Position numbers and translations under genes: made by a program
Shown: positions 1 to 64,000 of the stretch, one piece after another
Layout: every line of letters begins with the position of its first letter
How positions within the stretch are numbered: position 1 is the stretch's first letter
NCBI RefSeq assembly: GCF_963676685.1
Contig: NC_092345.1
Coordinates: 78,678,001 to 78,742,000, forward strand
Length of the DNA: 64,000 nucleotides
Reading direction: 5' to 3'
DNA from: Mytilus edulis
Taxonomy: Eukaryota
Notes under the pieces: model-generated
The model's database searches: none
What the model was told of the DNA's origin: nothing
Seen by the model: the letters and a program-made list of their open reading frames with translations, nothing else

Positions 1-2
1 AC

Positions 3-404
3 GGACACTATGGTAGATCGGTCCACCGTCATGGACACTCTGGTATATTTGGTCACCGTCATGGACACTTTGGACATCGTCTAGGACGCGTTAGTCACCA
101 TCATGGAAGTTTCGGCCTATTTGGTCACCATCATGGACATCATCATCACCATCACGGACATGTTGGTCACCATCACGGACATTTTGGTCACCATTATGGA
201 CATTTTGGTCACCATCACGGACATTTTGGTCACCATCACGGACATTTCGGTCACCATCATGGCCATCATGGGTACCGTCATAAAGGAAAGTATTACGGAA
301 AAGCTAGGAAGTACTACAAAAAATATAAAAGGACAGGAAATAGTAAATACTACCGGAAATCCCGAAAATATCACAGTAAAGGTTACAAAAAATATTTGTA
401 TTAA
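3..404 (+). CDS. Mussel foot (byssal plaque) protein, His/Gly-rich block followed by an mfp-5-like Lys/Tyr block (mfp-9/mfp-5-like); 5'-partial
   Basis: Frame starting at nt 3 is open to TAA 402-404: GHYGRSVHRHGHSGIFGHRHGHFGHRLGRVSHHHGSFGLFGHHHGHHHHHHGHVGHHHGHFGHHYGHFGHHHGHFGHHHGHFGHHHGHHGYRHKGKYYGKARKYYKKYKRTGNSKYYRKSRKYHSKGYKKYLY*. The C-terminal ~40 aa closely match the mfp-5 C-terminus as recalled (KGKYYGKAKKYYYKYKNSGKYKYLKKARKYHRKGYKKY). Confidence 0.9.
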   Translation, partial: GHYGRSVHRHGHSGIFGHRHGHFGHRLGRVSHHHGSFGLFGHHHGHHHHHHGHVGHHHGHFGHHYGHFGHHHGHFGHHHGHFGHHHGHHGYRHKGKYYGKARKYYKKYKRTGNSKYYRKSRKYHSKGYKKYLY

Positions 405-465
405 TTCACATTAAATGTATGAGAATTAGATTTTTTAATTATTCAAATCAATCTACTGTTCTTTA

Positions 466-730
466 TAAATAAGATGTGGTATGAGTACCAATGAAACAAC
501 TCTGCATCCAAGTCACAATGTGTAAAAAGTTATCAATTATAGGTCAAAGTACAGCCTTCAACACGAAGCCTTGGCTCACACTTAAAAACAAGCTATTAAG
601 GACCCCAAAGTGACATGCTTAAAACAATTCAAACAGGAAACCCAACGGTCTAATCCATAACAAAAACGAGAAACGATAAACACGTATGAACACGACCAAC
701 AAACAACAACCACTGAAAAACAGGCTCCTT
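466..730 (+). repeat. Dispersed repeat family A copy (AGATGTGGTATGA..CCAATGARACAACT...)
   Basis: Same sequence at 44928-45290 (+), 28183-28446 (-), 48365-48562 (-), 29500-29615 (-); eroded copies near 7960, 12830, 23110 and 50540. Confidence 0.8.
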
Positions 731-1339
731 GGAGGGAAATTTGGACGAACAAATGAAAAAAAGGGGTATAAAATGTTAGATAGGAGCAGGAACTTTGCCT
801 TGCAAATGGCCACCCTGTACCCCTTACAAACTTGTTGGAAGTAACTTGTTAGCACTAGAATCGTAATGCGTTTCTTTAGTACATAAATGTAGCTGTCTTT
901 GTTTTTTATATGCCCTTTCTCTTCTTTCTCATATCGTTCATTTTAAATCAATAATATTGCAGAACGAGGCATTGATCTATGTATCATTTGAAGAAAAAGA
1001 AAAAAAAAGAGTTGGTACTTTCCTTTTGATCTTTCATTAATGTACTTCGATCAAATGCAAATATGCTTCCATTTTCTTATTGTAGACCTGTATCGCAGTG
1101 TAGTTTGATTGAACTTAATATTTCCGACTTGCATGGGATTGATTAAAGTTAGAAAAACTATTTCTGCACCATAACAAGATAATTGCATTAAATCAAACAA
1201 GGATGTCTTAAGAGTTGAATGAATGAATTTATTTATTTGCAAAAAGCATTTACATGCTATGGCAATCAAAACATATATTACATATATGACACAATAATAA
1301 ACAGCAGAAAACAACACATCATACAAAGTGAAGTAAGAA

Positions 1340-1990
1340 TTTGACATCTCATTTTCCATACTGCCTTAATATAATTACATAATTTTATAGTTGCTGTTTT
1401 ATTGACAGCTTTTAACAATTGATCCAGTTTATAAATATTTGGCCAAGAACAAAAGTATTTTGGTAAATAATGTGACCTTGCAGGTCTTTATACAGGACAA
1501 ACTAAAACAAAATGATATTCGTCTTCAACAACGTTCATATTACAACAAAGACACAATCGTAATTCTCTTGGCGTATTGGTATATCTACCAACTTTGATAT
1601 TTAATTGAAGTGTCCCACTACGTAGTTTCGTAAGTAATCGATCATCACAAAATAAATTTAAGTAATTTTCAAGACAAAAATCTGTCTTGATTCTTTTATA
1701 CATGCAAAGTTTTTCACAATCACATAAAGATGTGGACCACTCTTGAAAATATTGATCAGTAATACGTTTTTTAACAATATCAAAAACTACATTAGTTTAT
1801 AGTTACATCCTGTGAAATCCACAAAAAGTTCAGGCCAAGATTAGACAATAAATCTCGTACATAAGAATCCCAATTTGTTTTACCATTAATAACATCTTTA
1901 TACAGAAGCATGTAAACATCGTGAACAACACTTGTTTTTTTTTCAATAAAATATGAAACCAATATTTTAAAAGTATAGTTAACTTTTAAA
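1340..1990 (-). mobile_element. Degenerate non-LTR retrotransposon (LINE) ORF2 C-terminal fragment
   Basis: Translates to KLRSGTLQLNIKVGRYTNTPRELRLCLCCNMNVVEDEYHFVLVCPV, a CCHC-type LINE C-terminus. Upstream frames give KYWF...NWDSYVRDLL...DQYFQEW with frameshifts. Confidence 0.75.
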
Positions 1991-2489
1991 GAATAGCACT
2001 AAGTAAAAACACGCAGAATCTTTACATGAAATGCTATATAGTTATATGAGATAGACATTCGGAAATTAGAAAACAGGAAAAGCTTAAAAATAAAGAAAAA
2101 ACAAATTATACGAATGAGCATTAACATTTTAAGCCACGATGCTACACAATATTTTTACTTCACGGGATATTTTAGAATTGATTGTATTGCTGCTGTAAAT
2201 TCAAATCCCATTTAAGAGAGCAAATACCTTCAGATATTGATTTATGTTTTATAATGTTGGGCTGTGTCTCTTTAGAAATACACATATTTCATTCCTTTTA
2301 ACTATTTATTTAAGTATTCATAATAATATGAAAACACGTAAAAGATTTTTTTAAAAACCCATTAAGAAAGAAAAAGTTAAATGTATACATCCGCTAATGT
2401 TTTTTCCGATTTGATCAGTTTTCCTTCATTCCTACATTATTGACACTGACGTATACTTTGTTGGATATTTCCTTTCATTAATATGTAGA

Positions 2490-2965
2490 GTTCGGGTGGG
2501 ATTGTACTTCATGTTCATATGATGAAGACATAATCTTTCAAGCAGTTTAACTGAGGTCTGGAGCTGACATGTCAGTAGCTGCTAGTAGTCCTTTGTTAAT
2601 TTATTTATCATTGTCATTTTGTTTAGTTTCTTTCGTTACCTATTCTGACATCGGACTCGGACTTCTTTTGAACTGAAATTTACTGTGCGTATTGTTGTGT
2701 GTTTGTTTTTTCTATATTGGCTGGAGGTTAATGGGTTGAGGGTTGAAATCTCAAAAACATGTTTAACCCCGCCGCATTTTTTAGCCTGTCGCAAGTCAGA
2801 GGGGCCTCTGTCCTTTGTTAATCTTGTGTGATTTTTAGTATACATTTTTGTTTAGGGTCCAACTGAAGCACCCCTCCGGTAGCATTGAAGACCCGGGTGT
2901 TCTCTGCTCTTTGGTCGGGTTGTTGTCTCTTTGACACACACCCCATTTCTATTCTCAGTTTTATT
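2490..2965 (-). repeat. Dispersed repeat family B copy
   Basis: Reverse complement of the element at 59270-60010 and 57972-58272 (shared GCGGCGGGGTTAAACATGTTT and CAGCTCCAGACCTCA). Confidence 0.8.
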
Positions 2966-5154
2966 CAGTTTGAAACAACATCAACTATTCAGCAGTTTAC
3001 TACCTTTATATGATAAACTGAAGTATAAGTGTGGTAAAGCAAGTTTATAAGCTCTCCGCTTATTTTTTCTCTCTCACATATTGGAAAACAAAGTTGGGTA
3101 GTATGGTAAAGTGAAGTCATTTGAATATTCATTATTTATGTAATAGATCTATGCTATTGGCAAACAAAATTTATTATTTCAATATGAATCAATAATAGTA
3201 ATTCGGAAAACACTGACTGTCTTTGCGTTTCTATCATTTAGAAGTATAGTATTGTGGATAGTTGTTTCATTGACTTTCATACATCTGGTTATGTTTTAAA
3301 CTGGATAAGAAATCTTGCTATTTACTCTCAGTGGGTGTTTTACATACTATAAAACTAAATACGGAATTGTGGTGAATCTTCACGAATATGGTCATTATCA
3401 TACTCATTGGAAATATTATTTGGGTAACCGTTATCATATGTATATGTCCAATGCTTTTAAAAAATCAAATAAATATAAAAATGTCCAATATGTTCTGTCT
3501 TTCCGATATATCAGTGTAGAAACGAAATTTGTGAAGTCATCCTCATGACATAAATCATTTAATTATAAATCAAATTTAGTTATAGCATCACCAAAAAAAC
3601 CAAACATCTTAGCATTAGATTTTTTGTTGCCAACACAAAGTCCTCTTGATTAAGACCTTTTCTTAGTGATGATGTAACATATTTTAAGCAGGAAAAAAAA
3701 ACTATAAATTGGTCAAACTATAGCTAGATTTCACTTATAAATATATCATGATTTTTTTGTGGAAAGCATTGTTCTATCCACAGAACAAAATTGTGCATCA
3801 CAACTATCTTGTTATGAAAATGTAAATCATAAAGCTAAACAGTTTCAATATGAATTGTCCTTTAAACAATTCTGTTTGCCTTAATACTATTGAAAATTTT
3901 TTGATAAAGGTGATAACTAAACTGTTTTTCAATCTTACGTCTCGTAATGATGACTTTTATGATCATCAATTCGCTTATTGAAAGTTTGTAGCAGAAATAA
4001 AAACTTTTTAATTTGTATTTCTGCATTGTAACTTTGTTCATGTTTATTGATTGTTTTACACAAGGTGTTGTGTCCCTGTATTGAAACTGGTATTTGTAAC
4101 TTAGTTTCCTGGTGATCCAGGCCATGTTTAGCTGATTTAAACAGTTTTGTTTATTTTAAAAATGCTTTCGTAGAACTCCATTCTCCCATATAAAGTTAGT
4201 TTAAAGTGATCCCAAACATATCTAAACCTTTTATATTTTTGTTTTTTCCCTGTCCCTGTTATCGTTGGCTTCTGTCTGATTTATTTGCTTACGTTTATTG
4301 TTTTAGCACTTAGCTATTTTGGTACATACATACGAAGTCATGTGAAATCAAAGGTTTTCACAACTCTTTAATATTAAAAATCATCAAATATATCATTTAG
4401 TTTAAATTATACAATAGTTACTAAAAATGTGAAGTTCCTAGGAATTTAATTCTTCAGTTTCCTCTATAATCCCGGGTAAATCTGTTGCCATTTACTAATA
4501 ATTTCCATGACTACGAGCACTATATAAAGTTCTATAGAATAAATTTACATGAATGTTACCATAATGAACAGCAAAAAGAAATAGCAGTAAAATCATTTAT
4601 TTATCAGAAGTTAATGTAATTATTCTCATTAGAAGACCAAGAAAGTTAAAAGGCTTAATAGGATGCCTTCATGACATAGCTAATTATATCGTCAGGAAAT
4701 TTACAATCATATGGAGTTTTCATGAATTATAACGGGTCAAAAATATTTTAACACGAAGAAATATTCAATTAAAGGATGCTGACAGCGAAGTGAATTTAAG
4801 TATAAGGAGTTTTGGTAGAAAAAAGTGTGCGAGTTTATACAATTAGATTAAGCTACAAAAGAAAAAAATATCATGAATCACTAGGTATTGATATATAGTA
4901 TCAAATGGTTCAACATAACTCATGGAAAGATGTAATAGTATTCTGGTGAATTTTATATTTCTATAAATATAAATTAGGAACTGATTCATTTGAAAATGCT
5001 TCTTATTCTACCAAGTATTACTTAGCTTTACAGAAACGGCTGTATTTGAGTGCTTTATTCTTTTTCTTAAATGAACAATTAAGTTTTCCGGAACGGCAGA
5101 GAAAGGAATTTTCATCATCAAATATATATATTGTATAACAATAACTATAACATA

Positions 5155-6123
5155 ATGGAACTTTATGGTACTGGTTTTAGAGTTACTTGTTTGGTGTTTT
5201 CTATCTTGATGTACATCATTGGAACCGTTGGTAATTTACTGATTATATGGACTATTACCACAGTAAAACGAATGAGAAGTATTCAGAATATGCTTCTAGC
5301 ATTGTTGGCTGTTATTGACCTTCTTATTATAGGATATTTAATGCCTTTTGGTATGCACGTACTCATAACAAATGAAAAACCAGGATTTGGTGCATGTCGT
5401 TTTCAGGCAATCATCACGGCATTTTTATTTTCATGTAGCATTCAATTCATTATGTTCATTGCCTTATCGCGTTACTTTAAAATTTGTCATAGCCAGAAGT
5501 TTAACAGAATAGTTACCGCGAGGAACGTTATAATAGCAACAATAGGGGCGTGTGCGGTAGGGGCTTGTTTCGCGTCCTCGCTGTGGTTTTTTGAATCATT
5601 GTGGACATTTGAATTTCCAATGCATTCCTGTATTTTTGACAGATACGGATCAGTGACCTTTTCCGTGATCTTTATGGCAGTTGTTATTGCTTTTCCTGCT
5701 GGAGTTACAGCTTTTTCGTACATACGAATATATCGTCATGTGAACAAGGCTAGAACACAACTTCATAAAAACTGGAACAACGGTCTTGCACAAAGAAAAT
5801 TTAAATATGAACAAATCTTAACAAAGACACAATTTGTAGTGTTTATTGTTTACATGGTGATGTACTTTCCGTTCGGAATAACGGCCGTAGGTGGACAGAG
5901 ATCTGATTATCCCGATGTTCTGCATACATTGTCTATTTATATGTGTTATCTGAATAGTTGTATCAATAGCATATTGTATGGCGTTTTGAACAAAAATATG
6001 AGAAGAGGCTACTTGGAATCCTTACGATTTGTTAAACCGAATCAGAACAATAGTGTAGTACCAACAGTGTCAGGACATTTGAGCGGAGGACAAACAACAC
6101 AAGCGTCAACACAACAAGGTTGA
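5155..6123 (+). CDS. Class A GPCR, melatonin-receptor-like, single coding exon (322 aa from the first ATG)
   Basis: Seven hydrophobic segments; GN in TM1, LAxxD in TM2, SRYFKICHS after TM3 (cf. NRYxxICHS of melatonin receptors), NSILYGVLNKNMR in TM7/helix 8. The ORF-track start at 5131 is a TTG; the first ATG is 5155. Confidence 0.9.
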   Translation: MELYGTGFRVTCLVFSILMYIIGTVGNLLIIWTITTVKRMRSIQNMLLALLAVIDLLIIGYLMPFGMHVLITNEKPGFGACRFQAIITAFLFSCSIQFIMFIALSRYFKICHSQKFNRIVTARNVIIATIGACAVGACFASSLWFFESLWTFEFPMHSCIFDRYGSVTFSVIFMAVVIAFPAGVTAFSYIRIYRHVNKARTQLHKNWNNGLAQRKFKYEQILTKTQFVVFIVYMVMYFPFGITAVGGQRSDYPDVLHTLSIYMCYLNSCINSILYGVLNKNMRRGYLESLRFVKPNQNNSVVPTVSGHLSGGQTTQASTQQG

Positions 6124-9100
6124 TATTTTGTAAAACATGAATTGATCAAGTGTTAGTTGTATTTAAAGTTATGTTATTTATAAGTCGATATTTTTATAAA
6201 AATACTTATTTTCAGTCCCTAAAAAATACATCGGGGTAAGTTTTTAAGTTTGAAATTCCCTCTATCTATTATATATGATTATTAAAATGAGATAAACCGC
6301 AAACTAATTGGTAAAATAAGGATTAGGAGCAATAAGGTCAAATTGCCTCTTTTGATGTAAATAGACAGTAGGCAAATATCGTCGTTGTAAACAATTCTCC
6401 ATCTTGGTTTTCAAGATAAAAAAGGAAAAACTTGTATGTTGTCCTAATGTTATATTCTAGGCCATGTCGGTCATGTCGTTCCACAGGCTGGCTCAGCGCG
6501 CACTTTCTTTAAACTAGCTATCCTAGTTATCATATTTTTTTTTAGAGATTATTGGCGTTTAATTCGATCGCTGGCTAAAAAACTTTTGAAATACATATTA
6601 GTTGGTGAGTTAACTCAGCCGGTTTACACGACAATACCTTCTAAGTATAATGATTTTGTGCTTATATTTGTACAGGGATAGGACGTCTCTAATGTTATAT
6701 CTGTTTGTGTCAAATTCATTTTATTAAATTTGCAAATAATATAAAGTGATTGTTGCCAAGTTTGTATAACGCGAACTATTAGACAAGTAGGATAGAAGTT
6801 ATCAATAATTAATTCCAGACAATATATTTTAAGTTATATAGTGACAATTTGTTTATCCGTCTATCTAACCTTTTTACATTTCTTTGTGATTATTTTATTC
6901 TATTGTTAAATAAATTTTTTTTTGTGTTCGTCGTAATTCAAACATCCTCTAGTATAACAGATTGAATTCGTGATACGAATTTCTGGATTAAGTTTTTACA
7001 GTTTTTGTGATTTGTTAATACCGATTAGATGTTTTTTTGTAATTTGTGATTAGGTATTAAAATTCGTGATAACGGACTGTTATCGGAATTACGTATTTTG
7101 TTAATCTTGATTACGAATTGTATAAATCGTTATGATGAATTAACTGTAAATAATTCATTATTACGAATTACAAAAGTTTGTGGTAAGGAATTTAATCCGT
7201 TTTAACGAATTACAAAAACTATTTTAACTAATTCCATCAATTCATGATAACGAGATTATCACGAATTCAATCTGTCATAACCATTTTTATTTTATTGGGT
7301 CTTTTGTGAGGAGTTGTCTCATTGGCAATAATACCGCATCTTCTTTTATTTTTATATTAAGATAAAATAAGCGAGAATGACAATAGGGAATGTTGTAAAA
7401 AAGTCAACTACTTAAGAACATAAAACAACTCAAAGCCAGCAATGGGTCTTCAACACGAAAAATCCCGCACCCAGAGTTGAGCTTCAGATGGGCCTTAAAC
7501 AAAAGTGTACTAATTCGGTGAAAATGGACGTTTTTGCTTATAGTTTTAATTTATACATACACAATGCAGTTAGTATTTAATTTGTTTGGTTTTTAGCACA
7601 TCTGTCATTTTGGGACCTTTATTTTTTACGTACCAAATTCCTTATTGTAAGTTTTCTGTAACAATTTTCAGCTTTATATGTGTTTCCCTTGGATTAATTT
7701 ACCAAATCGTTCTTACGTCGTTCAATTCAAACTTGTCTTCGCAACATCAATGTTATTTCATGTACCTCAATTTAAATACCTCAATTTTAAAGTACCATAT
7801 GCAACGCGTAGTTGACTTGATTGTAAATTACAGTATTTTCAGCTAATGTCATTTTAACTAACTTTGAGTTAATGGTTCTGATTCCCTTCACTCCCTTTTA
7901 TATTATTTTACTCTTTTATCCGGCAGAAGATATATTTAGTTCATTTCAGTTATTTCAACGCTGTATATGACAAGATATAGTATAACTTCCAATGAGACAA
8001 ACACTCGTAAAGACCAAGAACATCGAAGGACAAAGCATAAATAATTACAGGTCACCATATGGAATTTGATAATTCGCAAAAGAAAACCCCATACCATGTA
8101 GTATTAAGCAATAAAACGGCTCGGTATGACAAATGTGAACCTATTCAGAATAGAAAAAATCCCAGCCTGGTACATACTATAACAATAAACAAATTTAAAG
8201 GCTATGATATCAAGCAGCAATCAACGACTACCAGTGCAGGGTTTGACTTTTGACATAAAATGTGAGTTGAATATCTTTGTGTGCTCAATCCTGCTATTTC
8301 TAAAAATAGATATAGAAATTATGCTCGAGAGCAGTTCAACATAGATTATATTGCACAACTCATGGTAAATATAACATACAGCAATAACTTTTTATCGAGT
8401 TTGATATTTATTCTTGTGTAATGGTAAATGATATTTAGTTGCATACACTTTATTTGCAAAGATGTGTTGATTAAAAGCCTTTTATCAATATTGTAACTTG
8501 CGTGTTTCAGTCTTAATTAACAGTACAAGCTTTTTGTCATTGGGTTTCTTGAAATAGAAGTTGTACACAATTTTTACAGAAGTTAATGGTTAATTATGAT
8601 AACATTTTAAAGTTCCTCTGCATGTGACATACTTAATTCTTTTTAATTGAAATTACAGAAAATAAAGATTAATGGAAATGGTTTGAAGCTAGATGATATA
8701 TAAAAAATATCGCTAGGTGGTAATTTATAAGGAAAATCTAATAATTTCTCAGCTCTTACATGTAACTTATTCATTTATATAAAATAAGAAGTTAACGGTG
8801 GATCACAAACTAAAAGCATTACTAAGATAAAAAGACAACTGCATCTCCAGTAAAACAAAGACGAAATGATAAAAATTTAAATAACAACAGCACACAATTG
8901 TAAATTAAAGAAAGTCACACAGCATCTTGACTAATCAAAAAAAGGGAAAAAACCATGAAACATACCTAACATTGATCATTTAACTTTATTTTATTAATTA
9001 GTTGACATTTTTATACAAATATTTACTTCCAGTCCTTAAAGAAAAATACATCGGGGTTTAAAGGGAGGGAGTAAAATGAAAAGACAGGATGGCAATGAAT

Positions 9101-10138
9101 TTTCTGCACTACAAAAGGCAGGAAACAAATACACAGGTGTACCAAAGTCATAATCAACAAATGAAAATATTTGATCAATTCTACTCGCTTAACATAAATA
9201 TAAAAAATGTTTCTGTTCCTGTTTTAAATTAATTTACTGACTTTGTTTCGTTCGATAACAAATTTAAATATTTGATTTTTTTCATGGTTTACCATTTGTA
9301 ACAACATGTTAAGATTTTAGAATATTAACTGAACCTTGGCTAGCAATGATGATATATACCATATACATATTATTGTACCTAAAACAAACTTACCAAATTA
9401 GTTATCAATATCAATGCAAACAAGTTTGCAATCATTATACTGAATATGTCTTTTACTTTAAAATAAGTAAAGTAGTGTTGTTAAACCCTTAAAATGATAA
9501 ATTTCGAAACAGATTAGATCAGAGCATCGAATGTCTCGTTTCAGGAAGCCCATGTAGGACATCCGAAAACATAATTTTAATTCGAAATCGCGAATTGTAT
9601 AATTCGTTGTCATAGATTAAATTTGTGATAACGAATTTGTGCTATTCGTTATCAGTCAAACTGACGATTTCGGCCGTCTGAAAAAAATGTGAATCTCGTC
9701 TTACTGATTATTTTGCTTTGTAAAGTTTCCCTCTATCTGATATAGTTGAAAATAAGAAAAACCGCAAACTAATTAATCAAAAAGTGATTAGGAGCAATAA
9801 GCAATAAGGTCTATTGCCTCTTTCAATCATGTGGAATTATTTTGTAGATCTTTGTTTTATGATCATTTTATAATAATTTATATATAATTTTCAAAATATA
9901 GACAAGACACAAAATATAAAAAAGCCTAAATAAAGGAAAATATACAAATACCTGTAAATAGTTATTTAACAATTTTGACGTAAATAGACAGAAGGTAAAT
10001 CTTCTAAACAATTCTCTATCTAAAGTGGTTTTCAAAATATGCGATCATATCGTTCCGAAGGTGGACTAATTCCATAAATTCAAGATAACGAGATTATCAC
10101 GAATTTAATCTGTCATAACAAATCTACATTTGATAAAT

Positions 10139-10508
10139 TTGGTACCGTTAATGTTATTACTACCACTGGATCGATGCCTCTGCTAGTGGACTGTTAGTCC
10201 CCGATGGTATCACCAGCCCAGTAGCCAGTACTTCGGTACTGGCATGAAAATACGGATTTTTTGTGTTATTAAAATTTGCTGTTACAAAATGTTAGAAATT
10301 ATTATACATTAAGGAATGTATCTCCCTCATGCAAAGCTCTGATTCCTTTCACGGATTTGGTTATACTTTTTGGACCTTTTTGATTATTGCTCTTCATCTT
10401 TTATTTAAGCTTTGGACTTCAAATATTTTGGCCACGAGCATCGCTGAAGAGATATGGATTGTTGAAATGCGCATCTGCTGCAGGATAATTGGTACCGTTA
10501 ATGTTATT
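10139..10508 (+). mobile_element. Non-LTR retrozyme monomer, family 2 (350-nt period)
   Basis: Direct repeat TTGGTACCGTTAATGTTATT at 10139 and 10489, exactly 350 nt apart; contains a hammerhead core at 10438-10481. Confidence 0.8.
10438..10481 (+). ncRNA. Minimal type I hammerhead ribozyme, family 2
   Basis: gcatcg-CTGAAGA-gata tggat tgtt-GAAA-tgcgca-TC-tgctgc: core CUGANGA/GAAA/AUC intact, palindromic AUGCGCAU stem III, one mismatch in stem I. Confidence 0.8.
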
Positions 10509-10739
10509 GATAACGATTTCTACGGAGGCCCATTCGAATCACGAATTTAAATCTGTTACAACGAATTATACATTTCGTGATAACGATTTGAATTCGTGAT
10601 TTCGAATTCAAATTATATTTTTTGGAGGTACTAAATCGGCTCCCTGTTGATTTCAAATCATGATTTGAATTTAAATCTTATTTTTTTAAGGTACATTTTG
10701 TACCAAATGATCTTCCGTAAATATGTCTAATAAGTATAT

Positions 10740-11480
10740 ATATGTGTAAATCTTATTAGAATATGTTTTGAACAAAGCTATCAATATCTGGGTTTTCTAA
10801 TAACAGGTTTTTTAAATTATGATGTAATGACTTAAGTTGAAGCCAAATCAGCTAACAGGGAATTAAGTTTGATTATGATATATAGTAAGGCCCATGGCGA
10901 TTTCCTGTACAGTACATTTAATAAACTATCCAGGTTTGGTCAGTTATAAGTTATGGTGCAGCCATTTGGGGAACCAGATATTTTTCGTGTAATGATGGTG
11001 TCCAGAACATGGCTTTCAGGTCTTTTATGGGTGTGGATAAATATACCCCGAACGATTCAATTCAAGGGGATATGGGCTGGAGACCTCCCAGTGTTAAGCA
11101 GTAGACCTGTGTTTTTCGACACTGGTTTAGATGTAAAATAATGTGAACAGATAGATGAGTTACAGAATATTTAAATGGTGTTACAGTAATGGTCTTAATA
11201 AGACACGAAATTGGTGTTTTAGGATTATGTCTAAGTTTAAAGAATGTAGTTTAGATTTGTATGTTAATTTAAATAATGGATTGCATAAACAAAATATTAC
11301 ACAGATATAATAAGTTTTATTTGATAATTATATAGAAAACTTGCAAAATAGAATTTTGTCACAAAATGCTTGTAAAAAATTCCGGGCTTATAAATTGCTT
11401 AAAGACAGTTATGGAAGAGAATTATATGTACTTAAACATTTATCGCATAGATATAGAAGTGCTTTTGCAAAAATGCAGCG
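10740..11480 (+). mobile_element. Degenerate LINE RT-thumb/C-terminal fragment
   Basis: Translates in part to YGAAIWGTRYFSCNDGVQNMAFRSFMGVDKYTPNDSIQGDMGWRP and KKFRAYKLLKDSYGRELYVLKHLSHRYRSAFAKM, with frameshifts. Confidence 0.7.
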
Positions 11481-14099
11481 GGGTTAAACATGTTTTGTGA
11501 GATCTTAACCCTCTCCTATACCTGTCATACCTCTAACCAATGAAGAAAAACAAACACACAGCAATACACACAGTAAAACTCAGTTTAAAAGAAGTACTTA
11601 CAAGTGTAAGACTAAAAAAAAGTTAAAAAATAGCATATCCATATACACTAATCCTCTATATTGACTTTACAGCCCTACTGTTTCTTGTGGTTTGAATCAT
11701 GAAAACAATTGAAATGAATATATGTCGATACCTATACTTTGGCATTACACATTCCTTTATTTTGGCATTGCACAAAGTCATATTTTTCTTCTGACTGTTA
11801 ATGAGGTCTTGACAATAAATCCTTTAGATGTTGGATGTGTACGGAGATATGTTTTAGTCTTAGATACAACTTAGCGAGAATGAAAATTTGGAATGTGTTA
11901 AAAAGGCATCAACCCGACCAAAGAACATAAAACAGCCCAAGGTCACCAATGGGTCTTCAACACAGAAAGAAAAATCCCACACCCAGAGTTGGGCTTCAGT
12001 TCAATCAGTTGGGCCTTAAACAAAATTGTACTAGTTCGGTGATAATGGACGTTTTCGTATATAGTTTTATACATACACAATGCCGTTAGTTTTCTCGTTT
12101 GGTTTGTTTATCATATCTGTCACTTCGGGGCGATTTTTACGTACCAAATTCCTTATTGAACGTTTTCTGTATCAATTTACTAAGTTTATAGCTTTATATG
12201 TGTACCCCTTGGATCAATGCACCAAATTATTCATACGTCATTCAATAGTCCATTTGCCAATTACCAATTTTATTCTGTTAATACACACTTTTTAAACAAA
12301 TTACTTCCCTTTGTCAATCGTAGACTGGTTCCATACCGGACAAATTTGGCTTTTGCCAATGCAAAGTATGGTGATTTGAAAGTGATGTATCGGCAGTTTA
12401 ACTATTTTTTCTTAAAAAATAATTTCTGATGTCAAAAGTATTTAGATTAACAACAAATTAATGTAATACAAAGATTTGAAAGCCTTAAATATTACTCGCA
12501 TTACGCACAGGTAAATTTGCTCGTTCTGCTAGCTCTCCATTATAAATGAAAATTAATGTCCCTCATAAGGGAGACAACTGAAAGAGGGATCTCTTATTAC
12601 AGGGTCAATTACGGGAATTGGCAAATAGCCTAATCAACTTTGTCTCCGAGTCTTCATTGTTATATGTATTTCATGTACCTGAATTGAAATACCCCAATTT
12701 TAAAGTATCAAATGCCACACGTAGTTGACTTGATTGTAAAACACAGTATTTTCAGTTCATGTTAATTAAACCAACTTTGAGTCATGGTTTTGATCATTAT
12801 GTTTGCCATTTTATTTCAACGCTGTAAAAAATGAGAAGATATAGTATTAGTGACAATAAGACAAACACTCGTAAAGACCAAGAACACCGAAGGACAAAGC
12901 ATAAATAATTACAGGTCACCAGATGGAATTTGATGATTTGCAAAAGAAAACCACATAACATGTAGTAAGCAATATAACGGCTCGGTATGACAAATATAAA
13001 CCAATTAAGAATAGAAAAAATAACATACTACAAAAATGAACAAAAAATCATTTTGACAAGCAGCAACTAACGACAACCATTTCAGGGTTCGGGCGTATGA
13101 CAGGCACATAAAGTTTGAGTTTATAACATATTTGTGTACTGAACCCGGATGTTTCTAAAAATCGATATGGGAATCATGCTCCAGAGCAATTCAGCTTAGA
13201 TAAAATTTCACAGCTTAGGATAAACATTACATACAGCAATAACTTTTGATCGAGTTTATTATTTTGATGAATGCTAAATGATATTTAGTTGCATACACTT
13301 TATTTGCAAAGATGTGTTGATTAAAAGCCTTTTATCCATTTTGTAACTTGCGTGTTTCAGTCTTAATTACCAGTACTAGCATTTTGTCATTGGATTTCTT
13401 GAAATAGAAGTTGTACACAAATTTTACGGAAGTTAATGGTTAATTATGATAACATTTCAATGTTCCTCTGCGTGCACGTGACATACTTAATTCTTTTTAA
13501 TTGAAATTACAGAAAATAAAGTTTAATGGAAATGGTCGGTAGCTAGCCGATATAGAAAATAATCGCTAGGTGGTAAAATATAAAGAAAATCTAATAATTT
13601 TCTTCAGCTCTAACATGTATCTTATTCATTCATATAGAAATAAGAAGGTAACAGGGGATCGTAAAATAAAAGTAAGATAAGAATTATAATTGCATCAGCA
13701 ATTGAACAAAGACATAAAGATAAAACTTAAATAAATAACAGCACACATCCATCAATAAAAAAAATTCAGACAGCAAATTGACTAATGAAAATAATTGTAG
13801 AAAACATCAAACATACCTAACATTCTTATGTAGAAAACAAATTAAAACATTTATCAATAAACTCATATATACCAGGACTAAATTCTGTATATACGCCAGA
13901 AGCCTACAGAAAAACGTGTCGAAATGCTACTCCGGAAGAGTCAGCACCTTCACTTTCACTAATGCCATCATATTTTCCAAAAAACTATCAGCATTCCTAT
14001 AAGAACCAACAGTGTTTCTCTTTTTGTCGAATTGTTCCTTTATTTGTATGAGGCAAATTTCATTCAAGTGCATTTCAGAAAACCTATGAAAGAAGCTAG

Positions 14100-14500
14100 C
14101 ACAATGCATTAACTTGATGTTCTGGTTCAAAGATGATGTCCTCTCACTAATTTATTCAAGGTTTGATGACTGTACATCTATCCCATCAAACTTCAAATAC
14201 GGAATACTAGAAAAATCTAGTCTTTCTCATATCTTGACTTATAAATAGAAATTGACAAGAGGTCCGACTTGCTTTAGAACAAGACTTTTCGGCAAAAACG
14301 ATAGGTGCCAAATACGGAGCAGGAACTGCTTACGCTTTCAGAGGCACCTGATGTTTGGTGTGGGTTTGTGTTGTTCGATCAGTCATGACTGTGTGTTCTA
14401 TGGAGGATAGACAAGCCTTTTCGTCATTTTGTTTTTTGTCATGGCACTGCCTTTTTTCTTCGACTTATGAATTTGGAATGTCCCTTCGCAATTTTTGACT
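14100..14500 (+). mobile_element. Eroded Penelope-like element fragment (RT remnant plus 3' region)
   Basis: GATGATGTCCTCTCACTAA..ATCTATCCCATC..TCATATCTTGACTT (DDVLSL..IYPI..SYLDL) and GGAGCAGGAACTGCTTAC..GCACCTGA match the element at 35062-35952. Confidence 0.65.
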
Positions 14501-14935
14501 ATTTTTTAAAATCACACAGGACTATTGATATTTCCCGTCTTATCCTATTAGAGTAAGACATCTTTAAATTTATACATAATCTAAATTGTTTAAGTTAACC
14601 CTTAAACATGATTCGATTTTAAAATCCAAAACTGAAACATTTTTTGCTAGTCAATTGTTAGAAACAAAAACCCCGTTACCAACAAAAACAACAAGAAGGG
14701 CTGCGAAATAACAACTCCACAAGTGTCAGTGGATATGTTAATGAAATTGTGATTGTGTACTTGTAAACGTTAATACAAGATTCAGTGCATGCATAAGATT
14801 TTATATATCCCAAAATAAAACGTCGCTACTAAATAATTCTTATGTGGTAATATAAATGTTATTTTAATTCAAATTTAATTCCCTTAGCACTATCGGCGAG
14901 TTTTGAAGACACATGCGTAATGGAGAACAATAATT

Positions 14936-17900
14936 TTAACGCCATGGTCCCCAGAAGCCACCACGTAGTTCAGGATTTGCCTGTGGATCACTCCCAGGAA
15001 ATCTTACTGGTACTGAAGATTTGTCATACTCCGCCAGCATATCTAACATCTCCTTAACTATTTGTGGACGGCTTGCTGATAAATCTGTTGTCTCTAAAGG
15101 ATCGTCTCTTATATTAAACAACCAAACGTTTTTCTTTCTTGAATCTTGTGGTGTTGATCTTGCCAAACCCGTTCTCGGGTTTGGGTTATAATTTTTGTAC
15201 CCTTAAATAAAAATAGATTGTGATATTGAATGCAGCAACTTTGTAATAAATTTGTTTCTACTTATTCGTGATAAACCTTTATACTTACCCAAAAACATGT
15301 ATCTAATATTTACGAAAATACACCGTTTACATTAATTCGACAACAACATCCAAATGAATCTTCAATGTGTTGATCCCATGTGTATTGGTGACAGCCTCGT
15401 GCTTACAATTTTTTTTCTGCATCTAGAGGTTGAGAAAGAGACAGAAAAGGAGTGCCTTGCATACGAAAAAAATACAAAAATACAGGAAAATATTTTTTTC
15501 TTAATCTTTTCCGGTAAATAACACGAAGTTTCTTTATTAATGTAATTACATAGTTCTTTTAAATATTTACCTGGTTTTCCAGTCAGAAGTTTGTAGTCTT
15601 TATATCGAATAGCAGCATGTTTCGTAGTATCAAAACTACTGTTAAATAATGGTCTGCCAAACCGACGCGCTAAAGGATCAATACCATGAAGAATGACTTC
15701 TCTGGGGCTCTTCTCTCTCCCACTGATATATTCAATCAAAATTGAAAATAAATAAATACATGTATGTATTATGCTCAACTTACAACAATATAATAATATT
15801 TAAAAAATGCAGTAACATAACAATTGTTTAATACCGAACACTTAAAATCATTATTGAAAGAAAACATAACACAAATACAAAAATAAAGAAGTAGAAAAAT
15901 AGTGAAAATATCTTGAGACTCGTGTTGCCGTTCTTGCTAATTTCTCATACAAGCTTACTAATATTTTTCAACTCTATATATAAAAAAAAACATGTATAAG
16001 ATATATACTAATAGTTGTAATTTATTTTGATTTCTGTAGTCTCTCATCATTCTTAATAGAATGGTACTTGTATTTTAGTTTATAAAATGTCTGTTTCATT
16101 TACATAAATCAAAAGTATATATCATTTGTATATCATGATGATTGTTTTATATGTATACATGATGTATTAGAAGTGGTGAAACTTTAATAAAATATCATCA
16201 AATAAAAATAAGTTAAACGCAATAGGACTCCCAAAGAAGACATAAGGATATGAACAAATTACTCTTCTCGCCTAAACATTGGAGTTTAATTACCAAAAAC
16301 ATCTGACATTCAATTAATTATTTTGGAAATTAACGAAGTTAATGATGTACACCTCTGAGGAGCCAAACATTTCTAGAATTAAATTTGGTTTCTTCAAGGA
16401 TTTGTTCAGTACTTTACAAAGCCTTGGTTTTACTTGATTTTTTGGTTTATATAAATGTAAGAAAGTAATATGCATGATTCCAATCGTTATATTTCCATCA
16501 TAATTTAAACGCAGAATACTGACATACCTTATCGCATCCCACTGATCAAATCCGTCGAGAGGTTTTACCCCTTCAAAGTTCCCTTGAGCCTGATTTACAA
16601 GTGTTGGAAACCAGTCAGTAACATGCATTAGTTCTCGAGACACTGTCCCTTTATTTCTTACTTGTCCGCCACACACAAATCCTACTCCACGAATTCCTCC
16701 TTCAAAATTACCTCCCTTGTTTCCTCGCAATGGATAATTATTGCCACCTCTACTGATTTGACCACCATTATCTTGAAAGAATAATTATTTAATAAAGTGT
16801 GGTCTGTCAGTACAAGCCAACTACAAGACAAAAAAATCAAAGATTGAAGGTGTTATGCTTGAAATGGTATAGAAAATATAGTAATGTTACATATCTTATG
16901 TAGGTATTTCCCTATAATATTTTTCGTAAGAACCTAGATTTTCAAGCTAAGGACAGAAAGAAACCTTACACAAATAATGTAGACGTAATATCAAGTGTCA
17001 AATTTACTTATATTGCAAAAATGCTGATATGTGTAATCCTAACCAAAAAAGAAATAGTATCATCATAATGAATTATTTATTCGTGAAAACGACTACGTAG
17101 CTTACATGTATATTGCCAACTTTATTTAATTATTGATTAAACCAATTTTGTGGAAAGTGTTATATATTTTGTTACCAAAGTTTTAAAATATGAAATATAA
17201 TCACAATTTTGTTTTGTTTTAGCAAAATTAATTTTACTACTACTGTCCCTATAACATTTTGAAAACTATGAATCCCAAAAGGGTAAATTTTCAAAATGAG
17301 AAACAATGAAATTGAAAGTTTAGTCTCATTAGAATAATATTTTAGATAAAGGCCAAAAGGCTTAAAGCCAAATTTTGCTTGGATTATTTTATTGAAAATA
17401 TTCGGACATGCATGTACTTTTGCAATAAATTTAGCAATTAAGATGTGCTGTAAAATTCATTTTAAAATAGAAGTCTACAATAAGTGTTGTTTTTGTCAGT
17501 TGCAATTGTAAAAAAAAACGGGGGTTAATCTGTCATTTTGCTGTGAGAAGCTGGAAAATCATTGTAATTATGTGCCAAAATCTGTTGAGAGCTTTTAACT
17601 TTAACAGAATGGCCTTACCTGTTGAAAAGATAAAGATAGTATTCTCCCAGAGTCCCTTTCGTTTTAGGGCTCTCGTTATATTTCCAACACCTTCGTCTAA
17701 CGCAGAAACCATTCCTTTCAAAAGAACAAAAATATCAATTGTACATAATTGTAATAATCAACATCTTTGTGTTTCATGTCGAACAATCAATTATGTCATT
17801 AATTCATTTCAGAGCTCTGAATTCATTCGTTACTCGTGTCCTTTTTCGCTACGAGGTTATAATAAAAAAGGTCCTGAAATTGTTTACAAATTAACCTTTG

Positions 17901-20900
17901 TTGTGTATTTTGATTAATAGTTATGCATTCGGTGATTATGTTTATATTGGACAATGACGCAAACGTGTGTGCAAATGCTTTACACAAGGTTACAGACTGT
18001 TTATTTTAATCATATTTCATTCCTTTCATATAGTATCAATAACATGTAGATAGACAAAGATCTGAAGCATCTACATCATGTGGAGCAAACAATGTTTATT
18101 TGAACAAACTTCGAACGCAAGACATGACTGTTTAAACTGTTGCTCAATTTAAATATTTGGATACTGAATCTTGTCATACAGTAAGTTTGAGATGCCTATA
18201 TTGTGTTTCACTCGGCGTTTCCGGAAAAAAAAGTTTACGTTTCCGCAAAGAAATATCTTACCTTTCCGGAAAAAAGGAACTATTCCGGAAAAAATAAATT
18301 ATTGCTTTTCCGCAAATAATTGAGGAATACTTGTTGATCGAAAGCAAAGCCATAATATAAAATAAATATTAAGTAAGTCAAAGGTCATCATAACATGCAA
18401 GTAAAATTCATCATTTAAATCTATGAAAACGTATGTTCAAAAGTCAGCACTAATCAGAAATATCTTGATATGAGTTCATAAGTCAGTTCTGGCAGAATAT
18501 TTGTAGCCAATACGCCGCACAAAGTCCACAGTAGTACATTCACCGTTTACAAGTTTTGTATTTTGTTCAAGAAGGAAGTCCATCTTCTCCTTTTCACATT
18601 TCCAAACGAGTGCTTTTACAGTTAGAGTTCTCATCTTTATGTAAGATGTTGTTTGCAGTTTCAATAACACATCGATAAAAACAAAAATGTTAGGATGGCT
18701 AGCGTAAAACTGCTCGTTCAAGTGGGCATGAAAAGACTCATCCCTATTCGTGTTTTCGTAACAGCAGTATGCATTACACATTCAAAGTCATTATGAACTA
18801 CCTCGGGCTGGTAAGTTATTCTTCGGGTAGTGCACACATCAATAAGCCGATCCAACAGTTTCGTGTAACATTCCTCGGATTTAAGTGGAAGTAACGCAAA
18901 TACAAGACGAATGTAGTTACCATTTTTACATCCATGTATCGAATAAACTTAGTTGGTAGAAAAATTTCGGACAGGATTTAAATGTGCCATCTATGAAAAT
19001 ATCAGTCATTTCATTACATAGACATACCAAGTTGGTGAAACATGAAAGTATAACGATTCCCGAATCAAATTCATTGACGAATTAAAAGTGAAAATAAGTC
19101 TCAGTTTTGTTAGTGTTCAAATCTATATGTCTTAATGTCTCGTGAATTTCTAATCTACATTTAGGTAATTTTGGAAACTGCTTTCGCCTGTCTCTGTATA
19201 AGGGCATAGCAACATTTTTCAAGTCAATATATTTTCAAATATTTATAATTTACCAGGTAAATTTCCGGAAAAGTAATAAATGCAAATTGCTGAAACGTTT
19301 ACTTTAAATTTGCGGAAACGTAGCATTGAGACTTTGAAAAATTAGCGGAAATGCAATTCGCCCGTTTCACTGAAGGTATCATACGTTCACTCATCCATGA
19401 CGAAATGACGTATCACTCATACGTTCACGCATACATAACGAAAGAACTCTTTATCGACTATTGGCTAGCTTTATTTTTTTATTATTATGGAATCGAATTT
19501 AAATTCATCGTACAACACCATTGCCAATATATTATGTCATTTAACTTTAAAACTTAAACTGCCAAGGTAACTGTCTTATATCCAAGTCGATATGAGAAGA
19601 TAACTATGTTTGGGTAGCTGTCTTATATCTAAGTCGATATTAGAAGATAATTATGTTTGGGTAGCTGTCTTATATTTAAGTCGATATGAGAAGATAATTA
19701 TGTTTGGGTAGCTGTCTTATATCCAAGTCGATATGAGAAGCTAATTATGTTTGGGTAGCTTTCTTATATCCAAGTCGATATGAGAAGATAATTATGTTTG
19801 GGTAGCTGTCTTATATCTAAGTCGATATGAGAAGATAATTATGTTTGGGTAGCGGTCTTATATCCAAGTCGATATGAGAAGATAATTATGTTTGAGTAGC
19901 TGTCTTATATCCAAGTCGATATGAGAAGATAATTATGTTTGGGTAGCTGTCTCGTATCTAAGTCGATATGAGAAGATAATTATGTTTGGGTAGCTGTCTT
20001 ATATCTAAGTCGATATGAGAAGATAATTATGTTTGGGTAGCTTACTTATATCCAAGTCGATATGAGAAGATAATTATGTTTGGGTAGCTGTCTTATATCT
20101 AAGTGGATATGAGAAAACATGTGTTTGGGTAACTGTCATATCTAAGTGAGTAACTTCTAGATATCACGAGCAAACATGTGTTTTTGGTAGCTGTCTTAAT
20201 CTAAGTGGATATTTCATGAGATTGTCTCTTACCTGCATACTGTCGTCTATGTATATCCGGAATAGTATTTTTGTATGGATGAATATATCTCTTTGGTGCT
20301 TGTAGAGGGGAATGAGGAGCTTGATATGGTACATACATGAACAAAGGCTGCGGATGACACCAAAAAAATAATGCAATACTGTATTAATCTTCAATAACAA
20401 ATAAATAGCTATTAAAGGACTGAAATGTATATGTTCATAAAACAGATAAACACTATCCTTTTTCTGTACTCACGGTTACCTTAAAATTGACAAATATGTT
20501 ATATTTTTCCATGTAACAAATAACCTTTATTTTTCTTTTAATTATTAATGTCTTGGGTTTTATTTGTTCTAATTAGTGTATAAGTATATCAAATAACTTT
20601 TTGTAGCGGATAATTGCTCCGTTTTGAAGAAAATTAAAGCGATATGGTGTTTAATTCAAGACAGAAATCCCCCTGCTGAAAGCAAAAGCAACGTCGATTT
20701 ACAGAATAGTTTAAGATTTCGAGAAATAAGTATTAACTTATTGTTGCATCAAGAAATATACCTTAGACGATTGGTGACTATCGATGATATCCACAGCTCG
20801 TCGTGAAAACAGAGTTGTCGAATATTCACGATTGGTTCGTATTTGACGTTCATTTTCCCTAAAATCATCCCCGCACATTCCTCGGTCACAACGTCTGTGA

Positions 20901-23900
20901 TGATAGTGGGATTTAGAACCGACCAGAAAACCTGAAAAATAACGAACATGAATCGACAAAATTATATTATTGTTTTTTTTTTCTTTTTTTCTTTTTTCTA
21001 TAAATTCGTATATTGCAAGTCAATTCTTCAGTGTTTATTAACTTATTCAAAGAACGAATTACAAGCAGATTTAAATTTCATAATCATTACCAGGCAAACA
21101 AATGATTTCATCTTTATGCATGAACATTAAATGACTGAGACTTTAAGGGGGTGAATTTCATATTTATGATTTCTTGTTACACTTGGAAAAAAATTGACGA
21201 TATCATTACTCATTTCTAATATTTCCGTGTGGTTTTTTTCAAAGTGGTTGGTCTTTTAAATATGCATTATAGAGATGACGTATGATTTCCAATGATACAA
21301 ATATCCATCACATATAAAAAAAAAAAAAAAAAAGTTCGTCTATTGGTTAGATGCATGTTTTTTTTATATTCATAGTTTTAATTTTTAAACCTTTAATTTG
21401 TTCTTTATGATGTACCTTTGTCTTTGCTTTTTTGATATCGCTTAACTTAATATGTAAATTATATAATTTGATTCACCATAAAATGTATCAAATCCTCGTC
21501 GTGTTGGAAGAAATTCATTTTTGTAGAAACCAAGATGCCATTTCCCAATACAGTGTGTGCTATATCCAGCCTGTTGAATTTTATCTGCTATAGTCAGACT
21601 ATCGGTTGGCAAGGCAGTCGGTTTAGATGGCTGTATATTACCATGTTGCATTCCAGTACGAATCTGTAAATACATGTGGAAACCATAAAATTAAATGAAG
21701 TTTTGTACCAGTGAGATATTACATTTGTTTGTGGCACAAATTGACATTAAATCAGTTCCAGATGAAATAAAAAATCATCGTATACCACGATCTATACAGG
21801 CCTAGAATTGTACTAATCATGCCCAATTATATGACACGATAGAACATTCAAATGTTTATATTCCTAGTTTGTCCCCAGCGTGATGCGTTCGTCCATCCGT
21901 CTGTCCGTTCGGTTTTGTTGACGCTCTCGCGTGTATATTACTTGTTTAGTTTTTATAAAACTTATAGCATAGCTTTATGCAAGCAATGTCTCAGACAAGT
22001 TCGAAAATCAGTGCTGATCATTTCTTCTTAAAAGGGTTATAATTATGCCTCTCGGGAATATTGATTATATTGGAAATTGCATCGCATTTGCTCTGAACCC
22101 TTCACTTCTCTAAGATAGTTGAAAAAAAAAGTTTTCGTTATTGCCCTTGGAAAGATAATGGATAGATGAAATATGTGCAACGCGGGCAACATTGGAACTC
22201 TATTTTATTTAGCATACTGCATTGATAAGTTTTATTTGGCACAACTTTTTGGACTTTTGGATCCTCAATGCTCTTCAACTTTGTACTTGGTTGGCTTTAT
22301 AAATATTTTGATATGAGCGTCACTGATGAGTCTTATGTAGACGAAACGCGCGTCTGGCGTACTAAATCATAACCCTGGTACCTTTGATAACTAATTATGC
22401 AAAAAGTACTTGTAGATGGCATTGGTAAAAAAATTAGTATAAAGGACTTGAAATACATTTTGGTTAGTACTATAGTTGAATATTCAGATTCGTAATTATA
22501 CATCACTACGATTTAAACTTCACTGTATCTATTAATAAATGACGACACTATTGGAAAAGGAAAGACTGCAGATCTATATTATCTGTTATGTAGTTTGCCT
22601 GTTACACATGTATATATGTGTCTGAGTGTTTCAAAATAAAGTTATTATTTTTCTGTTATTTTACTTTCCACTCTTAAACACATTGTTTTTAAGGATGGAC
22701 ATTACAATAAAAGATTAAAAAAAAAAGGATGAATTCATCAAAAAAAGGTAAGGCAAGCTATATCGTGTTAATGTAAGTAGTATATAAATTAAAAAAAATC
22801 AATGCTCAATGCAACATTGAAACAAAATGAATTCCTGTACCCTGTAGCGCCTGTGCTTAAAGTCATAAATGTCTCCAACTAATTAGTGACATCTGATGTA
22901 ATATTTCTACTGGTAACCACTTTTTAGTCTTTAACTTCCCCGTCCTTTGGTCTCTGGTGGAGAGTTGTCTCATTGAAAGATTGGAAGGTCTGCGACTTAG
23001 ACATATCTCTGTGTCCATAAAATAATTGTGATCGGAATAATAGGAAAGGTTCAGCATAAGTCGATAGAACAGACACGATATAATATAATAAACATAGTAC
23101 ATATAAAATCAAGACATGTACAATGATTTCCGATGAGACGACTGTCCACAGAGATCACTGAATGGCAGGAATTTTAGCAGCTTTATATGTTTCCGTTCAG
23201 CAGATGCAATAATAACCAAAACTATACCATTTAACAAGGTATAAAAGTCTCTGGTAAGATACATTTCAAACAGAAAAGCATCGGCCTGGTTTATAATAAA
23301 ACCAAACATAAAAAACAAATCTGGCTTACAAAACAAATGACCAACACTGCATTGATTGCCCTTTTATTAGTGTCTCATAAGTCGTTTTTGTGGTTGTTTT
23401 ATGTGTATGTATCTATATAATTTTGCTTATTTTCTTGTCAATTTAAAATATGTGAGATCTTAATAAACTATTTACTTACTTTACTTTCTTCCTCTGTTGT
23501 AAGTGTGGCATTATTTAATTGTCGCAAATCATGAATTATATGGTCATAATTATGAATTAAATGTTTACAAAACTTAAAATTTTGAAATTCTAAGGCTTTT
23601 CTACACCAGGAATAGATTACTTTAGCTGTATTTGGCAAATATTATAGATGTTTTTGATCCTCAATGTTCTTCAACTTCTTACTTTATTTGTGCTTTTTAA
23701 CTGTTTATTCGGGCGACATTACTGATGAGTCTTTTGTAGACGAAACGCGCGTTTTGGCGAAAATACATAATTTCAATTTTGGTATCTATGATGAGTTTAT
23801 TTATTATCAACTATTAAAACAGGACATGATCTTTTGAAGCTGTAAAATGAAATTATGTATATCATAGTCTATACTACTCTTACCTGGTATCTTCCAGACA

Positions 23901-24117
23901 AAAGACATGATCTAGTAGGTGTACATATTGGTTGTACATAATAGTTTTCTAATTTAACTCCTTCGTTTGCCAACCTATCTAAGTTAGGGGTACGGATCTC
24001 TGATCCGTGATATCCAATGTCATTAAATCCATAATCATCTACCAGAATAAAGATAATATTGGGCTTACTCAATACCACATCCTGTAAGACGGTTAATAAC
24101 AGCGCAACACAGAACAT
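14936..24117 (-). CDS. Arylsulfatase B-like sulfatase, 8 exons, 487 aa
   Basis: Exons 24117-23884, 21663-21477, 20931-20762, 20347-20233, 17714-17619, 16771-16528, 15722-15571, 15201-14936; all GT-AG with consistent phases (1464 nt). Signal peptide, [12 protein letters not shown], formylglycine motif CTPTR, GKWHLG, STDNGG, C-terminal FWGPWR. ARSB/I/J family; exact orthology unresolved. Confidence 0.93.
18213..19363 (-). mobile_element. Mutator-like (MULE) DNA transposon relic in arylsulfatase intron 4
   Basis: Frameshifted transposase [28 protein letters not shown] and [25 protein letters not shown]. Inverted subterminal motifs TACGTTTCCGCAAA/TTTCCGGAAA; 8-bp direct repeat GTTTCACT at 18205-18212 and 19364-19371. 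Confidence 0.8.
19567..20220. repeat. 47-bp minisatellite, ~12 well-conserved plus ~2 degenerate copies
   Basis: Unit GTAGCTGTCTTATATCCAAGTCGATATGAGAAGATAATTATGTTTGG starting at 19567, 19614 ... 20084; no spacers. Confidence 0.95.
21860..22200 (+). mobile_element. Possible Helentron-associated (HINE-like) non-autonomous element remnant
   Basis: CCGT/CTGT-type microsatellite (GTCCATCCGTCTGTCCGTTC) followed by a GTTATTGCCCTTG-type internal motif; degenerate. Confidence 0.35.
22234..22392 (+). mobile_element. Partial retrozyme, family 1, in arylsulfatase intron 1 (antisense to gene)
   Basis: Matches 52056-52214; contains an intact hammerhead. Confidence 0.8.
22317..22360 (+). ncRNA. Intact minimal type I hammerhead ribozyme, family 1
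   Basis: gcgtca-CTGATGA-gtct tatgt agac-GAAA-cgcgcg-TC-tggcgt: 6-bp stem I (two GU pairs), 4-bp stem II, complete core, GUC cleavage triplet ending at 22354, palindromic ACGCGCGU. Confidence 0.92.
23540..23803 (+). mobile_element. Retrozyme family 1 variant; hammerhead at ~23713-23760 with degraded stem I
   Basis: CTGATGAGTCTTTTGTAGACGAAACGCGCGTT, with flanks homologous to the other copies. Confidence 0.75.
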
Positions 24118-26290
24118 TAAGACCTCTTGGGTGAATTATAATCGAAGGAAGATTTCATAAACAGAAAGTTACATTTATGTAAACGTCACGGGGATGTTCA
24201 TAATGCGATTTCGGAACAGATGTATGCTATGGAAATCAAAATTTTCTATGCATGCATTTTTTTCAATCGGTTATTTGTTTTCAGAACAGATGGACGGAGG
24301 AAGAAGGGGAATATCATTTCCATTGACAAATATATATTGAAATAATAAATATGTAAGTAGACGTATAATTGAAATGAAAATACACGATTTTCAATGTCAT
24401 CAATTATGCGAACAGAATCAACAGAATCGTCTTTTCCTGAGTTATAAATAATAAAATAAAGAAAGAAATATGACTGGAAAATTTATTATCGTTTATGCAT
24501 TAAATAAAGAAATCATACATTATAGACATGTAAGATAAAACAGTTAAATCAACAGCTTGGCAAAAAACTAGTTCATAAATATTATGTCTATTATGCATTA
24601 TAAAATTGCTGAACCCAACCGCAATAAATATCAATCTGTCAGACTTTAATCAGTCTTCTAAGATTAATGTACACTTTTATGTGAAAAAACAAAGTCTTAG
24701 ATATCCATCATTAGTTCAAAGCTGCTTCGATCGTTGAAGATCGAAAATCTAAAATTTGAAATATGTGCAAGTTATCATCAGACTTACAAAGGGTAAACAT
24801 AATTTATATTTGAAATTCTGACAGTTGGACAATTTTCAACAACTTTCAAACAATCACACTCAAAACTTCAGGAATTTCTGTTTTATTGAAGAAATATATG
24901 GTCAGTGAAGGATATGTTTGTAGATTTAGAGAAGGTTTTGTTTTGTGAAGATAAAGACGTATTTCATTTTCGTTAATTCATATGGGGGTTCAGCTTTGTA
25001 GTTGTTTTTTTAAACGTCTTTGTCTCATTAAATGGTGTGAATTAATGGTTTCTAGTTGGTTCACTTCTCCAACATACATGTACTATAAGCAAAAATATTA
25101 AGGAAAACAACCTCATATTTCTCTACTGGTGAAATATCTCCAAGAGTAGTCATCAGATCATCATATAGTTCCTCATTCTTATTAATACGAGTTTAGAAAA
25201 TACTCCTCCTCAATTCTACGAAGATAAATAAAGAAATGATTGGGAAACTAGGATAACATCTTTCTCGTGTGACGTTAGGTGGATTTGACTGTTAATTTTA
25301 ACAAATCATATTCGCCCATAAGGTTCTCAATGTATTAAATTGGGAAATTTCGGGGTTGTGCGTTCCTCGTGAAGCTGCACCCAGATACGTGCTTTGAACG
25401 CATCAAATTTAAAAAGTGTTATTTACTTTTAACATAACAACAGTTTTGACTTTTTAGCACTATAAGATCCTCGCTAAATAACCATACTATATAAGCATGA
25501 TAAGGGATACTACTGCAACTGCAACAACTTTTTTGACTTATAACCCACCAATGGAAAAATACTTAAATTTAACTTATTGCAAAATCATATGCATAATATT
25601 CATTAAATCAAAGTCAGTTGGTATTTTGCACATTTGGGTTTGTCTATGTTATATATTTCCTTCTTCCTTTGTTTTGTTTTGTTTTTGTTTGTTTGTTGTC
25701 ATTTATTGATTGTTGGTTTGTTAGTTTGTTTTGTATGTTTGCATTTTTTTTGGGGTCTTTATTTTTATCAATATGAACTTAGTTGATCGTAATGTTTGAA
25801 TAAATCAAGACAAGCATTTTAGTTTTAATTTAAGCATAAATTATCTTATTGTGACTATTCTTATGATGGACAGTATGCATCAGAAATTCTACGTTTAAGA
25901 TTCAATAAATAAGCATTCGGTTCATTAAAAAAATCAATGAGAACGAATATGTTTGTAAGTCAAAGCAAACAATTGAATATAATTGGTGACACTAATACAA
26001 TAATCGATTTAAGAAAAGTTGGTTGATGGACAAGAAATTGCGTTTAGTGTTTAAAATATTAAATCTGAATCTTAATGACTAGAATAGGTTGACATCACAT
26101 GTTGTGGAAGAAATTTTATTAAACGCTTTTTGGTGCTTTAAACTGCATGTTTTACCGCTTCTTACGTTTATTTAATATTATTATAGATTTGTGTCACAAT
26201 TATTGAATTCATAATATAAATGCTACACATATCATTTATTAATACTAAATGCATAAAACAAATTAAAAAATACCATCGAAAATAATGTCG

Positions 26291-26572
26291 TTAAGGGAGC
26301 TACCATTTGATTTTTATGAGGGGGGGGGGGGGGGGGGGGGGGGTTAGGATAAAAAAAAAAATTAAATGCATGACAGGCATTTTTAGTAATAAAAAAGTGG
26401 GAGGAGGACAATTTATGTAAAAAAAAGTTAGGATAAACTGACAAAAAAGATCGGACCTTATAGAGTGAAAGATAAAAAGGCAGGACAGAGATAAAAACTT
26501 TAAAAAAAAAATGCTGGACAAACATTTTCATCCTAGTACCCACCCCAATAAAATCAAATGGTAGCTCCATAA
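26291..26572. mobile_element. MITE (~280 bp) with GGAGCTACCATTTGATTTT terminal inverted repeats, TTAA-type site
   Basis: TTAA-GGGAGCTACCATTTGATTTT ... AAAATCAAATGGTAGCTCC-ATAA; internal poly-G run. Confidence 0.8.
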
Positions 26573-26696
26573 ACATAGGAACAGCATATTAAATGAAAAG
26601 CTAAAACACATACTTAAGAGATGTTTTACATTTAAGATATCCATGATTTTGTAATTAATAAGGGATACACAAATTTAAAGCTTCTCGTTTGCTTGA

Positions 26697-26773
26697 GGAT
26701 CACTGAAGGGACATTAATTGTCGAAATGCGCATCTGGTACATTTAAATTGGTACCGTAAATATTATTATTGAT
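26697..26773 (+). ncRNA. Family 2 hammerhead fragment with core substitution (CUGAAGG)
   Basis: ggatca-CTGAAGG-gaca ttaat tgtc-GAAA-tgcgca-TC-tggtac, followed by the TTGGTACCGTAAAT family-2 tail. Confidence 0.7.
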
Positions 26774-26780
26774 ACAAATG

Positions 26781-29700
26781 TCAAATATTATCATCATCAT
26801 CTGATTCGTTATCACGTGGAGATAAACACTTGGAAAATCTTCTTTCAGATGGTTCCTGAACCAGACGTGGCAAAACTTGTTCGTGATATTTTCCTTTTAC
26901 GTTACCAACAGGTTTATAACATGCCACTACAATCACGCGCTTTCCTTTCACTGTCATACCAAATCCTACTTCCTTTGTGTCCTTCCAGATCAGCTGTGTA
27001 AAATTTCGGCACTCTGAAAGTTTATAAAATCATTATTTTGATGTTATGTTTAATATTACAATAGATGTATGTTTCATAATAATTCGTAATTTTGAGTGAT
27101 TGAAAGCCTCGAAATTTCGAGGCATGGGGCTTCTAATACAACTTTTCAAAAATGCATGGGAAACTTAATGGAAAAAAAATGCTATGAATCGCAAGTTCAT
27201 GATCGTAGCAAAGTATAAGAATTGAATGCTTCTATTTGCAATTTTATTAGGGTATAAAAATGTAAATCGTTGAATTTAGCGAAACACTTAACATACATTG
27301 CTGGCAAATCTTTGAAGATACACTTTACAATTCAATGTATTTTCTTACTTGTCTTGGTTCGATTTGGAGGATCGTTGTCGTAATAACTATATTGCTCTAT
27401 TTCATCATACCAATCTTTTGTCACCTCCTTCCCTGTTTAAAAAGATATAACGTTACATGCATTACATTCGATATACACTGTCACCTATGAAAGTTGAAAA
27501 TAAAAGCAAAAACAGTTGTAATATACTTAGGATGTCATAATGTTGAATAACAGTTATGGACGTTCGCTGCTCTAGTTTTTACCTCTTTTTTTTTTGCCAG
27601 ATATTCGGAAGTCCTCTGGTTTTATCCAGGTAGTGCCATTAAAAAACATTGCTAATTACCCCCTACTTTTCTTTCCATGATTTGATTACATTTAGTTGAA
27701 CATTTCACTTTGAAAATTTTGTTAAATTCTTGTTATTTTTCAGGGTTTTGAAAAAAAAGAAAAGAGGTGCCAATGAAAAATGTACGAAAAATCGAGAAAA
27801 TTTATTTCCAGCCAAATTTAATTTCTTTATTTATATACAAGTGTGGACACAGATGAGTGTGGATATTATGTTTGAATGTTTGACAGTGTTTTATGATAAA
27901 TGTAGTTCTATGATTTTCCTATATGTGTTATTAACTGTGTTGCACGATGACAACCAACCGGAGCATTAGGAATATTGTTTATTTTATATTTAGTTTAGTT
28001 TTTATGTTCAAGACAGGCATGGAAGAGACACTAATTGCATTAGTTACCAAATGATTATGATAGAATATGTTCCACATCTTTGATTTTGGATACATTTTAT
28101 AGCTAGGACAGCAACACATAATAGGTTCAATTTTTCGTGATTTTTTTTAAATTGGGAGATGATATCTGAGAACATGATATAAGGAGCCTGTAATTATGTG
28201 GTTGTCGTTTGTTTATGCGTTACATATTCGTTTTTTCTTAATTTTTTGTACATAAATAAGCCTGTTATTTTTCTCCTTTGAATTGTTTCACATTGTCATT
28301 TTGAGACCTTTTATAGCCGACTATGCTGCATTAGCTTTGCTCATTGTTGAAGGTTGTGTGGCGACCTGTAATTGTTAATTTCTATGTCATTTTGGTTTGT
28401 TGTGGAGAATTGTCTCATTGGCAATCATATCACATCTTTTTTTATATGTATTTGCTAACTATTTGTATGGTTCTATTTATATATACTGAGTTCCAATGAA
28501 AACGCAACACTTGGTTTTTCAAAAATAAAATTTATATTAGAAATCATGATCTTTCAAAATGAATTGTTCTTGAAAATTAACAATTCTAACAATAGATCGA
28601 TATCAAACATAAATGTTTCATTGTCATCTTTCGGGCGCAATAGATAAACGAAACATCCAATGTCGAATCATCAAATCACAGTCCTAACAAAAAACGTACA
28701 ACCCTGTTGTGCAGCGCAATCTCGACAGCGCCGTGGAATTGATCATCCCGGACGTTTAATGTGATCTCGAGGAATGTTATTCCACTTGTCCCGCAAAGCA
28801 AACTCAAGCTGACTTTTTGATATTGGTGGTGGTTTTCATTTATATACTATCAATTCATAGCAGTCTTTTAAAAAGCTTGTTATTTTAAAACAGGGTAGCA
28901 AATATCCTAAAAACTGTTTTGTCTAAAATAGCGTTTGCATTTTTCTGCTTAGAGTTTGTACCAGATTTAGAGTAGCCTTCCAATCATCCAATGAAATTAG
29001 TCTTTATTCATCGTATAACTTCCTGTTTGACATTTCCTACTAAGAGTATATCGTATTGATCAAAAAAGGTAATTTCACCCACAACAAACATGTTACGTAT
29101 GATTATGGTGTTATTTATTATGTGATTATTATTTACAAGAATAAAAAGTACAGGTCTATATGGTGGCTCACCTGGTTTATTCATTGTTACCTTATTTGTA
29201 CCGTTATAATCACATTCATCACACTTATTTACATCATTATTTGAACGAACCTTTGACTTGAATCCTTTCGCAATGTTGAACGTATTAAGTACACAAAGTA
29301 GTCAACAACAACAAATCCAAATTTTTTTCTAGAAAAAATTTCTTTTTAAAATTGTCGAAAAGTCCCAGAGGAGCGGATAAACAAATGATTTTTTCCAGTG
29401 TGTAATAAGAAACGCAGCCACCAAGTAATTAACAAAACATAGTTCAAACTAGCCTAGAGGAAGAATGACTGTTTGTGATAATATAAAGAGTAAGAGAACA
29501 TGCGATGGGTTTAGCTCATTGTTAAAGGCCGTATGGTGAATTGTATCGTTAACTTTAACATCATGTTGTCTCTTGGGGTGAGTTGTGTCATTTGCAATCA
29601 TACCCCAATTTTTATATATGGCACGGCGTTGAGACATAATACGATACTAGAAAACATGCAAAAAGCTGTCGTTGGCTCTTTAAATTTTGATCAGGTGAGC

Positions 29701-30555
29701 AGCAATGTCTTTTTCGTTCAGTATCAATGAAAGTTCAACGACATCTATTCTATTTCGATAACTAAAAAACATTTGGTTTACAGTTGTGTAGACAAGATTA
29801 CCCAAGCAAAAAATAAAGACACATGTTGATAGTAAAAGTTAGGAATTAGATGTAAATCAACCGAACAACGTAGCTATATTTAATTTTAGAAATGTACCAA
29901 CTAAAATTTCGCAACAAAGATTACAATAGAAAATTGATTGTTTATTCAACATCATTGTTATTTCTTTACTGAAGTCCTTGTGTCTGTAATGTCTATATTT
30001 AGATGATAAATATATGTACCTTCAAGACTGAACTAAAATTTCTTTAAATTTCTGCCCTCCTAGCCATGTTAATCATCGACGGCGACGAGTGAGTACAATC
30101 TTTTCATATAACTAATTTATTATTTAGATAAAATGTAGACGTTTAAAATAATTAGGAAAGAGGTCGGTGGAGCATTTGGCAGACCTAATAACTCTATGTT
30201 GTTTTAATTTTGGTACCCAGTACAATGAATGAAGATTCAATTCTCCATTTTTGGTTGAAACTCCAAAGAAGAGTACAGTTCTTTATATCATACCTCCATA
30301 TTCTTTGACGGATGCTGGTAAATTACGTTCTGCTATATTTTCACCAATATGCTCTCCTGAACAGTACATACCACTTCTATGTACTTTTGTTTTAGTCTTT
30401 AAATAAAGTGCATGATTTTGGGCGTACATGCTGAGATCTTTAGAATATTTCAAAGGTGGTGCATTGTGTAGCTTTCTGACTTTGTTATGCGCACGCAGAG
30501 CGATATCTTTCCAGTCATCCTTCTTGATTTCCGGAACACTTGGTTTTCCTCCCAT
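26781..30555 (-). CDS. GAPR-1/GLIPR2-like CAP (SCP/TAPS) protein, paralog A, 3 coding exons, 192 aa
   Basis: Exons 30555-30294, 27432-27349, 27013-26781 (579 nt, GT-AG, phase 1/1). Motifs HNKVRKLH, GENIA, WYDEI, NFTQLIWKDTKEVGFG, VVACYKPVGN; N-terminal MG, no signal peptide. Confidence 0.88.
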
Positions 30556-31564
30556 ATCTCGAAGATGGACTATTAGTCATTACCATTGTGGCTTTTGTGT
30601 AGTCTGTATAAGAAAGTTGATAACATGTCTTTTTACAACCGTTTTTTAAAAGTAATTGCGTGATATTATCAAAAAGATATTTTTTTATCTATCAAAACCG
30701 AAAAAATGAAATGTAGGTAAGATTTTAAAAAAATGAACAAATTCATATATAAGTTCAGAGATTGAAATTTGAAATCATAATTTATTATAGTTCTTATTTT
30801 TGAATGAATTTATACAGTGAATATCGAAAACATTTTGAAAGCTTGCATTCATGTTTGATATTCAACGTTAACATAATGGAAAGTCTTTATAAATTTATAA
30901 ATTGAAAGTTCAACTGTAAATCTGTATATTCTATGAAGAATAATTTGTGCGTCATACACATTAAAAAAAATATTACATTTAAATGTTTCACGAGTATACT
31001 GAAAAATGATAGAAAACAGGAATAAACGTACCTTACACATTACCGGTGAAGCAACAATGTAAACTATAACTATGTAAGGTAAACATTTAGTCGTTTCTAA
31101 TGAAGATTTGGTCAAGGTTTATGTTTTGTCAAAAACAGTCCAAGTGAAACTATTTCGCTTGTTACCTAATCTTCCTATATAGATCAAATATCATTTAAAG
31201 AACAATATATGTAGAGTAATCAATGTTAGAAAGGTTTAATTAGATTAACGTAGATGTACAAATGACGTGTGTGTTTGAAATATGTTTGGTCAGTATACAA
31301 TTTGGTTGTATTTATTTGATAAAATTTACCAAAACAAACCGTTTTTGATCGTACTTTACTTGATTTTCAGTCTTCAAATAATTCTTATAGAACAATTTTG
31401 TATGAAGTTATATTAGAGTTGATTTAAAGTGCAGTATGTAAAATTTATATTTTAAACAACGCTTGTGATCTTATGACATTCGTTCTTTAAATTTGAACAA
31501 ATTATTTACATATGTATTAGTACGTACTATATCCAGGACATAATGTACAAACTTTGAAGAACTC

Positions 31565-31723
31565 ATCTCTAACATCAACCCAACAATGTTACAACTGTAA
31601 ATTTGCTTTCGTAAATTTTTGGTTCTTTCCTCGCCGGGATTCGAACCCATGCTACTGTGATATCGTGACACCAAATCGCCTGCACTGCAACCGTCCCGCT
31701 AGACCACACGACCACCTGGGCTC
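31565..31723 (-). mobile_element. tRNA-derived SINE-like head (Pol III A and B boxes)
   Basis: Minus strand GCCCAGGTGGTCGTGTGGTCTAGCG...GGGTTCGAATCCC; A box 31704-31714, B box 31636-31648. No proper acceptor stem, so not a tRNA gene. Confidence 0.65.
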
Positions 31724-32042
31724 TACAATAATAAAGCTTTCAGTGGTCGTGTGTTACCTTTCCTCGTCAGTTTTAATCTAGCGGCGTACTACAGTACATA
31801 ATATATAAAGCATGAAGATGTTATTGTTACAGATCAGCTAAATTATCTATAGTAAAGGACCCACAAATTAATGTAAGATACAGTCACAGAAAATAATTAT
31901 ACTCATAAGTACGTCTGAGTCAGTGACAACTCTACAACAGATGTATATATATAAACAGGAATCGTTGAGAGATAGCAATGAAACTATGCACATTTATTAT
32001 ATCGAATGTGTTAATACATGTGTACTTATATTTGTACTCCTG

Positions 32043-32829
32043 GGGCCTGGTTTTCGAAAACATCTTATGACTAAGACATGTCTTATGATGGTCTTAGGAC
32101 ATGTCATAGTCGTACGATATGTTTTCGAAAGTGTCCCAAGTTACGATTTGTCATAACTTTTGTCGTAAACTTGAGACCCCTCGCGACATGACTTATGATG
32201 GTCATATGATTGTCAACTAAAATTTTAGTTACTTTTTATGTATAATTTCATGTTCATTGCAATAAAAATATTAGTTGTGTTTCTCAGTTAGCTAAATAGT
32301 AAAGTTGTTTTTTTCTCAACTACGTTAATTAAAATTTCGTTAAGCGGGTACTCGAGGTACCGAATCTAAAAGTTATTCACAGTTAAATAACAATGCATGT
32401 ATGATAATACACGAAAACGTGTATGATAATACACGAAAGCGAAGTTCAAGATTTATTATATATCACAAACTAAATTTAAACAAATTATCAACTCATATTT
32501 CAATTCCTTTTTGTATAAAATTTCATGTTTATTATAATGAAATAAATAAAATATTCGTAAATATTAAGAATGGTAATAATTAATATGTTCATACATTTGT
32601 GTATTGTTTCATTTTCATTTTAATGTTTATCACTTTTTAATCATTATTTAAAATAATAGAACATAATGTTCACTTATGACAGACATAAGAGCATCATAGC
32701 TATGACTCTCTTAAGACAGCTTTGATTTACATCCTATGACATATCATATGATAGTCATAAGATGATCATAAAATATGTCCTAAGATATATCTTATGACAT
32801 ATCTTATGATACTTTCGAAAACCAGGCCA
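32043..32829. mobile_element. MITE (PIF/Harbinger-like) with 16-bp perfect TIR
   Basis: GGCCTGGTTTTCGAAA (32044-32059) and TTTCGAAAACCAGGCC (32813-32828), flanked by CTG/CAG; subterminal TTATGA/TCATAA repeats. Confidence 0.8.
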
Positions 32830-34034
32830 CAGATATTCTGCTGTAAATAAACAATGACAGTTCATTCATGTAGTGCGCCCGAGCTGTGTTCTTTGAAATG
32901 TTCATTAGAAGCTTTTAACACCTTCAAAATCATATTTGAAAACCAAGGTTGCGTAGATAATTTCAGAAATAAATATATAAAGGGATATGGATTGTTTGTA
33001 CACAGCGGTATTAACATAAAATGACTGCAACTTTCTCAGTCAATTTAACTCTGCTGCATTAAATACTAAAGCCATTCAAAAGTATATTCATAATTCAGCT
33101 ATATATCAAATTTCATGCTTAATTACCATTATAGTAAACATTAGCCGACAAAAGCGCCTGAATCAATCTAATGTCAAGATCATAAAAACAAGACATTTTT
33201 TATATGATTCACTTTCATACATATTGTTACATAAATCATATAATAAATCCAACTACATGAGCACTTTATACTTATCATTTACACAAGAGTTATTTACGTT
33301 TAGTCAAACCTAATCTTGGAAAATATTAATAATAAAATAACATCAATATATTTGTTTAGTAAATAAAGTCCGCTTATTTCAATATCAATTTTCCTACGTT
33401 TTAAGAATAATTGAATAGATACATATGACCGGTTGATTATGGAAATTAAATAAGTATTTCTTGTTATTTCAATCTACTTTCGATTAAACAGACACAGAAA
33501 TGGGTAGAGCATTGATTCAAGATAAAAAGACCCAATGCACTATGTTTTCAATCCTTGCTACATTGTTTGCATTGTCATCACTAAAACCGCAATATTTTAC
33601 AGTAGGCACCATCATTTTATATATATTTGTAAATATAATGTTTCTCGTATAAACATAATACTAGCGGTTATGTCTTATCCAACTGTTTTTGTAATGTTGT
33701 TAAAAGAACTTAACACACCATTGGAAATAGACTGCCAGTGGGAAAACAAATAGAGACTTGACCACTTTTCTTGGGTTTAAAATATCCAAAACTTGTAAAA
33801 CATGTCCCAGTGAGTTAAGACGCCGATATGACGTCTCGGTCAACTTATACGTGGCGGTGACTGTTAAACTTATGTATCGTCAATTTAAGCCTCTCTTCCT
33901 CATAACTCCGTTGGAACAGGTTTTTGAAGCAAAAACAACCTCCCGCTAATAAAATCCGTATAGAATGAACACACACGATCGTACCCTATCAATTAAGATA
34001 TGTAAACGCCATAGGAAGGTGCATAGGGTATGTT

Positions 34035-34300
34035 TGTAAGCACTTTTGATATGGTCATAATTAAAAATTAACTGTTTACACAATTTAAAGTTTTTCGAAA
34101 TAATAGGGATTTTCAATTCCAGGAAAAGCTGTATTCAACTAAAACTATCGGAATTTGTTATCTTCAGTGATCTTCAACTGCTTACTTTCTTTTATCCTTT
34201 TAACTTCTTTTGATACAAGCGTCATTGAAGATACCTTTGAAGACGAAAATCGGTTCTGGCTTATACAATTTCAAGTCTGGTATCTGTGGTGAGTTTATTT
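34035..34300 (+). mobile_element. Highly eroded retrozyme family 1 copy
   Basis: gcgtca-TTGAAGA-tacctttgaagac-GAAA-atcggt-TC-tggc, with the CTGGTATCTGTGGTGAGTTTATT tail. Confidence 0.6.
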
Positions 34301-35061
34301 CGTTTCTCAAATAAACGTTTGAAGTGGTCTAACATTGTTTATATTGGGGACCTTTTAGTTTTGGTAGTTTTATTAATCAATCGGATACATGAGTCATGAT
34401 GAGAGCCAAACACTTACTGTACTATTGTAAATATAAAGTCGGGTATGTGTGGTTGAATTGGTGTATTGTATTGTCTAGAATTGAAGATTCCTGTTATCCC
34501 GTTTGTTTACTATCATATTCCGAACGAACGATTTTTCATCAGAACTAAGACGATTGTGAATTGTAGTTATATGGTCTACCATACTGGCAGCGAATTGCAA
34601 TATAACTGATATGTGTGAATGAATCCTGACTCAAGTGTTTGTAACTGGGAAGTTCTAGTCCATCGTTAAATGTTGATGAGTGTGTGCTTTGCTGTGATCA
34701 TGATACATGCTAGATCAAGGATCGCAAATATTTTGCATTAAAGTCGCAGTCGATGAAAGTGTTGGCTTGGTCTATTTGAATGCTACAGCTGTCTGAAGGT
34801 TTTCAGAAAAGTTGTTAAATAGGAAAACCAAAGCAAGCAGATAAAAGAATAGGTAGTTTTCAAGCAATGTTCAAGCTAAGTTCATTTCAATTATTTTTAA
34901 GGTGTATTGTTTCAACAATATCCACTAGTGTAAGCTTTAGTGTCATGATATAAGATACGTTCCTTCTTCATGTCGCCAATGAGAGTCGAGCATTATGATA
35001 CATCTGAAAGATAATTGCAAGTTTATTTAAAGATTAAATTCTCCAACTTGACTTTTGTCTG

Positions 35062-35952
35062 TTGTGTAAAAGAGGGACGAAAGATACCAAAGGGACAGTC
35101 AAACTCATAAATCTAAATCAAACTGACAACGCCATGGCTAAAAATGAAAAAGACAGAAAAACAATAGTGAACATGACACAACATAGAAAACTAAAGAATA
35201 AACAACACGAACCCCACCAAAAACTAGGGGTGATCTCAGGTGCTCCGGAAGGGTAAGCAGATCCTGCTCCACATGTGGCACCCGTCGTGTTGCTTATGTG
35301 ATTACAAAATTTTAATCCGGTAAATAGTCTAATTCGGTAGGTCACATTCATGAAAAGGAAGGGAATTGTAGTTACGACGTAAGGAACATATCCGATATCA
35401 TTTGTGAAACGGTTATTCCATAACGGTCAACCAACTCGTGATGGCGTCCGTAAAATTTACGAAGGGATGATTTCAACTTCACCATTTGGAACTCTTGGTT
35501 TAAAAGCTTTCTTGTGAGCAATAACACTCTATCAAGAAAATCATGATAGGAAATACAAGCACGGGAATATCGTATCAATTGGGAGATATATACCCCGTAT
35601 GCAGGTGCTGCTGGAATGTTGCTACTTAGAAATGGAAAGTTCACAATTGGAAAGCTGAAATCATCTCTTTTGTCGTAAAGTTTTGTTTTCAACCGACCCT
35701 CATTGTCAATTTCTAGATGTAAGTCAAGATATGAAGCCGACTTAACTGTATCTGTAGTATCCTTTATCTCTAGTTCGATGGGATAGATGCATTCCACATA
35801 GTCACAAAATTTTGAATTGTTTAGTGAAAGAACATCATCTATATAGCGGAAAGTAGCGTTAAAGGATATTGCTAACTTCTTATCTTTCTTCCTAAGAAGT
35901 TTCTGCATGAAGTCAGCCTCATAATAATAAAGAAACAAGTCGGCAAGTAGAG
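35062..35952 (-). mobile_element. Penelope-like retroelement, 5'-truncated RT C-terminal half plus 3' region; no endonuclease seen
   Basis: PLLADLFLYYYE (RT motif 4), FRYIDDVL (catalytic YIDD), SYLDL, LYDKRDDF, SNIP..PAYGVYISQLIRY; the ORF stops without a GIY-YIG domain. Confidence 0.85.
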
Positions 35953-38003
35953 GTTTGACTCAATTTCCCATATTTGATATTAACGTATAGTTTACAAAAG
36001 TACAAAAGAAACAATTTACAATCTAGACTAGTTTTTCTTGCAAATTTCAGATTTGAGGCCATCTGATTAAAACTCCAGAGGTCCATCGAAAACTGCCGAT
36101 GGTCATATCATCTAATATAGTATTCCTGAATATCTGAATATACAATATATTGTATCGTTGCAAGTTAAAAAAAACCAATGAACTATGTTTTGTGTCCTTG
36201 CTATATTGTTGGCATAGTTGGTACTAAAACCACAACATTTTACAGTTTGCATCACCATCTTATCTGCAAATATAAGGTTTCTTGTAAAAGTATTAGACTA
36301 TCGGTTACTTCCTATCCAACCTTTTTTTAATGTCGTTAATAGAACTAATCACAGCATTGGGAATATATGTACATTGTCGGAAAATTTAAAAATGTATTTG
36401 TATGAGATTTAGATAGAGGACGAAAAAAGAGGCTCGCCGAGCTTTTCCCATCTTTCGTAGTGAGTTCAAATAAATTTTGTATTATCCGAAATTGTTTTTA
36501 ACGTGCAATTTACCCCCGGTACTTATGCATTAATTGTTTGAATCCAAATCTTTGCCTTTGAATTTTCGAGAAAAAAAATTCGACATATTTGAAACGCGGA
36601 CCACGAAGAGGACCCCAGAATGAACAGTTCCCCAGAGAGAAATATCAATATAACCACTTGATCAACATGTTTCTCGCATGGGAGCAGGTAAATGTAAAAA
36701 TAAAGCAACAACAGTTAGCTAATTGCAGGATAAACACGAATAGACAGACAGACGGACGTGCAATCGTATGATGATGGTTTGTCTAGGTCCGTTTAATTCT
36801 ATCTCAAAGATCAATGATATGGAAATCATCGTATAACATATACTACAATAATTTTTGTGGGCTAAATCAGACAAAGAAATTATTCTTCCTTTTGGCTACC
36901 TTGGTTTACTTTTCAATGTTGACATTCTTTTCTTTCTAATTACAGAGCATGCTTAACCCATGCATCAATAATATCAAGTTAAGGGTTAAGTTAAACGTCA
37001 CATGGATACGGATTCAAATGTATTGAATTATTGACTTGTAATACATTTCTTGAAAATAATACAATAGGAATGCATTCATAAAGGTTATTGTGACCAAATT
37101 GAACAAAAACTACATGTTTACAACGAATTATTATTACAATATTTCGTTCTTAATAATTTTGAAACAAAAAAGTCATTACGTTTTGTCTATGACGTAAATA
37201 AAGCTCTTTTAAGGTTTTTATTATTCTGTATGTTAAACACGTCTCTCATACCCTCTCTTTTTTCGCCCAACGCTTTTTTTGTGCACATAAGAATTGATAA
37301 CTCATTTTGTGCCGAATTTTCAATTATATATAGTATAGTCGGGTTGGAACTATGTTGTGATTTAGGAGCATTCGATGGACATTCTTTTCTTTTTGCTGCT
37401 ACAAGATAGGCTGGGTTTTCTTTCCTTCTTTAATCAAATTTTTGAATTTAAAAACAATGACACATAAATTCATTATTTTATTTAGCAGTCAATTAGCAGC
37501 ATATGAAAGCATTTCCAAAAAAACAATCACCAAGCCTATAATTAATATAATATATATATTACATTTCATTTAACCTTATATAATCTGAAAAGTGAACGCA
37601 CCGTTGGTGATTCTCAATAAATGAAAATCAATGTGTGAATACACCTACTAGTAATTTATCACAATCCAACATCGTACGACTTGTGCACGTTGCATAGTTG
37701 TGTTCGTCGTCTTTAAGTATTCGATCAATAGTTGAATTTCTTCATTCATTTATTTTAACAACTTACATGTATATAGATCTGGTTCAATTTCAGACTTTTC
37801 ATATGGCAATCTTTAACAAATCTCGACAGGGGTTTATGTAAGTTAGATACTGCTGTGGAAGCATTTGACGAAAAGTTCGGGAACCATTTCGATACATGTT
37901 AGTATACTATTCTAGAACAACAAATGTAGTTCAAAACTTCAAAATGCTGATAAGAACCTTTCAAGAAATGAAATTTTATAAATAGTTCTAGAGTTCCTCA
38001 CAG

Positions 38004-41000
38004 TTAACAACAAGAACAACAACCCGATTTTTGAAGTGGTGGTAAAACATTTTGTTGATATTGTCCTTTTATGTTTCCTGCTGGTCTGTAACAGCCTACA
38101 ACTATTACACGGTTTTTAGCTTTAACTTTACCGAATCCGACTTCTCTGCTATTCTTCCATAAAAGTTGTGTGAAGTGTGTGAAATCTATTTCAATAAAAA
38201 AAAATATGAATTACTTAATAATTAGTTATTATTACATAATTTCATAATATACTACATCACATATACTGAAGATTTGTAAAAAAAAATACATTTAAAAGCC
38301 TTCAAACTAGATACTAGTGACACTTACCAAAAAGCGAAATATTGTGCTTGGATAATATCAGTTTCGTTTAGAGTGAGTTTTTCTTATGTTTTTTTCTAAG
38401 TAGTTCAACTACTAATTTAAAAGACGAGGAGGGAAATGAATAAATATTATATAAGACGCTGATTTTTTATGATTAAAAAATCAATCAATCTGTGCACTGA
38501 AGCATATTTTTTCTCTTGGAGGATAAAATTAAAGATTGGCCTAACTTCATGGATTTGTTTTCGTGAAATTTAACAGTTTCATTGTTTTTAAAGTGGATGA
38601 TCTGGTTATGATAGTTTAAGAAACGCACGGTTCTGAAATCGAGAGGGAGTTTCTCGACTTCATTCTATTTAAAGACGATATTAAATAACTTATTTGACAT
38701 AAATCAGAGAAAATATAGTTGAAAGACCATATATATTCTGGAATTGTTATTTGACTCAGTAGTCATCGTCAAAGACATTGTATTATACTATAACATCATT
38801 GATTTCCCACTCTCATCGACTGTGAAAAAAACAATTATTTTCAATCTAGCAGCTTGAGACGGAAAATTATCGCGCAGAAAGGTCAAGGCGGTAAAATTAA
38901 GAAAAAGGCGATACATAGGTATGGTAACTGTTTATATGTCAACTATAATTATTATCTTAAATACCGTATGAAATATCACGGTATCAAATATTAAAATATT
39001 TTGTGATAATTAATGAAATTTTACAAAAATTAGGGCAAATCTCAGATGAGGTATTTTTTCAAGAATGACTAATACAAATGCTATCGTAAGCGTTTCATTT
39101 GAAACACTTTTCCGTATGTTTTGTAATCACACATTTTGAACAATATCATATACTAGTACCATATTGCATTTAATTCCAATCCCTCAGAGTCCAATCCAGA
39201 GAGAAACAATAAATTAGAAAATGCCTTGCTGGTATCAAAACAAAGCTCACGAGTAATGAGCTTACGGAGGGAAACTGTTAAGAAAAGGAACATTTTGAAT
39301 CTATGATTTGTTTATAAATCCAATTTGTTAAAGACAAAAAGTCATAATAATGCTTTGATTCAATAGATTAGGATTTAAACAAGCCTACTTTTTGGTGAAA
39401 GCAAAATACATGTTTCATACAGTGCCCAGTAAGCTACAACTGATTTGTGGCTTCATGAAAAGGTTTGATTTCAGAACTGATCCGGATTGTAATGAATGTC
39501 GGTAAGGTATATTTGCACTTTACACAATCTATACACAAATCAACTAGATATGAAAGAAACATCTAAAGAATTAAACCCCAAATGTTGTTATCTTCATTCC
39601 AAGAACTCTCCTGAAAGATATGTAAGGCACATGTCAACATGGTCGACCGTTACACAATTATCTGACAGTTTCACGAAATCATGTGATAAGGAGCAGAAGT
39701 TGATGCAGTAATGAGAAAGAAGAATGTCAGAAAAAATTAATAAGTGGAAGATAACACGAATGAACAAATGAACGAAAAAACGAAAGAACAAAAAAATGGA
39801 CGAAATCACTCGCACACACTATATATACCGTGAGTTTCTGAGTGCGCAGCATAAACGATACCAACAAAAAAATAGAACAACTATGAAAGATTAAATAATA
39901 CTTACAATTAGATAAATGATTAATACAAACACCCCCGATGCATATATATATACGCGTAAATAAAAGGCGAACAATATCATTCTATATAATTCAAAACAGG
40001 TGAAAATCATGAGAGAGGGAAAAAGTGCAATTTCTTGTAAAAAAAAATCAGATCTATATTTTCAATCACTTTTTCAAAGATTAAAAGAATTGTCGGCATG
40101 TGTAATTTTTATGAACATAACCCTACCAGAACAGTAATATATCTGAACTGAGACAATAATATAGAAATGGTACAATTCTTTGGTATTCTCAGAGCTCATT
40201 TAGACAGATGAGATTATATGCGGCAATCACTTAACACATGAAGGTCATTGGTAATTATAACTTATTGTTGCGTAGGTGAATAGTTTGCCGTTTATAAAGT
40301 ATTTATAAGGGCAAGTCATTAACCTATACAACATTTTGCAATGTAATTTATTATGCAGTATTGTGTCAATGGCTTATCACTCCCTAGTGTTAATTTAATT
40401 TTCAGTTTTTCGTTCTTTAAGCCCCAAAAAAGTGTGAGATTAATTACAAAGAATGATTTTTGTGAATTACAGGTGGTATTGAATACGTCAATAAGCCACG
40501 AAATGATAATATAATAAAGACACCTAATTTAAAGGTCAACCAAACCCGGTTTCAGCAACAGACAACATATTGGCTATACCATATGAAGAGTTGATTTTCA
40601 AACATGTATCGTGATCCGGGCAAAAAAATCTATAATTAACATATGATTTCCTTTTCGAGCCAGGTTCAACAGAATTTATTGTCTACAAAGCTTCCTTATC
40701 TAAATCAGGGATGGGGTAATTGAAAATGTAAAGGTAATTAAGTGTAATGCATTACAATTTTCCATGTAATTGAATGTAATGTGTAATTGAGCATTTTTTT
40801 AATTACTTGTAATGGTAATTTAATTAATTACAATGAAAAAAGCATGTAATGCTCAATTACTTTTGAATTACATTTCAATTACATGTACTTTTATGGTGTT
40901 TATGATAAGGATTTATGTTTAATAATATAAATTGTAAAATTATATTTATTTTTCAAATAGTGATATCACATACTCTCTGTAATTTGTTCTTAAGTTCTTA

Positions 41001-44000
41001 TATTACTTATTTGACCAACAGAATTTTTTTCTGAATAGTCTTATGATTTGAAAAAATACATATGTTTTTAAGAAAGATCTTTAACTAAATAGATTGAAAA
41101 GTAATAAATCACCATGTTAAACAAAAGCAAAAAACTGTGTGGAATATCTTTATGAGAGTTCATTTAGAATTCAAATTTACTGCACACAATCATATTGTCA
41201 AATTAGTATACACAAAAGGATTATACAGCTGTAAAAACAAACAGCAATTAATCAGATTAAAATGTCCAGGGGCAATGCCACTATTACTTGTATTTTATCT
41301 AATTAGCTAAATATTGCTTAGATATAGACATTATATACATTGTTTGTACTAAAAATTATTTTCAATGTTGTGACAAGCATACCTTTTAATAATTATTATT
41401 CGATTTTTTTAATTTATTTATATTTTTTTATTCATGCTATGTTTTATTTAAATAACTTCATTTCTGAGATGTCAAAATACCCCTTAATGTATTGGCAAGT
41501 TAATGGGAAATAATTTCCTCTTTTATCAACACATCTACTGATTATGGAAGTATAATACCTCTATGTTCTAATCAAGCGATATATGACACATTAGCTCCTA
41601 TAGAAATACTTTTGAGAATGGCTGTCAAAGTGTACAGACCGGAGAGATGTAGACTAAATGACTAAACATTAAAATTACTCATGATTATAAAATGCAACGC
41701 TTAAACTATGCTTACATGAATATTTTACACATACATTATACATACATGTATAATATTGGTTAACAAATATTATGATGAAATGTAATGTGTAATTTAATTA
41801 ATTACTTTAGTAAAGTAATTGTAATTTAATTAATTACATTTCAAAAACTGTGTAATGTGTAATTAGTGTAATTGACCATTTTTGCAATGTAATGTGTAAT
41901 TTAATTAATTACATTCCAATGTAATTGACCCCAAGTCTGTTATCTCTTCATTTTACAGATTTTTATGCTCTTCTGCATTATCAAGTGAATTAAAAGTTAA
42001 ATGAATACTAGTATATGTGCCAATTTGCGAATGACTTGTTGTTGTTCCAACAAAATTTAAATTGCCGACTTAAAATAAAACTGTCCCGAAAAGAAAAAAG
42101 TAAAATCACAAAAGGGATGGAAAGTAAAATCACAAAAATACCGAATACCGAGGAAAAATGAAAACTGAAAGTCCTAATCAAATGTCAAAAACATAATCTC
42201 GTACACATTAAACGAATGAAAAACAACTGTCTATAATAACAAACAAATATGTATAAAAGAAACACAAAAAGGCATATAAACAAAGGAAATTAGTAAAAAT
42301 GAAAGACAAGAATACAAGAATCTACCATAGCACAGTAACACAATGACAGGATGTATTAGTAAAGATACGTCATATTTAATGAAGAAACACAAAAAGGCAT
42401 TCAGACAAAGAACATAAGCAAAAATTAAAAGCAAGAAATCAAAATTTTACCATACCACAATTTAGACTGCCACTGGAAAAAAATGGAATGTTGGAATGGG
42501 ACAGAAATTTTGCCTTGCAAAAAGTCACCTCCTGACTACTCAGATAGTTGTTTCAATGGTTCCTTACCATGCAGATTAAATAGTGTTCACCCGACAAAAG
42601 TTTCCGAAATAAAGTTCCTAAATCAAACAGATGTGGCTGAATATATATACATCCTACACAACCAAAAATATGCCCACTTTAGCTAATCATTTACTCCCAT
42701 ACGGGAAAAATCCAGAGATTACATACTAAATGTCACAATAAACCGTCCAGTTCGTGAAACAATAGGATTTCAATCTTGTCAGGTCTATTTATAAGCATAT
42801 AAATTCTGATCGCTTAACGATGGGGAGACAAAAACGAATGACAACACGTATTCTTCCAAAGGTGGGTTAATAACTCTACTAAAAATATTCATTGAGTGGA
42901 ACAATTAACGTAAACTGTTCCGGTTCTAACTTGTACGAATTCGAGTAGCAAATTGCATCTTCCTGTTTTAATAAAGTCTGTGCGTGTGTATGTTTTAACA
43001 ACAGAACACAAGCATGTGTTGCCTGACAAAAACGAAACATTATAGCAATGGCTGTAGTGTTAACAAGGTTTGAGTTTTGAGAAACTAATGTTTGGGGACA
43101 AGATTTTTTCTTTAAATTGTGTGATTTTTCCATGTACACCAGTTTTACAGCTCGTTTTTTTTTGTGATCCTTGTTACTGTGAACCTTGAACCTAGCTAGA
43201 ATGAGACTGAATTGAAAATTGGGCATCTTTATTGGATTAAAATTCTTCGAAAGGAAAGAGAATCGTACATAGAGCTCAACATTTTTCAAGTTTCCCATAA
43301 AGGCTTTGTGAGATGCAAGTACTTGAGTAAATCAATAAGAAAAAAGTGATTTGTACATATCGTCATTTCATCATTTTGAATAATAGATATGAAAGAAACA
43401 TCTGTGGAAGTAAACCCCAAATATTTACTGAAGTTTCGAATTATGTTCATTCCTTGACTTCCAATGTAAAATTTGTCCTCATGCAAAAATAGTCGACCGT
43501 TCCGCAATTATCTGACAATTTCACATCATTATATCTAATGATTAAGGATGAGAAGTGGATGCAGAAATGAGAAAGAAGAATAGTGGAACCAATAAACTAA
43601 TGAACAACAAACGATTTAATATCAAACAAACGAACGAACAAATTGGTGAAATTCCTCACACACACTATATATCCATTCAGCTTCTTAGAGTGCACAGTCT
43701 TACAAAAACAAAGGACCGCCATGATCGGTAGACTAATAAATACAAACGCAACTTACGCATACGCGTCGAAAGTTTTGAATATCGTTTTATATTTGTAGAA
43801 AATAAACTCATCATAGATACCAGATTAAAATTTGGAATTTGCACCAGACGTGTGTTTCGTCTACAAAAGAGTCATCAGTGACGGTCGAATAAAAAATTTA
43901 AAAAGGCCAAATAAGTACGCAGTTGAAGAGCATAAATGACCAAACATTCCTAAACGTTTTGCCAAATACAGCTAAAATAATTTATTACTGCGGTAGAAAA

Positions 44001-47000
44001 GTCATTGTATTTCAAAAATTCAAAGTTTTTAATATCACCTGTGATTTAAAGAAAAAAGGAAGATAATGATAGAAGGAAAGAGTATGATTTAAGATAGAAT
44101 TTTTTTTTATCATCAATACAGATCTATAATTTCATTCACTAAAATATGTACGTTCGGCACATATTATTTTTATGGAACACAACACTACAAGAAAAGTTAT
44201 ATATCTGAACGGAGAAAACAAGAAGGAAAATTGCACTCTTATTGGGTCTACTTATAGTTCAATCAGACAGATGATACTATATTTTACTAATCAATCATTT
44301 AACATATTGCTGTCATTGACACTTGCTGAATAGGTGATTTGTTAGCCTTTGTATAAAGCATTTGATATATATTTATATATATCACTCAAAAGGGTAAGTA
44401 TGTGAATTACGCAATTTCTAACGATGTAATACACTACTGAACACTGGAAGTGTGTGGTCAATGACCGATCACACCTTTGTGTTAATTTCATTCGTACTTT
44501 TTCATACTTTTAGCCAAAAAAGATTTTTGTGAATTACAGGTGATATTGAAAACGTCAAAAAGCCACGACCTAGTAACATAAAAAAGACCAATAACTTAAA
44601 GATCAATCAAACACTGTTTTGAGCAACAAACAACATATTAGCTTTACCATATATTGAATAATTTAAAAATAAGTATCGTGGTCCAATCTTATATGGCATG
44701 CTAATATATAATTTACTTTTCGTGCCGAGTTTATTATTCTTATTTAATTTTACAGAATTGTGTTCACTTTTACCTAATTAAGTCAAATTTGTGAATATGT
44801 TGCGGATTTGGAATTATTTGTTATTATAACAACAAAAGTTATCTTCCCGATTAAACAAAAAACTAGCGCGAAAAGATTGTTAAGATGTGTACCAAAATAT
44901 AGTTTGTTCGTAATTTATATGTTAAATATAAAAAAGAAGATGTGGTATGATTGCCAATGAGACAACTATCCACAAAAGACCAAAATTACACAGACATTAA
45001 CAACTATAGGTCACCGTATGGCTTTCAACAATGAGCAAAACCCATACCGCATAGTCAGCTATAATAGGCCACGATAAGACCATGTAAAACAATTCAAACG
45101 AGAAAACTAACGGCCTTATTTATGTACAAAAATGAACGAAAAACAAATATCTAACACATAAACAAACGACAACCACTGAATTACAGGCTCCTAACAGGCA
45201 CATACATAAATAATGTGGTGGGGTTAAACATGTTAGCGGGATCCCAACCCTCCCCCTAACCTGGGACAGTGGTATAACAGTACACTATAAATGTATATTT
45301 GTGAGAAAATCTTAGATCCTGCCTCTTTAAGCTTACTTCGTTTTTAAAATTTAGCGGAGACTAATATATGTGGTCGTCAAAATCACTTTAATATAAAAGA
45401 AGGTAACCATTAATTAGATTCATAAATAGGTGCAACACATGCCAAATGTAAGAGTAAACTTGTTTTTGTTCAACCTTCTCCCTTTTCTTTTCTTATAGCA
45501 GAACCACAAAAGGTAACTACACGATAGATTAACAGCCACCTCAAATAGCACGTAACTCAATAAATACAAGTAAAATAGACGACAAAATCACACTAACAAG
45601 TATATCAGTAATGAATTCGAATGTATTGAGAATTCAGTTGAATTAATGAACAACAAATATATATTTTTGTAAAATGCTCAAAGTAATTCGTTTATATTTT
45701 ATAACACTGTATTGCGAGCTTTTATTTGTGTTTAGTTTATTAGTTGATAGAAACATAGTTTGATCAAAAGTTATATTTTCAACTAGAGTTGTTGTAATTT
45801 TCACTTCTCTTTAACTTTAAAAGTATTGGTTAATAAAGGCAACAGACGTATATCGCTGTTCAAAAGTCATAAATCGATTGAGAGACAACAAAACTGGGTT
45901 TCTAACTACAACCGAGGGAAACACATCAATTATAAGAGGAAAACAACGAAACAACAGAACACTGAAGTGCAACAAAAAACAAACGACAATGCAACATACA
46001 TAGAAACGAACAATTAGATAGCAACTTGACATATTCCTTCTACTTGTCGTATGAGTTTTTAATGACCCTTTGGTAATTAATGCCTGCTTTTAGAAATAAC
46101 GAATCACGATTCTACTTTAATGATGGTTAACGTTCCCCTTTTCATACAGAATTCGACCCGCGGATTACATCGAATGATAATCAGGGGCTATTGGTTGCTT
46201 GAAATACACCAATAAAGATTTATCTTATTTATGGTAATATTCATATATACATTCATTTCACTCAATGTTGTATTTTCTTACTTTTTACATCCGGATTTTT
46301 CAGCTCTGATGGTGGTTCTTTATCAAAATAATTTCTATAGTACTCAATTTCATCATACCAGTCTGTAGTAACTTCTTCTCCTATAGTATAAAACAAATGA
46401 GTTATCAATGGAAAAGAATCTCTGAGCTGAGTAATTACTAGAAATCACAAACCAAATACAAATAAAAACTCATCAAAGATACCTGGGTTATAATTTAGTT
46501 CACTAGACGCGTTTCGTCTACTTGTGAGTAATCAGTGGTACTGGACTCGAAACAGTTGGAAGACCAATTCAATGTACGAAGCTAAAAACCATTAAAGACC
46601 AATGAATTCAAAAGTTTGTGCTAATCGACAAATGTTTATGTGAATGGAGTAGAAAAAATATTTTGTGTTTCGAATAGTTCTACATCTTATCAACAGTTAA
46701 TGCACAGATAATTAATGTATCAATGACATTTCATATCTACACAGAAGCGCTGACAAATTGGCTGGTAATACCCTCAGGGTCCACCAGTGACCTCATCGGC
46801 ATCACAAAGTTAAAAAAAAAACCACAGGCTTAAAATTTGATATGCCATACGCTTGCTTCGTATACAAAATTTCAATTCTGGTATCTATGATGAGTTTATT
46901 TACGAAAGTCTTACGTAAGGGCAATCGAATAAAAATAGTTTGAAAAACAAATCAAATATGAAGTTAACTAAAAACTCCGTTTCCTGCATTTGGAAGAATT

Positions 47001-48279
47001 TGGATTTCATTTTTTTGAATTCCACTTTTGTATCTTCCGCCTATCTTTAGAATTATTCGCATAAGATGGAATCGATGAGAAGATGTTACTATATTTCGCT
47101 AGTATGCGTAGTTCAAACTACAGAATATAGAAGTAAATTTTGAATGTCTTAATGTGCGATGGACATGTGCATTTGGCATGTGTTATGTATGAGAGATGTA
47201 TAAGTACACAATTGAGAGGTAAGTAAAACATTGGTAATATTTTTAGATATACAATAGAAATACAACTATATATTTTCATAATATAGCAGCATCTTTGGGC
47301 ATGTGTTTCATATCTCCGGGTATGTCATACAAAATTATGTCTGTAGGTAGGACATATATATATATATTGATTTTCCCCCTAATGTGGTAAATATTTTCCC
47401 TCAACCTTCCGTTGGTATTAAATGTGTTTAATGTTTAAATTGCATAACCAAGTCTAACAATGTTTAGCCCAACGATGCTCTGTATGTATGATGTTAAATT
47501 TTGAGGATTTCAGATCAGTATACTTAGTAAAGTAACAACTTCCCATTGGGTGAAATATACAAATGAAGAATAAACAAAATCATTTTCAACTACAGAGACA
47601 GTATTCAAACCATCTTCGTTTGTCTAATATACAAACTTCACAAAACGTTTATATTTTACATACAATAAATAAAATGTGCTGAATTAAGTTTAATTAATTG
47701 ATATTTTGTTAAATTCAATTAATCTAAACCCGATGATCTTATAACTACTTTGTTATTTTACAATTGGAATTTCGTTTCCGAATTTTCGTCTGTAACTTAA
47801 TATAAACTACAAACGTCGTGCATTTGAAAAAGGTATACAAAACCTGAAAACTGTATTTCAAATGTCTATAAGACCTCGACTGCGAATTTCCTTGGAATAT
47901 ACAAGGTATATATTTTACCATTGTTTTTGTTTATCTTCAATGATAAAAGTTGCTATACATTTAAATTCCAAAAAGGTATTCAAATTTTGTCTGAATTCTG
48001 GGGTTTACCTGAGTAATCTTGGTCTCGTGTTAATATCTTTACAGCCGTATTTTCTCCAAGTGCATTCTCGAGTCTGTCCTTAGTAAGTCGACCCCTTAGG
48101 TCTTTGTTTCTTGTAGAAATATAAAATGCTATTTTATGGGCTAGTTCACTGAGATCTTCTGCGTGTGTTAGAGGTTGACAGTTATGGACTAATCTATATT
48201 TGTTATGGGTATTTAACGCATCTGACAAGAATTCATCTTTAAGATTTACATCCACATATACACTGTTCTTGTTCCCCAT
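38004..48279 (-). CDS. GAPR-1/GLIPR2-like CAP protein, paralog B, 3 coding exons, 183 aa
   Basis: Exons 48279-48009, 46380-46282, 38185-38004 (552 nt, same phases as paralog A). Motifs HNKYRLVH, GENTA, WYDEI, HFTQLLWKNSREVGFG, VVGCYRPAGN; ends GCCSCC*. Confidence 0.87.
40706..41939. mobile_element. Non-autonomous DNA transposon (hAT-like termini) with TGTAAT/ATTACA-rich subterminal repeats
   Basis: CAGGGATGGGGTAATT ... AATTGACCCCAAGTCTG imperfect TIRs; absent from the duplicated copy near 44735. No clean TSD. Confidence 0.7.
43800..44030 (-). mobile_element. Retrozyme family 1 copy with damaged hammerhead (43841-43884)
   Basis: Minus strand ccgtca-CTGATGA-ctct tttgt agac-GAAA-cacacg-TC-tggtgc; first stem II pair broken and palindrome lost. 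Confidence 0.75.
44928..45290 (+). repeat. Dispersed repeat family A, best-preserved copy
   Basis: Multi-copy in the window (see 466-730). Confidence 0.85.
46460..46870 (-). mobile_element. Eroded retrozyme family 1 monomer with inactivated hammerhead (46501-46540)
   Basis: Minus strand gtacca-CTGATTA-ctcacaagtagac-GAAA-cgcg-TC-tagtg; a second hammerhead remnant lies ~340 nt away at ~46845. Confidence 0.65.
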
Positions 48280-48787
48280 TTCTCATGATCAGAACTACAA
48301 AAACAATCAAAAACAGTGTTTGTTTATTTCAAACATTTTTATATGTCTGTCATAATATAATGCTCCTGTACAAATATTCTTAGTTTTCTCGTTTGAATTG
48401 TTTTACATTGTCATATCGGGGCCTTTTATAGCTGACTATGTGGTATAGGCTTTGCTCATTGTAGAAGCCGTACGTTGACCTATAGTTGTAAATGTCTGTG
48501 TCATTTTGGTCTCTTGTGGATAGTTGTCTCATTGGCAATCATACTACATCTTCTTTTTTATATTCAAAGAAATAAATAGCACACATTATTTAAGTCGTTT
48601 TAATTAGTTCGTATGCTGTGCTGTAACACTATTATCACATGCTAAAATCAGGCATGTGTACTGACAAATATATAATGTAGGCACACCCTTTACAAATTTA
48701 CATGAATTTTGTGTTATGTTTGTTGTTGCTTTTCGTTAGTCTAAATCAACTTTCTGTAACTGTCATTAACATAAATTGCTCTTACTA

Positions 48788-49060
48788 TAAAAAGTAAATT
48801 CACAAAAGTACTGAACTCCGAGGAAAATTCAAATAAGAAAGTCCCTAATCAAATGTCAAAATCAAAAGCTCAAACACATCAAACGATGTGACATTCCTGA
48901 CTTGGTACAGGCATTTTCTTATGTAGAAATTAAAATCGTGGATTGAACCTGGTTTTATAGCTAGCTAAACCTCCCACTTGTATGACAGTTGCATCAAATT
49001 CCATTACATAGACAACGATGCGTGAACAAAACAAACAGACAAGAAATAAAAATGTCAAAA
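48788..49060 (+). repeat. Dispersed repeat family D (AAAAGTAAAATCACAAAAATAC..CCGAGGAAAA..CTAATCAAATGTCAAAA)
   Basis: Second copy starts at ~42095; carries a CCTGACTTGG.ACA motif also seen in family B. Confidence 0.7.
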
Positions 49061-49516
49061 TATACGATAAGGATTCTACTATTTCTTAAAGGATAAATGC
49101 TGACCTGCAATTGGTTACATAATCTGTCTTTTTGTGAATAGGTATATCATTGTAAATTACCGCAGTGCTTTGGACGAATGACTATAACGTGTTGTTTTCA
49201 TTGTCTTACAGCACTGGGTCGATTCCTCTGAAGGTGGACTATCAGTCTGGCTCAATAGTCTATACTTCTGTTCTGATATGACAAACCTTTCTAAAACTGT
49301 TCGTTTATATTCTTTTTAGATCATAAGAAACTAATGTTACAAATCTCTGAAGCAAAGTTAATCTTCGGATGTATGAGATTTGTAACGTGTTGTTTTCATT
49401 ATTTGTTTGTATATAACATTTTAAATATAGGGAACTCAAAAGGACATGTTAGGAGCTATACGACTTAAAAGGACTTACATAGTACAACCAAATGCATGAT
49501 AGGTTAGCTTTGCTAG

Positions 49517-49690
49517 ATTTGCTTACCCTTTCGGAGCACCTCCAGTTTTTGATGGGGTTCGTGTCTCTCGATATTTTGTTTTCTTTGTTGTGTTTTGCAT
49601 GCTGTTGTTTGTATGTCTTTTAGTTTTGGTCATGGCTTTATCAGTTTATTTTTGACAAATGGGTTTGAATGTCCCTCTGGTACTGAGATC
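49517..49690 (+). mobile_element. Isolated 3' region of the Penelope-like family
   Basis: TGCTTACCCTTTCGGAGCACCT..GTTTTTGATGGGGTTCGTGT matches the reverse complement of ~35200-35262. Confidence 0.65.
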
Positions 49691-51824
49691 ATAGGATCTA
49701 CCTTCATGCTCCTTCGTAATTTTTACTTTTGATATATTTGTCTTTCATATCTACACACAGCCAGTACATTAATCACACATCACAACCAATTTCAATAGAT
49801 CAAACATTTCGCTTAATTCTTTCATAGATTAAAATACTTGGTTTTGAAGTTGGCTGTATCTGTATAAACGGGATATCACTTCTCATTTACAACAAAGGTG
49901 TTGTTTAAAGTGCCCGTAAATTTAGATACGACCAACGTACACTTATAAATTCTTTTAATAAACTTTTTACAGCACAAGGTCATAGTTTTTTCAGATTGTT
50001 TATGATGTCTTCTGTTTGATACTTTTGCTTGGGAGAACATGATTTATAAATTGGTTGTAATTGGCTTTGAACTAATTTTTATTAATTCAAGTATTCTAAG
50101 TTAGGTACGTTGTGCCTTTTATTTAAGTTGTGTTGTGCTAAGAATCAATCAAACTATTGAGTTAAGCCATTTCTAAAAGTCACCAGTGTCTGAGAAGACA
50201 GTTGATGTACCAGGGGTATGTCAAAGAACGCCTCGTCCTTTTTCTAATAAAATGTTCATCGGAAGGTAACAAGACCTTGTTGATAAATATTCCGTATCAA
50301 CTTCACAAATTATACACTATGGTCTTGAAGTGTTTTTTATAATACATTTTCCTTCTAATTATTTGTTTACATCCTTGTTTTCAAAATTCCAATAGGGAAC
50401 ATACCTTTTATAATTGTATAAATAAACCAATTGTAATTGGCTTTGAACTAATTTTTATTAATTACTAATATATATTTGTTTACAGTTTACTATCATGGTG
50501 TGTTGTCACCAGGTATCAACATTTTCACTTCTCTACGCGTCTGTCCTTAGTCAGTAGTTGTCTTGGTTGCCGTCTATCATATTTGGTTGTTTTTGTTTCA
50601 AAAAAGCATTACTCATTATGTTTTGTTTGATTGTGTTGATTTTTCTCCTTGTAGAAGGGCGGACAGTGACGTAAAATTGCTTATATCCAAGCCTGCTTGT
50701 GACTGACGGATAGTTTTTTTTTCATAAGCAATAATACCACATCTTATTTTTTCTAAATATTTACTTAATTTGTAGATTATTATGAGGTGAGTATTGTCAC
50801 AAGCATTCTTCTGAATATTCTTAACCTCGCTGATATTTTTATTTTGTCTATGAATATCTAGAAAACAATTCCGCGCCAGAACCAGGGGCCTTTTTGAACA
50901 GCCACTTAAGATGAATATTGTTGTTCGGCGTTGAAGACACCACTGTTACTCTCAGATGAAGAGCAAAAATAATAGAACTGGTTTGTTTTACTTTAGAAGT
51001 ATAAATTTGGTTAAATAAATAAGTACATTAAACTCCTTTCTTTTGCAACAAAAAGGGATGTCTTCATAACTAATGACTATTAAACATGTTAAAGAAATAA
51101 AGAAGTTGAGGCAAATACGAACAAGTTGAATTTCGGATTACATAAACAGTATGTCCTACAGTCGCTTTCTATGACAACGTATGTACCATTAACAACGGTA
51201 AGCAACCTTTTGCATTGTAACGTTACGTTACATAAATAATCAATGTTAAACCACGCGTTTTTTTTTATGAATTTAGTCATTTTAATGCAAACTGACGATG
51301 TTTTATGTATCTAAAACATTTATGATACTAGTAATTAATACTACTTACAAGTTTGTTAATGTGGTTTCCCATGTTAAATATTCTATAATAACTATTACTT
51401 TCAATGGTAAACTGCACTCTTTGTTTTCAAAATCATTAATACAATGACTTTAAATTCATTCATTTGTTTTAAATGTTAAAGACCGTATATCAGATGGCAA
51501 AGTTTCATTTAAAAATGACTTATTTCCCTTTCCATATCAGTTTTAAAATTTAAATACATTCATGTTACCTTACAAAGTATTATAGAAATACTTCTATTGT
51601 CCGACCTTAGGTTTTCAGTGTAAGAGACGCGAATGTGATTAATTGTAAACATGTTTAGATGTAGTACATTTATTATCCTATAGAGTTCCATATATTTTTT
51701 CTCTGCAACACAGTCTTTTATTTAAAAATTCCTGTTTACTTCTGATAAGCTTATGTTATCTTTTCCTGTCAAAATGTGACAAATTGTCATTACTTTATAC
51801 TAGTATCTCATTTTTGATTGGTTT

Positions 51825-52214
51825 CGCGTCTGGCGTATTAAATTAGAAGCCTGGTACCTTTGATAATTATTAACATCACTGGGTCTATGCCAGTGCTGGT
51901 GGACGTTTCGTTCCCGAGGGTATCACCAACCCAGTAGTCAGCACTTCGGTGTTGACATGAATATCAATTATAAGTTCATTTTTATAAATTTTTTGTTACA
52001 AAAAATTTCAAAAAATAAGGTTTTTCTTATCCCAGGAATATATTACCTTAGCCGTATTTGGCACAACTTTTTGGAATTGTGGGTCTTCAATGCTCTTCAA
52101 CTTTTTACTTGTTTGGCTTTATAACTATTTTGATCTGAGCGTCACTGATGAGACTTATGTGGATGAAACGCGCGTCTGACGTATTAAATCAGAAGCCTGG
52201 TACCTTTGATAATT
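51825..52214 (+). mobile_element. Full retrozyme family 1 monomer (346 nt between GUC sites) flanked by ~44-bp direct repeats
   Basis: CGCGTCTGGCGTATTAAATTAGAAGCCTGGTACCTTTGATAATT at 51825 and 52171; hammerhead 52139-52182 with weakened stem II. Confidence 0.85.
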
Positions 52215-52377
52215 TTTGCCAGCTATTTTCATTTTTGTTATTTCTTTTTTGTTTTTTCAAATAGCTGATATTCTATTTTGCAAACTGTGATGATAATTGT
52301 CATCCCCTTCTTATAATTTTTAGCAATGATATATTGTTGTTTCTGTTATAACTATTATTCAAGTTATTTAAGCACAC

Positions 52378-52450
52378 ATTTTAACATTAAGATATCTTCC
52401 GACACAGCTAATTTTAACATTAAGATATCTTCCGACACAGCTAATTTTAA
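52378..52450. repeat. Perfect 33-bp tandem duplication
   Basis: ATTTTAACATTAAGATATCTTCCGACACAGCTA x2.2. Confidence 0.9.
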
Positions 52451-52778
52451 GGTACTAATGTAGTATCCAACTCCACGACATTTAATCTCAATAGTTTGTC
52501 AAATGCACCCAAAAAAGACTAGATGAATGTCAGAACTCGTTCTATATTGTTTTGATGAGTGTTTCGCGTGTCCAGATTTTGAGAATCTGTTCTATGTGGG
52601 AAAGTGCGTTGGAAAGGGAAGGGAGTAAACTAAATGGTAATTATTATATCATTATTGTGTGTAGTTAATGAATGAACACTTTTTTTAGCGTTTAAAAAAG
52701 TCACAACCAAGTTTATTTTTTAAGTATAATCTAAAAGTCATTTACTACATGAAGTATAAAAGTTTATGATTTCATTAG

Positions 52779-54896
52779 TTATAATACTAACTGGAACACT
52801 TTCACCTCACTCTTATCTCCTTGCGTTATAAGCAAGCGCTCATCATTTACATCAAATGCGATTGCGCGAGGATATGATATCATGTCATGAGATATAAGTG
52901 TCTTTACTCTGTCACCTTCAGGCGAAACTACTTGTACACTCTTTGCGTGATTTCTACAAACATACAAATTTTCTTCATTATCGAGAGCAAGACCAGCGGC
53001 GTGACCTAAGTCTACACTTGAGTAAGAATAACAATGCTCTGCTGTTTCGATCAGTGTTGTTACAGACCCACGTCTTTCGTCAGCAACGTAAATCATAGTA
53101 CCTTTCCCGTTAGCAGTTATATAAATAGGCCGGGAAAATAGCTGTGACCCGTCGTCATCATATGCAACTGATGCTAGTTCTTTTCCATCAGTATCCAGGA
53201 TTTTCAGTGATGGCGGTAATCCATCGTAGGCTAAAGTGAAAAATTTACCACGGACATATGTCAATCCATAACATGCTTCGCTTGTGATGAAATAATCTCC
53301 AAGAGAAAACCCGACGTCGCTGACATTTAGAATTTGGATTGCTCGCTCTTCCGGAAGTGTCACTGCAATTTCGGAAGGGCTAATGGTTGTCACATCCCAT
53401 GGTTTAGAGTTGAATTTTATACTGTTGAGTTGTCGATAATTCTTTGCAAATAGTTTAACTTTTCTGTTCTGTCTATCAACTAAAACTAGCCGACCATCTG
53501 AAAGAAACGCAGCGCCAGTAAACCAACTATCATTTACCTCATCATGTTCATGCGCACTGAAGGTTTTTACCATCTCTGAACGTTTTCCACGCAAGGAAAG
53601 AGTAGACTTATTAAGATTCGAATGGGTATTATTCTGTTCAACGGAAATCACATTTGGAAATGGTGGTAATTTTGACGGGGAGTACCGCACGGATATTTTA
53701 CCCATTTCTTTTACTTTTGTTTGCATAATTTCTATAGCATGACCCACTTCAAACAAATATTGACAATCCTGGACTTGAGACCTCAGTTTTCCCATGGCGT
53801 CCTCATACCAAATACATTGCGTTCTAATGGATTCCATCATATGTAGAAGTCTAGAATCGGAAGCATGTACTTCAGCCACATTCATTAACTTGTGAGCGTT
53901 AGATACAGCTGAAAGCATTCGTTTACTTATGTCCATCTCTATCTGTAATTTCTTAACTTCTGCGTTGTGGATTTGACTGATATCTCGTTTCAGATTCTTT
54001 TCAAGTTTATCCAGAATATTGATGATGTTGATACGTATCGATGCAAAATTTTCAAGAAGTCGGGTTTTTTCTTCTTCCAAGTACATCAGGTGGTTTGATC
54101 GATCACCAATCATTCCGTCTATGTTGTTTTCGTATTGCTCTAAAGTTTTGTTGAGAAAATCTGGCTCTTTCTCTAATTTACTTTTCTTAACCGCATCAGA
54201 AATCGAAATAACTCTGTCACATCTTCGGTGCTCCTCTGCAATACAATTTGGACAACAAAGTTCTTTATCTAACACACAGAATAAATCAAGTGTTTTTCCG
54301 GAATGTTTGTTGCATTCTTCCTGAAGATCTTTCAATAATTCCATTTCTTTCATAAACTCCTCCTTTAGAAGTACTGTATGGTCCATAGATATGCGCATTC
54401 CTTTATGGACTTTGGCACAATTCTGACAGAGGCCATCGCGACATTCTTTACACCAAGACAATATCGCCGTTGTATCGCCATTTCTAGAACACGGACCGCA
54501 GGTTTTCTCACCTCTTCTTAATAATTCTATATCCAATAAATCCATTAGAAAATGATTGACCGGAAATCCCTCTATCCATTTGTTTGGAGTATGTGTACTC
54601 TTTAGTTGTATGTTCTTTTTACACTGATGACATTCATACTCTCTGGATTTTCTGCTGTCGTCTTTCTTTTCATTTTTTCGTGAAATGAATTCGTTAATGT
54701 TTGTTGCCAAACAATTTTCGCAGTACGAATGCAAGCACGGCAAAGTTCTTGGTGTGTTTAGCCATTTTGAACAAATTCCACAAATCAAGATAGTTTCGTC
54801 AAATTTTCGATGGATCAAATTTGATTTTTCCATAATCACAGTTTTGGATCGGACTGTAGATTTCGATGGACTGTCTCTCCCTTTCGTATTTGACAT
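52779..54896 (-). CDS. TRIM E3 ubiquitin ligase (RING, two B-boxes, coiled coil, NHL-like beta-propeller), intronless CDS, 705 aa
   Basis: RING CGIC..LPCLHSYCENC..CHQC; B-box1 CGPC..WCKECRDGLCQNC..H; B-box2 CNKH..LFC..CCPNC..H; helical segment; NHL-like repeats (PWDVT, YVAD, PRAIAFD). Splice acceptor CAG at 54914-54912 just upstream of the ATG. Confidence 0.93.
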   Translation of the reverse strand: MSNTKGRDSPSKSTVRSKTVIMEKSNLIHRKFDETILICGICSKWLNTPRTLPCLHSYCENCLATNINEFISRKNEKKDDSRKSREYECHQCKKNIQLKSTHTPNKWIEGFPVNHFLMDLLDIELLRRGEKTCGPCSRNGDTTAILSWCKECRDGLCQNCAKVHKGMRISMDHTVLLKEEFMKEMELLKDLQEECNKHSGKTLDLFCVLDKELCCPNCIAEEHRRCDRVISISDAVKKSKLEKEPDFLNKTLEQYENNIDGMIGDRSNHLMYLEEEKTRLLENFASIRINIINILDKLEKNLKRDISQIHNAEVKKLQIEMDISKRMLSAVSNAHKLMNVAEVHASDSRLLHMMESIRTQCIWYEDAMGKLRSQVQDCQYLFEVGHAIEIMQTKVKEMGKISVRYSPSKLPPFPNVISVEQNNTHSNLNKSTLSLRGKRSEMVKTFSAHEHDEVNDSWFTGAAFLSDGRLVLVDRQNRKVKLFAKNYRQLNSIKFNSKPWDVTTISPSEIAVTLPEERAIQILNVSDVGFSLGDYFITSEACYGLTYVRGKFFTLAYDGLPPSLKILDTDGKELASVAYDDDGSQLFSRPIYITANGKGTMIYVADERRGSVTTLIETAEHCYSYSSVDLGHAAGLALDNEENLYVCRNHAKSVQVVSPEGDRVKTLISHDMISYPRAIAFDVNDERLLITQGDKSEVKVFQLVL

Positions 54897-55815
54897 AATG
54901 AGAATTTTCCGCTGAATTTAATAGGTTGTTTTACACATAAGTTTTTGAAATTTGAAGTAGATAGATCGAATTCACTTCTCAATGGTACAAAGCTATTCTT
55001 TCGAAGCAAAAAGAAATAAACGAAATTTGAAATGGAAATGATTTCTTTTTGACGGTTGGCTCGGTTAATGTGAAAAATTTAAATATCCAAATGAATAACT
55101 TAATCATTTCACAGGCATACAATGAAGTGAATAGTGAGTGATGCTTGTATTTATTGAATATTTGAATTCTATTAATTTTAAAGTTTGTTGATAAGGTAAA
55201 TAGCAACGGTGAATGGTTTTTAAATCGAATTGAAAAATTGAAGTTTCAATTGTAATGATATATGTAAGGAATGTATAGAAATTTCCGTTTATACAGATTT
55301 AAATAAAACTTGTTTCTTGTGATGTTAACAAGTACTTTACTAAAATCAAAAGGCAGTTGATCAAATTAACTCAAATTAAAAATATAAAGGCGTTGAATTG
55401 AATTATCCCTCAAATGATTACCATGGTGTTTAGTCATATCAATCAGTATTAATTTCTTAAAAGAAAAATGAAAGATCTTGTGAAGTGCAAAGAATTAAAA
55501 CTTTATAAGGGTTGTAATGGCAAGAATTTAATAGAGCTCAAATCGGAATGCAACAAAAATGTTTTAACAATGAAGTCTCGTATACTACTGGCACATTGAT
55601 AACGGTATTATTTGTTTAGTTAAAAAATCATCAACAGAAACAACCAAGGAAACAACTTAGTTGTACTTTATTAAGAGCCAGGCTTTCAGTGTTAACAATG
55701 GTCATACTATACATCACATTCTGTAAATCTTCGAAGACCACATGTAACTTTTGTTAACTTCTTTTAATGTACTTGCATGGGGTTTTTTGGGGTTTATTTT
55801 TGTTTGTGGTTGGTT

Positions 55816-55846
<31 letters not shown>

Positions 55847-57397
55847 TGAATTTTTGGATAGTTGTAGTCAGACGTTGTAGTTTATGTACATATACTTTTT
55901 TCTGAAGAAAATTCTTTAATTTGTTCATATTTAGAAGAAGTTTACTTTATTTGAATTGCTTCCCAGGAAGCAATTCTCCGATATATTTTCCGTATGCAAA
56001 GTGACATCAGCGTGACCCACACGTAAAAATCCGGTAATCGCAATACGCATGGATCTGTCCTTAAAATAAGCTATTATCTGATTGTACATGTTAAACAAGT
56101 GCTCAATATCCAAGTTTAATTGTTGATTGTTTACTATAAGGTGTCAATTGGTAAACTTCGGCTTCTAAACACGATATTTAAGTAGCTGCCATATTATCAC
56201 ATCATGACAGACACAGAGAGAAAAAATATGACGATCAAAAGATACGGTTGCGCAAAATATTATAAAATCGTGCACAGAAGACTAAGTTTATGTTATATGC
56301 ATGCATTGGTTCAAGACTTTTGGATAAACATTATTGTTCACCGGTCACTCGTTTCTTATGACTTTAAAGATAAGAATGTATGTAATTTTACCGAGTTCCG
56401 TATTTTATCGCTTGACTACTCTTTGAATCACAGAAATAAATAATATTTAGTGGGTTTTGTTGGTATTTTTTAAATATAATGTATGGATAAATGCAGTCAT
56501 TCGATATAATCATCAACATGGTGTTACACATATAAAACATCAGAAACACAAGTAAAATATTGTAAACATTTTAAAACTGCCTACAACGTTGATTTAAAAC
56601 CACAGAATTAAGTTGGACAAAACATGGAACGAATGATTACATGGATAACACATCATAAAATCACAAATATTTTGTTATTTTCCTGCATAAAAGTCAATGT
56701 TAATGATATTATTAATTTTTTTTTATTTCTCATGGAAATTGCAGCTGTAAGGGTTAATATGAAAGTTTTATAGGATTTACGAGTCAGGACATTAATAATA
56801 AGCACGATTTATATCTATTTTGATGAGATTAAAATATATTTAAGGCCGATTTTTGCGTATTTCATGTGCATACAGTGTCAGAGTAACACATTTCAGATGA
56901 TTTTTTTGCTATTTTCTGATCGCCTTGATATCGACATAAGGGACTTTCTTAGAACGATAATAATAACTCTAACGAAAAATCGTAGCTTCTTTATTACCAT
57001 TTTTTCTACAAACTAAATTCAATAAGCGTACATGAAGTTCATGTCCATCCTGTTACCGCTACTTAAATCAACCGTTCAATTGTTCTCCTATTGAACTAGT
57101 CAGTAAACACAGCACGGTTATTGCTTAACAGTGAAGATAACAGAAATTTCAAAACATTTAGTAAACAAAAATTGGGGGTACTTTTTTGTCATGTCTATGC
57201 TGTTACCAACATATTGATTAATTGCATCAATGTTATACTAAAAATAAAGCAATTTAACGTGTTGTAAACCAAAATCACAGCAGAAAAACATCACTTCATC
57301 AAAGGGAGTAGTTATTTCATAACCATGTTATAGAACAACATATAAAAAAGGTCTTAATCTTTACAATTTAGCATTTACAGGTGCAATACTGCTAACA

Positions 57398-57747
57398 GAG
57401 CCGTGGTGTAGTGGTTAGTGCATCGGACTACTAACACAAAGGTTCCTGGTTCAATTCCCGTTTGGGATGAAAATTTCAGGAACTCAATTTTCGGCTCTCC
57501 CTTGACACCATTTGCGAGTATGGTCTTGAGGAAACGATGATAGTCCGTCGGAAGGGGACGATAAATGGCTGAACCGTGTTAAGAGAGAGCCATATCTCTT
57601 GCACGTTAAAGACACCCTTGTAGATTTCGAAAAAGAGTAGGCTAATGCCGCTACAAGGCAGCACTCGCACCCGCAAAGTGGAAAGGATTAATATAAGTTG
57701 CAAAACTTGTTTCCCAATCCACTATAAATAAATATGTTTAAACTAAC
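57398..57747 (+). mobile_element. tRNA-derived SINE with a Deu/Nin-like central domain
   Basis: A box TGGTGTAGTGG (57404), B box GGTTCAATTCC (57448), then GTCCGTCGGAAGGGGACGATAAA..GCACGTTAAAGACACCC and an AT-rich tail. Core assignment is from recalled similarity only. Confidence 0.75.
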
Positions 57748-57971
57748 GGTAACAGGTTAGACAAAAAGGGTAACAGGAAAGAACTTAATATAGTGATATA
57801 TCATTAACGTACGTTCCTGTTTCCAACAAAATAAAGACAAAAAATAAACCAACATGTGAGGGATCCGATTTACTTGATGTTGGGTTTATTTGAAAGAAAG
57901 AGAAAATGCGGAACATTATATATTGCTGTCATAGACTTGCATTTCTGGTTGTTATTTTTATAACCTTTGAA

Positions 57972-58272
57972 ATAAAATTGAGAAAGGAAAAGGGGAATGT
58001 GTCAAAGCGACAAAAACCTGACCATAGAGCAGACAACAGCCGAAGGGGTCTTCAATGTAGCGAGAATTCCCGCACCCGTAGGTGTCCTTCAGCTGGCCCC
58101 TAAAAATATGTATAGTGATAATGGACGTCATACTAAACTCCGAATTATACACAAGAAACTAAAATCAAAAATCATACAAGACTAACACACACAAAGGCCA
58201 GAGGCTCGGCCTGACTTGGGACAGGCGCAAAATTGCGGCGGGGTTAAACATGTTTCTGAGATCTCAACCCTA
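57972..58272 (+). repeat. Dispersed repeat family B copy
   Basis: Closely matches 59270-59590. Confidence 0.85.
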
Positions 58273-59009
58273 AACCAATTTTTAAAGGCATTTTTAAGTA
58301 CAACATGGAAAATTGGCAAACAATCTATTATTTCACAGAATGAATATATATATAGAAGTTTTTACTCTTGAAAACCATCTTATTGGCTAAGAAAAACAAA
58401 CTTCAATTTTTAACGAAACCTTTTCCAAATAACCCCAAAATTTATTCTGAACATGGTAACAGGAGAGACAATATATTGCACCCCCTATCAAAAAAATGTT
58501 TCGAAACATTCTTGTATGACATATTCAAGATTGCATCTTTGTATAATTATGTTGTTCTATTACATGTATAAGTATTGTTTGTTTTTATTTGCTAGTGATG
58601 AGGGTTGTTTGAAAAGGTAACTTTAAATCAATCTTGCAATACCAAAATTTGAATTTTTTTAAAGTGAACAATATGATAAGATAGGCGATATATTTCTTTT
58701 TAACAAAAAAGGACTTTTAATAGGTGTCCAAAATGTAAGCAATACTATAAAATGAATTAGTACTGTACGTGACACACACAAATTAAAAAAAAATGATTAG
58801 GGTAATTGAAGTTCATTTTAACAAAAAAATACGTAAACACGCTAAAACAAAGTAGCATGAAAACAATGTCATTGAAAAAAATATACAAATATGATATGGA
58901 TGTTTAAGTTGACTTTTTTTAAATCCGGGTTCCTTACGGATACTGTAGTATTTGTTTTAGTATTTTCGGAAATGAAACCCGTTAACGGATCAAATTTACA
59001 ATCGCCATC

Positions 59010-62000
59010 ATGGCAGACGAATTCGGCGATTGTTCGCAAGAAGATATAAAAGATTTATTCGAGGGTGCATCGAAGTATCTTCGACACGTTGCTGGATCTC
59101 AGAATGGCGATAATCTATTATATTTTTATGCCCGATACAAACAGGTGCTAAATTATATGGTTAATCAAAAAACGTACAAAACATTCGGAAAAAATGGTTC
59201 AAAACAAAAGCTGAAAACTGATTTATATTCCATGAAACATAAAGTGACAGTTTTCATCACTTGTCTTACAATAAAATGTATAAAGGAAATGGGGAATGTG
59301 TCAAAGCTACAACAACTGACCATAGAGCAGACAACAGCTGAAGGCCACCAATGGGTCTTCAATGTAGCAAGAAACTCCCGCACCCGTAGGCGTCCTTCAG
59401 CTGGCTCCTTTAAGCCTTAAAAAATATGTATACTAGTACAGTGATAATGGATGTCATACTTAACTTTGAAATATACACAAGAAACTAAAATTAAAATCAT
59501 ACAAGACTAACAAAGGCCAGAGGCTCCTGACTTGGGACATGCGCAAAATTGCGGCGGGGTTAAACATGTTTATGAGATTTCAACCCTCCCCTTATACCTC
59601 TAGCCAATGTAGAAAAGTAAAAGCATAACAATAAGCACATTAAAATTCAGTTCAAGAGAAGTCAGAGTCTGATGTCAGAAGACGTAACAAAAGAAAATAA
59701 ATAAAATGACAATAATACATAAATAACAACAGACTACTAGCAGTTAACTGACATGCCAGCTCCAGACCTCAATTAAACTGATTGAAAGATTATGTCTTAT
59801 CGGGCACAATCCCTCCCGTTAGGGGTTAAGAATTATACTATCATAAAATATATTAGAAGAACATAACCTGTGTCATGCCAACAACTGTTTTTTTTTTTAA
59901 ATAAATGTGTTTAGTTCCAATGCAAAGACCCTATAAGTGAATCAATATTAAACTTTAACATGTTTAAAGCCAAAATATGCAATCTTCAATGACCTGACAA
60001 CAGTATTGTAATGTTGTTTTTAGCTATCCCTTTATAGACAGTAAGGTTGACGCATCTCTATGATCTTCTGAGAAATGGGACTCAGCCCCAAATTTTTGTA
60101 TTACATATGATCATCAGATGTTATATGATTCCACAGTTGTCTATCCCACTGAATTATGTGATGGTTAACACGAATGTCCAAATGACACCATCATTATCTG
60201 GATGAGACTTGGAATGACTGAATGTCACTGTCATTATCCATGACACTTGAAATGACTGAATGACACCTGAAATTTTAATTTTAGCCAGGGTTTCCCCTGG
60301 GTCAATTATATTTTTCGCCACCTCTTTCGCCAAATCAATATACTTTTCGCCACTTTATTTTTTTTTCACCAAGTAACCATGTAACATAAATATATTTTTC
60401 GTTTAAAATTTTCCTTTTTTTCTAGCCCCTCTTAAATAAGATGCGTTTGCCCCATTGTTGTCTATAATTATTCTCTGAAACTTATCTTAGAGTCTACATT
60501 GTAATGAATAAACACTAAGCATTTAATTCTAAAAAGAAGGAACTTTTTTTAAACCTAAAAGCAGGAAATATCATTATATTTTGAACAACTTTTCTAAAAG
60601 AGGAGGCCACTTACTTTTGATAATAAAGAAGATATCAGTCCCGGAATATAACAAAATTCTTAGACATGTTTTGACCATATAATACCGGAAAGATGTACAG
60701 TTCTTTGGGAAAGTGTCTTCAAAAGAAAAAATAGGTGCCCTTTTGGTCTAAGCAGTGGATTTTACAACAAAACAAAAGCTTTTATCACTTGAAATTGATC
60801 CCTCATTTAAGGTGTAGTCAATACATTGAAGGGTAACTCCTCTTCGAGGAGCAGTTCCCAACCTTTTGAATAGATATCTTCATAACAACAGTTTTCTTTT
60901 CAAGACCATCATAAATGAAAAAGTTGAGACGTAAAACTATGCTTGAAACACGTTATGTCACTCAAACCACTTTAAAGTACTCTCTCCAATCAATTATCTA
61001 TATCAAAGTCAAAGGATAAAGTTTTAAATCGGAGATTTTTCTTGCTTTTAAACATATTTCGTCATAACAACAGTTTTCTTTTCTGGACTATCATTATTAC
61101 ATCAAAAGTTTGCTTCGAACACCTGTGTCGCAAAGTAGTTTTAATACATCCTTTATGTGACATGTGACAGAGGCCATTTAACTATATCATTTTGTCAGAC
61201 AATACAATCAACACCTTTATTAATTAGTCCTTTGTTGTCTATACATGTAGCTATAAAATGCAATCAGCTGAATATTGATTTTCTGTCAAAATCTTAACAA
61301 GCTCAAGGAGAATTCCGAGTATTGTCTGATCAGGTAAAGTCTGAGAAACCTGAAAAAAGTAAATAAAGAAGATGGATGAAAATAAATCGTTATACATATT
61401 TCTTTGCAAAATTTTTTCGCAAATGACGAATTTTAATATAACTGTACATGTATATATTTAAATTTACTTCTTCAAGTAAATAAAAATTACTTGTACAAGT
61501 AGTACCCCTGACTGACTATGGAATTGTCACTGGACAAGATAAACAACATAAAGATTACACAAAAGAAGTTATCGATAACCATATGTGAATGCCTGTACAT
61601 GTAATTTTTAAGAAGCAAATTGACAGCCCAACATGCCCAAGGATTTGCTGGTTTCATCAATGTTGTTGAATTGACTTTTTGCGTTCAAAATAAATATTTA
61701 GTCATGATAGTAATGTGATAGTTTTCCAATTCCCTTGTAGGCAACAGAAGGACAATGTAATTCCAAAAAGCCAGGGATGTTTGATTTTCAAGGCAAACAG
61801 AAATGGTAATTTTAAGAAATGTTAAACAAATGTATAAAACTTATTAATTAAAGGGTCAAAATAGAAAAAAAGAGCCAAACATGATGAAACAAATAAAAAA
61901 TTACTGATATACAATGTATGTACACATTTTGACTGATTTTTTGTACTGTTTAAAAGTAAACTGTATAATTGTTAGATCTGCTAGCAAATCAAGAGATCAA

Positions 62001-63140
62001 ATAACTTGCTATATGTCCGAGGCATTGGCCTCCAAATAGTTGTTTTCAGAATTTCCCCTGTATACAATTTTTTTACTAGTAACAAAACATTTTTTGAAAT
62101 GTCATTCTAACTTTTTAATTGCAAGCATAAAAGAACATCATGTTTGTTTAGATTGAGATCTTTAATATTGCATACACTGCAAAACCATAAATTAGTTATC
62201 TTTCTATTATCTGACATATATAACAGATGTCACCACTGCTTGCTTACCAGACCAGCAGACAACTTCTTACTTTAGTCTTTATACTTAAATTTTCTTAATG
62301 ATTTGTATCAGATACATGTACACTGTACCAAATCTGTTTTAACCAAAATGTAACTGTTCACCAAACATCTAAATTTATTGAGAGAGGGGACACAGATTCT
62401 TGTTTATTGAGTACTAGTATACACATTGTGTTTAATGGGGTTATAATTAAAATATAAAAAAACTTTTTTTTGTAATATAGGGAAGCTTGGAAGAGACTTG
62501 GAGACAAGCCAAGAGAAATGGCCATGTTGGAATATATTTCACATATGACTTCACTTTACCCAGGATGGGAAGCAGAGGTGAATATCATTATAGCAATATA
62601 GCAATGCTTTGGTTATCCAGCTTGATAGATAGTCGATTATAAAAGATGAATAACAACCATGTAAATGATTCCAGGAGTTGTATTTTGATCATGTTATTAA
62701 TTAGTTTCATTTATTTATTAATATTAATAATATTATAATGTGAATCCTATTTCTTTATAAATTGTGAAATTAATTTCAAAGATAGAACATTTAATTCTCA
62801 ACAGTGGTCCATGTTTTCTGATCATCAAGTGTCATTGATGGTTTTAATTAGCTGGAAGTGATAGATATAGTCAAAATTTGAATCCATTAAGTTTCTTTTT
62901 ATAAAGGAATATCGATAAAAAAAATCTTAAAAACAGTTTTTATTACAGATGGACACTATTGATGATAAGCAACCTAGTGGTGGATCATCATGGGTATCAG
63001 TGAGCACTATGTCTAACACAGACCCAGAGTTAGACAATCAGAACAAGACAGTGTTTGATTGGTGTAAAGAAGGAGACATTAACCAAATGTCTAGAATACT
63101 GCAAAGTGAAAATAATGACATCAATGGCTTAGATGATGCA
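59010..63140 (+). CDS. ACBD6: Acyl-CoA-binding domain-containing protein 6 (ACB + ankyrin), first four exons, 3'-partial
   Basis: Exons 59010-59144, 61741-61805, 62481-62577, 62949-63140 join in frame: [45 protein letters not shown]..PGWE-..VSVSTM..KTVFDWCKEG. Ankyrin exons lie beyond the window. Confidence 0.9.
59270..60010 (+). repeat. Dispersed repeat family B, long copy in ACBD6 intron 1
   Basis: Multi-copy in the window (2490-2965, 7370-7530, 11475-11600, 11873-12060, 57972-58272). Confidence 0.85.
60287..61430. mobile_element. Probable non-autonomous DNA transposon (hAT-like CAGGG end); second terminus not recognisable
   Basis: CAGGGTTTCCCCTGGG followed by three TTTCGCCA subterminal repeats; TTTTCGCAAATGACGAA near 61415. 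Confidence 0.4.
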
Positions 63141-63240
63141 GTTAGTAATCAATAATTGTATTATTTAAAGTACTGAATATGCATAGCACAAATTCAATCA
63201 CATATATAGAAAAGAGAACAAAATACAGGTTTCTGAAGAT

Positions 63241-64000
63241 ATGATTTTTGAAATCTTGAATACATTTGATGAAATTGAACTACTAAGCCAATTTAAACTG
63301 AATTTTAAAGAATTTTTCTTAAGTATTTTTTTGTGGGATCTTTTTAAAATAGAAGTAAGAGAGAAAACTATAGAACATTGTAAATTAAAAGCTAAACATA
63401 AAAGAGATGAAATTACAAAACTAGAACAAGAACTTAAACTTTTGAATGAAATTCATGATAACAACCTGGATGGAAAAAATAATTTGCCAAATATAATAGA
63501 TTCAATAAATAAAACAGAAGAAACGCTACAAACTCTATATTCAGATAAAATAAAAGGGGCACAAATAAGATCACGAGTTAAATGGATAGAAGAGGGCGAA
63601 AAAAATACAAAATATTTCTTGGGATTAGAAAAATCAAGACAAACAAGGAAAAACATTACTGCTATAAGGGACAGTAAAGGAGAAATAACAGAAGATCAAG
63701 GCAAAATATTAGATACGGGGAGAAATTATTATGTCAATTTATATAAGTCAACTAACCCTGATCTAACAGAAATTGAAAATTATATTGAAAAAACTAAAAT
63801 AAATTACAAATTAAGTACAAAAGAAGGCAATGAAATTGACGGCAACCTGACAATAGAGGAATGTACACAATCTGTTTTTAAAATGAAACTTAATAAAACA
63901 CCAGGTATCGATGGTCTCTCAATTGAATTTTATAGAGCTTTCTGGTCAAACTTACAAAACTTTGCTGTAGATGTTTTTAATAATTGCTATGAAAAAAAAG
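63241..64000 (+). mobile_element. L1/Tx1-clade LINE ORF2 (linker and start of RT), 5'-truncated, runs off the window
   Basis: Uninterrupted frame: LWDLFKIEVRE..GAQIRSRVKWIEEGEKNTKYFLGLEK..YYVNLY..TIEEC..KLNKTPGIDGLSIEFY..FW. Confidence 0.88.

Follow-up and report, generated by a model that had tools for sequence, protein, structure and literature searches.

The window, by which is meant the whole stretch of 64,000 nucleotides of Mytilus edulis DNA that was analysed, holds at positions 10137..10506 (+) a retrozyme insertion of 370 nt, or 1.06 units, delimited from its sequence and by comparison with its family. To its left lies one copy of a 7-nt target-site duplication, TTGATAA (10130..10136, +), recognised from the sequence and from the duplication statistic of the family, and to its right the other (10507..10513, +), whose initial TT also forms the final bases of the element; at both junctions a microhomology of 2-3 nt leaves the exact edge ambiguous. 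The initial annotation had placed here a 350-nt unit bounded by a 20-nt direct repeat, and the repeat is indeed exact (10139-10158 and 10489-10508) with a spacing of 350, but the true insert is the one between the TTGATAA copies. The left copy of the repeat (10139..10158, +) represents a 5′ overshoot, a second pass over the tail, and the tail itself, which runs for 33 nt from the cut site to the fixed 3′ end of the family, the putative start of reverse transcription, occupies 10476..10508 (+). Between these lie a Naiad-type start hairpin (10165..10222, +), absent from the earlier note, which begins 6 nt after the fixed-end register; an 8-bp UUCG hairpin (10224..10243, +), whose Naiad counterpart is shorter and precedes the Naiad ATG; and a type I hammerhead (10438..10481, +) with a predicted cut after 10475. 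No open reading frame of 110 aa or more was found over the locus.

The insertion and its surroundings

The right flank is an older dispersed host repeat (10509..10640, +), with related sub-repeats at 10065-10136 and, inverted, at 9561-9637. With 40 of its 198 candidates scored, this flank gave at least 99 matches. Of 10 paralogous loci, 4 hold host-repeat sequence, without the retrozyme, immediately upstream of the right-flank sequence, in agreement with the original reading of an insertion into an older repeat. An exact orthologous empty site for the insertion was not found, and the search with the left flank gave 3 matches only, with no empty site among them. The copy has 95.4% identity to the majority of 28 other units (the best matches of the family search), these units themselves reaching 97-99%, and it has a duplicate 40 kb away on the opposite strand, within an inverted duplication in which some 16 of the first 17 kb of the window are repeated at 97.8-99.9% identity. 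From the private changes in its hammerhead and the host-repeat sequence at 4 of the 10 paralogues, this would be an older insertion, decayed and 5′-truncated, which was later duplicated together with its neighbourhood. At a larger scale, an inverted duplicate lying 20-37 kb before the start of the window matches positions 1-6770 of the window at 99.9% and 7935-17183 at about 98%, and is either a recent segmental duplication or an assembly duplicate.

The window also carries copies of another retrozyme family, family 1, at 22250-22392, 23640-23800, 43800-43950 (-) and 51826-52219, the last of which is a monomer with overlap and has 75% identity to the 350-nt unit over its first 150 nt. The 350-nt family is a homologue of the CUGAUGA family (22317 and 52139) and yet a separate one, so its initial designation as a second family stands; a short family-2-like piece lies at 26695-26770. 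Elsewhere there are a single-frame receptor of the rhodopsin family (5083-6123, +), a 712-aa RING/B-box/NHL (TRIM-like) frame (52779-54917, -) and a minisatellite of 47 nt in 12 copies with 93% matches (19566-20141).

The hammerhead

The core read in the initial annotation, CUGAAGA/GAAA/AUC, is present at 10444-50 and 10464-67, with the AUC ending at 10475, in a copy that is otherwise degraded: of its five private changes (10443, 10453, 10457, 10463 and 10478), one turns the basal pair of stem II from G-C into G-U, one gives a further wobble, one alters the loop, and the other two leave stem I with a wobble and a mismatch. The core is kept, stems I and II are weakened, and the fold energy is +2.2 kcal/mol, as against -3.7 for the family. 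From its sequence, this hammerhead is probably dead, and could neither cut nor yield a circle. Five of the 14 rare changes of the copy sit in the 44-nt hammerhead (p 0.024, post hoc), an excess that is read here as chance or weak counter-selection and given no further weight. A subfamily defined by this variant was considered and rejected, since, beyond its 2 exact matches, which are the locus and its duplicate, there is a single further match, with one mismatch.

As for the recognition of the motif, a loose core pattern has 22 matches in the window compared with a shuffle mean of 8.5, a number reached in 4 of 100 shuffles; by itself this is weak evidence, and the case rests on the family. With Rfam (E<=1), neither the locus nor L022, an intact array of the family, gives a match; in the window Rfam scores only the other family (at 22317), and its Hammerhead_1 model scores neither this copy nor L022. 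The isolated hammerhead folds no better than its shuffles, and the folding of the whole circle is likewise unremarkable (z -1.5 for the family unit and +0.7 for this copy, 40 shuffles each). Across three related families, on the other hand, 5 of the 12 hammerhead pairs have changed on both sides, which favours a hammerhead that is real and under selection. In the family it is of type I, one per unit, with an intact core and three helices, and no LTR. Helix III has two pairs and a palindromic tetraloop, for which it can be likened to the invertebrate retrozyme hammerheads of PMC7229834, in the available part of that paper; the term "minimal" used at first, which belongs to the PLE variant, does not apply.

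Abundance, ends and arrays of the family

The exact 37-nt hammerhead of the family has 3,101 matches in the genome and its reversed control has 0. A search of the genome (1.37 Gb) with the unit gave at least 114 matches (40 of 2,735 candidates scored), many of them in tandem, in arrays of up to 9 units with a 350-nt period. The unit is therefore a short non-coding sequence in dispersed tandem copies, as is characteristic of metazoan non-LTR retrozymes (150-450 bp); it is without LTRs, and its duplications, when present, are longer than 4 bp (7 nt at the locus). The plant LTR retrozyme, with type III hammerheads in its LTRs and 4-bp duplications, was discarded as a class on account of the type I topology and the lack of an LTR.

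Among the best-match loci, 20 of 22 end at unit position 19-21. In order to reduce bias, a further sample was taken along contig C1, made up of the loci to which its first 100 hammerhead matches belong when ordered by position; being chosen by exact hammerhead match on one chromosome, this sample favours young copies that span the cut. In a first count, 67 of 68 arrays ended at unit position 17-29, the exception being one half of L112, an array that a later insertion had divided. Once both halves of L112 had been dropped, along with L049, L084 and L106, which are duplicated loci, all 63 non-redundant insertions ended 30-42 nt past the cut (unit position 17-29), 47 of them at 19-22, and their 5′ ends were scattered. 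Their lengths go from 75 to 3,190 nt (median 270 nt), that is, from 0.2 to 9 units. The "short terminal redundancy" first proposed for this copy is not supported as a defined feature: since only the 3′ end is fixed in the sampled insertions, the 20-nt overlap is a chance overshoot, in which the 5′ end happened to land just past one turn.

The behaviour at the cut site is relevant to the form of the template. Of 2,503 exact tails, 2,387 (95.4%) run on across the cut, the shortfall being about what divergence alone would remove, and none of the 25 insertions longer than one unit begins at the cut (a weak test, with 0.5 expected if starts were uniform). Copying crosses the cut and then runs for a variable length, so the template must be continuous there, and these same two counts speak against template jumps from one cut linear monomer to the next. 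Duplications of at least 5 nt anchored at the junctions occur in 25 of the 63 insertions, where permutation gives 6.4 on average and 16 at most (300 permutations), and usually overlap both ends of the element through microhomology; the other 38 have no duplication of this size. Fixed 3′ ends, scattered 5′ ends and short duplications are marks of retrotransposition, and on this point the initial description of a reverse-transcribed copy was right.

In the 18 arrays with at least two full units, these differ by 0.85% within arrays and by 3.3% between them; 16 of the 18 have at least one rare variant common to all their units, 7 are without any internal difference, and one, L064, is mixed, with a unit that differs at 4 sites from its three neighbours. 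The rare variants and the low internal difference indicate that each array descends from the sequence of one monomer. Such homogeneity would fit the rolling reverse transcription of a circle, and would also fit the copying of transcripts of arrays that were already homogeneous.

A hairpin shared with the Naiads

A genome search for GIY-YIG endonucleases gave at least 150 scored matches. When 46 of these loci were compared with the unit, the C-terminal-endonuclease PLEs among them had no similarity to it except for neighbouring retrozyme insertions, and the one similarity beyond such insertions was located at the 5′ end of a 1,053-aa frame with an N-terminal GIY-YIG. From this protein three young families were obtained, A, B and C, whose frames are open over 1,053, 1,007 and 1,000 aa, and which carry the marks of the Naiads as set out in the available text of PMC8557442: N-terminal GIY-YIG, CxC, DKA and C-terminal RT. 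The GIY-YIG of Naiad C falls under the Pfam cut-off (E 0.037), and this family is 56-64% identical to A and B; the protein of family A agrees almost letter for letter, as compared by eye, with the printed part of Naiad_Mgal. A canonical hammerhead was not found by pattern in the Naiad loci L227, L239 and L243, nor was CUGANGA in the non-coding parts of Naiad A or C.

Unit positions 21-90 resemble the 5′ start of all three Naiad families, the closest being Naiad C (85.5% over 69 nt, E 2.6e-18), and apart from this hairpin region the unit has no real similarity to any of the three. The 58-nt hairpin folds alike in both retrozyme families and in Naiads A, B and C (six versions, z -2.0 to -4.2). 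Over six sequences, with Naiad A left out of the pair count for its 21-nt insert, 6 of 23 pairs change on both sides, compared with 2.5 in shuffles (0 of 500 reach it) and at most 2 when the pairing is slid, for a structure that was derived from these same sequences and has four lineages behind it. In the copy at the locus, the substitutions at 10170, 10185 and 10205 break pairs. Likewise, free Naiad 3′ ends lie near a point six bases before the stem: 17 of 17 within 3 nt in Naiad C, and 13 of 14 in Naiad B and 22 of 30 in Naiad A within 4 nt of the shared register. The retrozyme and the Naiads thus have in common both an end signal and a register of their 3′ ends. The core motif of the hairpin was absent from the 5 C-terminal-endonuclease PLE loci checked.

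Other associations between the two kinds of element were also seen. Decayed family-1 pieces (72-77% identity, dead core) are present in the Naiad B 3′ UTR at all 8 loci L234-L241, e.g., L239:4938-5368, and short retrozyme tails are found within Naiad A 3′ UTRs or at their ends, those in L154, L188 and L190 being of family 1. In L245 the Naiad A 3′ UTR terminates in a family-2 tail, the outcome expected from a template switch. In addition, for 2 of the 63 retrozyme insertions the site is a Naiad C-like 3′ end. At L259:7739-9730 (G000:C12:78783738-78785729) the Naiad C start hairpin is repeated in 24 identical copies of 83 nt, without ribozyme and without pLTR, in an array that starts in the initiation register directly upstream of an open Naiad C frame, and that may be due to repeated template jumps, to a mini-circle or to an assembly artefact. 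These copies suggest that the Naiad machinery can build uniform arrays without a ribozyme and, together with the near-identical Naiad C tandems, they imply that homogeneous arrays are no proof of a ribozyme-made circle. Separately, L146, L148 and L158 are tandem C-terminal-endonuclease PLEs in which an additional frame, of about 400-425 aa and with no Pfam match, lies upstream; a canonical hammerhead was not found in them by pattern.

A third family and the transcription of the retrozymes

The RNA provides a control for the role of the hairpin. Through loose ends in the reads a third retrozyme family was found, of about 550 nt (551), with 1,200 motif matches, whose hammerhead is near-identical to that of the 350-nt family and which has no match to the hairpin. 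Its ends are different, 9 of the 15 scored being at unit position 437-441, some 375 nt past its cut, mostly at (TA)n runs. With a near-identical hammerhead, no hairpin and a different end, this family indicates that the fixed end follows the hairpin and not the ribozyme. The third family (L171:1300-2100; also L124, L135, L144, L150 and L151) lies beside 5 of the 46 GIY-YIG loci, and in an RNA variant of it helix III is UCCGGA and the cut triplet AUA.

Four RNA-seq runs from 2 studies, chosen by their species label, placed 2,094, 1,937, 2,421 and 788 reads on one family-typical unit when 6-18% of each run was taken, a depth to which partial reads from related families contribute. In 3 of the 4 runs there is a strand bias toward hammerhead-sense RNA, and 39-309 reads per run span the joint of the unit. 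At the position of the fixed end the reads break into unrelated sequence, and these loose ends are heterogeneous, in all four runs, which come from other animals. In the same runs there is no pile of read ends at the cut site and no pile of starts at the hairpin. The family is transcribed as continuous RNA, for which short reads look the same in a circle and in the read-through of an array.

Mobilization of the family

On these grounds we consider it probable that the locus belongs to a 350-nt mussel family of hammerhead non-LTR retrozymes mobilised by Naiad PLEs through the shared RNA hairpin. The cycle could be as follows: (i) the arrays are transcribed, mostly on the hammerhead-sense strand, as seen at the level of the family by RNA-seq of a species that carries it; (ii) by analogy with the available results of PMC7229834, the intact hammerheads would cut after AUC and the monomers would be ligated to circles; (iii) a Naiad protein would bind the 58-nt hairpin and nick A/T-rich DNA, and reverse transcription would be primed 33 nt 3′ of the cut, at a point that precedes the hairpin by about 6 nt, if the enzyme behaves as the one in the available part of PMC11167929; (iv) the enzyme would then cross the cut, where the template is continuous, and run for a variable length of 0.2 to 9 units; (v) and finally, the 5′ junction would be joined via short microhomology, often with a short duplication, as the statistics of the insertions indicate. 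The copy studied here would afterwards have decayed and been duplicated with its neighbourhood. In a more general form, which in our opinion has an even chance of being correct, retrozymes would be ribozyme-made circles with a stolen Naiad hairpin, on which a hammerhead-free Naiad RT would prime 33 nt past the ligated cut and roll round the circle; ribozyme and driver signal would be modules open to exchange, and the 58-nt hairpin would act as a transferable tag, enough to let any circular RNA integrate.

With regard to the template, a circle seems somewhat likelier than an uncut multimer. That the same Naiad driver copies multimeric read-through transcripts, with a hammerhead unneeded for mobility, is a tentative alternative, suggested by Poseidon PAc, the one Penelope tested in vitro, for which unprocessed RNA was the main substrate in the results available from PMC11167929, as well as by the existence of ribozyme-free Naiad tandems and of the 83-nt hairpin array, and by RNA reads of which none end at the cut site; but the covariation of hammerhead pairs across three families speaks for a ribozyme under selection, arrays of up to 9 units with array-specific variants in every unit require a bottleneck of one monomer in each round, and the related mussel retrozymes accumulate mainly as circles, according to the accessible part of PMC7229834.

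An assignment to another enzyme is unlikely. The hairpin could be shared by descent, or could be a promoter or 5′ signal, as its position just before the Naiad ATG would permit, so that the copying would be done by a C-terminal-endonuclease PLE or a LINE; several young C-terminal GIY-YIG PLE families are indeed in the genome, and Xenopus retrozymes resemble PLE pLTRs in the available text of a preprint (10.64898/2026.07.22.740005). However, the retrozyme and all three Naiads have their 3′ ends in one register relative to the hairpin, its core motif is missing from the 5 C-terminal-endonuclease loci, and RNA starts do not accumulate at it. A satellite-like spread at the level of DNA by unequal crossing-over, with the 20-nt repeat as a target duplication or recombination scar, would account for the internal homogeneity of the tandem arrays and is discussed, as DNA-level expansion, in the accessible portion of that preprint, but is very improbable, because the 20-mer is family sequence and not target sequence, the ends and duplications are those of retrotransposition, and most copies are dispersed and shorter than one unit.

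Retrozymes of this class have been published before, and the copy at the locus is a dead and unremarkable representative of them; the anatomy of the family is of interest in that the literature, in the parts available, has settled neither the enzyme that mobilises the retrozymes of animals nor the point where their copying begins. Both could be addressed in one in vitro assay, since there are now a named candidate driver (Naiad C, whose 1,000-aa frames are open), a 58-nt signal in which changes are compensated, and a start site located to within a few bases. The hairpin also points to an RNA element that the Naiads themselves would use, and hammerhead and mobilization signal would appear to be exchangeable between families.

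Comparison with known systems

Non-LTR retrozymes with two hammerhead families were reported in Mytilus galloprovincialis, with a proposed mobilization by PLEs and with cleavage and circularisation demonstrated for one mussel retrozyme (Cervera and de la Pena 2020, PMC7229834, available part). The family described here resembles them as a 350-390-bp tandem non-coding repeat with a type I hammerhead and low GC, and differs in that the accessible text of that work gives neither a fixed 3′ end nor a link to Naiads. A mussel sequence published earlier (PMC4918200, Additional file 11, 375 nt, as available) has a CUGAUGA/CGCGCG core and represents the other family, and the letters of the hairpin are present in this 2016 sequence, without comment in that portion of the source. 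The 350-nt family, with its CUGAAGA/UGCGCA core, may or may not be the second family of PMC7229834 as far as its available text describes it. No paper linking Naiads to retrozymes was found in the openly accessible literature that was searched.

With the Naiads, which are abundant in Mytilus (Craig et al. 2021, PMC8557442, in its available part), the retrozyme has in common the start hairpin, the register of the 3′ ends, the heavy 5′ truncation and the partial tandems; unlike it, the Naiads of that text encode GIY-YIG and RT and are without a canonical hammerhead, whereas the retrozyme encodes nothing and has only about 70-90 nt in common with them. A similar comparison can be made with Poseidon PAc (Frangieh et al. 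2024, PMC11167929, available part), which also has an internal start of reverse transcription 3′ of the hammerhead and A/T-rich targets, but which starts 111-118 nt into its ORF, at two sites, with a C-terminal endonuclease and mainly on uncut RNA; the retrozyme has one start site, 33 nt past the cut. Finally, the vertebrate retrozymes, in the accessible text of the preprint (10.64898/2026.07.22.740005), are likewise non-autonomous partners of PLEs with similarity to PLE termini. There the link is established in Xenopus via hammerhead-bearing pLTRs, while in the mussel the partner has no canonical hammerhead, and the ribozyme and the mobilization signal look like separate modules.

Follow-up and report, generated by a model that had tools for sequence, protein, structure and literature searches.

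What is the structured RNA domain shared by two hammerhead retrozyme copies in a 64,000-nt window of a mussel genome (the window being the whole stretch of DNA analysed; the genome comprises 1.37 Gb in 14 large contigs, with ~31% G+C), and what does it do for the elements that carry it? A reading made from the sequence alone had placed two 79-mers of this domain at 10165-10243 and 51878-51956, and a sequence check confirmed both as described. At each site the window has one unit of a 350-355-bp tandem repeat that bears a type I hammerhead. Judged by sequence, these short non-coding tandem units with one type I hammerhead (350-355-bp arrays; RF00163 match) fit the mussel non-LTR retrozymes described in the accessible text of PMC7229834.

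Retrozyme families and window copies

The core pattern of the domain gave 10,234 exact matches in the genome compared with 0 for the reversed control, and a longer pattern gave 8,493. Two retrozyme families had been recognized previously; at least four domain-bearing families (A-D) were found, with 665 exact matches for family D. The observation that the rest of the monomer is AT-rich and more diverged held, with 81-92% identity between families in the core versus 65-69% in the AT-rich body (85% for the close pair A/C).

The family B insertion (10132..10508, + strand) consists of a single 350-nt unit plus an overhang, and its 3' end lies 7 nt before the next P1 position. Its Naiad-type domain (P1-P3) occupies 10165..10222 (+) and scored 80.3 bits against a model whose alignment includes this copy itself. 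From sequence and fold, P1 was assigned to 10165-10170/10217-10222 (+) and P2 to 10173-10178/10206-10211 (+), followed by the near-invariant bulged core (10180-10190/10198-10205, +) and the P3 hairpin. The P4 hairpin (10224..10243, +) has a stem that covaries among retrozyme families and a variable loop, and an AUG (10244..10246, +) stands at the Naiad ORF start-codon position and opens 22 codons only. A type I hammerhead motif with a CUGAAGA core was assigned by sequence at 10436..10479 (+), below the Rfam gathering score, with a predicted cut after 10475, ~39 nt before the P1 position.

The family A insertion (51825..52217, +) likewise contains one unit plus an overhang and ends 7-10 nt before the P1 position. 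Sequence, fold and model placed its domain (P1-P3) at 51878..51935 (+), with the P4 hairpin at 51937..51956 (+) and the AUG next, at 51957. Its type I hammerhead motif (52138..52182, +) has a CUGAUGA core and a predicted cut after 52176; a family A relative matched RF00163 (hammerhead) with E 5e-5. Further truncated or decayed retrozyme copies ending near the same site were seen at 22233-22393, 23531-23752, 26695-26767 and 34161-34296 on the plus strand and at 44000-43845 and 46778-46465 on the minus strand; the domain model missed the decayed copy at 46778-46710. A decayed RT-like remnant (33950-34050, -) touches an oppositely oriented retrozyme copy. Other features of the window, the first three labelled by eye, were a GPCR-like frame (5083-6123, +), sulfatase-like exons (15362-16784, -), a RING/B-box TRIM-like frame (52779-54917, -) and a 47-bp minisatellite (19566-20141).

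Hammerhead tandem repeats of 550-570 bp (368 motif matches) also occur in the same genome; this family lacks the domain, and some of its arrays lie beside TA repeats. This absence suggests that the domain is partner-specific and not part of the ribozyme; the 550-570-bp family is probably served by another clade of Penelope-like elements (PLEs). In a metagenome pattern scan, three of eight matches belonged to the same retrozyme families, and the other five, in GC-rich DNA, look like chance (four were scored by the model, with nothing found).

A nested stem-loop fold

Seven family representatives shared one nested MFE structure, consisting of P1, an internal loop, P2, the bulged core and P3, and both window copies were modestly more stable than shuffles (z -2.3 and -2.7). 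On an alignment of just 8 rows, related to each other, 95.3% of 172 cells were paired in the nested fold and two-sided changes occurred in 4 of 22 pairs; pairing fell to 37-49% on sliding. For these 8 related rows, cell-based measures beat 498-500 of 500 shuffles, and pair-based measures were not significant (21/500 and 179/500). The G-U pairs fit the hammerhead strand only and exchange with G-C and A-U. P1 varied little in this alignment; in a second Naiad it reads ACCAAG/CTTGGT, and in published Naiad heads ACCGAA/TTCGGT, ACTGAG/CTCAGT and ACTACG/CGTAGT, while P2 in published heads reads GTATC/GATAC, GGTGTC/GGCACC and GATATG/CATATC. P1 and P2 thus covary across Naiads. The near-invariant core cannot covary, so the evidence for its pairing is the predicted fold plus a G-to-A change by which a U-G pair becomes U-A.

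Several helices proposed in the sequence-only reading stood. The enclosing ACTGG..CCAGT helix (P1) exists, and adding Naiads brings out its covariation; the inner hairpin, GGACT-gtt-AGTCC or GGACG-ttt-CGTTC (P3), covaries as well. For the 8-bp C(UUCG)G hairpin (P4), the stem was upheld, with 40 of 40 cells paired and two-sided changes in 2 of 8 pairs in five distinct retrozyme rows; the conserved loop was not, since UUCG is lost in family C and in Naiads, where the hairpin is also shorter. The ATGCC/GGTAT helix exists as P2, nested and not crossed as had been suggested. The second crossed pairing, GCTGGTG/CACCAGC, showed two-sided change in 0 of 7 pairs and kept only 4 of 7 in one Naiad; its 5' strand is already paired in the nested fold, and its pair probability was 0 in one window copy and 0.38 in the other. 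Its apparent fit arises largely because P1 and P2 already fix those bases, and it is a possible alternative conformer. The proposed pseudoknot or switch was rejected, as the crossed helix has no two-sided changes. Several of the differences between the two window copies are not covariation but pair-breaking departures from the common family sequence (10170, 10185 and 10205 in one copy). The domain is a real nested stem-loop, not a pseudoknot, and the view of it as a selected RNA module was supported. What is new on the fold is that it is nested, lacks a pseudoknot and can dispense with the UUCG loop.

A comparison with Rfam, proposed earlier as a check, gave no match to the domain (0 at gathering in the window). 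Relaxing the limit to E 5 over seven loci put no match on the core, and one chance-level NEAT1_2 match overlapped a 5' flank. HDV-like ribozymes form a nested double pseudoknot with P1.1, P4 and a J4/2 cytosine. That the domain is not of this type, as had been noted, agrees with covariation that favours a nested rod and with the 0 of 7 two-sided changes in the crossed helix. For a hammerhead, permuted ones included, both the CUGANGA and GAAA core strands are absent from the sense domain in every family. Type 2 Pol III promoters, as in SINE heads, have conserved A and B boxes; here the B-box-like letters vary across Naiads and no convincing A box was seen by eye. A telomerase RNA core combines a template, a pseudoknot and a TERT-binding stem, and the domain, with no supported pseudoknot and no Rfam match, would resemble it in function only.

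The domain in Naiad elements and the insertion end

Sequence comparison identifies the domain as the RNA element at the 5' terminus of autonomous Penelope-like retrotransposons of the Naiad group; mussel hammerhead retrozymes have kept it, and its origin is no longer unexplained. When four retrozyme monomers were compared with a 3.37-kb Naiad unit by BLAST, the sole match was the domain (61-65 nt, 82-87% identity). Sensitive local alignments outside the domain gave z at most 1.7 in 12 comparisons, and homology between retrozyme bodies and Naiad 3' UTRs was dropped as not significant. The domain precedes a 997-aa frame in which N-terminal GIY-YIG, CxC, DKA and C-terminal RT motifs were recognized by eye in one ORF; Pfam returned RVT_1 alone, at E 1.5e-4 and below the cut-off, with no GIY-YIG match. 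The element forms partial tandems (pLTR), has no canonical hammerhead, and its unit lacks the CUGANGA core. The partner thus resembles the Naiads of Craig et al. 2021 (PMC8557442), which in the accessible text share the N-terminal GIY-YIG, CxC, DKA and RT, the partial tandems and the lack of a canonical hammerhead.

At a Naiad tandem junction in a copy outside the window, the domain lies 6-7 nt past the common 3' end and carries a two-sided P2 change. The Naiad version of the domain has 139 exact genome matches, and a Naiad 3' end directly precedes it in 18 of 20 loci. The window itself contains a 5'-truncated autonomous Naiad copy (35068..35960, -; RT C-terminus and 3' UTR) that ends at its family's common end; full copies of this family carry the domain. 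A second Naiad family in the same genome has the domain with a 24-nt hairpin inserted after the P2 5' strand, and a domain model built without this family still detects it (E 6e-4). A third Naiad family with the domain came from a symbiont assembly; the prokaryote genome contigs held three Naiad loci, within two symbiont assemblies, which are probably host mussel DNA. No Naiad relative was found in viral contigs, where two core-pattern matches with weak model scores were taken as chance.

Consensus relatives of the partner Naiad among the PMC8557442 sequences consulted begin with the domain. In the published consensus heads (first 140-350 nt of all 54, judged by eye, without statistics; PMC8557442 File S5), the element was clear in 13 of 54, namely 9 of 11 bivalves, 3 of 4 hemichordates and 1 of 3 chordates (a fish). 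A looser form appeared in four further heads (three Acropora and Beroe), two heads were doubtful, and 35 of the 54 did not show the element in those first 140-350 nt, some of these consensus sequences being incomplete. Within the sequence coding for the Naiad N-terminus, ~60-85 nt after the end of P1, oyster, mussel and hemichordate heads keep a second hairpin that shows two-sided changes; retrozymes lack it.

Insertion ends were mapped at de-duplicated loci, chosen by similarity searches that favour copies reaching the end; arrays that contained a piece of <85% identity or ran past the locus boundary were excluded. The last matching base of the retrozyme 3' end lay 4-9 nt before P1 in 88 of 145 cases, across all four families, although this zone makes up <2% of the unit length; 100 of 145 ended 2-14 nt before P1 and 45 elsewhere. 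Retrozyme 5' ends were scattered over the unit, and an excess in its first 25 nt is probably an artefact of the reference-unit start. Among Naiads, 32 of 37 3' ends fell 2-14 nt before P1. In an independent run, 985 contigs departed from the Naiad sequence at 5-8 nt before P1 and continued into AT-rich flanks that are unrelated to one another, with a ~15-fold drop in depth at the exit point. Target-primed copying leaves the 3' end of an insertion at the point where the reverse transcriptase started. By this rule, the fixed 3' end would put the start on the RNA immediately 5' of the domain.

Some arrays consist of the domain alone. An 83-bp unit is repeated 24 times before a full Naiad (from G000:C12:78783745 on) and is arrayed at a second locus too, and a 66-bp unit is repeated seven times inside a family D copy. 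Each junction connects the start site with a position immediately 3' of the domain, the two sides having 2-3 bases in common; either repeated re-copying by the reverse transcriptase or DNA-level expansion would produce them. At G000:C1:68129022, a 201-bp internally deleted Naiad stands in tandem with the usual end and no hammerhead, a ribozyme-free mini element.

Retrozymes of M. galloprovincialis self-cleave and form circular RNA, according to the accessible text of PMC7229834. In two raw RNA runs from a related organism, first mates lay mostly opposite the hammerhead strand (~3:1 and under 2:1), the pattern that sense RNA gives if the libraries are of the usual stranded kind. Family A reads crossed the start site into the domain in three runs (119, 140 and 250 reads), which argues against constant cleavage there, and read ends did not pile up at the start site, in fragmented libraries that show ends poorly. 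Some read starts were seen near the P4 base.

Proposed reverse transcriptase docking and its alternatives

The domain is probably the site bound by the Naiad endonuclease/reverse transcriptase, with copying starting a few bases 5' of it, and the retrozymes would hijack this system. An RT-recognition or priming signal was among the functions suggested earlier, and two findings now back it: the domain is the same as the element that autonomous Naiads carry at their 5' end, and the insertion end adjoining it is fixed. Under this proposal, tandem Naiad RNA or a retrozyme circle would present the domain 3' of a U-tract and a short AC-rich linker, and the Naiad protein would bind the near-invariant bulged core. 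The protein would nick AT-rich DNA, and target-primed reverse transcription would start internally at the U-tract and proceed 5'-ward via the hammerhead and body, a circle or multimer allowing more than one round. Repeated rounds would give 350-355-bp tandem arrays whose 3' end is fixed while their 5' ends are scattered. The labour would be divided, the hammerhead making the circle and the domain getting it copied. Besides docking, the domain could have a second role, in the translation or transcription of Naiads.

Docking of the reverse transcriptase is a likelier role than self-cleavage, promoter activity or translation. The AUG of the Naiad ORF follows P4 in three Naiad families, 15-25 nt after the domain, which makes a translation or promoter role possible in Naiads, and AUGA is kept at this place in all four retrozyme families. 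That the domain is an IRES-like translation-initiation element carried along by retrozymes is nonetheless improbable: the retrozyme AUG opens 17, 22, 4 and 2 codons only, with no common peptide, though the core is the best-kept part, and translation leaves the fixed insertion end unaccounted for. A new ribozyme cleaving immediately 5' of its own position, making the template 3' end and standing in for the missing hammerhead, would suit insertions that end at the domain's 5' side and Naiads that lack both canonical hammerheads (accessible text of PMC8557442) and a CUGANGA core. We consider it very improbable, since RNA reads span the site without a pile of read ends in the fragmented libraries, insertion ends spread over ~6 nt, the simple rod fold has no HDV or hammerhead core, and M. 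galloprovincialis dimers yield full monomers and full-length circles in the available parts of PMC7229834. The undescribed catalytic fold once suggested is not supported.

The earlier suggestion of an internal promoter, here taken as a DNA element serving Pol II or as the B box of Pol III, fared no better. In Penelope and Chlamys, internal promoters lie where the pLTR ends (PMC8557442, in part), retrozymes are highly expressed (PMC7229834, in part), and sense reads outnumber antisense. Two-sided changes and strand-specific G-U pairs indicate RNA, however, and family B has T-runs within 20 nt downstream. The 5' part of the domain resembles the Pol III B-box consensus, from which it differs at a single position; these letters are altered in oyster, deep-sea mussel and fish Naiads with pairing kept, and we rate a promoter as poorly as self-cleavage. 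Descent from a Naiad junction without any present role in retrozymes would parallel Xenopus, whose retrozymes derive from PLE terminal repeats (bioRxiv 10.64898/2026.07.22.740005, in part). Such a passive relic would hardly show higher identity between families in the core than in the body, compensatory changes inside retrozymes and the same end position in all four families, and we give it the least credence.

Relation to known systems and significance

Retrozymes, Naiads and a general retrozyme-PLE link are already published. The retrozymes of the window resemble the M. galloprovincialis non-LTR retrozymes, which are expressed and have 350-390-bp tandem repeats, type I hammerheads and thousands of copies (PMC7229834, accessible text). 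PLEs were proposed as their helpers (Cervera and de la Pena 2020, PMC7229834), whereas the text available there names no helper clade, shared RNA domain or fixed insertion end. Similarly, the accessible text of PMC8557442 describes no 5' RNA structure ('hairpin' and 'stem-loop' occur 0 times) and links retrozymes in a general remark only.

For PAc (Poseidon, Anolis), reverse transcription in vitro starts internally at an AC-rich stretch (+111-118) and RNA is needed to +172 (Frangieh et al. 2024, PMC11167929, in part). PAc is alike in its internal AC-rich start downstream of a hammerhead and its requirement for RNA 3' of the start, a likeness of start-site logic. PAc differs in clade, in a required region inside the ORF and in having two start sites, with no conserved fold or parasite described in the accessible text. 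Vertebrate retrozymes also share sequence with PLE pLTRs (bioRxiv 10.64898/2026.07.22.740005); the accessible preprint text covers Xenopus and other vertebrates, no molluscs and no RNA structure, and its PLE partners bear hammerheads themselves.

RNA structures recruit the reverse transcriptase in LINE/SINE 3' stem-loops, the R2 3' UTR and telomerase RNA anchor stems, and are borrowed by non-autonomous partners or set the template position. Unlike these, the domain sits at the 5' end of its element and on the 3' side of the start site, and the likeness would be one of function. No published description of the RNA element or of a Naiad-mussel link was found in a search covering few subscription papers; supplements of PMC7229834 and of the bioRxiv preprint may show the region.

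Tentatively, and with more doubt than belief, the domain may be an ancient RNA anchor, present from comb jellies and corals to fish, that docks a telomerase-related reverse transcriptase and fixes its start a few bases upstream. A 60-80-nt module alone might then suffice to write any circular RNA into the genome, and it might drive repeated re-copying of one short template, as the 66- and 83-bp domain-only arrays hint.

The docking proposal names a likely helper enzyme for a published class of abundant animal circular RNAs, with a hammerhead-bearing parasite that would ride on a hammerhead-free host. It also supplies a defined conserved RNA fold and a putative start position for reverse transcription by Penelope-like elements; in the literature found, in vitro work had covered just one such element. 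With fold and start position defined, priming by this telomerase-related group of reverse transcriptases would be directly testable with a short RNA.

What the first reader, a model, noticed from the sequence alone, without database searches (positions are those of the whole stretch)
51825..52214. Complete 346-nt cleavage-site-to-cleavage-site retrozyme unit
Seen: GUC sites at 51830 and 52176 bound a 346-nt monomer; the 5' end begins inside the stem III palindrome and the copy has ~44 nt of terminal redundancy. Inference: the expected footprint of slightly more than one round of reverse transcription around a circular RNA, which defines the predicted circRNA sequence.
Basis: partly seen in the sequence, partly recalled or inferred. 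Interest (0 to 1): 0.75.

Follow-up and report, generated by a model that had tools for sequence, protein, structure and literature searches.

The report
Decayed mussel retrozyme with Naiad signal
This is one worn, probably inactive copy of an abundant self-cutting RNA repeat of a kind already described in mussels; the family's copies nearly all end at one fixed point beside a hairpin shared with a Naiad jumping gene, whose enzyme likely copies the RNA, probably as a circle, into the genome.

Summary
In detail: two GTC sites 346 nt apart and a 44-47-nt terminal redundancy. The element is a 1.1-unit copy of a type I hammerhead non-LTR retrozyme family (18,632 exact junction 19-mers in the genome, many in tandem arrays), a kind shown to form circRNA in Mytilus. 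This copy is decayed: one ribozyme core only, three stem II substitutions, no RNA read at 99% or better among 1,722 family reads. Its 5' start in stem III is not special; family 5' ends scatter at a constant rate. The informative end is the 3' end: 74 of 78 unselected copies stop 36-50 nt past the cleavage site, just before a hairpin. The same hairpin (three compensatory pairs) follows the fixed 3' end of a Naiad Penelope-like element. cDNA passes the cleavage site with little or no extra loss, so the template was circular or uncleaved. Both ends of this copy share three rare substitutions, which favours one circular template. The proposed junction-read test is not diagnostic. The scan noted the fixed end and the Naiad hairpin before on other DNA of this genome (e1-9295799, e1-9872328); I re-tested both on one Naiad family.

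The parts
51825..51830 (+). 5' truncation point: last 6 nt (CGCGTC) of the previous unit, part of the stem III palindrome plus the GTC triplet; no catalytic core upstream
51831..52176 (+). 346-nt retrozyme unit, cleavage site to cleavage site; at best 90% identical to sampled family units
51878..51935 (+). Bulged hairpin shared with Naiad L217; predicted reverse-transcription initiation signal; weakened in this copy (one broken pair; fold z -0.58 against -2.94 for a young copy)
52139..52182 (+). Type I hammerhead: stem I 52139-52144 with 52177-52182, CTGATGA 52145-52151, stem II 52152-52164 (substitutions at 52153, 52161, 52164), GAAAC 52165-52169, GCGC loop, GTC 52174-52176
52177..52214 (+). 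3' tail, ending at the family's fixed 3' end (end point 52212-52217); shares three rare substitutions with the 5' copy (51846/52192, 51849/52195, 51867/52213) and differs at two (51833/52179, 51844/52190)

Best explanation
51825-52214 is a decayed, 5'-truncated 1.1-unit insertion of an abundant type I hammerhead retrozyme family, likely made by target-primed reverse transcription that began at a fixed internal site and probably ran round a circular RNA, with a Naiad Penelope-like enzyme as the predicted helper. Shown: tandem 354-366-nt units with a hammerhead core; fixed 3' ends about 40 nt past the cut; scattered 5' ends; little or no loss of cDNA at the cleavage site; a hairpin shared with a Naiad just past both fixed ends; damage to this copy's stem II and hairpin. 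Known from the literature for Mytilus retrozymes: self-cleavage and abundant circRNA. Inferred: arrays are transcribed, cut to monomers and ligated to circles; the Naiad RT/GIY-YIG protein binds the hairpin, nicks AT-rich DNA, starts cDNA just 5' of the hairpin, copies about 40 nt, crosses the ligated junction and continues, stopping at about 0.4% per base. Here it stopped 6 nt after crossing the junction a second time. This copy is probably no longer a source of circles.
For: 3' ends at +36 to +50 in 74 of 78 positionally sampled loci and 33 of 35 best-hit loci. 20 of 74 copies cross a second junction against 19.7 expected at a constant stop rate. Genome-wide stop rate in the 13 positions up to the cut is 0.0037-0.0049 per nt against a baseline of 0.0039. 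Both ends share 3 substitutions that are absent or present once among 38 family loci (P about 3e-4 if the ends decayed independently), and the three other loci carrying two of them in one exact 23-mer are only 86-91% identical over the unit. Within-array identity exceeds the best other sampled locus in 22 of 26 arrays. Of 20 fetched GIY-YIG loci, the only one with N-terminal GIY-YIG and C-terminal RT motif (L217, 1053 aa) hits the retrozyme hairpin model at its ORF start (E 1.4e-4; no hit of 8 bits or more in 200 shuffles). 29 of 30 copies of its pLTR stop 1-8 nt past the query end, directly before the hairpin. 77 of 78 cells pair, with 3 compensatory changes in the Naiad. Internal initiation defining genomic 'tails' is shown in vitro for Poseidon_Ac (PMC11167929). 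Mussel retrozymes of 350-390 nt in two ribozyme families form circRNA (PMC7229834).
Against: No circRNA was shown here for any copy. [quoted passage not shown] A mild excess of stops right at the cut is not excluded: 7 of 14 true truncations lie within 0-2 nt of it, about 3.5 expected; by eye about 14 of 43 in the 100 rows listed, about 11 expected. 6 of 57 multi-junction copies start at -4 to -12 against 3.5 expected (P 0.13). Only 3 of 74 cross a third junction against 5.0 expected. No consistent target-site duplication was found, and the empty site was not seen. The Naiad link rests on one Naiad family and six aligned sequences; no binding or enzyme test. Identity with the published Mytilus clones was not checked by sequence (supplement unreadable). 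The within-array excess is small (98.3% against 97.4%) and compared with only 48 loci.
Confidence: 0.68

Rival explanations
1. Same enzyme and fixed start, but the template was an uncleaved linear transcript of a tandem array rather than a circle.
For: Arrays up to about 21 units exist. Mussel HHR cleavage is slow (kobs about 0.1 per min). HHR mutants do not impair Poseidon_Ac insertion in vitro. If this copy's stem II damage was already on the template, cleavage would have been poor.
Against: Most loci are shorter than one unit (52 of 78), so long templates are a minority, yet read-through follows a constant rate across the second junction. No array with this copy's shared variants was found in G000 (exact 23-mer search only). 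Circles are reported as 75-95% or more of mussel retrozyme RNA.
Confidence: 0.22
2. The 1.1-unit form arose at DNA level: a longer array collapsed or was homogenised by unequal crossover, as in satellite models.
For: Collapse between units keeps the same outer ends, so geometry cannot exclude it. Local amplification by unequal crossover is proposed for vertebrate retrozymes (bioRxiv 10.64898/2026.07.22.740005). Homogenisation could also explain shared end variants.
Against: It does not explain the fixed 3' end at dispersed loci on all chromosomes. The share of copies crossing a second junction fits the stop rate seen within the first unit without any extra process.
Confidence: 0.08
3. The helper is a hammerhead-bearing, C-terminal-endonuclease PLE (Neptune, Poseidon or Hydra type) or a LINE, and the Naiad hairpin resemblance is shared ancestry without present use.
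For: Published argument from shared HHRs and pLTR homology. Such PLEs with long ORFs and their own minimal HHRs are present in G000.
Against: None of the C-terminal-endonuclease ORF loci examined carried the hairpin at its ORF start; hits in L224 and L233 were retrozyme fragments nearby. Only 50 overlapping loci from 150 scored of 858 candidates were examined. No poly(A) tail follows family 3' ends. The Naiad pLTR copies are 99-100% identical, so it is young.
Confidence: 0.2

Closest known systems
Mytilus galloprovincialis non-LTR retrozymes (Cervera and de la Pena 2020, PMC7229834; passages and Discussion read, supplement not readable)
   Same: Type I HHR in tandem repeats of about 350-390 bp, low GC, thousands of copies, two similar ribozyme families, transcribed; circRNA proposed as RT template and PLEs as candidate helpers.
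   Different: The passages read do not report a fixed 3' end, stop-rate statistics or a Naiad-shared hairpin. This copy is a decayed 1.1-mer. Sequence identity to the published clones was not tested.
Poseidon_Ac internal initiation and the PLE 'tail' (Frangieh et al. 2024, PMC11167929; parts 1-2 of 4 read)
   Same: Insert 3' ends are set by internal RT initiation downstream of an HHR cut site, near an AC-rich stem-loop; AT-rich targets.
   Different: Autonomous, protein-coding, initiation about 85-92 nt past the cut with two sites; here non-coding, about 40 nt past the cut, and the initiation itself is inferred.
Naiad PLEs (Craig et al. 2021, PMC8557442; passages read)
   Same: N-terminal GIY-YIG plus C-terminal RT, abundant in bivalves; L217 has this order, and shares the hairpin and the position of the fixed end with the retrozyme.
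   Different: Naiads lack canonical HHRs and encode their own enzyme. The passages read do not name them as retrozyme helpers; they only say retrozymes may exploit autonomous PLEs.
Vertebrate retrozymes as PLE pLTR derivatives (bioRxiv 10.64898/2026.07.22.740005; part 1 of 5 and passages read)
   Same: Retrozymes as non-autonomous partners of PLEs; monomers, dimers and multimers.
   Different: Based on Xenopus pLTR homology; zero occurrences of Mytilus, mussel or tail in the main text. Here no pLTR homology beyond the hairpin was found.

Membership tests
Metazoan non-LTR retrozyme | Type I hammerhead in each unit | tested here: met
   Core and stems I-III present in the family; stem II has 4 Watson-Crick pairs in 66 of 77 sampled cores, but is broken in this copy.
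Metazoan non-LTR retrozyme | Tandem repeats of 150-450 bp, low GC, many dispersed loci | tested here: met
   131 units of 342-368 nt; arrays to about 21 units; 18,632 exact junction 19-mers.
Metazoan non-LTR retrozyme | Non-coding, no LTR structure | tested here: met
   No ORF of 120 aa or more overlaps the element; ends are a fixed 3' point and variable 5' points. PBS and PPT were not searched for.
Metazoan non-LTR retrozyme | Transcribed | tested here: met
   Family level: 1,722 reads in 19% of RNA run X24. This copy: 0 reads at 99% or better, none in the flanks (the individual may lack the insertion).
Metazoan non-LTR retrozyme | Self-cleavage and circular RNA | not testable with these tools
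   Needs in vitro cleavage and RNase R northern; junction reads are not diagnostic.
Metazoan non-LTR retrozyme | Target-site duplication longer than 4 bp when present | tested here: inconclusive
   Repeats of 6 nt or more at 20 of 108 loci against 39 of 600 mismatched controls, only one of 12 nt; none convincing at this copy.
Active retrozyme locus (two complete HHRs, criterion of the 2026 preprint) | At least two units with complete HHR motifs | tested here: not met
   One core only, stem II +3.0 against -1.9 kcal/mol for the family.
Naiad PLE (for locus L217) | N-terminal GIY-YIG, C-terminal RT, pLTRs | tested here: met
   GIY-YIG at aa 179-269, YxDD motif at aa 897, 194-bp terminal repeat. 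Pfam RVT_1 did not hit; CxC and DKA motifs and tree placement were not tested.

The most novel reading that the evidence does not exclude
Mussel retrozyme circles are parasites of hammerhead-free Naiad elements: they carry a copy of the Naiad initiation hairpin, so the Naiad enzyme starts cDNA about 40 nt past the ligation junction and rolls round the circle with a constant stop rate of about 0.4% per base. Every dispersed copy is then a record of rolling-circle target-primed reverse transcription.
Probability: 0.55. Interest if true: 0.7.

Novelty: new member of a known kind. Interest (0 to 1): 0.4.

Why it matters
The locus itself is ordinary: one decayed copy among more than ten thousand. 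The family-level result matters more. Which enzyme mobilises animal retrozymes, and whether the circle is the template, is left open in the papers read. A fixed start site, a named candidate enzyme and a specific hairpin with compensatory changes make both questions directly testable in an existing in vitro PLE assay. A search for 'retrozyme' with 'Naiad' found 3 holdings, 2 listed, and the passages read from them do not make this link; subscription journals and the supplement of PMC7229834 were not seen.

Tried and rejected
Rfam at gathering threshold: no match in the window. Stem III as a preferred 5' junction: suggested by 5 of 35 best-hit loci at -4 to -10, rejected as not significant (6 of 57, P 0.13) and not seen genome-wide. 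Run-off at a cleaved 5' end as the main outcome: rejected; at most about 3% of passes stop within 2 nt of the cut (estimate, with assumed flank composition). Target-site duplication: none convincing. Empty site: not obtained; the 5' flank is single-copy in G000, and the two flank-spanning contigs in X1 (0 differences) may come from the source of the assembly, so they are not independent. Source locus for this copy's variants: 3 other loci share the 23-mer but are only 86-91% identical. Direct sequence homology between the retrozyme unit and 30 GIY-YIG loci: only nearby retrozyme fragments. Cleavage of the core-less 5' site by the 3' core through the palindrome: cofolding pairs stem I and CGCG but not in a clean hammerhead fold; left as unsupported. 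Whole-hammerhead fold energies were uninformative (z -1.16 for this copy, -0.23 for a young copy).

Full report
Observation. The two GTC triplets are at 51828-51830 and 52174-52176, giving 346 nt from cut to cut. The ends repeat over 47 nt at 94%. A type I hammerhead core stands only before the 3' site: stem I 52139-52144 with 52177-52182, CTGATGA, stem II, GAAAC-GCGC-GTC with a two-pair palindromic stem III. Rfam gave nothing at gathering threshold.

The family. The own genome has 1.37 Gb, 14 large contigs among the hits and about 31% GC in the window. With run labels such as 'mollusc metagenome' this points to a mussel; that is an inference. A DNA search gave 144 matches from 40 scored of 7,560 candidates, mostly tandem arrays. 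The 19-mer across the cleavage site occurs exactly 18,632 times, the reversed control 0 times. 131 junction-to-junction units from 48 loci are mostly 353-356 nt, with a second subfamily of 362-368 nt. This fits the two hammerhead families in 350-390-bp repeats of Mytilus galloprovincialis, shown to self-cleave and to accumulate as circRNA (PMC7229834, passages). I could not compare sequences because the supplement was unreadable.

State of this copy. It is at best 90% identical to sampled units, with 20 private or rare substitutions and 12 shared ones in 346 aligned sites. Stem II has three substitutions, giving G-U, A-A, C-G, U-G and +3.0 kcal/mol against -1.9 for the family; 66 of 77 sampled cores keep four Watson-Crick pairs. 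In RNA run X24 (19% read), 1,722 reads lay on the stretch, none at 99% or better, none in the flanks; at 52153 the family letter was read in 771 of 787. The family is transcribed; this copy is not shown to be, though that individual may lack it.

Where copies begin and end. I mapped ends for 39 best-hit loci and for the first 80 loci along contig C1 holding the exact 19-mer. I dropped 2 duplicates (L109, L144) from the second set and 4 loci cut by the fetch edge from the first. 3' ends fall at +36 to +50 past the cut in 74 of 78 and 33 of 35. 5' ends scatter round the unit; 52 of 78 copies are under one unit, 8 are 1-1.3 units, 18 longer. The mean stop rate is 0.0039 per base. At that rate 19.7 of 74 should cross a second junction and 20 do; 5.0 should cross a third and 3 do. 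So the window's 1.1 units is one ordinary draw, and its 3' end is the family's fixed end.

Is the stem III start special? Among 57 multi-junction copies, 6 start at -4 to -12 against 3.5 expected (P 0.13). Genome-wide, 328 sites have an intact +1 to +18 but five non-family letters at -17 to -13, against 11,123 with the family letters. 14 of 30 examined were true truncations, the rest indels or internal deletions. This gives 0.0037-0.0049 stops per base, under assumed flank composition and survival factors, the same as baseline. Within that window 7 of 14 lay within 0-2 nt of the cut, about 3.5 expected; by eye about 14 of 43 in the longer listing. A small class of run-off from cleaved RNA is therefore not excluded, but about 97% or more of cDNAs pass the cut. 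Since every cDNA starts about 40 nt downstream of a cleavage site, the usual template cannot be a cleaved linear monomer. It is a ligated circle or an uncleaved multimer.

Circle or multimer for this copy. The two ends share three substitutions (+16, +19, +37) that are absent or single among 38 family loci, and differ at two (+3, +14); independent decay gives P about 3e-4. They were therefore most likely on the template at one position read twice, or on a homogeneous source array. An exact 23-mer with two of these variants occurs at only three other loci, 86-91% identical to this unit and so not its source. Arrays are more alike within than to the best other sampled locus in 22 of 26 cases, by a small margin. 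This favours a circle without proving it. For Poseidon_Ac, unprocessed RNA is the main substrate in vitro (PMC11167929, parts 1-2 of 4). No convincing target-site duplication was found, and no empty allele was seen; the 5' flank is single-copy.

The helper. A fixed internal 3' end is the PLE 'tail' signature, explained by internal initiation. Earlier notes of this scan named a hairpin shared with Naiad elements (e1-9295799), and I tested it. GIY-YIG search found 150 matches from 858 candidates; I examined 30 short and 20 long loci. The only long ORF with N-terminal GIY-YIG (L217, 1053 aa) hits a model of retrozyme positions +31 to +135 at its ORF start (E 1.4e-4), with no hit of 8 bits in 200 shuffles; hits in L224 and L233 were retrozyme fragments. 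L217's downstream 194-bp repeat ends where the hairpin begins. Of 30 identical pLTR copies, 29 stop 1-8 nt past the query end, directly before the hairpin; the 30th is L217's own upstream copy. In a six-row alignment, 77 of 78 cells pair and three outer-stem pairs change on both sides in the Naiad; the one broken pair is in the window's copy. The structure was read off these sequences, so the shuffle control is lenient. This is one Naiad family, and no binding was tested.

The proposed test. Reads across 52176-to-51831 cannot show a circle: the junction exists as linear DNA thousands of times, and nearly so within this copy. Only reads joining this copy's own stem II alleles to its 5'-end alleles and running past 51875 would.

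Literature seen. PMC7229834: passages and the Discussion. PMC11167929: parts 1-2 of 4. PMC8557442: passages. bioRxiv 10.64898/2026.07.22.740005: part 1 of 5 and passages. Others only as search listings. Circle-templated copying by a PLE is already hypothesised in PMC7229834; the Naiad hairpin, the fixed end and the stop-rate fit were not in what I read.

Verdict. A real, decayed member of a known kind of element. Interest 0.4, carried by the testable Naiad-helper and read-through results rather than by this locus.

Noticed in passing
window 10157-10451 (+), 13856-13903 (-), 22233-22397 (+), 23538-23803 (+), 34046-34300 (+), 43800-44029 (-), 46463-46869 (-), 49206-49239 (+): Eight further fragments of the same retrozyme family, both subfamilies, 66-97% identical to sampled units; most of the longer ones end at the family's fixed 3' end; 22233-22397 has an intact-looking core.
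   Followed up: partly
window 52779-54917 (-): Uninterrupted 712-aa frame with RING, B-box and weak NHL hits (TRIM-like). Its stop lies about 570 bp from the retrozyme, which is antisense to it.
   Followed up: partly
window about 31770 (-); L094:99 and 541; L098: A different CTGACGA...GAAAG motif recurs in the window and in two other loci, twice 442 bp apart in L094; possibly another tandem repeat family.
   Followed up: no
window 52118-52165: In small-RNA run X21, 115 reads lay on the stretch, most over the hammerhead core and mostly with the first mate on the + strand; they carry family alleles, not this copy's.
   Followed up: no
G000 rows, for example C2:361545, C2:47296599, C2:90388428, C4:10671896: Several copies have lost the whole catalytic core by a deletion between the two GCGTC motifs (stem I arm and stem III); seen by eye in the listing.
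   Followed up: no
L058 5' end: A short inverted piece of the junction region directly precedes the 5' end (read by eye), like the inverted 5' segments described for PLEs.
   Followed up: no
L070, L071, L074, L075, L080, L096: C-terminal GIY-YIG loci carry their own hammerhead-like cores, unrelated in sequence to this retrozyme.
   Followed up: no
L053, L061, L127: Three copies appear to end at +154, +155 and +186 instead of about +40; later deletion, interruption or a second start site were not told apart.
   Followed up: no
window 58986-59420 (+): 144-aa frame whose start resembles an acyl-CoA-binding domain exon (recalled resemblance, not tested).
   Followed up: no
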